Shown in pieces: positions 1-64,000 of a stretch of 64,000 bases of DNA. A program made the position numbers and the translations under genes. The stretch's first letter is position 1. Each line of letters starts with the position of its first letter. The notes beneath the pieces were generated by a model, which did no database searches, had not been told where the DNA came from, and saw only the letters and a list, made by a program, of their open reading frames with translations. Source of the DNA: Mytilus trossulus (lineage: Eukaryota). The DNA is taken from assembly GCF_036588685.1 (NCBI RefSeq), contig NC_086373.1, positions 77,190,001 through 77,254,000 of the forward strand, written 5' to 3'.

Positions 1-805
1 ATATTTCATATTGTAACTTATAGCTGGTAATTTATGTGTCATTTGGTCTGTTGTGGCGAGTTGTTTCGTCGTACCACATCTTCTTTTTTTTATATTTCAT
101 GCATGGACTCGATTATGTTTATCAGCATATCTGTGTGTTTTCGTCGAGCCTCTTTCTAATTGTCCATATCGAGGTGACGAAGACTGTCGACGGTCATTCA
201 ATCAGATATAAACATAAACATTGATATATATATATAGATAACAAACACGTGCAATTTGATGTCTGGTCTGTTTCATTTCATATAAAAGGTTAAAGCAATA
301 TGTTGATCATCGTTCTTACCTACATGTATACGAATTTTTTTGGGTTTTTTTGTTGGTTTTTTTGTTTATCAAATCAGTCAACCAAATGATTAACCCTGTT
401 TCGTTTTCAATATTGACATTTTTTCCTTAAAATAGCTGAACACGCCTAATTAATACGTATCCAATCTCGATAGCTAAAGGGTTGGATTAATAATCATATA
501 AATACGAATTAAATTCACTTGCAAGTAAAATATTCATCATGAAGTTCTTAGCTTCTTTTGACAATATTGAATCAATTCAAACTTCCTGAAAATCCAATTA
601 ATATTTAACTTTCAATAATGATTGCACAAAAAACATATTTTATATATTTAATCTCGTAGATAATGCATCTTTAACATCAGACTTCTCTGGGAAAAAAGAC
701 GTCCAAGAAAAGCTACAGCTACACTGCTTTAATAATGTACAAAAGTTAGAAACGTTTGACAGTCAATGAGATAATTATCTACTAAAAACCGAGGAACATA
801 CATAT

Positions 806-1150
806 TGGGATCCCGCTAACATTTTAACCGTTAACCCCGCCACATTATTTATAAATGTGCCTGTCTCAAGTCAGGAGACTGTAATTCAGTGGTTGTCGTT
901 TGTTTTATGTGTTACATATTTATTTTTCGTTTATTTTTTTATATAAATAAAGCCGTTATTTTTCTCGTTTGAATCGTTTTCCATTGTCATATCGGGGCCT
1001 TTTGTAGCTGACTATGCGGTATGGGCTTTGCTCATTGTTGAAGGCCGTACGGTGACCTATAATAGTTGTTAATGTCTGTGTCATTTATGTCTCTTGTAGA
1101 CAGTTGTCTCATTGGTAATCATACCACGTCTTCTTCTTTTTTATATATAT
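806..1150. repeat. Abundant short interspersed repeat (family A)
   Basis: Near-identical to 13254-13620 (opposite orientation), 40480-40858 and 47515-47725; core ctcattgttgaaggccgtacggtgacctat..gttgtctcattggcaatcataccacatctt. Many shorter fragments elsewhere (about 1-90, 15590, 15960, 20120, 28740, 29710, 42170, 59690). Confidence 0.8.
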
Positions 1151-2676
1151 AAGCGACCAAATGACCCCCGATCATGTGTTCAACAAAAGGAAAAGGCTAA
1201 TGTGCCTAGGACGGTCTGTCGTAAAAGACCCTTTCCCAGGATATGTTCTTCCTAGATCATCAATTTCATTCAAAGACGGCCGAACTAACACAGTTAAATA
1301 TTTTGAACTTTCACCTGATTTCATTTTATAATAGAAATGCAAAAAAAACAAAAATACATTTAAAGTAATAAGTAATAATTGCAAGATCCAATATCTTTAC
1401 CAAAACTCGAACCCCATCAAAACAGAGATGATCTCATGTGCTCCTTTTATATTAAAATTGAAAAAATCGAGTACTTTGGTTACTTTGTATTCACGAAAAT
1501 AATGATCAAGAAGTTCATTTCACCTAAACACGTGCCTTCACCAAAATCGCATGAATCTATTTTGTAAGTTGATATCTAAGTTATTTTCATAGTACATTTT
1601 TTCATTGTTGAACAATGATTTTACTGATTCTTACAATCCATGGAAACATTTTGCTATGTGTATCTATGGTGTTTGTCTGACAGTGTTAGTTCTCACTATT
1701 ATTTGAATAAATAAAATTTAGAAATTCGTATCTTATCACTTATTTATTCATCAAGGATATATTATATGCTCTGTAAGAAATTGTTGAATTAATTGGCACA
1801 TATTGAAGTACTCTAAAGATAAGATTACAATGTTGACAGACGAGAGGCATGTTTTCAAGATCTCGTGATTAGACAAACTATTTTCATTTATATGTTTGAG
1901 ATTCTCGTACAGTTTTATAAGATTGAAATCAGTTTAATGACATTAGTAGATTTTAATTCTCATACTTTGTTCATGTATATTATTTTTGCGATTTTCGTGC
2001 AATTCCATCAGTATATGAGATGCATGTAGGTTTTAAAACTCAAATGGGTTCCCTATTTGCCAAGAAAATTACTAAACAGTTACTTTTAACTATAAATAGT
2101 ATTTTTTTAATCATATTGTCAAATACAAGCATAACAGGGGGAATATTTCACATTAATTAGACCTCTGACATATGCATAATGTGGTGTAAACAATTCGGGT
2201 CTTTCAAGATGCTCAATCTTTTCATTGTTGTCTAATCAAAATAACTTAATTCAAGACAGACTTTGTTCAAGAATTTAGAAGTTAAGAATGAATCACAGGT
2301 ACATACATGACCTGTAACCGTCTTCAAACACACAAATCACGCCACATACTATCCTACCAAAACTGAAAGTAGTAGGGGACGATAATTGTATTATTCGGGT
2401 AGGTGGGGGAGGGTTACAGGATTTTTTTAAGATTGACCATTATGTGTAGTTTCATTTAGTTTCATCTGATGCTTATCATGCTTATTCATTATTTTTTTCA
2501 TTTTCACTTTTGAAGTTTTGTACACAACTGTTTTCTTCATGCAGATTTTTTATTTTATACTAGGTTTATGTCAAGTTATTCATTGAGCTATCACTAGGCG
2601 AGAATATTCATTTAAACCCCCCCCCCCCCACACACACAAGAAAATCAATGGTCGTTCCCTAATGAATTACGCTTAC

Positions 2677-3171
2677 CTTAGCTTCTCGGAATGCACCTAG
2701 GGTGTAGGTACCGCCTCCTTTATATCTTATATTAGGTAAATCATCATCAATTAAGGTACACTTGTGTTTTTCCTGCGGTTGTGGTGTTATATAATCTATC
2801 TGTCTCAGTACAAACCTCCGTGAGGAAAACGTTATCACAGCTATCTTTGTATGATTATTGTCCACTACAAAATCAGCTAATAGTTTCCGAACAAATTTTA
2901 ATTCATTACCAAAATTACTTTTTCCTACACTAGCCGAACTATCGACCAAGAAAATGAGATCAACCTTCGTTTCTGATGTTTTGCGAAGTAGATGTATATG
3001 TTTCTTCAACGCGGATCCTAACACTTCCACTTTGTCCTTCGAAGTTTGGTCAACGACTTTGTGTGAAGGTCCGAACGTCTCATGGTCCTCAAAATGGCCA
3101 TAACTAACTGTCCGATGGAATAGTAAAATAAACAGAAGAAATCGACATTGATTTATGAATTCCCAGTTCAT
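2677..3171 (-). CDS. SVEP1: First coding exon of SVEP1/polydom-like protein (signal peptide + N-terminal part of vWA domain); gene continues beyond the left edge
   Basis: ATG at 3171, hydrophobic signal-like segment FLLFILLF, vWA MIDAS motif LIFLVDSSASVG, then NFGNELKFVRKLL..IAVITFSS..HKC..I.YKGGGTYT.GAF, matching the vertebrate SVEP1 N-terminus as recalled. Phase-0 donor AAG|GTAAGC at 2677/2676. No downstream exon identified in 1-2676. Confidence 0.88.
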
Positions 3172-4678
3172 GTCTGTGAAGTCTATTAGAAATGGACTTT
3201 ATCAATCAACAATTTGTTTTGATAACAGGGAAATATGATCCCTATAAACACATTGACGTCACTTTCCCACTGACAATGTTGAAGTTTTTGCGATTTTTAA
3301 CCCATTATTTAATACCCATTAAAATTCACATATGATTCTCTTCAAATCTTAGACATAAAACTGTACTTTCAACTTTCAATAAAAACGCGTAAACAAAGTT
3401 AATCTTATTTTCTAAAAGTTTTGCATAAAAGTGAGAAAATGCTTCTTATCTTAGAATTCCTCAACCAGTTATATATGCGCATAACTTAAAGGATTTATTT
3501 TACTTTGATCAAATGCATTCTACATTTTATTCAAAAATGAAAAGCAAAGACATGTTGATATATTTTGCTGTGTATTTCAACTTCCAAAATGTCAGTAAAC
3601 TAAAAAGTTAATATATTGTGGTTTGGGCATGGGGTTACAAAATTGGTATTAGCTATCTGTTGTTAAAACATACTTATAGCAGCTGTTTGTCATTGACTGT
3701 TTTCTGTTTTTCACTAAATAATAATGAAATTTGTTCTTTCCTTATTATTCCCGAATTCCTGCTGATTCATTTCACCTTTTAATAAACCGACAATTAAGGA
3801 AAATCATTTTGTTTATGGCAGTCAATTGAAAAGGGGCTTTTATGGTATTTGCTTGTTGGAATTGAAAAAAAATGATTAATACTTTATTCTCTAAACCTGT
3901 GTATGCCTGTATATTCAATTATAATGTATATAGCTTTGTAACTTTAGTACATATAGGAATTTAACATGTGATGTTCTTCGGACTTTATAGCAAGCAATAA
4001 AAATTTAATTGACCACATATGCCAAGTTTACAATTCAGTTTGGGGTAATGCTGAACAATAGCCATACGGAAAAAAAGTGATCTCAACATCTGTGCATATA
4101 TAAGAAATTATTATACAAATAGAGTGTTGTGACTTAAACATGTTAAAGTCCAATTATAAATGATGCATGCATTAATATTCAACAACAGCATTGTTTGAGG
4201 GGATTTTCTGAAAATTAATTTGAGGAATTTAGCCTCCTCTGTTTGGTAGGCACAAGAATTTTGCATTACGACAATCGACCTATGGAGCCTTACAAAGGCT
4301 TTCAAACATCTGTCACACTGGACTTTGTGTGCATGGTAAATACATTTACACCAGTTTCATTGTTGTTAAATGAATGCAACTGTTCATTTCCAATTATATG
4401 GTAATTTAGACAAGTATAAATATTCGGTGATAAGTCTGGGGTGATGTTCTCGAAGCTATCTTAGGATTAGGACGTGTCCGAAGTCTATCTTATGACAAGT
4501 CTTTGTCCTGAGTCGTGTTCTCGAAGCTCTCTTAACTTGCGATATATCTCATTTTTCGTCCTAATTTTAGGACACCCAATAAGGTGTCTTAAGAGCATCA
4601 TATCTTCATCCTAGCATAATAAAGTTTGGATTTCGCTTTTTGCTCATTATTTTATTGTTTTCTGTCAATTTCATTAGT

Positions 4679-4850
4679 ATAGAGATAACAATATTGTATT
4701 TTAAGCTCCGACGGCATCAATTGGGGATTTGATGGTCGCAAATACCCGTTTATTGTCTCCGCTAACGCGTCGCCAGTAAAGTTAATTTGTGACAATCAAA
4801 TCCACAATTGATGCCATCGGAGCTAAAAATACAATACAGTAGTCTCCTAA
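4679..4850. mobile_element. Palindromic (hairpin) MITE-like element
   Basis: Arm tattgtattttaagctccgacggcatcaattggggatttgat pairs with atcaaatccacaattgatgccatcggagctaaaaatacaata around a central cgctaacgcg. Confidence 0.65.
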
Positions 4851-4990
4851 ATGTACATTGCTTTAAAAACAACCACTGCCATTTACATAACTCAGACTAT
4901 AGCGCTACCTTAACTTTTACTCTAATATGTTTATTCATACATACAAACAAATAACATAACAAATGATATAATCCGAAATAAATGAAAGCA

Positions 4991-7900
4991 TTAATGAGTT
5001 TCTCCAGTAGGCGTAACCCGTACAAATGTATGTCCTGTATGAGTTTCTGGCTGTTTCCTATTTCCATTAAAGTTATCAATGCGATGTGAACTATCGGTTG
5101 GTGGATTGTTAACAGGGGGCATTTCCGGTCCCTTGAATCGATGTGACCTGTCGGTTGGTGGATGGTTAACAGGAGGCATTTCCGGTCCGTCGAATGGGGT
5201 ATCTACTCCTGTAGTCACTGGTTCCCTGTTCGAGTTTTCTTTGTCGCTATAATTTTGTGATTCTACATCGTTGTCATGGTAAACGTCACTGTAACCACCT
5301 AGTGTTCCAGCCATCGACTCAATTTCTCTGATCATTTGTGTTGTCTGTGGAAACGAAAATGTTAAGTTAGTTACAGAAAAACTCAGATGTCTGAATAATT
5401 TCTTTGACATAATTAATTAAAAAGATTGAATAGAGTTCTGAACAGATTTTCTACCACTGTAGCCTTGTTTGGTTTGTTTTATTTCTTTTCTGTTATGCAT
5501 ATGTACACTTTTAAAATTAACAAAAACAATACATGTACGTGATTTATGTGCGTGTAACCACACAGCAGTTGAAAACAGACAAAAATCAAGGATTATGACA
5601 TGTAGGTTTTAGTGATTTTGTCAAGTTGGAAATGTCACAGCAACGGTGCAAGTTATAGAGTTATTTCATGGAAATTGCTTTTATTTGTTTCTAGAAAATA
5701 ATTGAACAAATTAAACCTAATGTGAAACTAATATTTTGTAAAAATTCACATTCCGAATCAATATTAAATTTTTGTAGTTTATAATTTGATATACATATGT
5801 AATGTCTTATCAGCGCTATACAACGCTACGATATGATTTCAGAACGATTTAGTTACACGTCCCCAAATTATTGTATACTCGGCTTTGTACATACCCAGAC
5901 ATAAAAAGCAGTGCCAAGTGGACTCACGGTCTTGATAAAGTCCAAGGAATACTGGTCGGTATATTTTTTGGCATCAAGTGCGAATTCAAGTGGACACATT
6001 GAAGGATCAAATCTTGCCATCTTATTTTGGATAGAGTCATTGTCCATTTTCCATAAAATACCTTGGGTAGTCGACCAATCCTAAATAGAAAAAAAATTGT
6101 TACAGGGCATTTTATACGCAACCATGAACACATAGTTACCTTGACCATGTTCATTTTTTTGAATTGTAAACTAACGAACAATTAGAGGGTGTAGTGTTGC
6201 CAATCTTATATAATCCTTATTAAAAACTAAATGTGCAAACATTGTTTTTATCTTCATAAAATTGAGAATGGAAATGGGGAACGTGTCAAAGAGACAGCAA
6301 CCCGACTAAAGAATAAGAAAGGGCCGAATGCCACTAATGGGTCTTCAACACAACGAGAAGATCCCGCAACAGGAGGTGTGCTTCAGCTGCACAGATGTAT
6401 TTCTTTGCAGATATTACCTTCCATCTCTTTTCATACTTCTTCGTTTTCCGTCTGCTTTTCGATTTTCGATTTGATCAAGACTTGTGCTCTATCTATCTTT
6501 TTATATTTATATTGAATGTACATGTATTAAAATAAATTGTTAAAATGCTTAGTAACAAATTTCTATACTACTAGTACTTAAAAAGAGTCCAATTTGTTGA
6601 CCGGGATGACGTAACAACGACGAATCAAACTGCGGCATACAATTCAGGAGCACCTGCGTTCGTTCTCCTCAGGTGTTTTGTCGGGTTCGTGTTGCTTAAT
6701 CTTTAGTTTTCCGTACTATGTTTAGTGATTTGATGCTTATTTGTGTTTTTACCTATGGTCATGGTGTTGTCTTTTTATTTTCGATTTAAGAATTTCATTT
6801 GATCCCTCGGTATCTCCTCAAAATATTTTAGTCATTCAAGTACATGTACATAATATATATGTATACATATAAATGCATATTTTGTGTGATTTTTATACAT
6901 CCTGTACTGATTTAGTGTCATCATAAATGGATACCCCATATCGCTTGGTTTTCTGTCATATTTCTATTGATACTTTTGGCAAACCAGAACGCTTCAAATC
7001 TTACCTCTACAACATATGACGGGAATCCCAGTAAGACCAGTGTTGCCATTAGCGAGTGTTTTACAGGTTTGGGTGGGTTGGCATACTTTCTACCTTCCCC
7101 TATAGCCTTGCCGTCAGCATCCATGATAGTCTCTCTTATTCTATGTATCATTTTAAGTCTGTTTAGTAATCGCTTTGCATGCATGACTTCAAACTGAAGT
7201 GACCCATCGACGTCAGCTATCTGAGCCAATGCAATCCCTCTCTCTACATCTTGTATGTTTCTAGATTCATAGGCATCAAGAAGCACTAGTAGGTGAAGAT
7301 TGAAAAATATATTAAATTGTATATATTTATATAAATGAACACGCAGTATTTTAGAAATCTTAATATTTTTGTTCTGATCCAAACATCACTCTTATTTCAT
7401 TAAATCGACTAATTTGAGCGCTAACTTGTGTCTTTTCGTAAACAATTTCAACTGCCAAAACAAATGTGACCAAGCTCTGAAAGTCTTTTATGGAAGCCAA
7501 AAGGAAGACCATCCATCATCTATTATATAAATCAAAGTATATAATGAACAATATTAAAATTCATATTAGGAACTACATTTAACATATGCATCTTATTTTA
7601 TAAAAGCTATTAAAAGAATCTCTCAAAAAATAAAAAAATCCAAAACAAAAACCACGATGTTTACTTGGAAAATGTGATAGTAAGTTTATGATTTGTGAAA
7701 TAAAAGAATTTATTCTTGAAAATGGCTGTTAAAGATTTATAACTTACCTTGCCTTGCTTCAAGTTTCTTAGCCATTCGTTTGACATTTATTAACATAGAG
7801 TCGTCGATATCTGGGTTCTGATCTTCGTATTTGTATATTAGATTATTCAGAACTTCCGGGTCTTTATAGTATTCTGCCTCCCTCATTTTCTTTCTCATAT

Positions 7901-10900
7901 ACTCTTTTCGTTTTTCTGAAGTTAATAAAATGTGTTTTTATTCATTCAGTGTATATTGTATACTTTAGTCCATTCGATTAGTCATTGCAACCGTTGATTG
8001 TATCCAATCTAAGAAGATCATGTATTGTTTATGTATGGTTTTGAAAATTTTGCTCAAAATAGTTTTGATGCCAGTTCGTTTTGACCTAAGCTTTAGTTGT
8101 TAAAGTGTTTGATGTTCACATATAAAGGAAACAATAGAAATACATCTACCGCTTTTACTTCAAAATTACGAATTTCCAGCTCCTCAATTACCACAGTACT
8201 TCCTTAGCTAACAGAATCATTCGCTTTGCTGCCGGTTGTGATTTCACTTAATTAAATCCTCAAAAGTCTACCTATTTGGCCCAAAAATTGCTAAATGTCA
8301 TCCCCACGTGCTGCCAAGTTACTTTGATGCCGATCATCAAGTTTCGCCATTTAAAGTCAAAATCAGTTAACTCGCAGTTTTGGTTTTCAAGTCATTATTC
8401 AAGAGCTTACACATCAAGCATCCATGTCAAGTCTTCTTTACTTTTGTACTATATTTAATCAGAACAATGAATAAAATCAAATGTAAGATATACGTCAATG
8501 AAACAACAGCCAGTAAGATTTGGATGTTGTTTTATCTTTCTGAACCCCACACTTTGTAATCTCAATTTTATTAAAGGGGGGGTGTCATTGAACATCATGA
8601 TTAGGCTGAATTATTGGTTGTAAAAAATCTCAAACTTTAGCGAAAATACAAAAATAAAACAGTTTGCAGATTCTTCATTGTGGTTTATCATAATTAATAG
8701 CTTACCGTTTATGTCATCTTGGTCTAGATCCGGTGTTTTGGAGTAGAGAGGAAAGTCCTCCTCCATCACATCTTCATTAGAACTTTCCTCTGTGGCGGTA
8801 GTTATAAAATATTTGTTAATTGTTTTGATGAGGTTTCCATCATTTCTCTGAAATACGTTCACTGCACAGTAATTGACATCTGGTACTGTAACTTTGAACA
8901 AAACCTCGTCATCAACAATGACTTTTTCAATGGCACTTGTTTTCTGAGGACCATTTCCTTGATTTGTATCTAAATAAGCAACTAATTCATATGGAGATTC
9001 CGGGTAAGGTAGGTACACTTCTTTTTCTATTGCCTCTATTGTCTCAATGGGAATTATATGTTTTCCATGCCAAAATCCTTTATTGTCCCCAATTGCTAAA
9101 CGTGGAGAGAAAACACTATCACCAATACTGCCCGTTGAGTGAATCAATGAAGTATATACAGTGTACAGCTTGGTTATATCATTGTCCTTGTGTGTGTAAA
9201 CAGAGAAGAAATATTCTCCGGCAACTGGTAATATATAATGGACGCTTTCTATTCCATGTTCATTTTTTATAATCAAATTCACCCGCTTCATGGCCTCGGG
9301 ATCATTTGAGTGTATTTCATACATTAAAGAATCACTCATCATCTCGGAACAGAAATGTATTTTACCCCTTCCCTTACCAGCGGTAGCAATTCCATTTTCT
9401 TTATCTAGAACTCTAATACCCAAACTTTTTGCCAAAACCGCTTCACCCAGCATAGTTTGACTAAGAATCGGAAACGGTTCGTCGTTCGGCTTCTTACATC
9501 TGCACCGAATGAGATAATTCAATAGATTAGACTTGCCTGGTTCTGTTGTCTTTCCGTACAGTTTCATTGCGTAATAACCATCTTTAGGTAGCCTTAAATT
9601 TAAAATGTACTCGCCGTCATGCCAACGTAGTGTAGAATATTGAGACAATGTTCCTTCGTCCAATATTCTGTGTTTTAACCTCACATTTAAGTTTAAATTC
9701 TTTTGACCCTGGAATTTTAGCTCCAAGTGTCCATTGTCTGTACTAATTTTAGACAATTTATGACTAATTGGTTTTAAACCAACCTTGTCTGATTGTTTGT
9801 TCTGACCCCAGCCAAGTTCCGGGTGATCCGGAAGCGGGATCTCTATTCTTGGCGGCATTGGACTGTATACTATGTAAGAACATATGAGGTCAAATTCTCT
9901 CACTGCTCGAAACAAAGGATTTTTAGCAAAAAGATCTAATCTGAATTGACCATATACAGGAATATTGATATCTATCTCTAGAATGTCACCTTTAACCTCC
10001 CATTCGACACAATGTTCCAATGATCCGTCGTCGTCTTCTTTACAAAATGCGGTCGACTTTGATCGATAAAAATTATATCTGAACCCAAGTTTTGCTGCCC
10101 AACGCCGTGGAAGCTTCAAATCTAAGGAAACTTTTCCTTGTTTTGTTTTGTGTTTGCACTGAACGTTGTGTTTTCCTTCGAATCCAATTCCGAGTTCATA
10201 CAATCTTTCTCTGACATAAACTCTTTTCTCAAATTCAAGAAACGGTAGTTGTTTTTCAACAAGTTGCCAGTCTTCGTCGTCAGGTAAATGTGTCCAAAGA
10301 AGGTCACGTGGATCAGTCAGGAAATAACAGTCATCGGCATCTTCAGTATGTTTCATTTGTTTGAATTTTTTCATATCTAATTTCTTTCGTTTTACTTTCG
10401 GCTTGACTGTTTCACTTTTATTTTGTTCAGAATTATCTTTGTTGCTTTTGATATCACCATTTTCCAGTCTATTTTCCGTACGGTTGTCCTCTGGGCCTTT
10501 GTCAGGTACCATTTCTTTTCCGTTTACAAGGAAAGGTACAGGAGATTTAACATCCATTTCGTCATCTTGGTTTTTATCATAACTGTTCTTATTTATAGCA
10601 ATCTTTTTCGCCTCGCCTGAGTTCAATTCAACACAAGTGGATGCCCAAAACAAATCTACAAGCCGCCATTCACCATCGATTAAAACGGCATTCCATTGTG
10701 CCTTTGTTCTTCTTTTGTTAATTTTTTCACCAATCTTAAACGCTGAGCTTTTTGCAATACCGTCAATGATAACGCATGGTACGTCTGCCAACCTGGAATA
10801 CATCTTACTTTCAGAAGAATCGGGAAAATGTCAAAAACTTCACAAATAAAGATATCAAAGAATCTAAGTAATACACGTTCAAGATTTAATATTTTTTTTC

Positions 10901-12878
10901 AACTTGTAATTAAAATGCTATTTAGCGCTATGCATTCATGAAGTAGATAGACAGTTTTGTTACAATGCCGCAAATTTTATTTGATAAAGTTAATGCCGAC
11001 ATAGATTTTGTACGAACGTACTTCCCTGAACCAGCAAAATATTATAAACATACAAAACTTCAAATATAATTGTTATCTCTTTCTTGATCATTTTTTTTAA
11101 TCTCACTTTTTTTTTTGCATTATTAATTCGGTTACATTAGAATCGTTGGTTTAAATAAAATCACTCGAATATTTAGTACTAGAAGAATACTTACTGGCAT
11201 AAAACATAGAAAAGATTGGCATAGTTTCCCATATCACACTGTATTTTAGAGAAATATTCCAACGGTGAGTTAGGTGGTGGGATGAAGTCGATGGGTAAAC
11301 TTTTTATATTGTATGAAGTGATCCATTTGTAAATAGAGCGTACTTTCCACAGATCCTCCCATGTATCGTCATCTGTTAAATATTTTACCAGATCCCAATA
11401 AGACTTTAGCAATAATTCATTCGGTGCCTGTTTACAAAGAAGAAAACTATATTGTTTGGCTTTATTTATATCTCATCTTATATTGAATATCATAGATTAT
11501 AAAATATTGTTACCGAAATTTAAAGTGAGCAGGATAACCTTGTCCTGTTGACAATCTTTTTCGGGTTCATATGACTCTTAGTGTTAAATGCCGATTTCAT
11601 CTGAGTTTTTAGAGTTTGATGCTTGACTTTACTCATCTGACATGAATTCTTTCGGGGTTTTTTTCTCGGTAAAGTTGATGCAGATAAATTATTTTGGTGT
11701 AGACAATATCTAAAAACACGAATAAGTAATTACGTTATGACATAGGGGCAACTCGAGGGATTTTTCACTTTTTTAAAGTGATCAGATCAATCTCGGTTTT
11801 AAAAAAAATGTAAATGTTCATCCCTCAACAAATAGTTTTGATTTATGAATAAATACGCCGTCCAGTTAGAACCCATTGCAGTCATAGTTAGATCGTGAAG
11901 CATCAATACATTATTTTTATAATGTATGTATTTTCCTAAAAGAGTTGAATTGAATGGTTATTTTTGTATTGAGCATAATATGTAACTGGTATTTATATAG
12001 TAAATAGAGTATGCTGAGTTGTCTTACATTAAAAGCATGCTCATCAATTATGGTAAAATTCAGATCTTCAATTAATTCTTCCTTGGTTGACTTTGGAGGT
12101 GATGGTGGTGGCGGTTCGCCTCGTTTTAATTTCTTCTTGGGTTTTGGTTTGGTACCAATCAACTGCAGGAAAATAAAACGTCAATAGAATCAAAATGTAT
12201 TTATATTCTATTCCAAGTGTGTCAGTTTTTCAAATTTTAGTATGCATTTTATCGATAATATTTTCTATTTTAAAAAAAGATCATTGAATAATCATCTGAA
12301 CTAAATGACATAGTCATGTATTTTATCGCTGTGTTGAAGATTCGTTGATTTTTTTGTTGTTTTTTTTTTTTTTTTTTTTTTGCTCTTTGATTGGGTTGTT
12401 ATATCTTTGACAAATTCCCGTTTCCATTATTAATTTTATTAAACATTTTGCTGATCCTAGCTTTGACCTCCTATGTTTTCAGAAAGTATAAATCATCGTT
12501 AGTTTAAGATATGATCAAGTGAAAAGGTATGTAATGTTGAGAGCAACAAAAACTCCAGCGAGGTGGCCAGATGTCTTTTCTAGCCGATCAGATCTATTAA
12601 GTATAAAAGTGTATAGAAAGCTTAGAAATAAGATAAAGTATGATCATATATACCTTTTTCGTATTTGGTTTAGAAGTGCCCACATGCTTCTTCAAGATAC
12701 CGTCTTTTGGTTTGGTTTTATCCTCCTTTGTTTTCTTGATCCCGCCATTTTGTGCCCTCGCATTTGTCTTATTTAGTATCTGCTTATTTCTGCCATGCTG
12801 TGGTTTGGTTACAAATTTCACTTTATTTTTAATAACTTGCTGAGATTTATTATCAGGAGATGATGATGAACTCCCCAT
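4991..12878 (-). CDS. Paralog 1: KY/hillarin-like pseudo-transglutaminase, 4 Ig-like repeats, dynein-type MTBD (8 exons, about 1222 aa)
   Basis: Exons with GT-AG boundaries: 12878-12654, 12162-12028, 11427-11195, 10792-8706, 7915-7748, 7285-7005, 6080-5895, 5344-4991; sum 3669 nt, in frame. Starts MGSSSSS. TG-like motifs VRSIYKWIT, YANLFYVLCQLADVPCVIIDG, QWNAVLIDGEWRLVDLFWA, YFLTDP..LLWTHLPDDEDWQL. MTBD-like YANPPKPV..LVLLG..DW..FDP..VSPLGTAFYVW. Confidence 0.85.
6257..6390. repeat. Short interspersed repeat (family B)
   Basis: aaaattgagaatggaaatgggg..gtgtcaaagagaca.caacccgac..atgggtcttcaa; copies at 48080-48225 and, reversed, at about 28490-28575 and 12325-12435. Confidence 0.7.
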
Positions 12879-13253
12879 TATTCCAACCGTAAGTCAAGTC
12901 ACATATTAGTTACATAATTACGTTCGATTTAACACAATAAACGAAGCGGTTTGTCTAATAATAATTGAATATATATTGTAGAATGCACTTTTGCTCTTGT
13001 AACCTGATTAAAAGATTAAAGATTAATCGGTTAAGATGGAATTTGTATATTTCATATGTGCTAGAGGTTTATAATATAAACGGCTTAAGTTTGGCCTATT
13101 TTCATTTATTTATTTTAAAACAATCACAGAATGTATATACTGCATAGCATGTTCTCATTTAGATATTTTCACGTACTTCTGATAACTGAATTTTCTTCAG
13201 ATTTTCCTGGTTTGGTATACAACTTGAAGGACATAACATGTTTATGTTTTACA

Positions 13254-13620
13254 TAAAAAAAGAAGATGTGGTATGATTGCCAATGAGACAAATCTTAACA
13301 AGAGACAAGATGACACAGAAATGAACAATTAAAGGTTACCGTACGGCCTTCAATAACGAGCAAAGTCTATACTGCATATTAGTCAGCTAAAAGGCCCCCT
13401 AATTAACAAATGTAAAACAATTAAACGAGAAAACTAACGTTTTAATTTCTGTAATGAACGGACAACAAATATGTTACATAGCAATAAACGACAACCAATG
13501 ATTAACAGGCTCCTGACTTGGGAAAGGCGCATACAGACAGATGTTGCGGGGTTAAACATTTAAGCGGGCGCTCAACCCTCCTTTTTCCTGGGACAGTATT
13601 GTAACAGAACTACAATAGAA
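13254..13620. repeat. Family A interspersed repeat, long copy just upstream of paralog 1
   Basis: aaaagaagatgtggtatgattgccaatgagaca..cgtacggccttcaa..acgacaacca..ctcctgacttggg; reverse complement of 806-1150. Confidence 0.8.
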
Positions 13621-14060
13621 CAAACTACATGTATAAAATCAGTCGAACAATGATTTACTCATCAGATCTGAAAGTACTCCAATTACTGAAAGCTAGTTCA
13701 ATGCCAATAACAACTGAAATACGCATTATTTGAAAAATATTGTGAAATAAACTTAAAATTCTTTTCTTAAATAAAGTCACATTTTCATTGCAAACTTTCC
13801 ACATCTAAGTTGATTTTCGTTCTACTTTCGGCACTTATTTTGAACTCGGTGTTTGTTTTGGGGTAAAATTCTTAACTATTTTTGTATTGAGCACCACTGA
13901 AGTAACAAAGTTATTTTTAAGAAAATGCCCATCTGATGAGTCACAAATAGTACAGCTTGAAATGTTCTAAACATTGAGTTTTTTGTAATCAAAAGTTAAG
14001 CTTCTTGGTTCAGACTTTATGGAAGTTGATTAAAGTATTTTGATTAACATTATAAAACAC

Positions 14061-14920
14061 TTTTTAGCTCACCTGGCCTTAAAGGCCATGTGAGCTTTTC
14101 TCATCACTTGGCGTCCGTCGTCGTCGTCGTCGTCGTCGTTAACAATTTTTCAAACATCCTCTCCTCTGAAACTACTGAATGGATTTGAATGAAACTTAGC
14201 ATGATTGTTCCTTAGATTATTCTGCACAAAGTTTGTGCTTCGGTTTTTGATCCGTCAAAAAACATGGCCGCCGTTACTTAAAATAGAACATAGGGGTCAA
14301 ATGCAGTTTTTGGCTTATATCTCAAAAACGAAAGCATTTAGAGCAAATCTGACATGGGGTAAAAATGTTCATTAGGTCAAGATCTATTAGCCCTGAAATT
14401 TTCAGATAAATCAACAAACCATTGTTGGGTTGCTTCCACTTAATTGGTAATTTTAAGGAAATTTTGCAGTTTTTGGTCATTATCTTGAATATTATTATAG
14501 ATACAGATAAACTGTTTAAAGCAAAAATGTTAAGCAAAGTAAGATCTACAAATAAGTCAAATTGACCAAAATTGTCAATTGACCCCTTAAGGAGTTATTG
14601 CCCTTTAAAGATTTTTTTCACAATTTGTTCATCATGTTGACTTACTTTGAAAACTGCTGTATCAATTTCAGCCAAACTTAGGCTAAATGAGTTTCAGAGT
14701 ATCTAGTATAAATTTATATTTTATTTCCTTGCATGTCAAGAAACATAGCTCCTATGGCTAAAATAGAACATAGGAGAACATTTTTTTTTTTTTGCTTTTG
14801 AAGAAAAAAGGATGATTCAAAGAACATTTAAATAAATTGAAAAGCCAAAATAATCATTGATGAGAGATTAAACCAAAAAAATTAAGGTGAGCGATTCAGG
14901 CTCTTGAGAGCCTCTTGTTT
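14061..14920 (+). mobile_element. Non-autonomous Helentron-type element (HINE/DINE-1-like)
   Basis: T-run, then agctcacctggcc..ggccatgtgagc hairpin, (GTC)n microsatellite, one internal unit homologous to those at 40878 and 58158, sub-terminal IR aggtgagc, terminal palindrome aggctct..agagcct, then T-run. Confidence 0.75.
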
Positions 14921-17350
14921 GTCATTGTTTACATTCTATACATAATCATGAATATAAAAGCTCGTAGTAATTTGAAACCATCGATACTGAAGGTTTACGA
15001 ACACTAGAATGACTTTTAATGTTTATATATTATTATACCATATTTGTTCTTCTTCACATCTTGGTCTTGAGACGTTGCCATGTTCGGTGATAATTTGGAG
15101 GCCTTATCTAATGATATGTGGTTGTGAAAGTGCCAAGAATTGACATGACCAATAAACGACGTTAAAGAACAACCCTACATTTTAACCAGTGTTAGACACA
15201 TTTTCCCGCACTTTAATACATGTGCTGTACGTCGACATATTTTTAAGACGGTAAGTATGTGACATGAAATATTTGCCACTGGACATTCAGCAAACAAAAG
15301 CCAATCGATCAATGCAATATGTCGCAACAGTTAAATTGTTATTTAAGAGAGGAAATTTTAAACAGTCCCCTGTTGACGGAACCAAAAAACATAAAAAAGA
15401 GAAGGGGTTATAAAGGAAGGTTTGCCTGTAGAGTTTGCACATTATATGTTAATTTGTTTTACATGGTTGCCAAATATTAGGAAGCTACTGATTTTAGGGA
15501 TCTAAACTTAAATTTTAAATTGCCACTGTAAACGTTTATTATACTAGTTTATTTTGCGATATACTAAGGTTTTTCTCATTGTTTATGGTCGTAAAGTGGA
15601 TGCCTATTCTTATGTATTTTAGGTCTCTGGTGGATAGATGTCTCATTTGAAATCATACCAAATCTCCTCGGTCTTTGTAGGCATAGAAGAAAAAGACTTC
15701 CGAACCAAAGTGAAAATCCTTAATTAATAAGATAATCATTTCTGTGAAAATTTACTGATATAATCTTATGTGGTTCATAAGTGTTTCTCGTTTTTCGTTT
15801 TAATAAATTAGACCGATGGTTTTCCCGTTTGAATAGTTTTATACTAGTAATTTTTTGGGGTCTTTTATAGCTTGCTGTTCGGTGTGAGCCAAAGTTCCAT
15901 GTTCAATGCCATATACCTTGACCTAAAAGGCTATAATGGTTTACTTTTATAAATTGTTATTTGGATGGAGAGTTGTCTCAGTGACACTCATACCACATCT
16001 TCCTATATCTATTACTAAGTATATAATATAGTATTATTTAATGTTTTTGATTTTTTTTCAAGAAAGATCTTCCAGTATTCAATCTTTAAATGTATTGTTC
16101 CATCTTTACTGAGAAGTTAATCAAATCAGTGAAAACCAGGGGGGAATCACGTAGAGAGCAAAACACTAATACAAGTGTCTATACCACTATATGTTAAGTT
16201 ATATACTAAGGATAAGGTCGACAGATGACTTAGGAGTTTACGTTTTGTTCCATTTTTGTGGTAGTATACCCACTGTACCAGTTTAAGATTTAATCGAACG
16301 CATACTATACATGTTTAACACTGCCATACTGATTATGTACCTGTTCCAATGTCTGCTTGTTGTCTTTAAAAATTGTTTTCTATTTCATTGTTTGTTTTCT
16401 TTCAAAATCATGCTGTTGGTTTTTGTCGTGTCAATTCTTTTACATTTTGTTAATTCGATTATTTTTTTATGATTTAAATAGCGGGGTTTGTTTAGCTCTT
16501 GTTGAACGCCTTATGGTTTAGTTGGCTACTTCCACGTCTGACGGTCTCTCATGGACGAGAACTGTAACGGTTCCAATAAAACTACACACATAACAATGCA
16601 AAATAGTATATACAAAATACTAAGATTGAAAATTGTTCAACAGTTTGAAGATGAATTTTGTTAGTTCTTAAACGGTTGTCTTTGAACTTTTTGATGATTT
16701 TTAACGTCATATGATGTAAATGAAAATTTTAAGACTTTTTTTTTTAAATTTTATGAATGATCTAATTTACATTTAACATTTCGAACTTTTGTTTATTGCA
16801 TATTCATGTACAATTTACTTTAAAATAGAGGTCAATGACATAACAACACAACGATAACAATAACATCAACACCGACCGGCGAAACTCTAGACAAATACAA
16901 CGAATGAATCATGTACAGATAATAGAGAGTCTGAAACTTTATGAACTCGAGATAAACTCCAAAAAATGTGTATTATGATCCTATCGGTAGGTTTTGTTCA
17001 TATTAATTATATATCTGTTTTCTCATAAAGCAAATGGATTACATCATACAGAGATAACAACAATATATACAAAACAAGGAGACGGGTTACAGAAGTCACT
17101 AGCCAGGAGGACTGTTTTTTGTGTATTCGACATAAATTCAGATAAATTAACTGTATTATGTTGCTGTACAAAATATGAGGATATATACTCAGTACGTTTT
17201 TGATCGAAAAAATACATTCAAATAATAAAGTAAATGGAAATTACTGAGAATGTTTTACTTCTTGAAAGTTATCATGCTTAATACCGTTATTAGATAGTAT
17301 TATACTGCAACAAAGCCTAAACACAAGTTGTCCATAGAAGTGAAAAACTA

Positions 17351-20300
17351 TTATTTAGCCTTGATACTGGTTGCCCAAAGCTTTTCATTCGCTCCTTTGT
17401 CTTCTTTACGTCTGTTGAAAATTCCTTTATACCCTTTTTTATTGACAACTTCCGGTTCAGGTTCTGGACTGTCTTCATGGTCTAGTGCGTCAAGAGGGTC
17501 GAAGTCATAAACATATTTATTGTAGGGATTTTCGGCTACAGGATTTTTGCCATGGTAACCTCCACCGAGAAGCTGTTTCGGCTTTCCAGTGTTCTCTGGA
17601 ATACTTAAATGTCCATCGATAGAGTTTCTATCGTCATCATCATTGTCATTCGTATGTTTCTTTTTATAATTTGACAAATACGAACTTATTTTGTCATCTT
17701 CTTCCTCTTCGGTTTTTGGTTTGAATGATTTCACATTCTTAGAAATGTAATTAGTCTTTGGTTTCTTAACATCTTTATCCTGTATCACTTCTTCTACCGG
17801 TACCTTTTCAAGGACTTTTGCACCTTGTACACTCTTATCTTTTTGTGTAACCTCTGTTGGTTTCTTGTTATTTTTAGCAACTTCAACCTGGTTATTTGCC
17901 TTTTTCGGTACTGGTTTAGCAGTATTATTGTTTTTGTCTTGGCTTTTATTTTTCTGTTTGGAATCTGTGCTTTGAATAGTTTCATTTGCCTTCGTGTTAA
18001 CCTTTGGATTTGTTCTTTTACCGTTTAGTTTGTTGTCCGATTCTGATGGCCGTTTTTGAGGTGGCTGCTGTTGATTCTTTGCAGCCTGTTTTTTCTGGTC
18101 CTTAACCTTTGTTTGAGATTGTGGCGGAACAGGAGATTCCATAAATAATGAATCAAGTGTAACAAGTGTCGGTTTTTCTTTTTTGCTTTTTGATGGAGCT
18201 GGAGATTCCGCTTGTGGAACAATTTTTACTGGTTTTTCTATTTCAGTTTTAGCCCGATTGTGTTCAGGGACCATTTTATCAACACCCAGAGTTCCGGCGT
18301 TTGATTCTATTTCTTTTATCATATTTTCAGCCTGAAATTAGGAGAAAAATTACATTTTATATCTCAACGATGTGGACTAAAATGTAAGCATATCAAAATG
18401 TTAAAAAAAACAAAATCTTTAAGAATAACTAGAATATAGAATATTTTATACCCTAAGCGGAAGTTTGCAACAAGTGACGTTATACAGGTTGAAACAGGCT
18501 AGAAAATATGTTATCAAATTATCTTATACATAAAGAGAAGAGAATAACAAGGGTTAAGAAAATGAAACTACCTACGTGCTTCAATAAGTTTATGAATGAA
18601 TGTCATATCTTACTTTACCGTTAGGACTCAAACCTTTTCAAACGACATGAAAAAATCACCTACCCAAATAAACACAGAAGCCGCTTCATGACTTTCGGAA
18701 TGTATCTGTTCGGCTGTATATGGTTCTATTACTTTTTTGGCTTCCACCGCAAGAGTTAAGTTGACATCTTTAGGGTCAAACTTTGACATTTGTGTCAAGA
18801 AAGACTTTTCACCATGTAGCCCTAATATCTTTTGACAATTTTTCCATGTCTGAAAATGATATAAAACAACTATTTATGTTTTGAATTAATCTATAGCTTT
18901 CTTTTTTTTTCTAATTTTTACATGTTTCAAATTTATCTGACGTATACAGATGTTAGCTATCATTATAAAACAAATAATTAAACATCCTAACATTCTCTGT
19001 TAAAGATAGCTGATGGATTAATTGACATTATGTACTCCATAAAATTGGTGACTTCGAATCTTATATAGATACATATTATACCACCAAAGATCAATAGTCT
19101 GAGATAATGTTGTAATTGATTCAATCCACTTTAGTTTCGGCTTTCTTAGAGAAATGAGAATGATCATGATAGTTTCCATGAATTTAAAATGTACGTCGAT
19201 TACATGTACTGTTTTCAGATTGATTGCCAGAGAGGCATTTACTCGTTACAGAGAGGGAGATAAAAAGAGAAGATCGAACTCTTTGTGTGAAATATTGACA
19301 ACAAATGTGAATAGAAATGACATTATTTCTGGAAAGGTGGAAAGAGACGAACATTTTAAAGAGGATCTAGCGGATTAAAACGACATATAAAGGGCATACC
19401 TTCACTTCAGAAGGATCATATCCCATCAACATCAAAGCAGCCATGATAGTCTGGTGGACACCGTTAGGTGGCGTGTTATACTGTCTTATTTCACCAACTA
19501 CCCTATTGTCTGTATTTCTGGCCATGTCTTGCATAGTTCGCATTGCAGCTAGTCTATCTCTTAGTCGTTTTGCATGTATCAGCTGTTGGTCGAATGATCT
19601 ATCTTCATTAATAGCTGATGCCACTACTATGGCTCGGTCAAGATTGGTCAACTCTCTTGCTTTAAAAGCTCTAAGTAAATCTGTAATATGTATAAGATTT
19701 ATTATGTCAAATTAAACAATATTTTCTAAGTGATTTTTACATCGCAAGTGACATTGTAATGGATAAACAAATGGGTAACAATGGTCATGCATCAAATCTT
19801 ATCAAGTACATTAATTCTGGAAAGATATTCTCACAGTACTAATGTTGAACTCTTTTATACAGTCATATTTTCTTTTGATGACGTATTTTGAATAAACCTT
19901 TCTACTGCGCCAGTTGAATACGCGTTCTGGTATTAATGTTTTTAAACTTCTGTAAACACTACACGTTTTTATACTGCTGTAACAAACATGCTCTAGAGGT
20001 TTTGTTTTATTTCCTAATGATAACTAAACTTCGTTCCATTTATTAACTCGTACATCAATAGTTTGTTCCTTTGACAATTTTTGGCTATTATGGCTTACAT
20101 CCACTTTATTTCAATTTTGGTAGATAGTTGTCTCATTGGCAATCATAACAAAGATCCTTATTTTTGTGTATTTACTTAAAATGGTACTCAATATTTTTTT
20201 TAAAGAAAAAAATAAAAATGCACTTACCTTAGATTTAGCATTTATTAAATATTAAACAAGGATATCAAATACACAAAATAAAATTGATTTCTCTCTGAAA

Positions 20301-23300
20301 ATTTTAAATGCTCACTTTACAACTTTAACATATATCGATTTTATCTAATTGCTACGTTTTACTTTTAGATTAAAATATGAAATATTATTATATTGAAGGA
20401 CACACAATTTAAATACCTTAAGTAATAAAAAATCTGTCAGTTTTAAACATTTCTACGTTGTAAATATCATATGAAAACATTGTACCTTGCGAATTATATT
20501 TCAATACTAATAAGAAGTATAGACAAGAAATAGTTTTTGTACATGTTATATATCGCATGAAAAATATCACGAAGTATACACGAATACACAGTGGAAAATC
20601 TAGTAAAAAAAATAAATGTTTCCAAGTTGCAATCACTTTAGCTGGAAAACAATTTTGTTGAAATTTCTGAAAATTGTATAATGCTGAGTACTATATATAT
20701 GGAACACTTTGAAATTGGTGTAATGCTTTATTTTTTGTGTGAATATGATTTTTCATTCTTTTTTTTCTATCAGTTTGCAAAAAAAAGCTTTGTTATTATA
20801 GTATGAAGTGTCAGTTTAATGTATAATTATAGTGCCAGTTTAACAATCGTCTAATGGAAATCTCTCAATAAATAAAGAAAACGAGACAGTATGATTTTGC
20901 ATGAATTTTTCAAAGAACATATTTCAACATATTATATGTTTGTTAAAGTGCTATTGATGTTTCGAAATAATGTTTAATGCTTTTGTTAACCATTAATTTT
21001 CTTTAATCATAAGAAGAGTTACTATTCCTTTGTTCTCCTCACATCAATTTACATACCATACTTTGCTTCCAGCTTTCTGATCTTTTTCTTACTATTTCTC
21101 AACAGATCGTCATCCTTTTCAGGTTTGTTGTATTGGTACTCAGATAAAGCCTGTCGTATTAATTGCGGATCGTTTGATTTTAAAGCTTCCGTTAACATCT
21201 GGGCTGCTTCTATCCTCTTATCAACTGTAAATATAAATTAGCTTATATATTTTCAAAACGATTTGGTCAACAATTGTTGCAAAAAAACAATATTTTTTTT
21301 GGACCCAAAGTGGGTTTTTTTTTTTAATATTAATTTTATATGGGAACACACTATTTTATAACTCAATAAATGGCTGCTTATTTTTAAATGCTTGAACACC
21401 GATCCTAAATACGTAAACTAAACTATTTAAATAAAATACAACAGTTGGTTGATGAGTATCTTTATTTTAACCAAAGAAAAAAAAAACCAATGCAACGACC
21501 TCTTTAACTCTTGAACATGTCACTTTTCGGAAATCATGATCAGTCAGTAAAATTCCTAAACAAATTCATAAAATGTCTTATTTGTAAACATAAATAAAAA
21601 CCGTTCTGAAAAAATATTGTGCCAAAAGCTGTTTACCTAACCATTTATAAACCACTTATAATTTACCGGTATATCAACCTTCTGAGTGTTTACCCCATAA
21701 GTGTTTAAAACCGTATGTTAAAACTTTCCTTTATTGTTTGACAATTGTTTACAAGAATAAATAATTATATTAAGCTAAATTAAACAACTAAAAAGTCATC
21801 ATGACGGACATACACATGTATATTACAAACAGTAACGGAAATGGCTGTAAAGTTATCTCATTCCTGATATTATTCATCTATTACTGGTAGTTTTACCTTT
21901 AATGTTTGTTTGTCTTCTACATGGACTTAAACTAAAATTACCCCATTTAATGTACTAGTACTTCCCTGGAATTCATTTGTTTTACGCAGAACGGTTATGA
22001 TAACGTGGAAAAAACATAAACAACAAAGCTAGTTGTTTTCGTTTATTTATGTTTTTGTCATAAATGAGGGCTTTGGTTGTTTCATTCAGTGTTGTTTTAT
22101 TTTAATTTTATATATTTTAGCATGCCTTTTATAGATGACTTTTATACTGTATGGATTTTGCTCATCGTTAAAAGCTGTCCGGTGACAAATTGTTGCCTAA
22201 ATCCATTTCGTTTGGTCCCTAGTGGATAGTAATGTCAGTGTCATTCAGAACTAGTTTTCATATTTGAGTTTTTTTATATAAATGAAAATATGTATATTAC
22301 AGGGGTTCATATGTGAATATTACACTTTGGATGTGTGATTAAAACTCACCATCAACAAAGTTTTTGAGACGACTATCATTTATATGACGTTCCAGATCCG
22401 AAACGTCTGTTCCGGCATTTTCTCTTTCTTCTTTTATAATTTGCAAGACTTCTTTAGCGTCTTCTTCTAACTCTTCCTCTTTGTCATTCCGTGTGATGAT
22501 ATATCTGCTGACTAAACGTAGAAACTTATTCTCCTGTTGAAAAATATTAAAGATGTAATCACCAAGGTCTTCTAAGGTCACCTTATAAATATCAATGCCT
22601 TTCTCTGTATATCTTTGTATAGATTGAGAATTCTGAGGTTCAGACCGGTCAGCTTTCTGGAGAAAGGCTGTGAGTATATCGATACCTCTTGGTACAGGGA
22701 TAGATATTTCAGTATCTGTCGTAACTATTGATTCTGCTTTAACTTCTTTTGTATGCTTCCAGAAGTTTTTGCTGTTTTCCAATGTTTTGTTGTTTAATGT
22801 TCCAACTTCTATGTGTCGACCATGGGAATTTATAAGGAAGGCATACGCATTGTTTAATTTTTCTGGTTCATCTTTCTTAATTGCATAGACATTAAATGCG
22901 TATTCTCCGCGCACTGGAACATCAATGGCGAATGCTTGTTTTTGATTCTTTCTATATTGATTCACTCTCATTCGTGGAACGGCTGACGGATCATTTGAAT
23001 GAAGCTCGCCTACTAAATCAACATCTGACTTTGTCATAAAATCTATATGTGTGTGTCCATCTTTTGCTATGATGTAGCCATTTTCATGCATATTTGCTGC
23101 AATTCCTAAACGTTCGATGGTAGAATGTGGACCAAGATTATCTTGGGCGATATTCGGAAGGCACTGTACCTCTCCTTTTTTCATAGAGCAATGTATTAGA
23201 TAGTTAAGAACATTCTCTTGTTCCATTGACTCTGTGTTTCTTGTAAAGAACTTTAGTCCGTAGATTCCCTGGTGTGGCAATCTTGTTCGAACAATATATT

Positions 23301-26300
23301 TTCCTTGGTTCCAATAGAGCATAGCGTATTTTGACATGTTGGCACTGTCCACAAACGGATTGAGTAATTTCATTTCTAATCTAAGTTCTTGCCTTCCTTC
23401 GATCTCAATATCTAGTATTCCTGTTGCTGTGTAAATACTTGATTCCTCATGTGTTATTGGAACTAATCCTAATCGTCTTGATACTTTGTTCGGTCCCCAG
23501 CCTAGTTTAGGATAGTCAGGTAAAGGTAGACATTCCTTTGCTAACTGCGAGGATAAAACTACAAATGAACATATTAAATCAAACTTTTCTAAACCTTCAG
23601 TCCCAGGGTCGCATGCAAATACATTGACACGAAACTTGCCAAGAACCGGAATATTAAACATAAAGTGAATACTTTCATCATGTCGTTCAAACATAATGAA
23701 ATGATGGAGAATTTTATCAAGTTTCCTGGTTGTGTCACCCTCAGGAATTGTTCTAATAAAGTTGTGCTTAAAATGATAGTTTTGTCCTCTTAATTGTGGA
23801 AAATGAAGTTTAAATTCAGCTTGTCCTTCAACTACTTTTATCAATATATTATTTTGTGGATATGTTACTCCCATTTCTCTGGATCTTTCTCGGACGTATA
23901 ATCTTTTGAAAAAATCCACTTTTGACATATTGTCCTTTAGTAACTGCCATTTGTCTTCGTCTGGATAATGTGTCCATATAAGGTCTTCTGCATTTGTGAA
24001 GAAATATTCTTCGTCAGCATCATCATCATGACCTACTCTTTGTATAGACCTTGTGCTAAGTGATTCGTCATCTTCACCAGAGTTTAGTTTTACACACCAT
24101 TTAGCCCAGAAAATATCAACAAGACGCCATTCGTTTTGGACAAAAACAGCATTCCATTGTGCTTTCAATTCTGGAGTTTCTGGTTCTCCAAGATCGTAAT
24201 CTTCATTCTTTGTTATTCCATCGATAACTTTACAAGGAACTTCTGCCATTCTATTAACAAATCACATTTTTAGTACTGTATTCTTTAAGTAAAAGTTTAA
24301 TTTTCAAACAATTTAAGCTTTTATGTTTAATTACTATTGGATGCAACATTACAATTGTTTTTAAACATCTGAAACATGTACAAGCATACAACATAATACT
24401 ATAAGTTATATCTCCCCACTGATCTGTTCAATGTTTAAACTTTTCAATACACTCATATTCGTCTAAAGTGTTCCAAAGCTATATGTTAAATGGTCGTTTT
24501 TTTTCTTTTCTTATTCTGATATTAATAAGAAAATGTGGTATGTAGTACCAATAAGACAACTCTCTACAACATCGAATATATGACATCGACAATTGTTCCG
24601 AAACATCGATGTTTATCATATGCTATGGTGATGATTGCGGAGTGTGTATTCCAATAAAAGTGATTTACATTTTGGACAGCTATGACACAATTAAAGACAA
24701 TTCCGATGGTTTTTTTTTCTTCTATCTTATTTTTGCGGTTAGATTCATGCAGTATATTTGTAAGAAAAAATAAATGTGTTTGCAGAAAATGGACAGTTTG
24801 ATATAATGCATTGAGATATGTCGTTTCTCTCAACTTTGATTTGTTCTTGGTTTGTTTTAAATTTTACAGAATCCATCGGTTTTTTTGTTGTTGATAATGA
24901 TTCAACACCTTTAGACATATATTTCTTTTATTAACTATAATATTGAAGGTATGTATGTATGTTCTTATGTACTACTTACGTGCATAAGATATAGAAAAGA
25001 TTTGCAAGGTTTCCCATATCACATTGGATTTTACTGAAGTATTCTAGCGGTGTATCGGGTACTGGTGTGGTAGCTATTTCCATATTCTGTACATCATAGG
25101 ATGTTATCCATCTATAGATCGCCCTCACCCGAACCAAGTCGTCAAACACGTCATCACCTGTTAAATACTGGACAAGTTCCCAGAATGTACCTTCTAACAA
25201 AGACTTGGGTGCCTGATTTCACATGAAATAAAAAAAACAATTCTGGTCGTGATTAATTGCAAATTTTTGGATAAGTGTCATCAAATTATATAGTTGGTTA
25301 AGCAGTTGCATAATAATGAAAAAAAATAACAGTGAAACCATTACGAAATTCATTCAAATTATATTATTCTAGGTATGTAACTTTATGTCAAACCATGATA
25401 ACTTGCTCTGATTTTATTTTTAACTGTGATCAAGGATTTGTATAGAAAGACTTTACAAATGCTAAAACAACCAAAGTTTGCTCCAATTTTTTTTGTGTCC
25501 ATAGATTTACAAGGTTTGAACAGCCTTTATTTGTCATCATCATGAAATTCGATTGAGGACAAAATATATTTAGATGCAACAAAGAATAAAAAACACTGAT
25601 GAATTTCCTGGCTAAGGACAAGCACATAGTAATATGAGGGTGATATTTAGAGTTTTTGGTTGTAATTGTGGTTTTGTGCTCGGATGCTTCAGAATCGTCA
25701 TATTAATTGGGGGTTTGCGTTTCGCTTTGAATGACCGACTAGCTTTGCAATCATGACGCATACAGTTATTTATGTGGTTTTCATTGTAAAATTGGGGTTT
25801 GGGAATGATACGAGCGATTAGGAGACTGTGAAATTCCGTAATATACGGATAATTTGATCATACGACTGAACAATTTTTAAAAAAAGTTATCATTGAAGAA
25901 CAAATGCCTTTTGTCAAGATATTCTGTTCTTTGAAATGCTTCCTATTCCTTTTAAAATTGACAAGAACTTATATTACCGTTAGCGCGTGTCGATCAACAA
26001 CATCAAAGTTGATACCACGGAGAAACACCTGCTTTGTCTGCTTCTGTGGAATTGGTTCTGGAATTTCCCCTTTCTTCAAAGATTTCTTCCATGCCCCTGG
26101 TCTTTCATCTATCTAATTGAATACAATTTTATAGTTTATATATATATAATTATGTGTATAATGTAGATCATATTATATTTGATTCGAATTGTCTTTTTGC
26201 AACTTCCGAATGTACTCTGTACAATGAGATCCATGTGTCCAAGCTATGCCTTTGGGAGAGACATAAATGTTAGTTGACAACGAAAAGCTGACGAACAAAG

Positions 26301-27140
26301 CAAATTTAACTGTGCGTTATGTATGTAATCCTTTGGTTTTTTTTTAAATCGTTTAAGTTCAGGTAAAACTTTTGATATCAGTATTATTTTTTTTTTTATT
26401 AAAAGGCAGGTTCAACTGTTCATGTTTTGAATGAGTAGCGTACCAGTGTGTCCGGTTTAGAACAAATGCTATAATTGTCAAAAGGATACCAATTGTGTAA
26501 AAATGTGTGTAGTTACACAATTATAATTCGATCCTTGCCAACAAGGTATTATGTTTTCCCAATGGTTCATGAGCAATCTCACTTATTTAATATAAAAAAT
26601 CGAACCGGCCAAATCCTTCTATGGCTTATTTTGCCTGAGGGAGTTTCTTTATAATTACAAAAGCTAGAAAGGTTTATTTATAATCATGTCAGTACTGAAG
26701 TAGTGACTACTGAGCTGGTGATACTCTCGGAACTGATTGTATACCATTTGAAGTATTGACCCAGGACTTAAAAAAATGAAAACAATACGTTCGAAGATTC
26801 ATTTGATATCTTTGTTCTATCATTTATATGAATGTACCTTTGCTGCATAGCTTGATACAGTTTTTTCATCACCGTCATTTTTGTTGGCCGTCTCTGGTAA
26901 ACTTTCATCTTCATTTGTCTCGACATGCGTTGGGAGTTTTGGTTTTCCATTGGCTTTGGGTTTATTAGCGTCATTTGATATTTTGCCTTTGACAGTTTTA
27001 TTCTGACGAATACTTTCATTGATTTGCCTAGCATCTGTCTCTCTTGGAGCAGTTCCGCTAGTGCTTTCTACTGGCTGAGCGATATTATTGGGTGTGTTCT
27101 CTGTTACACTTTGTGAACTTTTCGATTCATTAGACCCCAT
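17351..27140 (-). CDS. Paralog 2: KY/hillarin-like pseudo-transglutaminase, Ig-like repeats, dynein-type MTBD, long low-complexity tail (8 exons, about 1395 aa)
   Basis: Exons: 27140-26838, 26112-25978, 25212-24980, 24250-22350, 21224-21057, 19680-19400, 18849-18664, 18331-17351; sum 4188 nt, in frame, same intron phases as paralog 1. Starts MGSNESK. QWNAVFVQNEWRLVDIFWA; EIRQYNTPPNGVHQTIMAALMLMG; TWKNCQKIL..FDPKDV..ESHEAASVFIW. Confidence 0.85.
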
Positions 27141-27227
27141 GTCCCTAAGGATTTCTGAGAATCTGACGTCGGATGAAAAAAAAAATTATAACTATATATT
27201 TCAAATGACGATATAATATATTATATT

Positions 27228-27520
27228 ATTGTATAGCAATATAATATTTCCCACAGAAAGTAACCAAAAGTTAGCGTGCAATAAATTCTTTTATTGCACT
27301 AGTGCAATAAGTCTTCAAAATTAATGACGTCATCAACGAAAACAACTCAGTTTAAACCAATTTTTACTTTCAAATATTATATTGCTATACAATAAAAGGG
27401 TTATTGCATGAATATTGGGGAATATTGTCCCTCGTAGAACATATATTGCACTCGCAAGCTCGTGCAATATAAAATTCTACTCGGGACAATATTCCCCAAT
27501 ATTCATGCAATAACCCTATA
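27228..27520. mobile_element. Double-hairpin palindromic element upstream of paralog 2
   Basis: Hairpin 1: ttattgtatagcaatataatattt..aaatattatattgctatacaataa with central ttattgcactagtgcaataa. Hairpin 2: agggttattgcatgaatattggggaatattgtccc..gggacaatattccccaatattcatgcaataaccct. Confidence 0.7.
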
Positions 27521-27724
27521 ATATCTCTTTGCAATATCATATTTGCTTTGAACACATTATTTTGTGTTTGTATTAATAAAAACAGTGTTCCTGAATATAA
27601 AATCAACACACTATTTAGACTTCATTATCATATGTGTGATCCTTTCACACAAAGTCTGCTCAAACCGAGATATGTGGAAGAACGACTGAAATCGACACCA
27701 CGTAAGATTTACTTACACCATCAT

Positions 27725-27865
27725 GAATTGGTTGATTGATATCATGTGTCAGTGTATTTATTCACTGGCGGGAATTGGTTGATTGATATCATGTGTCAGT
27801 GTATTTATTCACTGGCGGGAATTGGTTGATTGATATCATGTGTCAGTGTATTTATTCACTGGCGG
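27725..27865. repeat. 3 x 47-bp perfect tandem repeat at the end of a Penelope-like fragment
   Basis: Unit gaattggttgattgatatcatgtgtcagtgtatttattcactggcgg starts at 27725, 27772 and 27819. The preceding sequence translates RLKST.RKIY.HHHELVD, like the 29155 ORF. Confidence 0.85.
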
Positions 27866-28847
27866 CATCTCTTTGCTGTATTTGATCTGTAGATACCAGT
27901 AAAGTCGTTTTTATCTGTGCCGAAGAGTATCAATGCGCACAATAGGTGATGCATATATGACAGAAGACTCATACCTTCTTAACGCAACCAGTGTTGCTCC
28001 TTTTGGAGTTCTCGCAGTTTATTTTGTGTTTAGTATGATATTTCAACATCAGTAAACTACTGTCGCTTTAATTGCTCCATACATTATTTGGTGTTAGATG
28101 ATACATTAATTGGTTTTGTTTTAAACTTACCGCTTATCAATGATTTCCACAAATTATAAAAATTATAATAAATTCAAACGGGTATCCATTTTGTTATTTC
28201 GATCTGTACATGCTAGTGTTATAAGATCAAAATTTTAAATCAGCGTTAAGCGTTGAAAACAACATACCCTTATTCTATTGTAATATTAACTCGTAGCTAA
28301 TATTTAAGCCGTTAAATTCATAGTGCATTTAATAGAGATTAGTGGAACAATCAATATTTTTATTTTTACATTCCTAACGTTTTCATATTCGTACTTTAAA
28401 CGTATGGTCGTTCTAATTTATGTTTGAAAAAATGGATTTGATTTAAACAATCAAATCAAAGTGATTTAATTTGGGATTTTCTCTTTGCGATGAAGACCCA
28501 ATGTTGGACTTCGGCTATTTCTGCTCTTTGCTCGGGTTGTTGTCTCTTTGACATATTCCCCATTTTTATTTTCCATTTGATACTGTATCAGACAATTTAA
28601 CTTTATATTCTGGTATGGACACTATTTGCCTTATATCAACTTTGCAACCTATAGTTTTTTTTCGACATGTTGGAACAATCTTAAAGCTCTCGTTTTGTGA
28701 TTTTCTCCGGACGAGGTCTTTTAAAGCCGCCCATATGGTATCGTTGAAGGCCGTACTTAACCTATAAATTCTTACATCGCTGTCATATGAACTCTGGTGG
28801 ATAGCTATCTCATTAACTATCGTACCACATCTCCTTATGTTTATATA

Positions 28848-29650
28848 AGTTTGTAAAAGAGGGACGAAAGATACCAAAGGGACAGGCAAACACATAAATC
28901 TAAAATAAACTGACAACGCCATGGCTAAAAATGAAAAAGACAAACAGACAAACAATAGTACATGTGACACAATATAGAAAACTAAAGAATAAACAACACG
29001 AACCCCACCAAAAACTGGGGTGATCTCAGGTGCTCCGGAATGGTAAGCAGACCCTGCTCCACATGTGGCACCCGTCGTGTTGCTTATGTGATAACAAATC
29101 CGGTAAATAGTCTAATTCGGTAGGTCACATTCGTGTAAGGGAAGGGGATTGTAGTTACGACGTAAGGAACATATCCGATATCATTTGTGAAACGGTTATT
29201 CTATAACGGTCAACCAACTCGTGATGGCGTCCGTAAAATTTACGAAAGGATGATTTCAACTTCACCATTTGGAACTCTTGGTTTAATAGCTTAACACCTC
29301 TACCAAGAAAAATCATGATAGGAAATGAAAGCACGGAATATCGTATCAATTGGGAGATATATACCCCATATGCATGTGTTGCTGGAATGTTGCTACTAAG
29401 AAATTGAAAGTTCACAATTGGAAAGCTGAAATCATCTTTTTTGCGGTAAAGTTTTGTTTTCAATCGACCTTCAATGTCAATTTCTAGATGTAAGTCAAGA
29501 TATGAGGCCGACTTAACTGTTTCTGTTTATACTTTTGTCTCTAGTACGATGGGATAGATGCGTTCCAAATAGTCACCAAATTTTAAATTATTTAGTGAAA
29601 AAAATATCATCTATATAGCGGAAAGTATAGTTAAATGATATTGCTAACTT
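28848..29650 (-). mobile_element. Degenerate Penelope-like retroelement, 3' part of RT plus 3' UTR
   Basis: Minus strand reads FRYIDD (RT motif, about 29608-29626), then LKTKLY.K.DDFSFPIVNF.FLSSNIP..AYGVYISQLIRY..KLKSSFRKFYGRHHELV, with frameshifts. The 3' part is repeated at 47725-47900 and about 43790-44010. Confidence 0.7.
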
Positions 29651-30105
29651 GTTATAAGTAACATTTCAGTACAGATAGATGTATTGCTTATCGTTTCTAA
29701 TATACAAAAAAAGATGATGTGGTTTGATCGCCAATGAGACAAATATTCAAAAGAGACTAAATAACACAGAAAGTAACAGCTATATAAAGATCAAGTATGT
29801 TGACTTATGCTGTTTTCAGTTAACTATTTTCAAAATTAAAGTGGATGCTTCATAGAAGGGTTTTTAAGGCACACGCTAAACTATTCAACCACTGAAGGAA
29901 AGAAATAAATGGAAAACGTGTAGAGGGGTGGCACATATAAAAAGTTGTTGTAATATTGATGCGATAAGAGCAAGAACAAATAATAAGTTTTAAAAAAATG
30001 AACATGATATTTATAATATGAAATAAAATCTTTTAAAAATAACAAATGCATTCAATGGTATTCTACAATTTTTTTAATTTGGCCACCATTCCCACAGTGA
30101 TTTGT

Positions 30106-33100
30106 TCACCATTCGTCGTCAGAATCATCCCATTCCTCACTTTCAAAGATAATGGTTCCGTTTATCTCTGTAGAATATTCCGGGAGAATTGCCTTTCGTG
30201 GAGCAACTCTCTTTGATATGACTGATTTTCCTGACATGCATCGCTCTACATTTCCTTGTTGGTATTCAATGATACCTATGACTCCTTTGACCTATAAACC
30301 AGAAAACAATCATAAAAACAAAGGAAAATTTTGTTTGAATATTCATGTTAAAGTGATTCCAAATGGGGAAAACAACGATTTTTTTCTTACTAACAATTCA
30401 ATAATTTAACATTTTAGTTAAGATTATCTTACCCCTTCGATTAACTTAAGCCTTATGCAATTGATAATAAAGGTAAGACAATGCATATTCATGATTAAAA
30501 AAACCAAACAATACTCATATATCACACACAATGTTATAGGCTAAAATTAAAAAAAATCTTATTATATTGCAGAAACAGCAGTTACGGGAAAGGACTTTCC
30601 GGAAAAGCGTGATGCGAGCTGATCCGGGTAAGTATAAGCTTCCCATATAATTTCGATGGAGGAACATATCAGCCTCAAACTTAAACATACAGTGATTTAG
30701 TTGAAAAATAGAACAAAATAAGATTTACAATACAGTAATGTTAACATGATCGTAAAGCAAAATATGTCGTACAACTACCCAAAGAAATACTGTTGCTGCT
30801 CCTTTACTGACATCCCGGACCTGCCAGGCTTTGTATGGTTCTAATATTGTCTTCACGGCATTCAGGATGGTTTTGCTTACTGATCTATAGTCAAACTGTT
30901 CCATTCTTTTCTTAAGGTTGTCTTTTCCTGATTTGAACAATAATGATTTGCAGGTCCTCCAATCCTATTTAAACATACACAATACGAATCAAAATGACGA
31001 GATATATAATTTGGGTTAAAAAAAAAAAAGAATAAGCATAAAAAATATTAGTTTGCATTTGTAAATAATTCTTAATCAAAACGATGTTTAATAAATTAAA
31101 AAAAAAAGCAAAATAAAAGGTATTTAATTTTATTTATCTGTGTAAAGAGGCAGAATGAAATGAACTGTCTTTTGCCATTGAGATGTGAACATAGTAAAAG
31201 TCTCCGATTTTTTCTAAATTTAATATGATAGTTTTCATAATTTTATTGACAAATAAATAAGGTTACATATGGTGTCGGTAAAGAAGTATGTGGTGTCCTT
31301 AAAATAGTATACTTGAGATATCCTACCAACAATATTTACATTACTGAAATACTAACCAAGCTTATAAGTATACAGTAACGTACACCACACATTACCTTCA
31401 CTTCCTCAAGTCCATAGCCTAATAAAAGAGAGGCCGCTACAAGAGTCTGGTGGACAACATTAGGTGGTGTCTGGTACATTTTCAGCTCGGCTAAGGACCG
31501 TTGATCAATTTTGGACACTATTTTAGAAATTTTATCTATTTTGTAAATTCGAGAAAGAATTCTAGTTGCTATAACAATCTTTGAGTTAAGAGTTTGATTA
31601 AGCCCAGATTTCTTTGCTTGTTCCATCGCATCTTCTAACATACTTTCTTTTCTTGACTGACAAGCTTTGTCTAGATCTAAAGATAGATTATAATATACAG
31701 CTGCGATTACTGTTTTAAGGTAGATTCATGGTATACCGCCATCTTGGATTGTACAATCACAGTACAAAATCGGTCTAGTTATTTGCCTAAATCTGCAAAT
31801 TTGGAGACAGATTTGCAATTCAATGGTTAAACTGTTTTTTTTTTCATTTAAAGAAAAAATGGTAATTAATTGTAATATACCAAGTATTTTAACAAATATC
31901 ATTTTTATTGGTTTTACAATCATTTTTTTTCAAATGTGCCATTTAAGGGGAGATAACTCTTTTAGTACAAAATTTATACTGGGCTAATAGGTATTTTTTT
32001 TAATTTTACTTGTAGCAAGAAAAAACAAGTTCGGTGACACCATGTTTTTTTTTTATTTTCTTAAAACATATGAACCTTTCTTCTCACACTTTATTTCAAA
32101 ATTCTATCTCATAGAATTTTGTTTATGCACACTAATGTGTATTTTCATGAACAAACTAACCAATGTTTTGCAATTTTCAACGACTCATAGCTTGAAAAAT
32201 AGCACGGTGACCCATACTTTTTATTAAATTTTTGAAAAGAGCATAGTAAAATCTTCATTTTTGGCAAATTATAAATAAAAATCTGTCAAAAAAAATATGT
32301 AATTGTGATCAACCTTAATTGTACAACTAAAACAATAATTGTTCTTTGCTAATTTGCTCCGTGGATTTGGTAAATAGATATCTTTGATAAATATTATAGG
32401 TATACTGTTTTTGGTTATATCATTGTTTCTGGTTTTAATGTATTATAATATAAATCAGAATGCAGACAAAAAAGTTTCTTTAATGTTCTTTTTTTATCTA
32501 AAATTCTAAAATTCTGGGTATTGCACTAGTCCGTATCTTTCTGTACTATTTATGAATCTGTTGTATGAAACAAGTAAGTTAGGTGCTTTAATCTTGCTCT
32601 CGGTGACTGTGATAAATCTTCGATGCAGTGTCGTTTATAACTGTGTTGCTTGTACTTATGCTTTTGTTTATTCTAAATAGCATTAAAGTAGATCTTAGAT
32701 ATTCTTGTACTTAGTTTTTAATAGTCGTTTTAGGAATTTGATGTGTTGGGAGAAGGTCTTTAGTAGTCCTTATTAAAGGCATTCCGAACGTTTAATACTC
32801 GGTGATGATTAACAGCCTAATTAAAATATATACTCTAGACCGAAACGTCGGGTGGCGTGTTGATAGTGTGTATATGGTTACGTTAATAATTTACATTTTT
32901 TAGCTTGAAGAAACATGATCATCTGATTGGCTTCCAATGAAAGTGGATCAGTTGTTGATGGTCTAGTGACGTCATATACCTTCATATATGTTATTAATTT
33001 GTCCAGATCTTTCTGACTGATGGCTTTTTCAATGTTCTTAGTTATGGTTCCTTTTGTAGCTGAAAATAAATCGATGAAAATTGAGAAATGAACCCGGTGA

Positions 33101-36100
33101 AATGAATAAGATTTGCAGAGAGTCTCATTACTATACAGTCGAATTAATCAATATATATCACACACTACTATTCAAAAAATAAAATCTGTGAATTTAGAAA
33201 AAATAAAACCCATAGCCTGTTCCATATATACTTATTTGTTTATAGTTAAATGCTGACCTGTTATATGCAACTCTTCAGGTATGAGATAAACAATCGACCT
33301 TATAATATCGTACGACCATTCGATTCGATGGACAGAATAAGTATTTTCATCCTATCTAAGGCCAGATTATATTTTTGCAGCTCTTACTAATTGGTCAATT
33401 TATTCATTTCTAAAATCTTCCAGCCCACATCCCTCTCCCACTATGATAATCAGATGCGTCCCCAACGTGTTTTTAAATTTGCTTTGAAAAAATCATACAC
33501 TGTCCTATTACATCAAAATGCATCAAAATCATATATCATGGGTGAATTTAAATTGTGTAAATGTACATTTTCTGAAAGCTATTTTACAATCGCAGATCTA
33601 TAGTCAGGAGTATTGAAGTGAATAATAGACCGAGGATTAAATCAATTTATACATTTTGCTACCTGTCTAGAAAGTATGTGGTTATTAATTCATGACAAAA
33701 AAATCCCTATCAGCATTTCTATCAGCAATGAGCTAACGCTGACAAATGACTGTCAACACAAGTTTGAACGAAATTAAATGCTAGAGAATGATCAATTGTT
33801 CATTGCAGAAAACAGATATCAACACACATCAGGCTTAATCAGACATTTATCCTGACAAACAACGTGAAGAAGGGAGACAGTGAGTCATTAAGACAACCCC
33901 AACTGAACATTCAGATACATTTTCATATAATTCTAATGTATAACCTTACAATTTCGATGAAAAAACATACAGAAAGAGTTATTTTTTTTTAGATTTGCAT
34001 GTTTTATACAAACCTTTAACTCTGACTTCGCTGTCTTCTGTTACCGGTCTATTGTACAAGTTATTTGAATCATCTTCTTCGTCGTCGTCAAACAAAGCAT
34101 TCACGTCAATGGATTCCCAGTCATGTTGGTCAATAGCAGGATTAAATTTTCTGACAATGTAATATCTAGCTAAGGTAGTCAAACCTTCCTCTGAATGGGT
34201 TTTGAATATATCCAGCGTAAACTCGCCTGGAAGCTTTAAATGAATAGCCAATTCGTTTTCCTGTTTGACAACTCTGGCAACTTTACTTAGCTGATTAGGA
34301 GGAACATTACTACTCCGTAAGGATGTTGATATTTCCCGGATGTTTGTCATGGCGGGAATCGTAATGACGGGTTCCTGTGTTACAATTGTCTCATGCTTTA
34401 TTGTCGTATGCTTACTTTCTTTAGTTTCTTTAAGCATTGAAGGGAATGGATGACCTGATGACTTTATAAGACAACTATATATAGGCTTAGTTTTATGATC
34501 TGGGGTTTTCCCAATCAAATTAAACGAATATAATCCCGCGATAGGCATGTCCAGCTCAAATATCCAATTTCCATCTCCATCAATGCATTTTTGACAAGTC
34601 ATCATCTTGGATGATTTATCATCGGTACTACACAATTCTTGGTAAAGTTTGACACCAGAGCTTGTTTTAAATTTCAGCTTTGCTATTCCTTCGTTTGCAT
34701 CTATCTGCCCACTTTCTTTTTCATCTTCACTTACGAACTCTTTATCAGTTTTCTCATTACTCATATTGTTTTGATTTTCTCCTGTTACATTCTTTTGGTA
34801 TTTTCCATTAACACCAACCCCTTCAGTATTTCGAAACTTAGCTCCGGTTATTCCAATTATATCGGTAGCACCATCGATTTGATTTGCTCTACCTTTAACA
34901 TTTTGGCCTTTCTCTTTTTTCTGTTGTTCACTAAAATTTGAATGTCTATTTCCTTTATTAGTGTCTATTCCCCTCTCATGTACACTTGGTACAGTAACAT
35001 CAATATCTTTAGAACTTTCTTGGACACCTAAGTGGTCACCCAATATTGCTGGTAAAGGCTGTACTTCTTTATCTTTCAACGTTTTACCATTTATAAGAAA
35101 AGTAAGTATATTTTTGAGAACACTGTCTTCTGGTTCGTATTTCAACTTTCCAAATACTTTCAAAGCAAATTCTCCGTCAAATGGAACTTTGACTAGTATT
35201 ATGTATTTTCCTTTTTCAAACCTTCCCGTTGTAAATCGACTGAGCTTAGCATCACTCATTGCTTTGCACTTCAGTTGATGGTTTATAAAGTGGAGACTTT
35301 TCGTTGAAACTACGATTTCGACTTCACCTCTTACGGTCTCTATGATTGATTCACATGGGATTGTTGTTACTCCTTCCTCAAGCATATATGCATTTGAACC
35401 CCAACCTAACCGAGGACAATCAGGATACTGATCTACTTTTATTTCAACTGTTCGCATACATTCAATTCCGTATGAACAGAGGAGGTTGTAGAGCTTATCT
35501 GTGGTTATATATTTCCCGTATATATCCAAGCGATATGTACCCGGAAATGGAACCCTCACTGTATAGCGTAATTTGTTTCTAGAATGTTCAAACATTACAA
35601 AATGTCGTAAACTCTTCCCCTCAGAACTGTGCTCAGATTTAATCAATACTAAATTATGAGAAAACCTGTACTGATGACTTTTAACTTCGGGAAGAGTAAA
35701 GTCCATACTAATTGGAGTATCTTTCGTCATTAGCATGCACAAATCTGATGTTGTGTCAGTGTTCATTCCCATTACAAAGAAGTGTTCTCGAATATATGGA
35801 GAATTCTGCCATTGTTTAACAGTCCACATACTTTCCTGTAATTGCCATTCCGGGTCGTCTGGGAAATGAGTGTTAATGAATTCTTTCGGATCCGTTAAAA
35901 AATAGAATTCATTAACAGGCCTATTAGCTTTGCCAACGTCTGCCCTTTTGATCTTGCCTTTTGCATCGACTGAAATCTTGTCGTCATAATCACCTTCATC
36001 AATACACGAGTATGCCCAATAAGGATCAATCAGTCGCCATTGTCCTTTGATGTAGACAGCATTCCATCTTGATTCTAGTAGTTCTCTATCGGGTTCATCG

Positions 36101-38556
36101 CCAATTACATATAACATGTTCTTTGTCATACCATTAATGATAACACAGGGAATATTCGCTATTCTAGATGAAAAGAAAGAAATATATTAAAGTATATCAT
36201 AAAACATTTGGTTAACGAAGGCTTTGACAAAAACATTTGATTGTATCATTGAAGGTATATATATATTTAATGGCAAAAAACAAACGCTATTGAACCACAG
36301 TTTCTGTAGAATTTTGCCAGTTATTATATTGAGGGCTTTTTTATTCCCTTTTCTATTTTATGTTATATATGTTTGGATTACTAAAAGTTAAAATTAGACA
36401 TTTTTGGGCTTCTTCAAAAGTTCCTGGTTTGTAAGAAGTATTTTTATGTTTTTTTATAGAGTGAATCTTTAACCGATGCGTTTTCCTATATTGTAAGATA
36501 AATTAACCGTGACAAAAACTCTTACTGGCAAAGAGCATATAACAGATGGCAGTGGTCTCCAAAATCTTGCTGAATGTTCATTAGATAATCAATAGGTGAC
36601 TGTTCTGGTGGCAGCATATCAATTTCTATACTTTCTGTATCAAATGACGTCATCCATCTAAATATAGCACGAACTCTCAGTACCTCGTCTATATATTCAA
36701 ATGATTTCTTTACTATGATATGTTCCACAATGTCCCAAAACGTTTCCATCAAAAGATCTGGGGATACCTGTTAAAATAGTGTTTTCGTATTAATTTCGAA
36801 TCTCGATACCAATATAATGCTACTAAACATCAATATTGCAAACCATAATAAAACAAAACAGCTGAGGCATATAGTATTGATAAGGAAAGAGCATTTTATG
36901 ACAATAGCCAGAAGCGCAGTCCAATTTAACAGTTGACAGATGTTATTTAAACACCAAGTTCGCTTCCTGCCCGTCAAAACTCATGATACTTGTTCGAACT
37001 AGAAGTGCTAGTTTTCCTGCAAAATATTATTAAGATTATTCAACTATTCAGCTTTTTCCACCGAAAAAAAAGACAAATACTAAACTGGCAATGGTGATGA
37101 AATTGGCGTTATAACACAACAGAAATAAAAAAAAAAAAATAATAATCTATTCTCACACATTTGTTATTAAGTTACTTACATTCAAAGCTATACGATCAAT
37201 GTTTGTGAAATCTATACTTTGCAAAAGCTGTTGTTTTGAATCTGTGGTGGGTACGGGCGGTGGTACTTCTTCAGATCTGTATGTACCATGGTCATGGTGG
37301 AAAACATCTGCTAACTAACAAAGATAAAACAAAAACAATTAAAAAAAAATATATGATTTTCTTCTGTTAGACAAAGTTTCTAGGAACTGATGAAATATCC
37401 ACAGTTTGATAGATGCTATTGGCTTATATGTATGTGTTACTTGCGCTGAATATTTACAATTACGACAGTTTGAAATTCATTGATTATATCAAACCAGTAG
37501 CTAGCCACGGTCTGTTTAGTCTGGGTATTTTACCTCCCGACATACGCGAAGCGGGATATAAGATTGCGTCAAATCTATTTCGTTTATAAAAATTAAAAAC
37601 ACAAAAATACTGAACTCCGAGGAAAATTCAAAAAGGAAAATCCAAAATCAAAAGGCAAAATCAAAAGTCAAAACACATCAAACGAATGAATAACATTATA
37701 TGGATAATATAAAATATTGACAGTAATGCGGCGAAATAAAACATATGATCTTTTATTGTGTGTGAACTGTATAGAAGCAAACTACCTGTCTCCAATTAAC
37801 CTATAATTTTAGTCAAAATTAATGTCAGTGAATATGCAATGTGAGGGCACCTCATTGTGTAAATACAATGATTTCCAGTTCAATGATGTTTAGCAACATT
37901 TAAAAACATGAAGTCTAAATATTTCACTGTTATCGTCTACATATACATGTTCATTGTCTTGTGAAACTTTTACGAACATTTGACGCTTCATCGATTTAAA
38001 TTTAGATTTTTTTTATGTTCATTTACATATCGCAAAAAAAAAAACGTTTCGAAAGGGAACATGTCCTTATTTGCCGAATCGGGATTTATCTGCCAATTCT
38101 ACTTTCTTTGAAAAACAACGAAATCAAAAAATGATATAGCACGAGTTATAACGAGTTATAACAAACTTTCTTAGATTATCCACAATTTTTTAGGATGTTT
38201 AGGTTGCTACGTCTAGTTTTTGTACAATATGTTATGAATCTTTGTTTTCATTTCTTTCTTTTTTTTTACCATATATAGGTTTTTTTCAAGTACACTTTAG
38301 TGTTTGGTATATCCGTTCATTTTGATTTATAAGATTTTAATTGTTTACGAAACAACAGGATTTTGTTGTGGTAAAATTATCACTTTTTAAAATTGCATAT
38401 CAATATGATATGAAATTTACATGCATGTAAAATTCTGGTAGTCGATATATAAAGAAATAACGTTCGGTAAGAAAGTCTACAAAGTAAATCAATCGCAATA
38501 ATACTCACTCGATATGCACTTGACGATTGAGGCCTTTTACCTCCTATATTTCCCAT
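30106..38556 (-). CDS. Paralog 3: KY/hillarin-like pseudo-transglutaminase, Ig-like repeats, dynein-type MTBD, acidic Trp tail (8 exons, about 1130 aa)
   Basis: Exons: 38556-38509, 37314-37180, 36767-36526, 36163-34014, 33059-32895, 31676-31396, 30964-30779, 30291-30106; sum 3393 nt, in frame. Starts MGNIGGK. RWNAVYIKGQWRLIDPYWA, EFYFLTDP..THFPDDPEWQL; ELKMYQTPPNVVHQTLVAASLLLG; VRDVSKGAATVFLW. Ends ESEEWDDSDDEW*. Confidence 0.83.
31719..32314. mobile_element. Non-autonomous DNA transposon with TTAA target duplication (Kolobok-like)
   Basis: ttaa|ggtagat...atcaacc|ttaa (TTAA at 31715-18 and 32315-18), imperfect short TIRs with GG termini; lies in intron 5 of paralog 3. Confidence 0.55.
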
Positions 38557-39524
38557 TTTTAGCTGAGGATCTGTTCTTTTTTCTATGACAATTTCATAGT
38601 TTATTTGATTTTCTTCTTTCGTTAAAAACACGTTATTTCAACGGTATATTTTTGAAATAAGACATAAACGGTTATGACATGAGTTTAACATAAATATTTT
38701 GACTAAATTAGATATAAATAATGTCAATAGTATTAGCCTATATTTTACTGTAATTGTTGAGGTAAATGTAAGTTAAGCATTTTATCTCTAATTGTTAGAT
38801 CAGGTGTCAATAAAATGACATTTGACAATTGGTATTGATATTAAAGATTATCAAATATTTTCCCAAAATTATAAGATACTGCTTTTTATGAATTCTACCA
38901 ATCATCAGCAGATGTTTTGTCAGTCTTCCTTCAAACTGGACTTATAATTAGTATACAATTTCCTAGGACTATCTTATTTCTACTGTGCTGAGAGAGATCA
39001 TTCTAATTATTGATAGAACGATGAACATGATATATGTTCATGCAAACACGATGTTAAAGAAAATAAACTTTATTTGAGGTTTCGAAATGTTGTATATTTT
39101 GTCATTAATAAAAGGGATATTATAAAACTATTATTGGTAACATTTTATATCTTATGAATATACATTCTCAAAAATATGAAGTAGAGATTATTTTCACAAT
39201 GAAACCACAATTACACGTGGTTTTATTCCTAATGAAAACTCTATACCAAAGACACGAGGACACGAGGACGGTGTAAAAAAGTTAAAGGGCAATGACAAAC
39301 AGTAAACCTCGTGTTCATGACAGGTACATAATGAGTGGGACAGGGTTCTTTGTGAGCGCTGGATCATTCCTTTGTCTTTGATAGTGTTGTAGAAACACAA
39401 CATAAGCAATATGAAAACAAAAATCAGTTTGAAAAGGATTTACTGATTAACTTAACAACATAAAACAAACTAATTGCTAGATATACTTATTGCAGGTGTG
39501 ATGAGATGAATGAAGCTGTTTATT

Positions 39525-40330
39525 TTCTACTTGATAATATTTATGTACGTTTCGGCAACAAAGTTTATCGACAGGTCTCAGGTATCCCTATGGGCAATAA
39601 TTGTGATCCTATAAAATCAGAGTTGTTTTTGTACTGTTATGAATCAGTTTACGACCAGATTCAGTAAAGACCCGTCGAAATTGCATTTTATTGATAAATT
39701 TAACAACACCAACCGTTATCTTGATGATATTTTTACGTTAAATAATCAAGAAATTACTCAAATGTAAAATTACAAAAATACTGAACTAAGAGGAAATTCA
39801 ATTTGGAAATTCCATAATCACATGGCAAAATCAAATAACAAAACGCATCAAAAACGAATGGACAAGAACTGTCATATTCCTGACTTGGTACAGGGATTTT
39901 CAAATGTAGAAAATGGTGATTAAACCTGGTTCTATAGCGCTTATCCTCTAACTTTAATGACAGTCTCATCAAATTCTGTTATATTTACAATATACTGCTG
40001 AAATTTACCCGAAGGGAATTTTCTTTAGATAAATAAAATTTAAACGGTAATAAGTTCTTTCGTTGTTTAGATATTTCGGTCTGAATGAGAATTTTTCGTT
40101 CCCTATTGTTAATTTTCAATTTTAAGTGGTTTTATTTTGGAACCATCTTACGGTGTTAATATTCCACAGCCCGTTTGCTATGACCTTGTCTGTTATGACC
40201 TTTTTTTTTTATTTTAACGAACGTCATGTAATCTATGTATCACTGGTAAATTATTAAGCCAGAGATTTCGTAACCATAAATTAGTTAAAACCTTTACTAA
40301 ATTTTTCCATTGATGTAAAGATTCTATTTT
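39525..40330 (+). mobile_element. Decayed Penelope-like RT fragment interrupted by another repeat
   Basis: NIYVRFGNKVYRQVSGIPMGNNCDP and FNNTNRYLDDI motifs; interrupted at about 39760-39990; resumes with FSFPIVNF..PSYGV. Confidence 0.65.
39765..39990. repeat. Interspersed repeat (family C)
   Basis: caaaaatactgaact.agaggaaa.tcaa..ggaaa.tcc.taatcacatggcaaaatcaaa..gaatggacaagaactgtcatattcctgacttggtacagg; copies at 54330-54490, 58065-58155, 37590-37700 and reversed at about 46340-46460. Confidence 0.75.
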
Positions 40331-40479
40331 GAGGTTTTCCTTTGAACCCGTCAGTTAACTGCGATTTATCTCAGATCTGTACATAGTTTCTTTTTGTTGT
40401 TGAGATGAATAAGTACCCTTCCACGTCCACTTGTATTTTCATCCAATGGATGAGTTAAGCCTTTTTCAACCTGATTTAT

Positions 40480-40858
40480 ACAGTTCGTCCTTATGTTGTA
40501 CTATTATACCACCGTCCTAGGTTAAAGGGAATGGGATTCCGCTAACATGTTTAACCCCTTCGCATTATGGTATGTATCTGCCTGTCCCAATTCGGGAGCT
40601 TATAATTCAGTGGTTGTCGTTTGTTTATGTGTAACATGTTTGTTTTTCGTTCTTTTTTGGTACATAAATTAGGCTGTTAGTTTTCGACTTTGAATTGTTT
40701 TACATTGTCATTTCGGGACCTTTTAAAACTGACTATGCGATTAGGGCTTTGGTCATTGTTAAAGGCCGTACGTTGACCTGTAGTTGTTAATTTCTGTGTC
40801 ATTTTGGTCTCTTTAGTAGTGTAGTCTCATAGACAATCATGTCACATCTTTTTTCATA
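40480..40858. repeat. Family A interspersed repeat
   Basis: Colinear with 806-1150. Confidence 0.75.
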
Positions 40859-40877
40859 ATAAAAAGAAAAGAAAGGA

Positions 40878-41986
40878 AACTAGAGGCTCTAAAGAGCCTG
40901 TGTCGCTCACCTTGGTATATGTGAATATTCAACAAAGGACACGGATGGATTCGTGACAAAATTGTGTTTTGGTGATGGTGATGTGCTTGTAGATCTAACT
41001 TTACTGAACATTCTTGCTGCGTACATATATCACCATCTATAATGATTGGCCCAGTAGTTTCAGTTGAAAGTGTTAGTAAAAATTTACAAATTTTATGAAA
41101 ATTGTTAAAAATTGACTATCGATTTGTCTGAAATTTTCAGGGCAGATAGATCTTGACATGATAAACAATTTAACCCCATGCCAGTTTTGCTCTTAATGCT
41201 TTTGTTTTTGAGTTATAAGCCAAAAACTGCATTTTACCCCATGTTCTATTTTTAGCCATGGTCGCCATCTTGGTTGGTTTGACGGGTCAACGGACACAAT
41301 TTTTAAACTAGATACCCCAATGATGATTGTGGCCAAGTTTGGTTAAATTTGGCCCAGTAGTTTCAGAGGAGAAGATTTTTGTAAAAGATTAATAAGATTT
41401 ACGAAAAATGGTTAAAAATTTACTTTAAAGGGCAATAACTCCTAAAGGGGTCATTTGACCATTTCGGTCATGTTGACTTATTTGTAAATCTTATTTTGCT
41501 GAACATTATTGCTGTTTACAGTTTATCTCTATCTATACTATTATTCAAGATAATAACCAAAAACAGCAAAATTTCCTTAAAATTACCAATTTAGGGGTAG
41601 CAACCCAACAACAGGTTGTTCGATTCATCTGAAATTTTCAGAGCAGATAGATCTTGACCTTATAAACAATTTTACCCATGTCAGAATTGCTCTAAATGCT
41701 TTGGTTTTTGAGTTATAAGCCAAAAACTGCATTTTACCCCTATGTTCTATTTTTAGCCATGGCGGCCATCTTGGTTGGTTGACCGGGTCACCGGACACAA
41801 TTTTTAAACTAGATACCCCAATGATGATTGTGGCCAAGTTTGGTTTAATTTGGCCCAGTAGTTTCAGAGAAGAAGATTTTTGTAAAAGTTAACGCCGGAC
41901 GCAGGACGACGACGGACGACGACGGACGCTGGACGCAAAGTGATGAGAAAAGCTCACTTGGCCCTTCGGGCCAGGTGAGCTAAAAA
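40878..41986 (-). mobile_element. Non-autonomous Helentron-type element (HINE) with internal ~501-bp tandem units
   Basis: aactagaggctctaaagagcctgtgtcgctcacct at one end; (GAC)n and ctcacttggcccttcgggccaggtgagctaaaaa at the other. Unit marker ttggcccagtagtttcag at about 41046, 41349 and 41850. Confidence 0.8.
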
Positions 41987-42493
41987 TCAAAAGGTAAAGA
42001 TTTATAAGTACTAGCATTTATTTAAAGCTAATTCAAACCAAATTCCAACTAATCAAAAAACGATGTTTCCAAAAATAACATTTATATCATGGCACATTGC
42101 GTGAATTTAGTGTATAGACGTCACAAACAGTTTAAACATGGCTTTTTGTTTCTATTTATAAAAAAAAGCCGATGTGGTATAATGATAATTTAAACAACTG
42201 TCAACCAGAGATCAAATGACGTAGATTTAAGAAACAAAAGTCAACCGTCCGGCCTTCAATAATGAGCAACACCTATACTTCATATTTATCCGATTTCACC
42301 TTTTGTTGATTATTAAACGATTTCCCACAAATGTGCTGAAAATGACATGAAAATTATTCTCTGTTTGATAACATTTGAAATATTTGGCGCTGAGCGTTCC
42401 TAATGAAGGTAAATCAAGAAAAGCGCTTCGAACGTATGAAATTATCAAACGTGGTGTTTTCATCTTTTTTTTTGCAAACTATTCTGATTACAA

Positions 42494-43307
42494 GTGTGCA
42501 ATACTAAATATTATTATATGTATTCAAGTCCGTGAAACATGAAGCGCCATTATATCTTACTGAACTTGTAAATTTATACAGGCCATCAAGATCATTAAGG
42601 TCTGAAAACAACTTAACACTCGTAACTCCTATTGTGCGAACCAAAACCTACGGCAATAGAAGATTTGATCAAGCTGCGGCCATCCTTTGGAATGCATTAC
42701 CAAAAGAACTTCAAAATGCAAAGTCGGTGCCTGTATTCAAAAAGAACTTAAAAACTCACTTTTTTCGACAAGCATTTTTAATCCCTTAAATTCGTTTCTG
42801 TGATACATAGTGCCATAGACGTTAGCCTGCTTTTGATTTATCGAACCTTTCTTTTAACTGGAGATATGTTTCATTTATAATATGTACATTGTATGTTTTA
42901 GTAGCACACATATGTTTTCATTTCAGTAATTATATTTTTACGTGGTAATATTCCTTTTTCATCTTTTGAATACGTTTTCAAATTTTTAACTTATATTTGA
43001 TAATTTTTAATAGCAATCTTATTTTAGACTTTTTTGGCTATTTTATTTTACCAACTTTATTCAGTATAATTTTATTTTGATTCATTAATATATATATTCC
43101 ACTTTTTTTGTAAAAAAATCCACATTATTAATCCTTTTATCTAGAAAAGTTTTAACACTTAAATATTTATTTTGTGTGTTCATGTTTTATATTTTTATCA
43201 CTGTCTGTGTGTATATTTCGTTTAACATGTGATGTAAAGCGCTTTGAGTAATATTGTTTTAGATTTAGCGCTATAAAAAAATTGTAATAATAATAATAAT
43301 AATAATA
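42494..43307 (+). mobile_element. 5'-truncated L2/CR1-group LINE (ORF2 C-terminus, 3' UTR, (TAA)n tail)
   Basis: ORF 42532-42789 AP.YL.EL..Y.PSRSLRS..KTYG.R.F..AA..LWN.LP..FKK.LKTHFF..AF is the typical L2/CR1 ORF2 end. 3' stem-loop tgtaaagcgctttgag..tttagcgctata, then (taa)8. Flanked by attacaa at 42487-93 and 43308-14. Confidence 0.8.
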
Positions 43308-45095
43308 ATTACAAAAACTCAACATTGACAATTGAACCACGGAAATGAGGTCAAGGTAGTATGAACCTTACAAGATAAACATCTTACAATAATGCCTTAC
43401 ATCAATATAGTGCTCATAAACAATACAATCCAAGAAACTTACCATATCACTAAAACGAAACAATAACCAATGTACGTTAATAAATGAGGAATACACAGGA
43501 CCAAATACTGTATACTTTTTCAAGCAGTCACTGAACCCTAATAATGATAACAGGGAATATGGATATAGAACAAACGTAAACTTGGTTATTTAAGGCTTTT
43601 GCATACAAGGTTTAAAGCATCCGGATATTTTAGAATATGATATATACCATTAGTATACGTTTTATGCACAACCGGACAGTAATCTCGTTGCTGATTTAAA
43701 ATTTTCTTTTATCAAGTTTCCAGTTCTTTGTTTTACCCTATGCTCCAAATGTATGGTATATAATCTTTCAGACCTATACAATTATACTTATTTTCGGGAT
43801 CGTACTTACATGAGCAACATGAAGGGAGCCACAAATGGAGCAAAAGCACCTGAGATCATCCCCATTTTCTGTTGGGGTTGGTGTTGTTCAGTCGTTAGTT
43901 TTCAATGTTGTGTTTTTTGTAGTATTTTTTGTCTGCTAGTCTTTCTCTTTTAGCAATGGCGTTGTGATTTTATTTTCGACTATTATAATGTCCCTCTGGC
44001 ATCTGTTCGCCTATCAATTCCAACTAAATCGTTACGCTTATGCTTGTGTGCAGGTGGAAGACAAACCATTATTTCGTACATGTCTTTGTCCTGAGTATTC
44101 TTGCTTCTAATTGTATTGTATCCTGTTCAAAATGTTGTCATTTTAGTGGTATTGTAAACATTTCCATATGAGCGGGAGGTTTGTCTGACCATGAAACTAG
44201 GTTCAATCCATCTATTATTTGTCTTAAAGAGTCCTGTACCAAGTTAGGAGTATGGCAGTTGTAATCAAACATCCCATTATCGTGTATGTTTGCGTTTGTT
44301 TTTGGTTTTTGTCGCAGTTCAGTGTTTCTGTTGCTTTTCTTATAGTTGATGTGTTCATTCTATTTTGTCTTGTTACTCGAATATGTTATTTGCTTAACCG
44401 ATTTATCACTATTGAGTAGCGTTATACTACTGTTGCCTTTATCTGTGTTTATTTAAAATGTTATTTCTTTGTAGGTAGAGGAACTGTTTTCTCGTGTGAA
44501 TCTGTTTCATAGCCCTTCCTATCCTAACTTTTGGTTTCAATTTTCACTTATCCAATTTATTAAGTTGTTTCCCCTACGGAACCTATATTTACGAAGGTTC
44601 AAACTCGCAATAGAAAACGTTTACTATATATATAAGGCCATTTTATTGTCCTTCTGGTTTGGTTTCGTGTTTCCCGTGTAATTTAATATGGATAAAACAC
44701 ACATAAGAACACCTTGCAAATCAAGTATATAACATTTATAAAGTGTATGCTAAAATGCCTTTGCATCTTTTTTTTTGTACTTTTATAATCCTCTTATTGG
44801 TCTTATCATTCCGTGTTTGATAACTTTCAATGGCTATATTTAAAAAAATAATAATCTGATTAATCTTAATCCCTGTACAATAAACTCATCATTGATACCA
44901 GTATACAAGACTTAATTGTGTCAGTAAAAAAGTTTTTTTTTAACACATTTAAACCCAAGAGATAAGTTTTACGACGAAAGACCTTTAAATGCTCTCAAGA
45001 AAGGTTTCTATATTATATTCCATCAAGGTGTGTTGATTTTACCACAGCATCTTTTATATATTTATTTGAATGGTCATTGGTGGTTTCTAATCTGT

Positions 45096-48000
45096 TCATA
45101 TTCGAACTAGGAAGCTACCGCCGTGGTGATGCACTGACAGAGTTGACGGCCTTGGTCTAGAGGATCTTGGTAGTATGTCTTTACTTTTATTTCGACGTGG
45201 TTTCTTTATCTCGTCTAAGATACCAGTGATCTGTTTTAATCATGGAAAAATGTACATAAAAAGTATTATTCATTGTTATTCATTGTGCATTCTAACACGC
45301 TAGGTTTCGTTGATGAACTTTCCATTTAACAGTGGTTTTCTAAATTTCGAATAAATAAAGATATAAAACTTGTTTACAATTAATCAATTTTTCACGATCT
45401 CTTAATTTTTACAACTGCTGAAAACATATTGAAACCACTTAGTCCTATAACCGACAACATGAATCTATTTAAGAAAAATGCTGCCAAGGAGAAATCTAAT
45501 GAAACGCTGAGGCTAAACTACTACGTTTTATAGAACTCAGTATACAAGATCGTATACAATTTCAAATTATTTGCTGGCAAAAATGTTCTTTTTACCAATT
45601 CGTAATCAAGTCCTCTTAAGACATCTAAAAAGAGTCCATTGTTTTACTAAAAAAGAAAAATACTCGGACCTTTTTTCAATTTTAAACTCTAACATGTGCT
45701 TTGATTCACATAATTTGACTAGCATTGATTCGTTGTACGACCATTACTAGGAAAGTTTCATGCGTTTTACACTTATTTCATATTTTTTAATGTTTTCATC
45801 ACAACGTATTTGACGATGATTAATCAATGATAATAGTTTCACTATCGAAGTATTAGAGGCTTTAAGAAGATAACCCTCGACGGGACCTCTTTTATGTGGT
45901 AACAACTTTTTGTATCAGCTTGCTTGCATAATATTAATGTAGAACATTGCATAAAAGTTCCATTAATTTTAGCAGTGGTCAATACTTGTTGGGTGGCAAT
46001 TTATACAAGATGCTGAACCTTTCAAATCTGAAAAGCTCACCTTTATTTTTTCTATAGGGTTTGAGTTGATCAGTCAAGAGTTTTTATGAAGTGTTTTGTA
46101 GTCTGTTTCTATGTTGTATTTTGTGTTATATTGTTTGTTGATCTTTTTTCAGTTGTCAGCTTATTTTATGTTCACCACTTTTTTCTGCTTTTCTTTTTTG
46201 TTGCTGTCACCTTTTTGTTATAACTTTTTAAGAAATATCCCAAATGTTTAAAAAAAAAATTGGTCATAACTTTGCAAGATTTTTTTCTCACAAATTAGCC
46301 AGTGCTAAAAGAAATAAATCTTTTCTTTTGAATTGCCTTATAAAAGTCAGGTATATGAAAGCTGCTTCCATTAGTGTGATGTGTTTGAGATTTTGATTTT
46401 GCCATTTGACAAGGGACTTCCGTTATGAATTTACCATGGAGTTCAATATTATTTATTTAACTATTTTCTTAATAAGGTTTATTGTTCTGTTTTCTTTCTT
46501 ACATATCACTAATTTCTTACCCATAGATAGAATGCAGCAGCACCGATACTAGCGTCACGTATCTGTACTAGATTGTAGGGTTTAAGTATACTGTTGATTT
46601 TACTGATCATGGTTGGTGACGTCGAGTTGAAATCAAACTGTGAGACTCTCCTCATTATATTTTCTTTACCGGTTTTAAAAAGAAGACCCTGGCAGTCCTT
46701 CCATGTCTGTATACGAATGAAAAAAACCCACATATTTAACGTATAATAAGTGTATAAAAAAGGTTGGAAACGGTAAGCATTATGCTGATAAAACATTAAA
46801 AGTAATGATTGAAAAATATACATAAAAGGCTTAAGTTAGCGGTATAATTGGAAGAACAAGTGTAAGGTACCACCTTAAACTTAATATAAGTGTAACAAAA
46901 ATGTTGGAAACGGTTAGTATTATGCTGGAGAAATATTAGAATAATGATTGAAAAATAAACAAAAAAGGCTTTATTTAGCGGTATAATAAGGAACAAGTAT
47001 TCATGTTTGAAATTATTCAGTAATAATAACCAGGCTATAAACAAATGAGTGTTCCCCGAGACAGAAATTTAATACTAAAATTTCTATGAAAAAGTCTGTA
47101 ACTTGCACACCAAATAAATATTATTTTACCTGAAGTTTCTTAGGGTCATCTCCAAGAAGTATACAAGTGGCTTTAAGAATCTGATGAACACTTTCAGGAG
47201 GTGTCATATATTTTTTCATTTCGGTCAGCGTGTTTTGATTCATTTTTAACAAAGGCTTCATCAATTTTTCGACTTTTGTTACTCTGTCGAGAATCTTTTT
47301 TGATAGTTGAATTTGCATGTCAAGTCGATGATCAAAGTTTGCCTCCTTTGCTTCACTGATATATTTCTTAATTGTTTTAGGATTTCGTCGACGACATGCT
47401 TCTGCCATTTCTATAAAATAACATTTCATTACATTAAAATCTTAGAGTCGATAGATACAGGAGGGACAGCCAAACTCAAAGATAAAAAATAAACTGAAAC
47501 AAAAAATGAATCATTTTTGTTCATATATTAGGCCGTTAGTTTTCTCGTTTGAATCGCTTTGCTTTTGTTATTTCGATGCCTTTAACAGCTGACTATGCGG
47601 AATGGACTTTGCTCATTGTTAAAGGCCGCACAGTGATATCAAGTGGTTAATTATTTCTGTGTCATTTGATCTCTAAAGGAGAGTTGTCTCATTGGCAATC
47701 ATACCACATCTTCTTTTTTTATATTGACAACGCCATGACTAAAAAAGAAAAAGACAAACAGACAAATGATATTACACAAGACACAACATAGAAAACTAAC
47801 GCAAAGCATCACGAACCCTCTCATGTGCTCCGGAAGGATAAGCAGATCCTGCTCCACTTGTAAAAGGGAACGGGATTATAGTTACGACATAAGGAACAAT
47901 GACCGATTAATTTACATAGGTAACATAGATGAGTTAATTTTCAAACGCGTTACATGTTTGCTTCTCTAAACTTTAGATATTCGTGGAAATTGTTGACTTC

Positions 48001-51000
48001 TCATTTTAATGTAAAACAAAAAAGAGTGTCATAATATTTTTGATAATTTTTTATTTTTACTTAACGTTTATAAAATAATAAAATTGAGAAAGGAAATGGG
48101 GTATGTGTCAAAGCGACAACAACCCGACCATAGAGCAGACAACAGCCGAGGCCACCAATGGGTCTTCAATGTAGCGAGAATTCCCGCACCCGTAGGTGTC
48201 CTTCAGCCGGCCCCTAAAACCTGATACAAAAACTAAGTACTTACTTTCCTTGACTGTGAGCTCTTTAACTACTTTCTGTACATAAGCTACCATCTTATCC
48301 TCGGGGTCAAGGTCAAACTGCTTGAATCGCTTAAGTTGTGTCTTCATTTGTTTCAGGTCTTTTGATTTCAATGCCTTTGCCATATTCTTCTTAATAGACT
48401 TTTCTTTAACTGAAAAGATCAGTGTTAATAAGTTAAAACAAAGTGCAGTAACAACCCCCCGTTTCGATTTCTTTGTGTTAAAAGTGAAAAGTGAAAAAAT
48501 CAATAATTTGAATTAATTGAAATGCATTCCTGACATTCCTTTAATGAGAAGTTCAAGAACCTATTATTTCAGGCAAAAACATGTTATGAGACGAAAAGCA
48601 GTAAATTATGCAGATCATTAAAACCCCAGTAAGAACCGTTTAAATAGAAATAGCACCATTAAACTATATTTTATGTTGTATGCATAGAAAGGTGTTTTAA
48701 GTCAATTTTGTTTAATTCTAAGATTAAACTATCGAAAATATTCGTAAGATTTTGTAGTACTTTGACCTTGACATCTTTGGTTTTTTTTTTTTAGATTTTC
48801 TTGGCATTCTTTTAAAGTAAATCGAAAATTCAAGATTTTATCGATCATTGTCGCAATAAAGAGGATTCTTTCTTTATTTTATACTAGAACACACCCGCGA
48901 AATCGCGGGCATATACAGCTTGTGAACTGTTGTAGGACGATTTTTGGTGAAAGATATTATGTATTGAGAATTACATAAAAGGTATCTTCCTTTTTCCAAA
49001 GTCCGATATTTGTTTCCTTTCTGTTAAATTCAATTATATTCGTGTTTCTTGCCATCGACCACAATTATTCTTCTTCTTTGCTACAATGCTTCTTTTGGTA
49101 AAAGTCAAATCAAATTAAAAATTTGCACCGTTTCAAACACGAAATAAATGTAACTGCTTATATATAGACCATTATTATTATAAAAAATATGCTTCTATGA
49201 CAATCCATCAGTGCTTTTTTAGAGCCTTATTAACATGCCAATGGTAGGATTTGAATCATGTTTAAATGACTAATACCGACTAAGGCTAATTTGAGGGGTT
49301 GTCGATCGGAGGGGTCCTGATCCCGAAATGCCGGGCTTAAAACCATGAAATCCCGAGATGCAGAATTTAAAGAAATTCATATCCCGAAATCGAAAAATAT
49401 ATATTCCCGGATCCCGTAATGATCAATCCCCAAATCCCGAGCTTAAAAACACCCGATCTCGAAACCCCGAAAAAGGTCCTGCCTCCCTCTAATCTCTACC
49501 TTACTTTCATTTTTGCCAAATTACTATTTTCCCTTTTAATGATAAATTATATATAGAAATTCCCTGACAAAATACATGGAGTCTCTATATATTATAGTAG
49601 TATAAATTTGTATAATCGTAGTTTACATGTAGATAAACGCGAAAAATATTTGTCCTCTCTAAGGGATATGATAGTTGTGATTTTTGCGACCTAAACACCA
49701 TGATATGGAGAACGCTCTACGATTGGTTGTACTTGTGTCACATGTTTTACTTATTTTAATATGAATGCAACTGGTATGACCCCTTGAATAGTAAACATTA
49801 AAAAAAAACAGTAGACAGAATACAGAGATTCTCTATATATTAAAGAAGTATTATCGTAGATAAACGCGAAAAATCATTGTCCCCTCTAAGGAGGTATAAT
49901 AATTGTGGTTCTTGCGATCTAAACACCATGATAAAGAGAACGCTCTGATTGGCTTATCTATTTTTCTTTTTTGTTATCTATCATACGATTGGTTGTATTT
50001 GTGCATGTTTCAAACAGGAAGTCTTATCTATGACTAAAAGTCAGTCTGATGACGGAATCATTTCCGGACTCCTTTTTTGTCGTTTTTCTCCCAAAATAAC
50101 TCAATCTGAATAATCATAAGAATGGATGACAAATGCGACTATGCATGTTACTTATAGGACACAGAGGCATGATGATTGATTTATTATGGAAGGAAGAGAA
50201 GCGACACCAAAAATGAGGTCTTCTCGTTTAATAGTATAGATTAGTGTAAATGATTAATCTCTTGAATTTATTACTTCACATTTGAAACAACTGTTGTATA
50301 TACAAACATTATTATTTGAGACTACCTTGCTTAAATTGTTCTTTTGCTATTTCTTCCATTTCATCCATGTCTTCTTGAAAGTCTGTATCTTCCGTCATAG
50401 CCACAGATTTTGTTCCGTCTTCAGTAAAGGAGACCGACGCGATATCTTCATTAAAAGTTATCGCTGTATCTGATTCATTGCCATCCATTTCTTGTTCTTC
50501 ATTAACTTCAGCATTGTCACTGTCTGAATCTTCACTACATACCTCCTCAAACTGACCCTGTTCAAATACGCTATCCTTTCTGTCCGGAATGGGTTCTTCA
50601 ACAGGTTCTATTTCATCTACAGGTTTGAGCGTATTAACGAGTTCTTGGAAATCATCTTCGTAAATGTCTTCATCCTTTTTGAAATGTATATAAAACCTTC
50701 CGCTCGTACATATTGCATTCTCATACTTATCATGCGTGAACACCTCCAGTACATATTCGCCATAATCATTTAAACGTATTTCAATTGAATCTTTGTTAGT
50801 TTTTACTTTTATTTCGTTTTCATTTTCGTATATCTTCTCATCTGTTTTACGTACAGTTGTAAATATTGTCTCGTACTGTGTTGGACTCGGTATCGGAATA
50901 ACGACGTCAGGTTTAGCAGTAATAATTGTGTCTGATATTATATTTTCCACGATACTGTCATCGGAAAACCTTACTCGTCTTATTATGTTTCCTTCGGAGT

Positions 51001-54000
51001 GAATGAAGAAACTGTGTATCTGATGCAATCGGGAATGATCATTTTTCTTGAATGCAAATACATTCATAGAATATTCTCCAGGAATCGGCATGTCAACGTC
51101 AAATTTCCATACTCCATTATTTACTTCTGTTTCAACTGATACTCTACTGTTGCCCTCGCGTTTACAACAAGAAAGCTCACAAAACAGCTCAAGTGAGTCA
51201 TCTGCCCGGAAACGAAACGAAGCTGTTCCATCTGGAGCTTTTAAAGAGTCTCCGGTTTTACTCAAACATTTCACTCCTAGTGACATGGCATCTAACTTTG
51301 CACCTAGTTGACCCTCGGGAATGTTGGGATAAGGTAAATTACATGGTCTTTCCTCTCCTTTAAATTTGATTACAAAATTCAGCAAGTCAGTTGGGAAATT
51401 TTGAGTAATATTGTCTTCCGTTTGACCAATATAAAACTTAATAGCATATTCGCCTTCTCTTGGTAGTTTTATATTTGCTATGTACATTTCTTTTTCTCTT
51501 CTAGCAACAACATGTCTGCTCAGAGTACCACTTCCTATCAATAGGCTTTTGAGCATGTGGGATATTTCTAATTTTGCATCAATATGAATGATAAATTCTA
51601 CTACGCCATTCCCTGTCCTTATAAATGGTGATTTTGGGGAAATTGCGTAGATATCCAATTTTTCTGCATGCGGATTATTACCGAATCCTACTTCCGGAAA
51701 ATCAGGGAATGGTAAACATGGTTCTTTGGGGTCTATACAGTCTATCATGTATGAACAAACTAATGAAAAATTATTTGATTTTGTGAAATCACATCCATAT
51801 ACATCGAACTGATATTTTCCATAAAACGGAAGTCTTACTTTGAATATTACTTTATCTTGTGTGTGAATCACACTCACAAACCTTTCTAGTAAAATATCGA
51901 CTGGTTTATTTGTTTGAATTTGTGTTCTTTGCTGGGTTAGCATAACCTTGAATAAATAATTTGAACTCCTTTTTGGCGGAAGGGCAAACGAAATATTAAT
52001 TGTCTCTTTTTCGGCTGTCATTTTGTTGGAAATACAACTTCTTTCAACAATACTCATTTCATACATATGAAAATATTCTCGTAAATATGGCGACTTTTCA
52101 AATTTAGAAAACTTTACCGGAACTGGAAGTAACTGCCAGAATTCTTCATCCGGGAAGTGCGTATAGATGAGTTCGTGTGGGTCAGAGAAAAAGTAGAATT
52201 CATTATATCTTACGATATCATCGATATCCCCTCCTTTTGAAATTTTGCCCTCTGAACTTATGTTTATTGTGTTATCGCTATTGCGACCAAGTACGCATGT
52301 TGACGCCCAGAAGACATCAACAAATTGCCATTGACCTTTTACATAAACGGCATTCCACTGGCTGTCCAACTCCTCACAATTAATGTCGCAGCCGACTTTG
52401 TATAGCTCACCTTTCGTAATACCATTTATGATAACGCACGGAATGTCTGCTAACCTAAAATAAATAATATATTCAAAGATCTACATCAATTGCCAGAGGC
52501 AACTGTCTCCAAACATATAGAAACACAAACAATAAAAGTGAACGTGTGAATAATCTACAGCTAAGACGTGGTTAAATCTGATTTTAACATTAGTAAAGTA
52601 TCAGTTTAAAGACAGATATTTATGAATGCCACTCTTTAAATTTCTATACCATACCAAATTTTAAAGATTGGTTTTCTGATAGTATTGTATAATCAAAACG
52701 CAATATATCAAAAAAAATGTTGGCTTTCAATCGTTTCGGTTCTTATACAATATTATCTTTCAATATATTTGGCATGTATGGTATCTAATAAAGGTAGATC
52801 CAGAAAAGTCATTCGAATGTAGAACATTTATAAAAGGTTGCTTCATTATACTGCATAGTGGAAGTGCTAGTTGACGAGGGAGAGAGATACTTTTTTTTTA
52901 ATTTATTTATCTAAAATAATGAATATCAACTGTATATGAAAGATACTTACAAACACAGCATGTAGAACATCTGAGCATGTGAGATTAAGTCACACTGTAT
53001 TTTAAGCATGTGTTCTAATGGTGAATCAGTAGGAGGAATCATTTCTGAGTCTATGCTGTACACGTCAAATGATGTCATCCAACGAAAAATTGCACGTACT
53101 TTCAATAAATCCCCAATCTGTTTTCCGTCTGGAGTTATCACTAAATATTCTACAACATCCCACATTGTTTTAGTCAATAAATCAAGAGGTGCCTGCAAAA
53201 GAATAAATTTAATATCATATCATTAAAATATGGTCCCACCAAGCAATTTGGCTTCCTCTGCCAATAAGAACTGGCTGCTACGATAAAGCAAATAATGCTT
53301 AAAATGACGTTAAACGCCAAAATCGATCAATCAACAAATCTGTTTTGGATTGCAATTCATTCTTGAGGTCAAGAACAGTTAAATATAAATTTTTGAAAAT
53401 GTAAATTAAGTCTTACGTTCACTCCGACCTGCTGGCACATCGAACTTGGCTTTAAAAGATTGATAAGACACTGAAAAACTTATTTTATTTGACATAAAAA
53501 AAATGCGTCTGTTGTATATATAAGTTACCTCCGACACAATATAATCAATATCAGCAAAATTGATATTTTTCAAAAACTCTTTTTTCTTTAACTTAGGTGG
53601 AAGAGGTCTTGGTTGATCATTTGTCGTTAATGTTCCTCTTCTAGCTGGTAACCCGCGTGGACTATCAGTAGTCGTGTCTCCTGTTGATGATGATTTTCCG
53701 GTACGGTCGGTGTTTGGAAAAGTCCTTCTCCTCGATGGCATATGGCGGAGACCTCCATTGACGTTAGATTCTGACAGCAGACGTTTCTGAAAGATTTTTA
53801 TTGGTTCATTAGCAATAAAAAGAAGATAAATACTGGAAATTGATAACAGGGAACAACCAACTCGAAGCAATGGTAAAACCTATAATTGAGAATAATAGAA
53901 AAAACAATCTTTCTAAGACTTGAAAAATTTGAGAAATCAGCAGTGAAGCAATTCCGTTGACGATACTGATCAAACAACAATTTAAAAAAAATACATGCAA

Positions 54001-55001
54001 ACAAGCAATGTTTTATGTTTACTATTGATCGAGGTATTAGCATTAGAAGCTTGTGAAACTTAAATCTGAAAATTATTAATCTTTGATGCATATTGATAAA
54101 AAAAAAATGAAGAAATCATGCAGATTAAAATCTTAAAATCTGTAAGGTCAACAATAGCTGCATACATATACGGATAATTGGCATGTTCCAGACAGATAAA
54201 CAGTCAGTAGGGAAAATAAATTGAATCTGGTACTCGCGAAATTCATTTGCATAGAAACATCTTAAACTAATTTAACACAAATCTCCTAATGACTGCTGTA
54301 CTCGTCGTTTGTTTTTAAAGGAGGGAAAAAAGTAAAATCACAACTCAGAGGAAAATCAATTAGGAAAGTCCATAATGACATGGCAACATCAAATAACAAA
54401 ACGCATCAAAAACGAATGGACAAGAACTGTCATATTCCTGACTTGGTACAGGCATTTTCAAATGTAGAAAATGGTGGATTAAACCTGGTTCATATAACAT
54501 TAAATGGAAATTCGATTGTATTTCAATTTATTTTTCTTTTTTTACTATTTACCCGAATGTTTTATCGTGATTTTATAATTGTTACCATCCTTGCTAATAC
54601 GGAAAGTTCTAATCAAATGGCATAAGAATATGTAGTATGAGTACCAGTTGAACAACTCTCGATCCAAGTCAACATTTGTAAAAGTAAGCCATTAAAGCTC
54701 AAACTTTGGCCTTCTACATGGGGCATTGGCTCCAACCCAACAGCAAGCATAACCTCCAAAAGTACTGATTCACTGAGACATGTTAATACCATAGATTGAG
54801 CAAACAGTTATAGATATCGAATCATCTTAAATGCAGTGAAGTTTTAGCTATGTGGTTATTTCTGTTTCCACAACAGTATTATGTAAAATGCAATATATTA
54901 CTTTTATTAATAATATGCAGACTTACCCCTCTTTGATAATTAGCTGCAAAACTCTCTCTGTTGTGGTTACTTTCTGGAACAGACGATAAGTTGCTTCCCA
55001 T
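45096..55001 (-). CDS. Paralog 4: KY/hillarin-like pseudo-transglutaminase, Ig-like repeats, dynein-type MTBD (8 exons, about 1156 aa)
   Basis: Exons: 55001-54927, 53786-53529, 53192-52951, 52454-50326, 48409-48245, 47410-47130, 46706-46521, 45230-45096; sum 3471 nt, in frame. Starts MGSNLSS. QWNAVYVKGQWQFVDVFWAS, EFYFFSDP..THFPDEEFWQL; EMKKYMTPPESVHQILKATCILLG; IRDASIGAAAFYLW. The terminal exon is less certain than the internal ones. Confidence 0.83.
46742..47000. repeat. Two-copy ~140-bp tandem duplication in intron 6 of paralog 4
   Basis: ataagtgta..gttggaaacggt.ag.attatgctg..taatgattgaaaaata..aaaaggctt..ttagcggtataat..gaacaagt occurs twice. Confidence 0.75.
48884..50240 (-). mobile_element. 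Non-autonomous Helitron in intron 4 of paralog 4
   Basis: Minus strand reads A|TCTATACTATTAAACG ... CCCGCGATTTCGCGGG hairpin-tgtgtt-CTAG|T: canonical 5'-TC, 3' hairpin + CTAG, inserted between A and T, no TSD. Confidence 0.85.
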
Positions 55002-55379
55002 AGTTAATTAAAAATGCATGTGACATCAGCTTCCATTAACTCCTGCATTGCATGTGCAGTTTACAATGATTTACTACTTTACAAAAGTACAGACTTTTAA
55101 TTAGCCTACATTTTCTTTTAATTTTATGGATTAAAAGTTATAATGCTCTTAACATACTTTTTAATAGCCCAATGCAAGGGATTGTGATAATCTTGGCTAG
55201 GTCATGATATGATCTGCATAAGCAGGAATCATATTTAAACTTAAAAAAACCTTGATGTTTACAGAGCAAGCTATTCAAATTGGAGTGTTGTATCAAATAA
55301 GCATTTTTAAAATGTCACAATTTAATGAATTTTTTCAATTTTGCGAAGTAATTGTCAAATGTTTACTAGCATCCCGAGG

Positions 55380-56554
55380 TACGGGGCGCCGAATGGGACT
55401 CTTGTGGTTTTGTACTCGAAATTCAATTTTGTACGGACAAAAGTGACTTTTTTATTCAACAAAAATGAGTTCAGTTTAACAAAATTTGTAACATACTACA
55501 AATTTAAAATTTTGTCATACAAAATTATCTTTCAGTGGACAAAAGTTATTTTTTGTCATGACAAAACTCATTTTTGTGAGACAAAATTGACTTTGTGAGA
55601 CAAAATTGACTTTTGTGAGACAAAATTGACTTTTGTGAGACAAAATTGACTTTTGTTAGACAAAATTAACTTTTGTGAGACAAAATTGACTTTTGTGAGA
55701 CAAAATTGACTTTTGTGAGACAAAATTGACTTTTGTGAGACAAAATTGACTTTTGTGAGACAAAATTGACAAAATTCAATTTGGTCTCACAAAATTGAGC
55801 CAAAATTCAATTTTATCAATTTTGTCTCACTAAAGTAATTTTTGTCTTCACAAAATTGACTTTTGTGAGACAAAATTTACTTTTGTTAGACAAAATTGAC
55901 TTTTGTGAGACAAAATTGACTTTTGTGAGACAAAATTGACTTTTGTGAGACAAAATTGACTTTTGTGAGACAAAATTGACTTTTGTGAGACAAAATTGAC
56001 AAAATTCAATTTGGTCTCACAAAATTGAGCCAAAATTCAATTTTGTCAATTTTGTCTCACTAAAGTAATTTTTGTCTTCACAAAATTGAATTTTGTCTTC
56101 ACAAAATTGAATTTTGTCTTCACAAAATTGAATTTTGTCTTCACAAAATTGAATTTTGTCGTCATAAATTGAATTTTGTCTTCACAAAATACAAAATCGA
56201 CTTTTGTGAGACAAAATTGAATTTTGTTGTCACAAAAATGAATTTTGTCTCACAAAATTGAATTTTGTCTTCACAAAATTGAATTTTGTCTTTTGTGAGA
56301 AAAATTGACAAAATTGAATTTTGTCTCACAAAAGTCAATTTTGTCTCACAAAAGTCACTTTTGTCTCACAAAAGTCACTTTTGTCTCACAAACTCAATTT
56401 TGTCTCACACAATTGACTTTTGTGTTTTAATTTTTAAAATTGAAGTTCTCATAAGAGAAGTCTGTATCACATGGTTTCGTAAGACAACAATGATTTTTTT
56501 ATGACAGAATTGAATTTTGTACAAAACAACAGGAGTCCCATTCGGCGCCCCGTA
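55380..56554. mobile_element. Foldback-like MITE with ~36-bp TIRs, 5-bp TSD (CGAGG) and internal 20-bp satellite arrays
   Basis: cgagg|TACGGGGCGCCGAATGGGACTCttgtggttttgtac ... gtacaaaacaacagGAGTCCCATTCGGCGCCCCGTA|cgagg; interior of gagacaaaattgacttttgt tandem units and their reverse complements. Confidence 0.85.
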
Positions 56555-58157
56555 CGAGGACAGGACACCTTTTTCGATTACACAAGTATTTAAATGACCA
56601 AGATATGCAGCCTTTAAGCACCAAAGACCACGTATAATCTACTTATAATATATGTATGTTGAGTTTAAACTTATTACGGCTTATAAAATTTAATCACAAA
56701 TGAAAATCATGATTAGCAACAAAATAAATTAATACCACATTTTCTTATTTTATTCAAACTTTGAACTACTTAGTCTCACCATGGAAGAATTATATTGAAT
56801 ATGATACTTCCATGGACTAACTAAATCGTGAACCATTATCCAAGTGGTTCAATGGGTCTTTTTATAATTGAAATGTCGCGTCTAATTAAAAGATGTGGTC
56901 ATCACCAATATATGAGCGTCTGTGCAATGTGTCGAGCTCTGTGGATAAATGTATTATCTTTCATATGAGTTTCACGATATTCAGGATAATTCAGTAATTT
57001 TTTTTGGTCATTTTATGAATTTTGTGAAGATGCAGACCTTGGTTATCACTGTTAGATTCACTGGCATCTTTCCAATGATTTCTACGATAAAGTCCGGGTC
57101 TATGTATGTTATCATTTGTTACAGTTCATTGTATCTGTTTTCCGTAGTTTTCCTCTTATAGTTTTTGTGTTTCCTTCAGTTTTAGTTTGAAATCCGGATT
57201 TGTTTTTGCCTTATTGATTTATAACTATTGAACAGAGGTAAACTACTGTAGCCTTTATAAATCGTCTGATCTATTGTTTATAGCATATGGCATAGTGTTT
57301 AAACGCGTGTCTTTGGTTGTAGACTGTAATGTGTGTTATGTAGTTTTGGTTGGTATCTTAGGGAAAACCCTACGTTACACTAGGCAAATGAAAGAAAATA
57401 CTAAAGTTAAATTTTCTCTTGCTAACCCCGCACTCTTCCGAATTTTAAAGAATTTTTTGTTGACGAAGATTTACCATACAATATAAAAAAAGCCCAACAT
57501 ATATGACCTTTTTGAATTATTTTAAGTAAAATTATAAAACCTTTATCCAATCATTGTTTTTACTAAAACTTAAAAACAAAAAAATATCTTTCTAATGGTC
57601 TAATCATGTACAAAACATAAGAATCGAATGCTCTTTCTGTAATTTGTTACACACAGGAGATATAATGTTGATGACAAAAACAGCAAACGAGCCCACAAAT
57701 GATGTATGGTTAACGAAGTTGTACAGCCTTCAAAACTATCCAGGTGTATATACAATATGCCAAGCTACAAATATTCTAAATACTAAGACAGATGTGGATA
57801 AATTCAAAAAAACAACAGTCAAGGTCTGCCTCCACTACAAATTTCTTCAAAATTAATAACAATACTGGAAAATCTATTAACTTAAACGAAAGAAATGGTA
57901 CAGAAGATAGCCAATTGCAAAAATGGCCAATTAAAACAACAATAATCAGAAAAAGTATAAGAACTCCTTCATGTAAAATCGTAAATCCTTAATGAGTGCT
58001 CAATTACATTGATCATATATGAACATTCCATAATACATTATCGTGCATATTTTGTAGCATGTACATAAAAAGTAAAATCACAAAAAATACTGAACTCAGA
58101 GGAAAATCAAATCGGAAAGTCCCTAATCACATGGCAAAATCAAATGACAAAACAAAT

Positions 58158-59477
58158 AACTAGAGGCTCTAAAGAGCCTGTGTCGCTCACCTTGGTATAT
58201 GTGAATATTAAACAGAGGAAGCAGATGGATTCATGACAAAATTGTGTTTTGGTGATGGTGACATGTTTGTTCATCTTACTTTACTGAACATTCTTGCTGC
58301 TTACAATTATCACTATCTATAATGAACTTGGCCCAGTAGTTTCTCTGGAAAATGTTACTGGTAGTAAAAATTTACAAATTTTATGAAAAATGGTTAAAAA
58401 TTTACTATAAAGGACAATAACTCCTTAGGGGGTCATCTGACTATTTTGGTCATGTTGACTTATTTGTAAATCTTACTTTGCTGAACATTATTGATGTTTA
58501 CAGTTTATCTCTATCTATAATAATATTTAAGATAATAACCGAAAAAACAGCAAAATTTCCTTAATATTAACAATTCAGGGGCAGCAACCTAACAACGGGT
58601 TGTCCGATTCATCTGAAAATTTCAGGGCAGATAGATCTTGACCTGATAAACAATTTGACCCCAGTCAGATTTGCTCTAAATGCTTTGGTTTTTGAGTTAT
58701 AAGCCAAAAACTGCATTTTACCCCTATGTTCTATTTTTAGTCATGGCCGCCATCTTGGTTGGTTTGGCGGGTCACGCCACACATTTTTCAAACTAGATAC
58801 ACCAAAGATGATTGTGGCCAAGTTAGGATTAATTTGGCCCAGCAGTTTCAGAGGAGAAGATTTTTGTAAAAGATATATAAAATTTCAAAAAAATGATTAA
58901 AAATTGACTTTTAAGGGCAATAACTCCTAAAGGGGTCAACTGACCATTTTGGTCATGTTGACTTATTTGTAAATCTTACTTTAATGAACATTATTGCTGT
59001 TTACAGTTTATCTCTATGTATAATAATATTCAAGATAATAACCAAAAACAGCAAAATTTCCTTAAAATTACCAATTCAGGGGCAGCAACCCAACAATGGG
59101 TTGTCTGATTCATCTGAAAATTTTAGAGCAGATAGATCTTGACCTGATAAACAATTTTACCCCATGTCAGATTTGCTCTAAATGCTTTGGTTTTTGAGTT
59201 ATAAGCCGAAAACTGCATTTTACCCCTATGTTCTAATTTTAGCCATGGCGGCCATCTTGGTTGGTTTGGCGGGTCACGCCACACATTTTTAAACTAGATA
59301 CCCCAATGATGATTGTGGCCAAGTTTGGTTTAATTTGGCCCAGTAGTTTCAGAGGAGAAGATTTTTGTAAAAGTTAACGACGACGGACGACGACGACGAC
59401 GACAACGGACGACGGACGACGGACGCCAAGTGATTAGAAAAGCTCACTTGGCCCTTCGGGCCAGGTGAGCTAAAAAA
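58158..59477 (-). mobile_element. Non-autonomous Helentron-type element (HINE), near-identical to the 40878 copy, nested in a family C repeat
   Basis: Same termini as 40878-41986; unit marker ttggcccag at about 58328, 58834 and 59335; (GAC)n near the end. Confidence 0.8.
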
Positions 59478-62400
59478 CTAATGAACAACAAAAGACGACG
59501 TTATGCTAGTTCCGATCCTTGCAATGTAGCAATAAGTGATTATGCTTGTTTCGAATATGGGAGGTCGTGGGTTCAATGGATGTGTCAAACTTAAAGTTTA
59601 AAAAATGTGTTTTGCTATTTCTCTAACTTAGGTATGGACAGATATTGATTGGCTCGAAGTCAGAATAATCTGACAAAGTAATAGTTAATTTCTGTGTCAT
59701 TTGGTCTATTGTGGAAAACAAGATGTCGTATGAGTCTCATAGACAATCATACGACATCCTCTTTTTTAAATTTGTGAATTAGCAAAATTAACAACTGGCT
59801 CAGTGTGTCTGCCTAGTATAAAGCAAGGTTCATATCACATCACATTAGCATTTTCAGACACTTGTGTACTTGAGTGCTTTTCCAACTGCAATAAATTGTT
59901 AAAATATCATCCCAATTTTAAAGTCATATACGCCAATAGCGCTCAGGACAGTAGTTAGTAATATATTTGACTTTGAAATGAATTTGTCCCTAAAATAAGC
60001 GTGTGTATTAACTTTATGCTTTATTTATTTTCTTATTATTTTTGTATCTTTATATATAATTAACTGATATATACGTCAAAACAATGGCATTGTACTTTTT
60101 CAGTCTCAACATGTAGTAGTCTGTGTTTCGTTTCTTCGTATACATGACTATACGAAAAATTGAACCTTGTTTGACACTCCAGTTACATCCCTTTGTTTGG
60201 TGTAATGTTAAGTATGAGATAAAGGCAGAGTTTTATATATAGGTAAAATGATGCAGTATTTTATGTCGTTTCTCAAAGCTGCTTTCCATCGTTCATCTTT
60301 TTTTATATATTTTATACTTTCCAGTACATACTTACCGTATCACACACATTTGAAATTACATTGTCTTTCATTTCTTTCACAAGGGTCTGGATAGTGAAGC
60401 CTCTTTGTTTGTTATTCTTTAAACTTTATGTTGATTTTTTCTCTCTTTTCTTCATTTTTTGCTATTATTTTCTCTTTTTTTTATATAGTTTATCCCTTTA
60501 TTTTCTCGGTTCTTATTTTAGGGGGAGGGGTAGGCTCATTATTCCCTAATCTTCATGTTTTTAACCATGGTGCAGTTGATTTTTTTTTTAGCTTAACGTG
60601 TTACTTACAGACTTGCTAACAGAAGGTTGTTATGTAATTCGATTAAAAAGAACTGTAGTAATACCATTTTCTGAAACGCTGTGATGAGAGAATATTACTC
60701 TGAAAGAAGTTGTAGACTAAACAGCTTTGCTGAATTTGATTTCTATGAGTTTCAATAGTTGTTCGCAATCAAAATTTGTGACTCTACTTACTAACAATTC
60801 ATACTTAAACCGCTTTTTTTCTAAGCATTTGCTATAGAATTGACTTTATTGCTTATCTTTGTCGTAAAATGAAGATTCAGTTAGCATGTAGATAAGCCTG
60901 AAATTCAACAAAAACAGATGTTTAAAAGAGCAAGGAATTGCTTTTAAAAGAAGTTTGACGTACATCAAATAATATATTAAGATAAAAACAAACAAATGTT
61001 TCAATGACTATATTAACAGTTTTATTCAAAAGATGACAACAAAATAAAAAAAAATATAAATTATAATTTACTTCTTGACTGCAAATCTAATAGGACGGCA
61101 TTTGAAGTTTCCAACCGGTATTTGTTTTTTTCTTCAGTATAATAACAGTCATTTATCACAGATTTTTAAAAAGGACGGATATAATATAAACATTGGACTT
61201 ATCACAATTGAAATGTGTATTTGATGTCTCTCCGTTTTATCTTATTGGCAAAGCAGAATTTCCCTTGTAATAAACTATGCATCCACGAGTGTGAGTGCAC
61301 ATTATTATACATGATTCATTTATTTTCTGAGACTAAAAATGTAGTTAACTTAACATATATTAACAAAATTAATGGTAGGCAACAGAACAAAAGGTCGGCA
61401 TTCAAATTTCCCAATAATAAAGGCTGTTGATTTTAAATCTCACAAATAATAGCTTTAAATTCACAAATATTTGAACATATTTGAAAATGTGGCGTGAGCT
61501 ACTAAATATAAAAGAAAAAATGATAATTATTTCCATATAAGAAATTTTAAAAAAGCATTTTCAAATTATCATGGTAATGTGCATTTTCATGAAAATAGAT
61601 GTATTTTTATATATTCTACACAATTATATATGTCAACCATAGCTATATGTCCATTAAAGTATCATAAAGTAGAAACAGGTCTTATTTTAGTTTTTTTTTC
61701 ACATATGAACTTGTCAACTTGTTTTAATTAAAAAGAGAAAAAATTATATTCAATCCTAGTTTGCAATTAAATACTCGATTGGACAGAGAAAATGAATAAG
61801 ATATTTAAACTGTAATACAGTAATTCATTCATCCAAAAAGTGAATTTTCTTCTGTATCATACAATACTAACAATATTAACGCTTTAACACATTTATAATA
61901 AAAAAAACAATATCATTTTAAAAACACAGAAGATATATGTCAATGTCAATAGGGAAGATATTACTATGCTATGCAAAGGGGGGAAAACATTGAAATTTGA
62001 TTGATTCAAATACAAACACTTACTAATTATCATGCTGTACTTTTGAGGGTCCCTATCATGGCAGAGGTATAGGAATAAAATTGCCGGAAAGATTTGATAA
62101 AAATAATACGATAAATTAGATGAACTTCTATAAAATTAGTTCACAGTATATTTCTGGTAATTTGTAGAATTATATTTGGTTATACCAGCTACTGACTTGT
62201 TTGGTTTCAAGTTCTATCTTGATTTAAACAAAAAAGATATTTGATTTGATATAAAATGGCATTGGTAGTTCTGCAATAATGAATTAGAAAAGATAACAAT
62301 CACAATGATGCTGATGATGATGGTGTTTAGATATACATGTATATATATATTATGATTGCACTTGAATATTGTTCATTCTTTTAAGATAAGGAAGAAGAAT

Positions 62401-62690
62401 ATGCCTTTGTAATAATATAGAAATGAAGACTCCTATCGCAGTAGGCACTTATAATTTAAAATGTAAATATTGTGTTCAGTTCGTAACATGAAGACTGTAT
62501 CATGTTATCTGAATTCCGTATTCTTCATTTGAATGAAACATAACATATATAATATAAATCGAAAAAAACTTCAAATTTAATTTGTAGTCTATTTGATTGT
62601 TATATGGAAAAGAAATATGTCTGTCCAAAAAGCAAAAATATGCCTGAACAGAAAATGTTTATGTTGACAGCTTGATTGTTAATTTAACAT

Positions 62691-63947
62691 CTATGATCGT
62701 CTTTTCTTCCTTCCTTTTGACTGTTTCGCTGCTCCCGTCACTGGATCTTCTTCCTGTCTTCCGCCTGTAGATTCTACTTCTTCAATCATTCCCTTTGCCT
62801 AGAAAGATTATAAATTTGTTTAAAAACAACTTAAATACTTTGTATTCATACAATTCACGTATCAAGTGATCAAACGATGATATTTTTCGATTGACGCCCA
62901 GTTGCAAATATTACATGCATATGAAGACGATAACAATTTAATGTAAAAATAGATCTGAGCCTCGGTTTATAAATGACCAAAACAACTGGTCTGTATTTCT
63001 AACGTGCTAGTTCTTACATTAACAGTCCGCAAGAAGACATCCACGCTATCTAGAAACATTGCTCTGACTCCGAGTTGACCAGTATTTGCTCTTACTTCTA
63101 ATTGTAGCATGTTTAGAAGATCATGTATTTTTTACGTGTTATTTTTGTTGAATGATAACATTAGCATACTAACCCAGACAAAAAACGTCGCTGCACCAGC
63201 ACTGACATCTCTTATATGTTCGAGAGTGTAATCTGCAATGACCTTTTTGGACTGTACAGCTGCGGCTAAGAAACAATCCTTGGGGTCAAACTTCTGAATC
63301 TTTCTCATGACAGATTCTCTTCCAGTTTTACCCAGAATGCTCTGGCATGTTCTCCACACCTGAAATGATGCAATACTAGTATGTTAATAAAAGTTAACTG
63401 ATAGCACAGTGACAAAAACTTATAATTGAGAATAGAAATGTTTGAATGTATATCAGTATGCCATGTAAAATTATTATGAATCCTCTTCTCAAGGTAGATC
63501 CCGATACTAAGGGAGATAACAACGTCATTTATTTTCAAAGTCTTAATTTGCAATAGACAGATTCGTCCAGTTTTCACAACGTAAGACAAAGAATTTGTTC
63601 TAATAATACAATATGTATATTAAATAGAGAAACCGAGAGTGTATACGAAATGAAATAAACTCTCACCTTAACTTCTTTCAGTGGATGTCCTAATAACAAG
63701 AATGCTCCCATCAGTGACTGATGTACACCCTCTGGTGGGTTAGAATAGGTCCTGATCTCAGCAATAGTCTTCTGGTCCATGTTCAACACTGAATGACGAA
63801 GTTTTTCTATTCTAGCTAACTGGTCACGGAGTCTTTGTGCAACAACTATTTGTAAGTCCAACTGATTGTCAAAGTTGGCTGCCTTTGCTCTAGCAAGTGC
63901 TTTATCAATGGCATCCACTTCTCTCCTCTGTGCTGCATTTTGCAGTT
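62691..63947 (-). CDS. Paralog 5 (partial): last three exons encoding helical repeat + dynein-type MTBD + short basic tail; 5' part lies beyond the right edge
   Basis: Exons 63947-63667 (281 nt), 63359-63174 (186 nt), 62798-62691 (stop TAG); the first two have the same sizes and phases as exons 6-7 of the other paralogs. KTIAEIRTYSNPPEGVHQSLMGAFLLLG..VWRTCQSIL..KFDPKD..YTLEHIRDVSAGAATFFVWAKGMIEEVES..KGRKKRRS*. Confidence 0.85.
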
Positions 63948-64000
63948 CTGAAATAAGGAACCACAATTAAAATCGCTGATTACTTTTATATGGTTCACAT

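Follow-up and report, generated by a model that had tools for sequence, protein, structure and literature searches.

A dynein-type microtubule-binding domain at the C-terminal end of proteins predicted from a tandem KY/transglutaminase-like gene array in Mytilus trossulus

The microtubule-binding domain, or MTBD, found in dynein heavy chains, which are proteins of more than 4,000 amino acids, is represented in Pfam by the MT family (PF12777) and in structures such as 3ERR, 5AYH, 6RZB, 6KJO and 8I3J. It consists of six helices (H1-H6) placed between the antiparallel helices CC1 and CC2. To our knowledge, and in such literature as could be searched, the MTBD has so far been regarded solely as a component of dynein heavy chains. 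The KY, hillarin and Cyk3-type proteins (PF01841 and PF23265) are of a different kind, having a transglutaminase-like core that is followed by KY-type Ig-like domains. The genes described here encode proteins that resemble both groups. They share the core and the Ig-like domains with the KY, hillarin and Cyk3-type proteins, but they lack the catalytic Cys and His, and neither their N-terminal acylation motif nor the MTBD at their C-terminus is present in vertebrate KY. Their MTBD has the H1-H6 fold between antiparallel CC1/CC2 in common with dynein, but it lies outside any AAA+ ring, at the C-terminus of non-motor proteins and on a stalk of 2-4 heptads.

The window analyzed is a stretch of 64,000 nucleotides of Mytilus trossulus, whose genome has a size of 1.3 Gb and a GC content of 33%. 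On its minus strand, where all large open reading frames (ORFs) of interest are located, the window contains tandem KY/transglutaminase-like genes: four complete paralogs and the 3' end of a fifth one, the KY exons of which fall just past the window edge. The RefSeq model of M. galloprovincialis LOC143051045 (P0001, 1203 aa) could be mapped by tblastn onto paralog 1 as 8 exons with 76-99% identity, the identity being 87-99% for the upstream exons (7749-12878). The features of the five genes are the following.

12878-12651, minus strand: paralog 1, upstream exon, start MGSSSSS (tblastn of P0001)
12165-12025, minus strand: paralog 1, upstream exon (tblastn of P0001)
11427-11194, minus strand: paralog 1, first part of the transglutaminase-like core (tblastn of P0001; Pfam PF23265, PF01841)
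10794-8701, minus strand: paralog 1, remaining core and KY Ig-like domains (tblastn of P0001; Pfam PF23265, PF01841)
7919-7749, minus strand: paralog 1, helical linker (tblastn of P0001)
7283-7005 (7286 with the split codon), 6080-5895 and 5344-4994, minus strand: paralog 1, MTBD-like exons, together 4994-7283 (tblastn, splice sites)
27140, minus strand: paralog 2, candidate start MGSNESK; transglutaminase-like exon at 25278-24982 and large exon at about 24252-22492 (upstream part, 22492-27140)
19678-19400, 18849-18664 and 18331-17354, minus strand: paralog 2, MTBD-like exons, together 17354-19678 (splice sites)
38556, minus strand: paralog 3, candidate start MGNIGGK; transglutaminase-like exon at 36758-36525 and large exon at about 36297-34945, in ORF 36129-33979 (upstream part, 34945-38556)
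31674-31396, 30964-30779 and 30291-30109, minus strand: paralog 3, MTBD-like exons, together 30109-31674 (splice sites)
55001, minus strand: paralog 4, candidate start MGSNLSS; transglutaminase-like exon at 53198-52953 and large exon at about 52471-50864, in ORF 52369-50312 (upstream part, 50864-55001)
47408-47130, 46706-46521 and 45230-45099, minus strand: paralog 4, MTBD-like exons, together 45099-47408 (splice sites, paralog alignment)
63945-63667, minus strand: paralog 5, exon 6, 93 codons, with helical repeat, CC1-like helix, MTBD H1, NPP turn and H2 (translation; acceptor cag, donor gtgaga)
63359-63174, minus strand: paralog 5, exon 7, 62 codons, with MTBD H3-H6 (translation; acceptor cag, donor gttagt)
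62798-62694, minus strand: paralog 5, exon 8, 35 codons followed by TAG, with a short CC2-like helix (AKGMIEEVEST) and a basic tail

The last exon of paralog 2 (18331-17354) encodes a long, low-complexity tail rich in lysine. In all five copies, exon 6 comprises 93 codons after a phase-1 acceptor and exon 7 comprises 62 codons with phase-0 boundaries. All boundaries of the MTBD-like exons are AG/GT, and the intron phases are common to the five copies. The original prediction, made from the DNA letters, had proposed that exons 6-8 of each paralog encode a dynein-type MTBD. The peptide that it gave for paralog 5 is identical to the three exon translations; the presence of the domain in the other four paralogs is borne out by the equal exon lengths (93 and 62 codons) and phases, found near the ranges proposed; and the mapping of the 8 exons of P0001 onto paralog 1 confirmed that the domain resides in exons 6-8. 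The MTBD-like exons of the paralogs are 33-48% identical to each other. The invariant residues are E..Y..PP..V...L.G for exon 6, while exon 7 keeps W, FD, Y, S and W throughout. Such low identity, combined with a constant set of invariant residues, indicates that the duplications are old and that the copies have been held by purifying selection. With five genes in tandem, the array shows an ongoing expansion of the family in mussels.

The MTBD-like exons might belong to separate small genes located between the KY genes, in which case the fusion would be an artefact of gene modelling. Databases indeed contain stand-alone fragments, among them the M. coruscus protein P0075 with its 221 aa and numerous ORFs of exon size, and independent small genes encoding MGCG-MTBD proteins exist in molluscs. 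However, in each of the five copies exon 6 follows an AG in phase 1 and lacks an initiation codon, and is therefore not a first exon. Moreover, all 8 exons are linked in collinear order in the RefSeq model P0001, and KY followed by MTBD is seen five times over, always on one strand and at regular intervals. The fusion has also been modelled independently in five phyla, amphioxus included. KY and MTBD are present in one gene model in Mytilus, Saccostrea, Ostrea, Tegillarca, Solemya, Pinctada, Mizuhopecten, Lottia, Lymnaea, Bulinus, Haliotis, Lingula, Paralvinella, Dimorphilus, Watersipora and several Branchiostoma species, and the order in these models is KY core, Ig-like domains, helical repeats and MTBD. 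We consequently regard the artefact as very unlikely. Gene models from molluscs and annelids, from one brachiopod and one bryozoan, and from amphioxus thus support the proposed joining to the KY/transglutaminase-like exons, and they show that the predicted KY-MTBD architecture is conserved across phyla.

Similarity searches were run exon by exon, and spliced database proteins served as stand-ins for the full domain: P0001 for paralog 1 (76-99% identity), P0075 for paralog 3 (81-97%) and P0098, which has 56% identity to exon 6 of paralog 5. When exon 6 of paralog 5 alone was compared with the PDB using phmmer, 20 of the 25 matches were dynein heavy chains, aligned at CC1, H1 and H2, with a best E-value of 0.0018. 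With a profile of the five exon 6 copies, the first 41 matches in the PDB were all dynein heavy chains, at H1-H2, with E-values down to 1.2e-4. The top match of a profile of the five exon 7 copies was the Chlamydomonas dynein heavy chain 8glv_Fm, positions 1-62 aligning with residues 2874-2934; on the same chain the exon 6 profile aligns with residues 2793-2872, which adjoin the exon 7 match. The matches of the exon 6 and exon 7 profiles are likewise adjacent on DNAH6. A HMMER search with the exon 6 profile gave 668 proteins at E <= 0.001, and both halves of the domain are present in at least 59 proteins among the relatives examined.

We also built a full-domain profile, named A4, from 15 short relatives. 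All 47 matches of this profile in the PDB are dyneins, and the alignment spans H1 into CC2. E-values were 4e-11 for the yeast dynein-1 MTBD and about 1e-10 to 1.5e-10 for DNAH6 and the Chlamydomonas dynein heavy chain. The ESM Atlas neighbours of residues 990-1120 of P0001 are mollusc clusters, 25 out of 30 of which carry PF12777. The identity of the MTBD-like domain to dyneins is about 14-21%.

Pfam MT is a profile of 344 positions with a gathering threshold of 24 bits, in which the MTBD region corresponds to positions 95-215 approximately. It did not match single exons of the window, because these are too short for a profile of this length, and it did not match full-length P0001 of M. galloprovincialis. 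P0075 of M. coruscus, P0036 and P0017 stayed below the threshold, at 18.4, 16 and 13.5 bits respectively. The threshold was reached in some relatives only (P0147, P0240, P0242 and P0244, and also P0141, P0190 and P0219, the last three at 90-152 bits), and Pfam MT matches 8 of the 15 relatives used for A4 at E < 0.1. A six-frame scan of the whole genome with PF12777 recovered the real dynein genes, and the KY-MTBD locus was not listed. The sub-threshold scores of the Mytilus proteins explain why the locus has no MTBD annotation.

P0075, the paralog 3 orthologue whose identity to exons 6-8 of that paralog is given above, was folded with AlphaFold using an alignment of 125 sequences. The model has a mean pLDDT of 84, with values above 90 throughout the MTBD, and contains two N-terminal helices, a CC1 of 28 residues (32-59), six short helices (63-71, 77-89, 94-107, 115-120, 129-139 and 144-150) and a CC2 of 28 residues (152-179). 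VIA-align was used to compare the model with 48,161 chains. Two mouse structures came first: the dynein stalk 5ayh with Z 16.6, and the MTBD 3err with Z 16.5, where 126 residues superposed at an rmsd of 1.9 Å with 21% identity. Next came the MTBDs of DNAH1, of dynein-c and of the gamma heavy chain of the outer arm, with 8i3j at Z 14.1. Background matches to unrelated helical proteins had Z <= 8 and involved the N-terminal helices only. In a Foldseek search, nearly all of the top 50 matches of the model were dyneins, and isolated MTBDs gave TM scores of 0.68-0.73 and rmsd values of 2.3-2.7 Å. The predicted fold is hence a six-helix H1-H6 globule at the tip of an antiparallel CC1/CC2 pair. The CC2-like helix does not extend as far in paralogs 1, 2 and 5, where Gly-Gly or Ala-Gly follows after about 12 residues, which means that the stalk is a stub of 2-4 heptads.

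Could the resemblance be a matter of chance or of composition, such as a coiled-coil bias? The single-exon E-values are modest (0.0018 and 0.016), and spectrin repeats of alpha-actinin appear among the weak matches of exon 6. Against this, two exons independently match adjoining segments of dynein, the full-domain profile matches dyneins exclusively with E-values reaching the value given above for yeast dynein-1, and the structural match to 3err is far above background. We consider that the exon-wise, full-domain and structural matches together exclude a chance resemblance, which has next to no probability. The likeness to the dynein MTBD had been put forward in the original prediction, and the profile searches, the predicted structure and the language-model neighbours all agree with it. 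As for the checks proposed with it, the one by AlphaFold and fold search placed dynein MTBD structures first, and the one by Pfam MT failed for the Mytilus proteins, which score under the threshold. We conclude that the C-terminal domain is almost certainly a true homologue of the dynein heavy-chain MTBD.

The scores of profile A4 were similar for cytoplasmic dynein-1, inner-arm dyneins of the DNAH6 type and dynein-2, so that no source class was singled out. Exon shuffling from dynein genes via a shared intron was considered, and we found no evidence for it: the introns are near each other but not identical. In two Mytilus dynein genes a phase 2 intron lies upstream of the codon for the H3 Trp, at a distance of 1-3 codons; the KY-MTBD intron is in phase 0.

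The landmarks shared with dynein are E-I/V-R/K in H1, the N/T-P-P turn, LLG at the end of H2, the H3 Trp, F-D in H4 and S-x-G/A-A...W in H6. The charged positions of H1, H3 and H6 are presumably tubulin contacts in dynein. HMMER alignments showed that the motifs E-I-R of H1 and W-K/R of H3, which are surface-exposed and common to dyneins, are retained. The 'KK' found in H1 of cytoplasmic dynein is replaced here by 'DQ' (DQK); trypanosomatid axonemal dyneins have D-P-K at the same spot. In H6, the position two residues before the conserved Ser is basic in dyneins and is Asp, Ser or Thr here, with a basic residue being present one position earlier. Because of these shifted or replaced charges in H1 and H6, the tubulin interface may differ from that of dynein. 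The mussel domain also lacks the 'flap' of axonemal dynein MTBDs, and the P0075 model has no such insertion between H2 and H3 (cf. PMC6629372).

Outside the MTBD, Pfam analysis of the full-length proteins (900-1,900 aa) detected PF23265 and PF01841 only, and no AAA+ domain was found. The proposed absence of an AAA+ ring thus held; that of a long stalk needs the qualification that a CC1/CC2 stub of about 2-4 heptads remains. The score of PF23265, the KY-type Ig-like domain, is 118.8 bits for P0001 and reaches 488 bits in amphioxus (E-values of 1e-34 to 1e-148). The MTBD is always located about 10-60 residues from the C-terminus.

Vertebrate KY contains the motifs G-V-C-C-G-Y-S, H-[ML]-W-N-A-V and D-A-C-W, in this order, and has kept Cys, His and Asp. 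The corresponding motifs of the MTBD-bearing proteins are D-M-G-N-Y-A (or F, L, I, T, Q or K at the Cys site), A/S-Q-W-N-A-V and D-L-F-W. In the paralogs of the window, the catalytic Cys has become Met, Phe or Leu and the His has become Ala or Ser, and the Asp is kept; Cys and His are absent from every MTBD-bearing relative examined. The loss of both residues implies that the KY core is a pseudo-enzyme, and it is probably a protein-binding module. Vasohibins are transglutaminase-like tubulin carboxypeptidases and show that tubulin tails can be substrates of this fold, and the joining of a transglutaminase-like fold to a tubulin-binding module could suggest that the core is an active enzyme delivered to tubulin by the MTBD in a vasohibin-like manner. 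With the nucleophile missing, such a tubulin-modifying enzyme is largely refuted, and a vasohibin-like peptidase role for the pseudo-enzyme core appears extremely improbable.

Most full-length relatives start with the N-myristoylation-type sequence MG[SC]xx[ST], often with a palmitoylatable Cys at position 3. An MG start is present in about 45 of the models listed, including most full-length ones. Paralogs 1 (MGSSSSS), 2 (MGSNESK) and 4 (MGSNLSS) fit the myristoylation motif fully; paralog 3 (MGNIGGK) has Gly instead of Ser or Thr at position 6. N-myristoylation of the KY-MTBD proteins is thus predicted by motif match.

The same MTBD module was found in other contexts. It forms the end of small mollusc 'MGCG' proteins of 290-400 aa, of CARD-bearing KY proteins from amphioxus and of a protein with a VWA domain from the tunicate Styela, and it is present as 4-5 tandem copies in ENA proteins that score 90-152 bits with Pfam MT. 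The 'MGCG' proteins (Lottia LOTGIDRAFT_228104, Haliotis asinina) resemble the mussel proteins in having helical repeats, a C-terminal MTBD, a basic tail and an N-terminal acylation motif, but they have no KY/Ig part, are encoded by separate genes, and some of them reach the Pfam MT threshold, which the Mytilus copies do not. The statement that no characterised KY or hillarin protein carries an MTBD stands insofar as we found no paper on KY or hillarin with an MTBD; a search for papers describing non-dynein MTBDs (PF12777) also found none. It has to be tempered in that a few relatives have been named automatically after dynein: a Candidula protein is called 'Dynein heavy chain coiled coil stalk domain-containing protein', and a 356-aa Haliotis protein 'cytoplasmic dynein 2 heavy chain 1-like'. 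Since pipelines already name these few relatives in this way, the dynein likeness is latent in databases, though uncharacterised.

The MTBD fold may have been kept while its ligand changed, for example to septins, actin, an LC1-like partner or the domain itself, and the proteins would then be cortical scaffolds off microtubules. Such a change would fit with the shifted or replaced charges of H1 and H6 at the dynein tubulin contacts, with the fact that the invariant residues are mostly core or structural ones, and with the occurrence of the domain in several non-motor architectures (KY, CARD and VWA). The P0075 model is nearer to unbound or low-affinity MTBDs than to bound ones (rmsd of 1.9 Å for 3err versus 4.2 Å for 3j1t; 2.3 Å for 6kjo versus 2.6 Å for 6kjn), a modelled nearness that counts weakly against microtubule binding. 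On the other hand, the whole six-helix domain is conserved, including E-I-R of H1 and W-K/R of H3, and no result points to another ligand. In addition, microtubule binding persists in axonemal MTBDs that have diverged and resemble the mussel domain in H1 (PMC6629372). We therefore think that a changed ligand, although the main rival reading, is rather unlikely.

The reading that we prefer, to which we assign a probability of roughly 0.6, is that these proteins are pseudo-enzymes with a genuine MTBD that act as nucleotide-independent membrane-to-microtubule tethers. Each gene would produce one protein of about 1,000-1,200 residues, composed of a myristoylation-type motif (MGxxxS/T), a basic low-complexity stretch, a dead KY/transglutaminase-like core, Ig-like domains, helical repeats and the MTBD, the latter placed on a coiled-coil stub and followed by a short basic or disordered tail. 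The MTBD would be held in one fixed state and bind the tubulin intradimer groove; since no AAA+ ring is present that could shift the registry of the stalk, nucleotide would not control the binding. The lipid anchor at the far end would tether the membrane and the KY/Ig cargo to microtubules, such as those of the cortex, of axons or of cilia, because a protein with a lipid anchor at one end and an MTBD at the other would join the two. The dead KY core and the Ig-like domains may be a spacer or a partner-binding part. For the microtubule tethering itself, taken separately, we see the odds as about even. The known membrane- or cortex-microtubule linkers are functional analogues only: they combine a lipid or cortical anchor with a microtubule-lattice binder, as proposed here, but have unrelated folds, and we know of no linker with a dynein-type MTBD.

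More tentatively, and with somewhat less confidence than in the tethering, the MTBD may be an autonomous mobile module. Together with acylation of the N-terminus it would then mark out a class of membrane-to-microtubule tethers that has gone unrecognised, works independently of nucleotide and comprises the KY, MGCG, CARD and VWA types. These would be naturally 'registry-locked', and the class would be present in lophotrochozoans and invertebrate chordates and have been lost in vertebrates. For the mechanism of dynein, an MTBD on a stub stalk would offer an experiment made by nature on the way in which affinity for microtubules is set by the registry of the stalk, and it might be used as a compact microtubule-lattice binder. 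A domain that can move between genes would also bear on the origin of the dynein stalk. Finally, the KY/hillarin-like pseudo-enzymes of invertebrates, which are poorly understood, would gain a concrete cytoskeletal role.

The first part of exon 6, approximately 50 residues at its N-terminus, follows the pattern L..A...R.......AI..A.......L......A..L...L, and in several orthologues of the paralogs an extra copy of this stretch is present immediately upstream of the dynein-type microtubule-binding domain (MTBD):

P0017, residues 816-862
P0020, residues 790-839
P0022, residues 797-843
P0029, residues 745-785

This recurrence of the start of exon 6 upstream of the MTBD forms a helical-hairpin repeat that runs into CC1.

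We compared the intron of the KY-type MTBD with those of two dynein genes located elsewhere in the same Mytilus genome, both of which contain a phase 2 intron 1-3 codons upstream of the Trp of the third MTBD helix:

L009, G000:C2:8692250-8692720
L010, G000:C5:41582220-41582640

The KY-type intron is near this position but not at an identical one and, in contrast to the dynein introns, is in phase 0.

The following other features were detected in the window:

2659-3171 (-), ORF downstream of paralog 1 that begins like a signal peptide and carries a VWA domain motif (DLIFLVDSSASVG...)
14205-14375 (+), intergenic ORF fragment WPP.LKIEHRG.MQFLAY.SKTKAFRA, copy 1
41625-41837 (-), copy 2 of this fragment, also intergenic
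42532-42789 (+), ORF, putatively the conserved C-terminal end of an ORF from a retroelement
55510-56425, complex minisatellite between paralogs 5 and 4

The VWA-motif ORF is a separate gene, and its product is probably secreted. The two ORF fragments are mutually inverted and look like a dispersed repeat. The minisatellite, located just upstream of the candidate start of paralog 4, is composed of 20-21 bp units, with a 230 bp higher-order repeat (92% identity).

Fold searches with the AlphaFold model of P0075, the M. coruscus orthologue of paralog 3, gave matches including 9ya2_L, 9fqr_Xl, 9e5c_2e, 7jtk_C and 7jrj_I. These are chains from Chlamydomonas radial spokes, from the bovine sperm axoneme (Z 10.1) and from a MAP of Toxoplasma intraconoidal microtubules (Z 9.1 over 125 residues). 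They are possible further non-dynein MTBD-like folds, but their scores fall inside the noise range of helical proteins.

The ENA proteins P0141, P0219 and P0190 each contain four to five or more tandem MTBD-like copies (Pfam MT scores of 90-152 bits), and P0141 additionally has an N-terminal Hemingway/CFAP97 domain; theirs is a multi-MTBD, non-motor architecture. The Branchiostoma proteins P0204, P0207 and P0252 combine KY, up to eight KY Ig-like domains and a CARD with a C-terminal MTBD-like domain, and in P0162 of the tunicate Styela clava a VWA domain is joined with an MTBD-like domain. Therefore, the MTBD-like module extends to invertebrate chordates.
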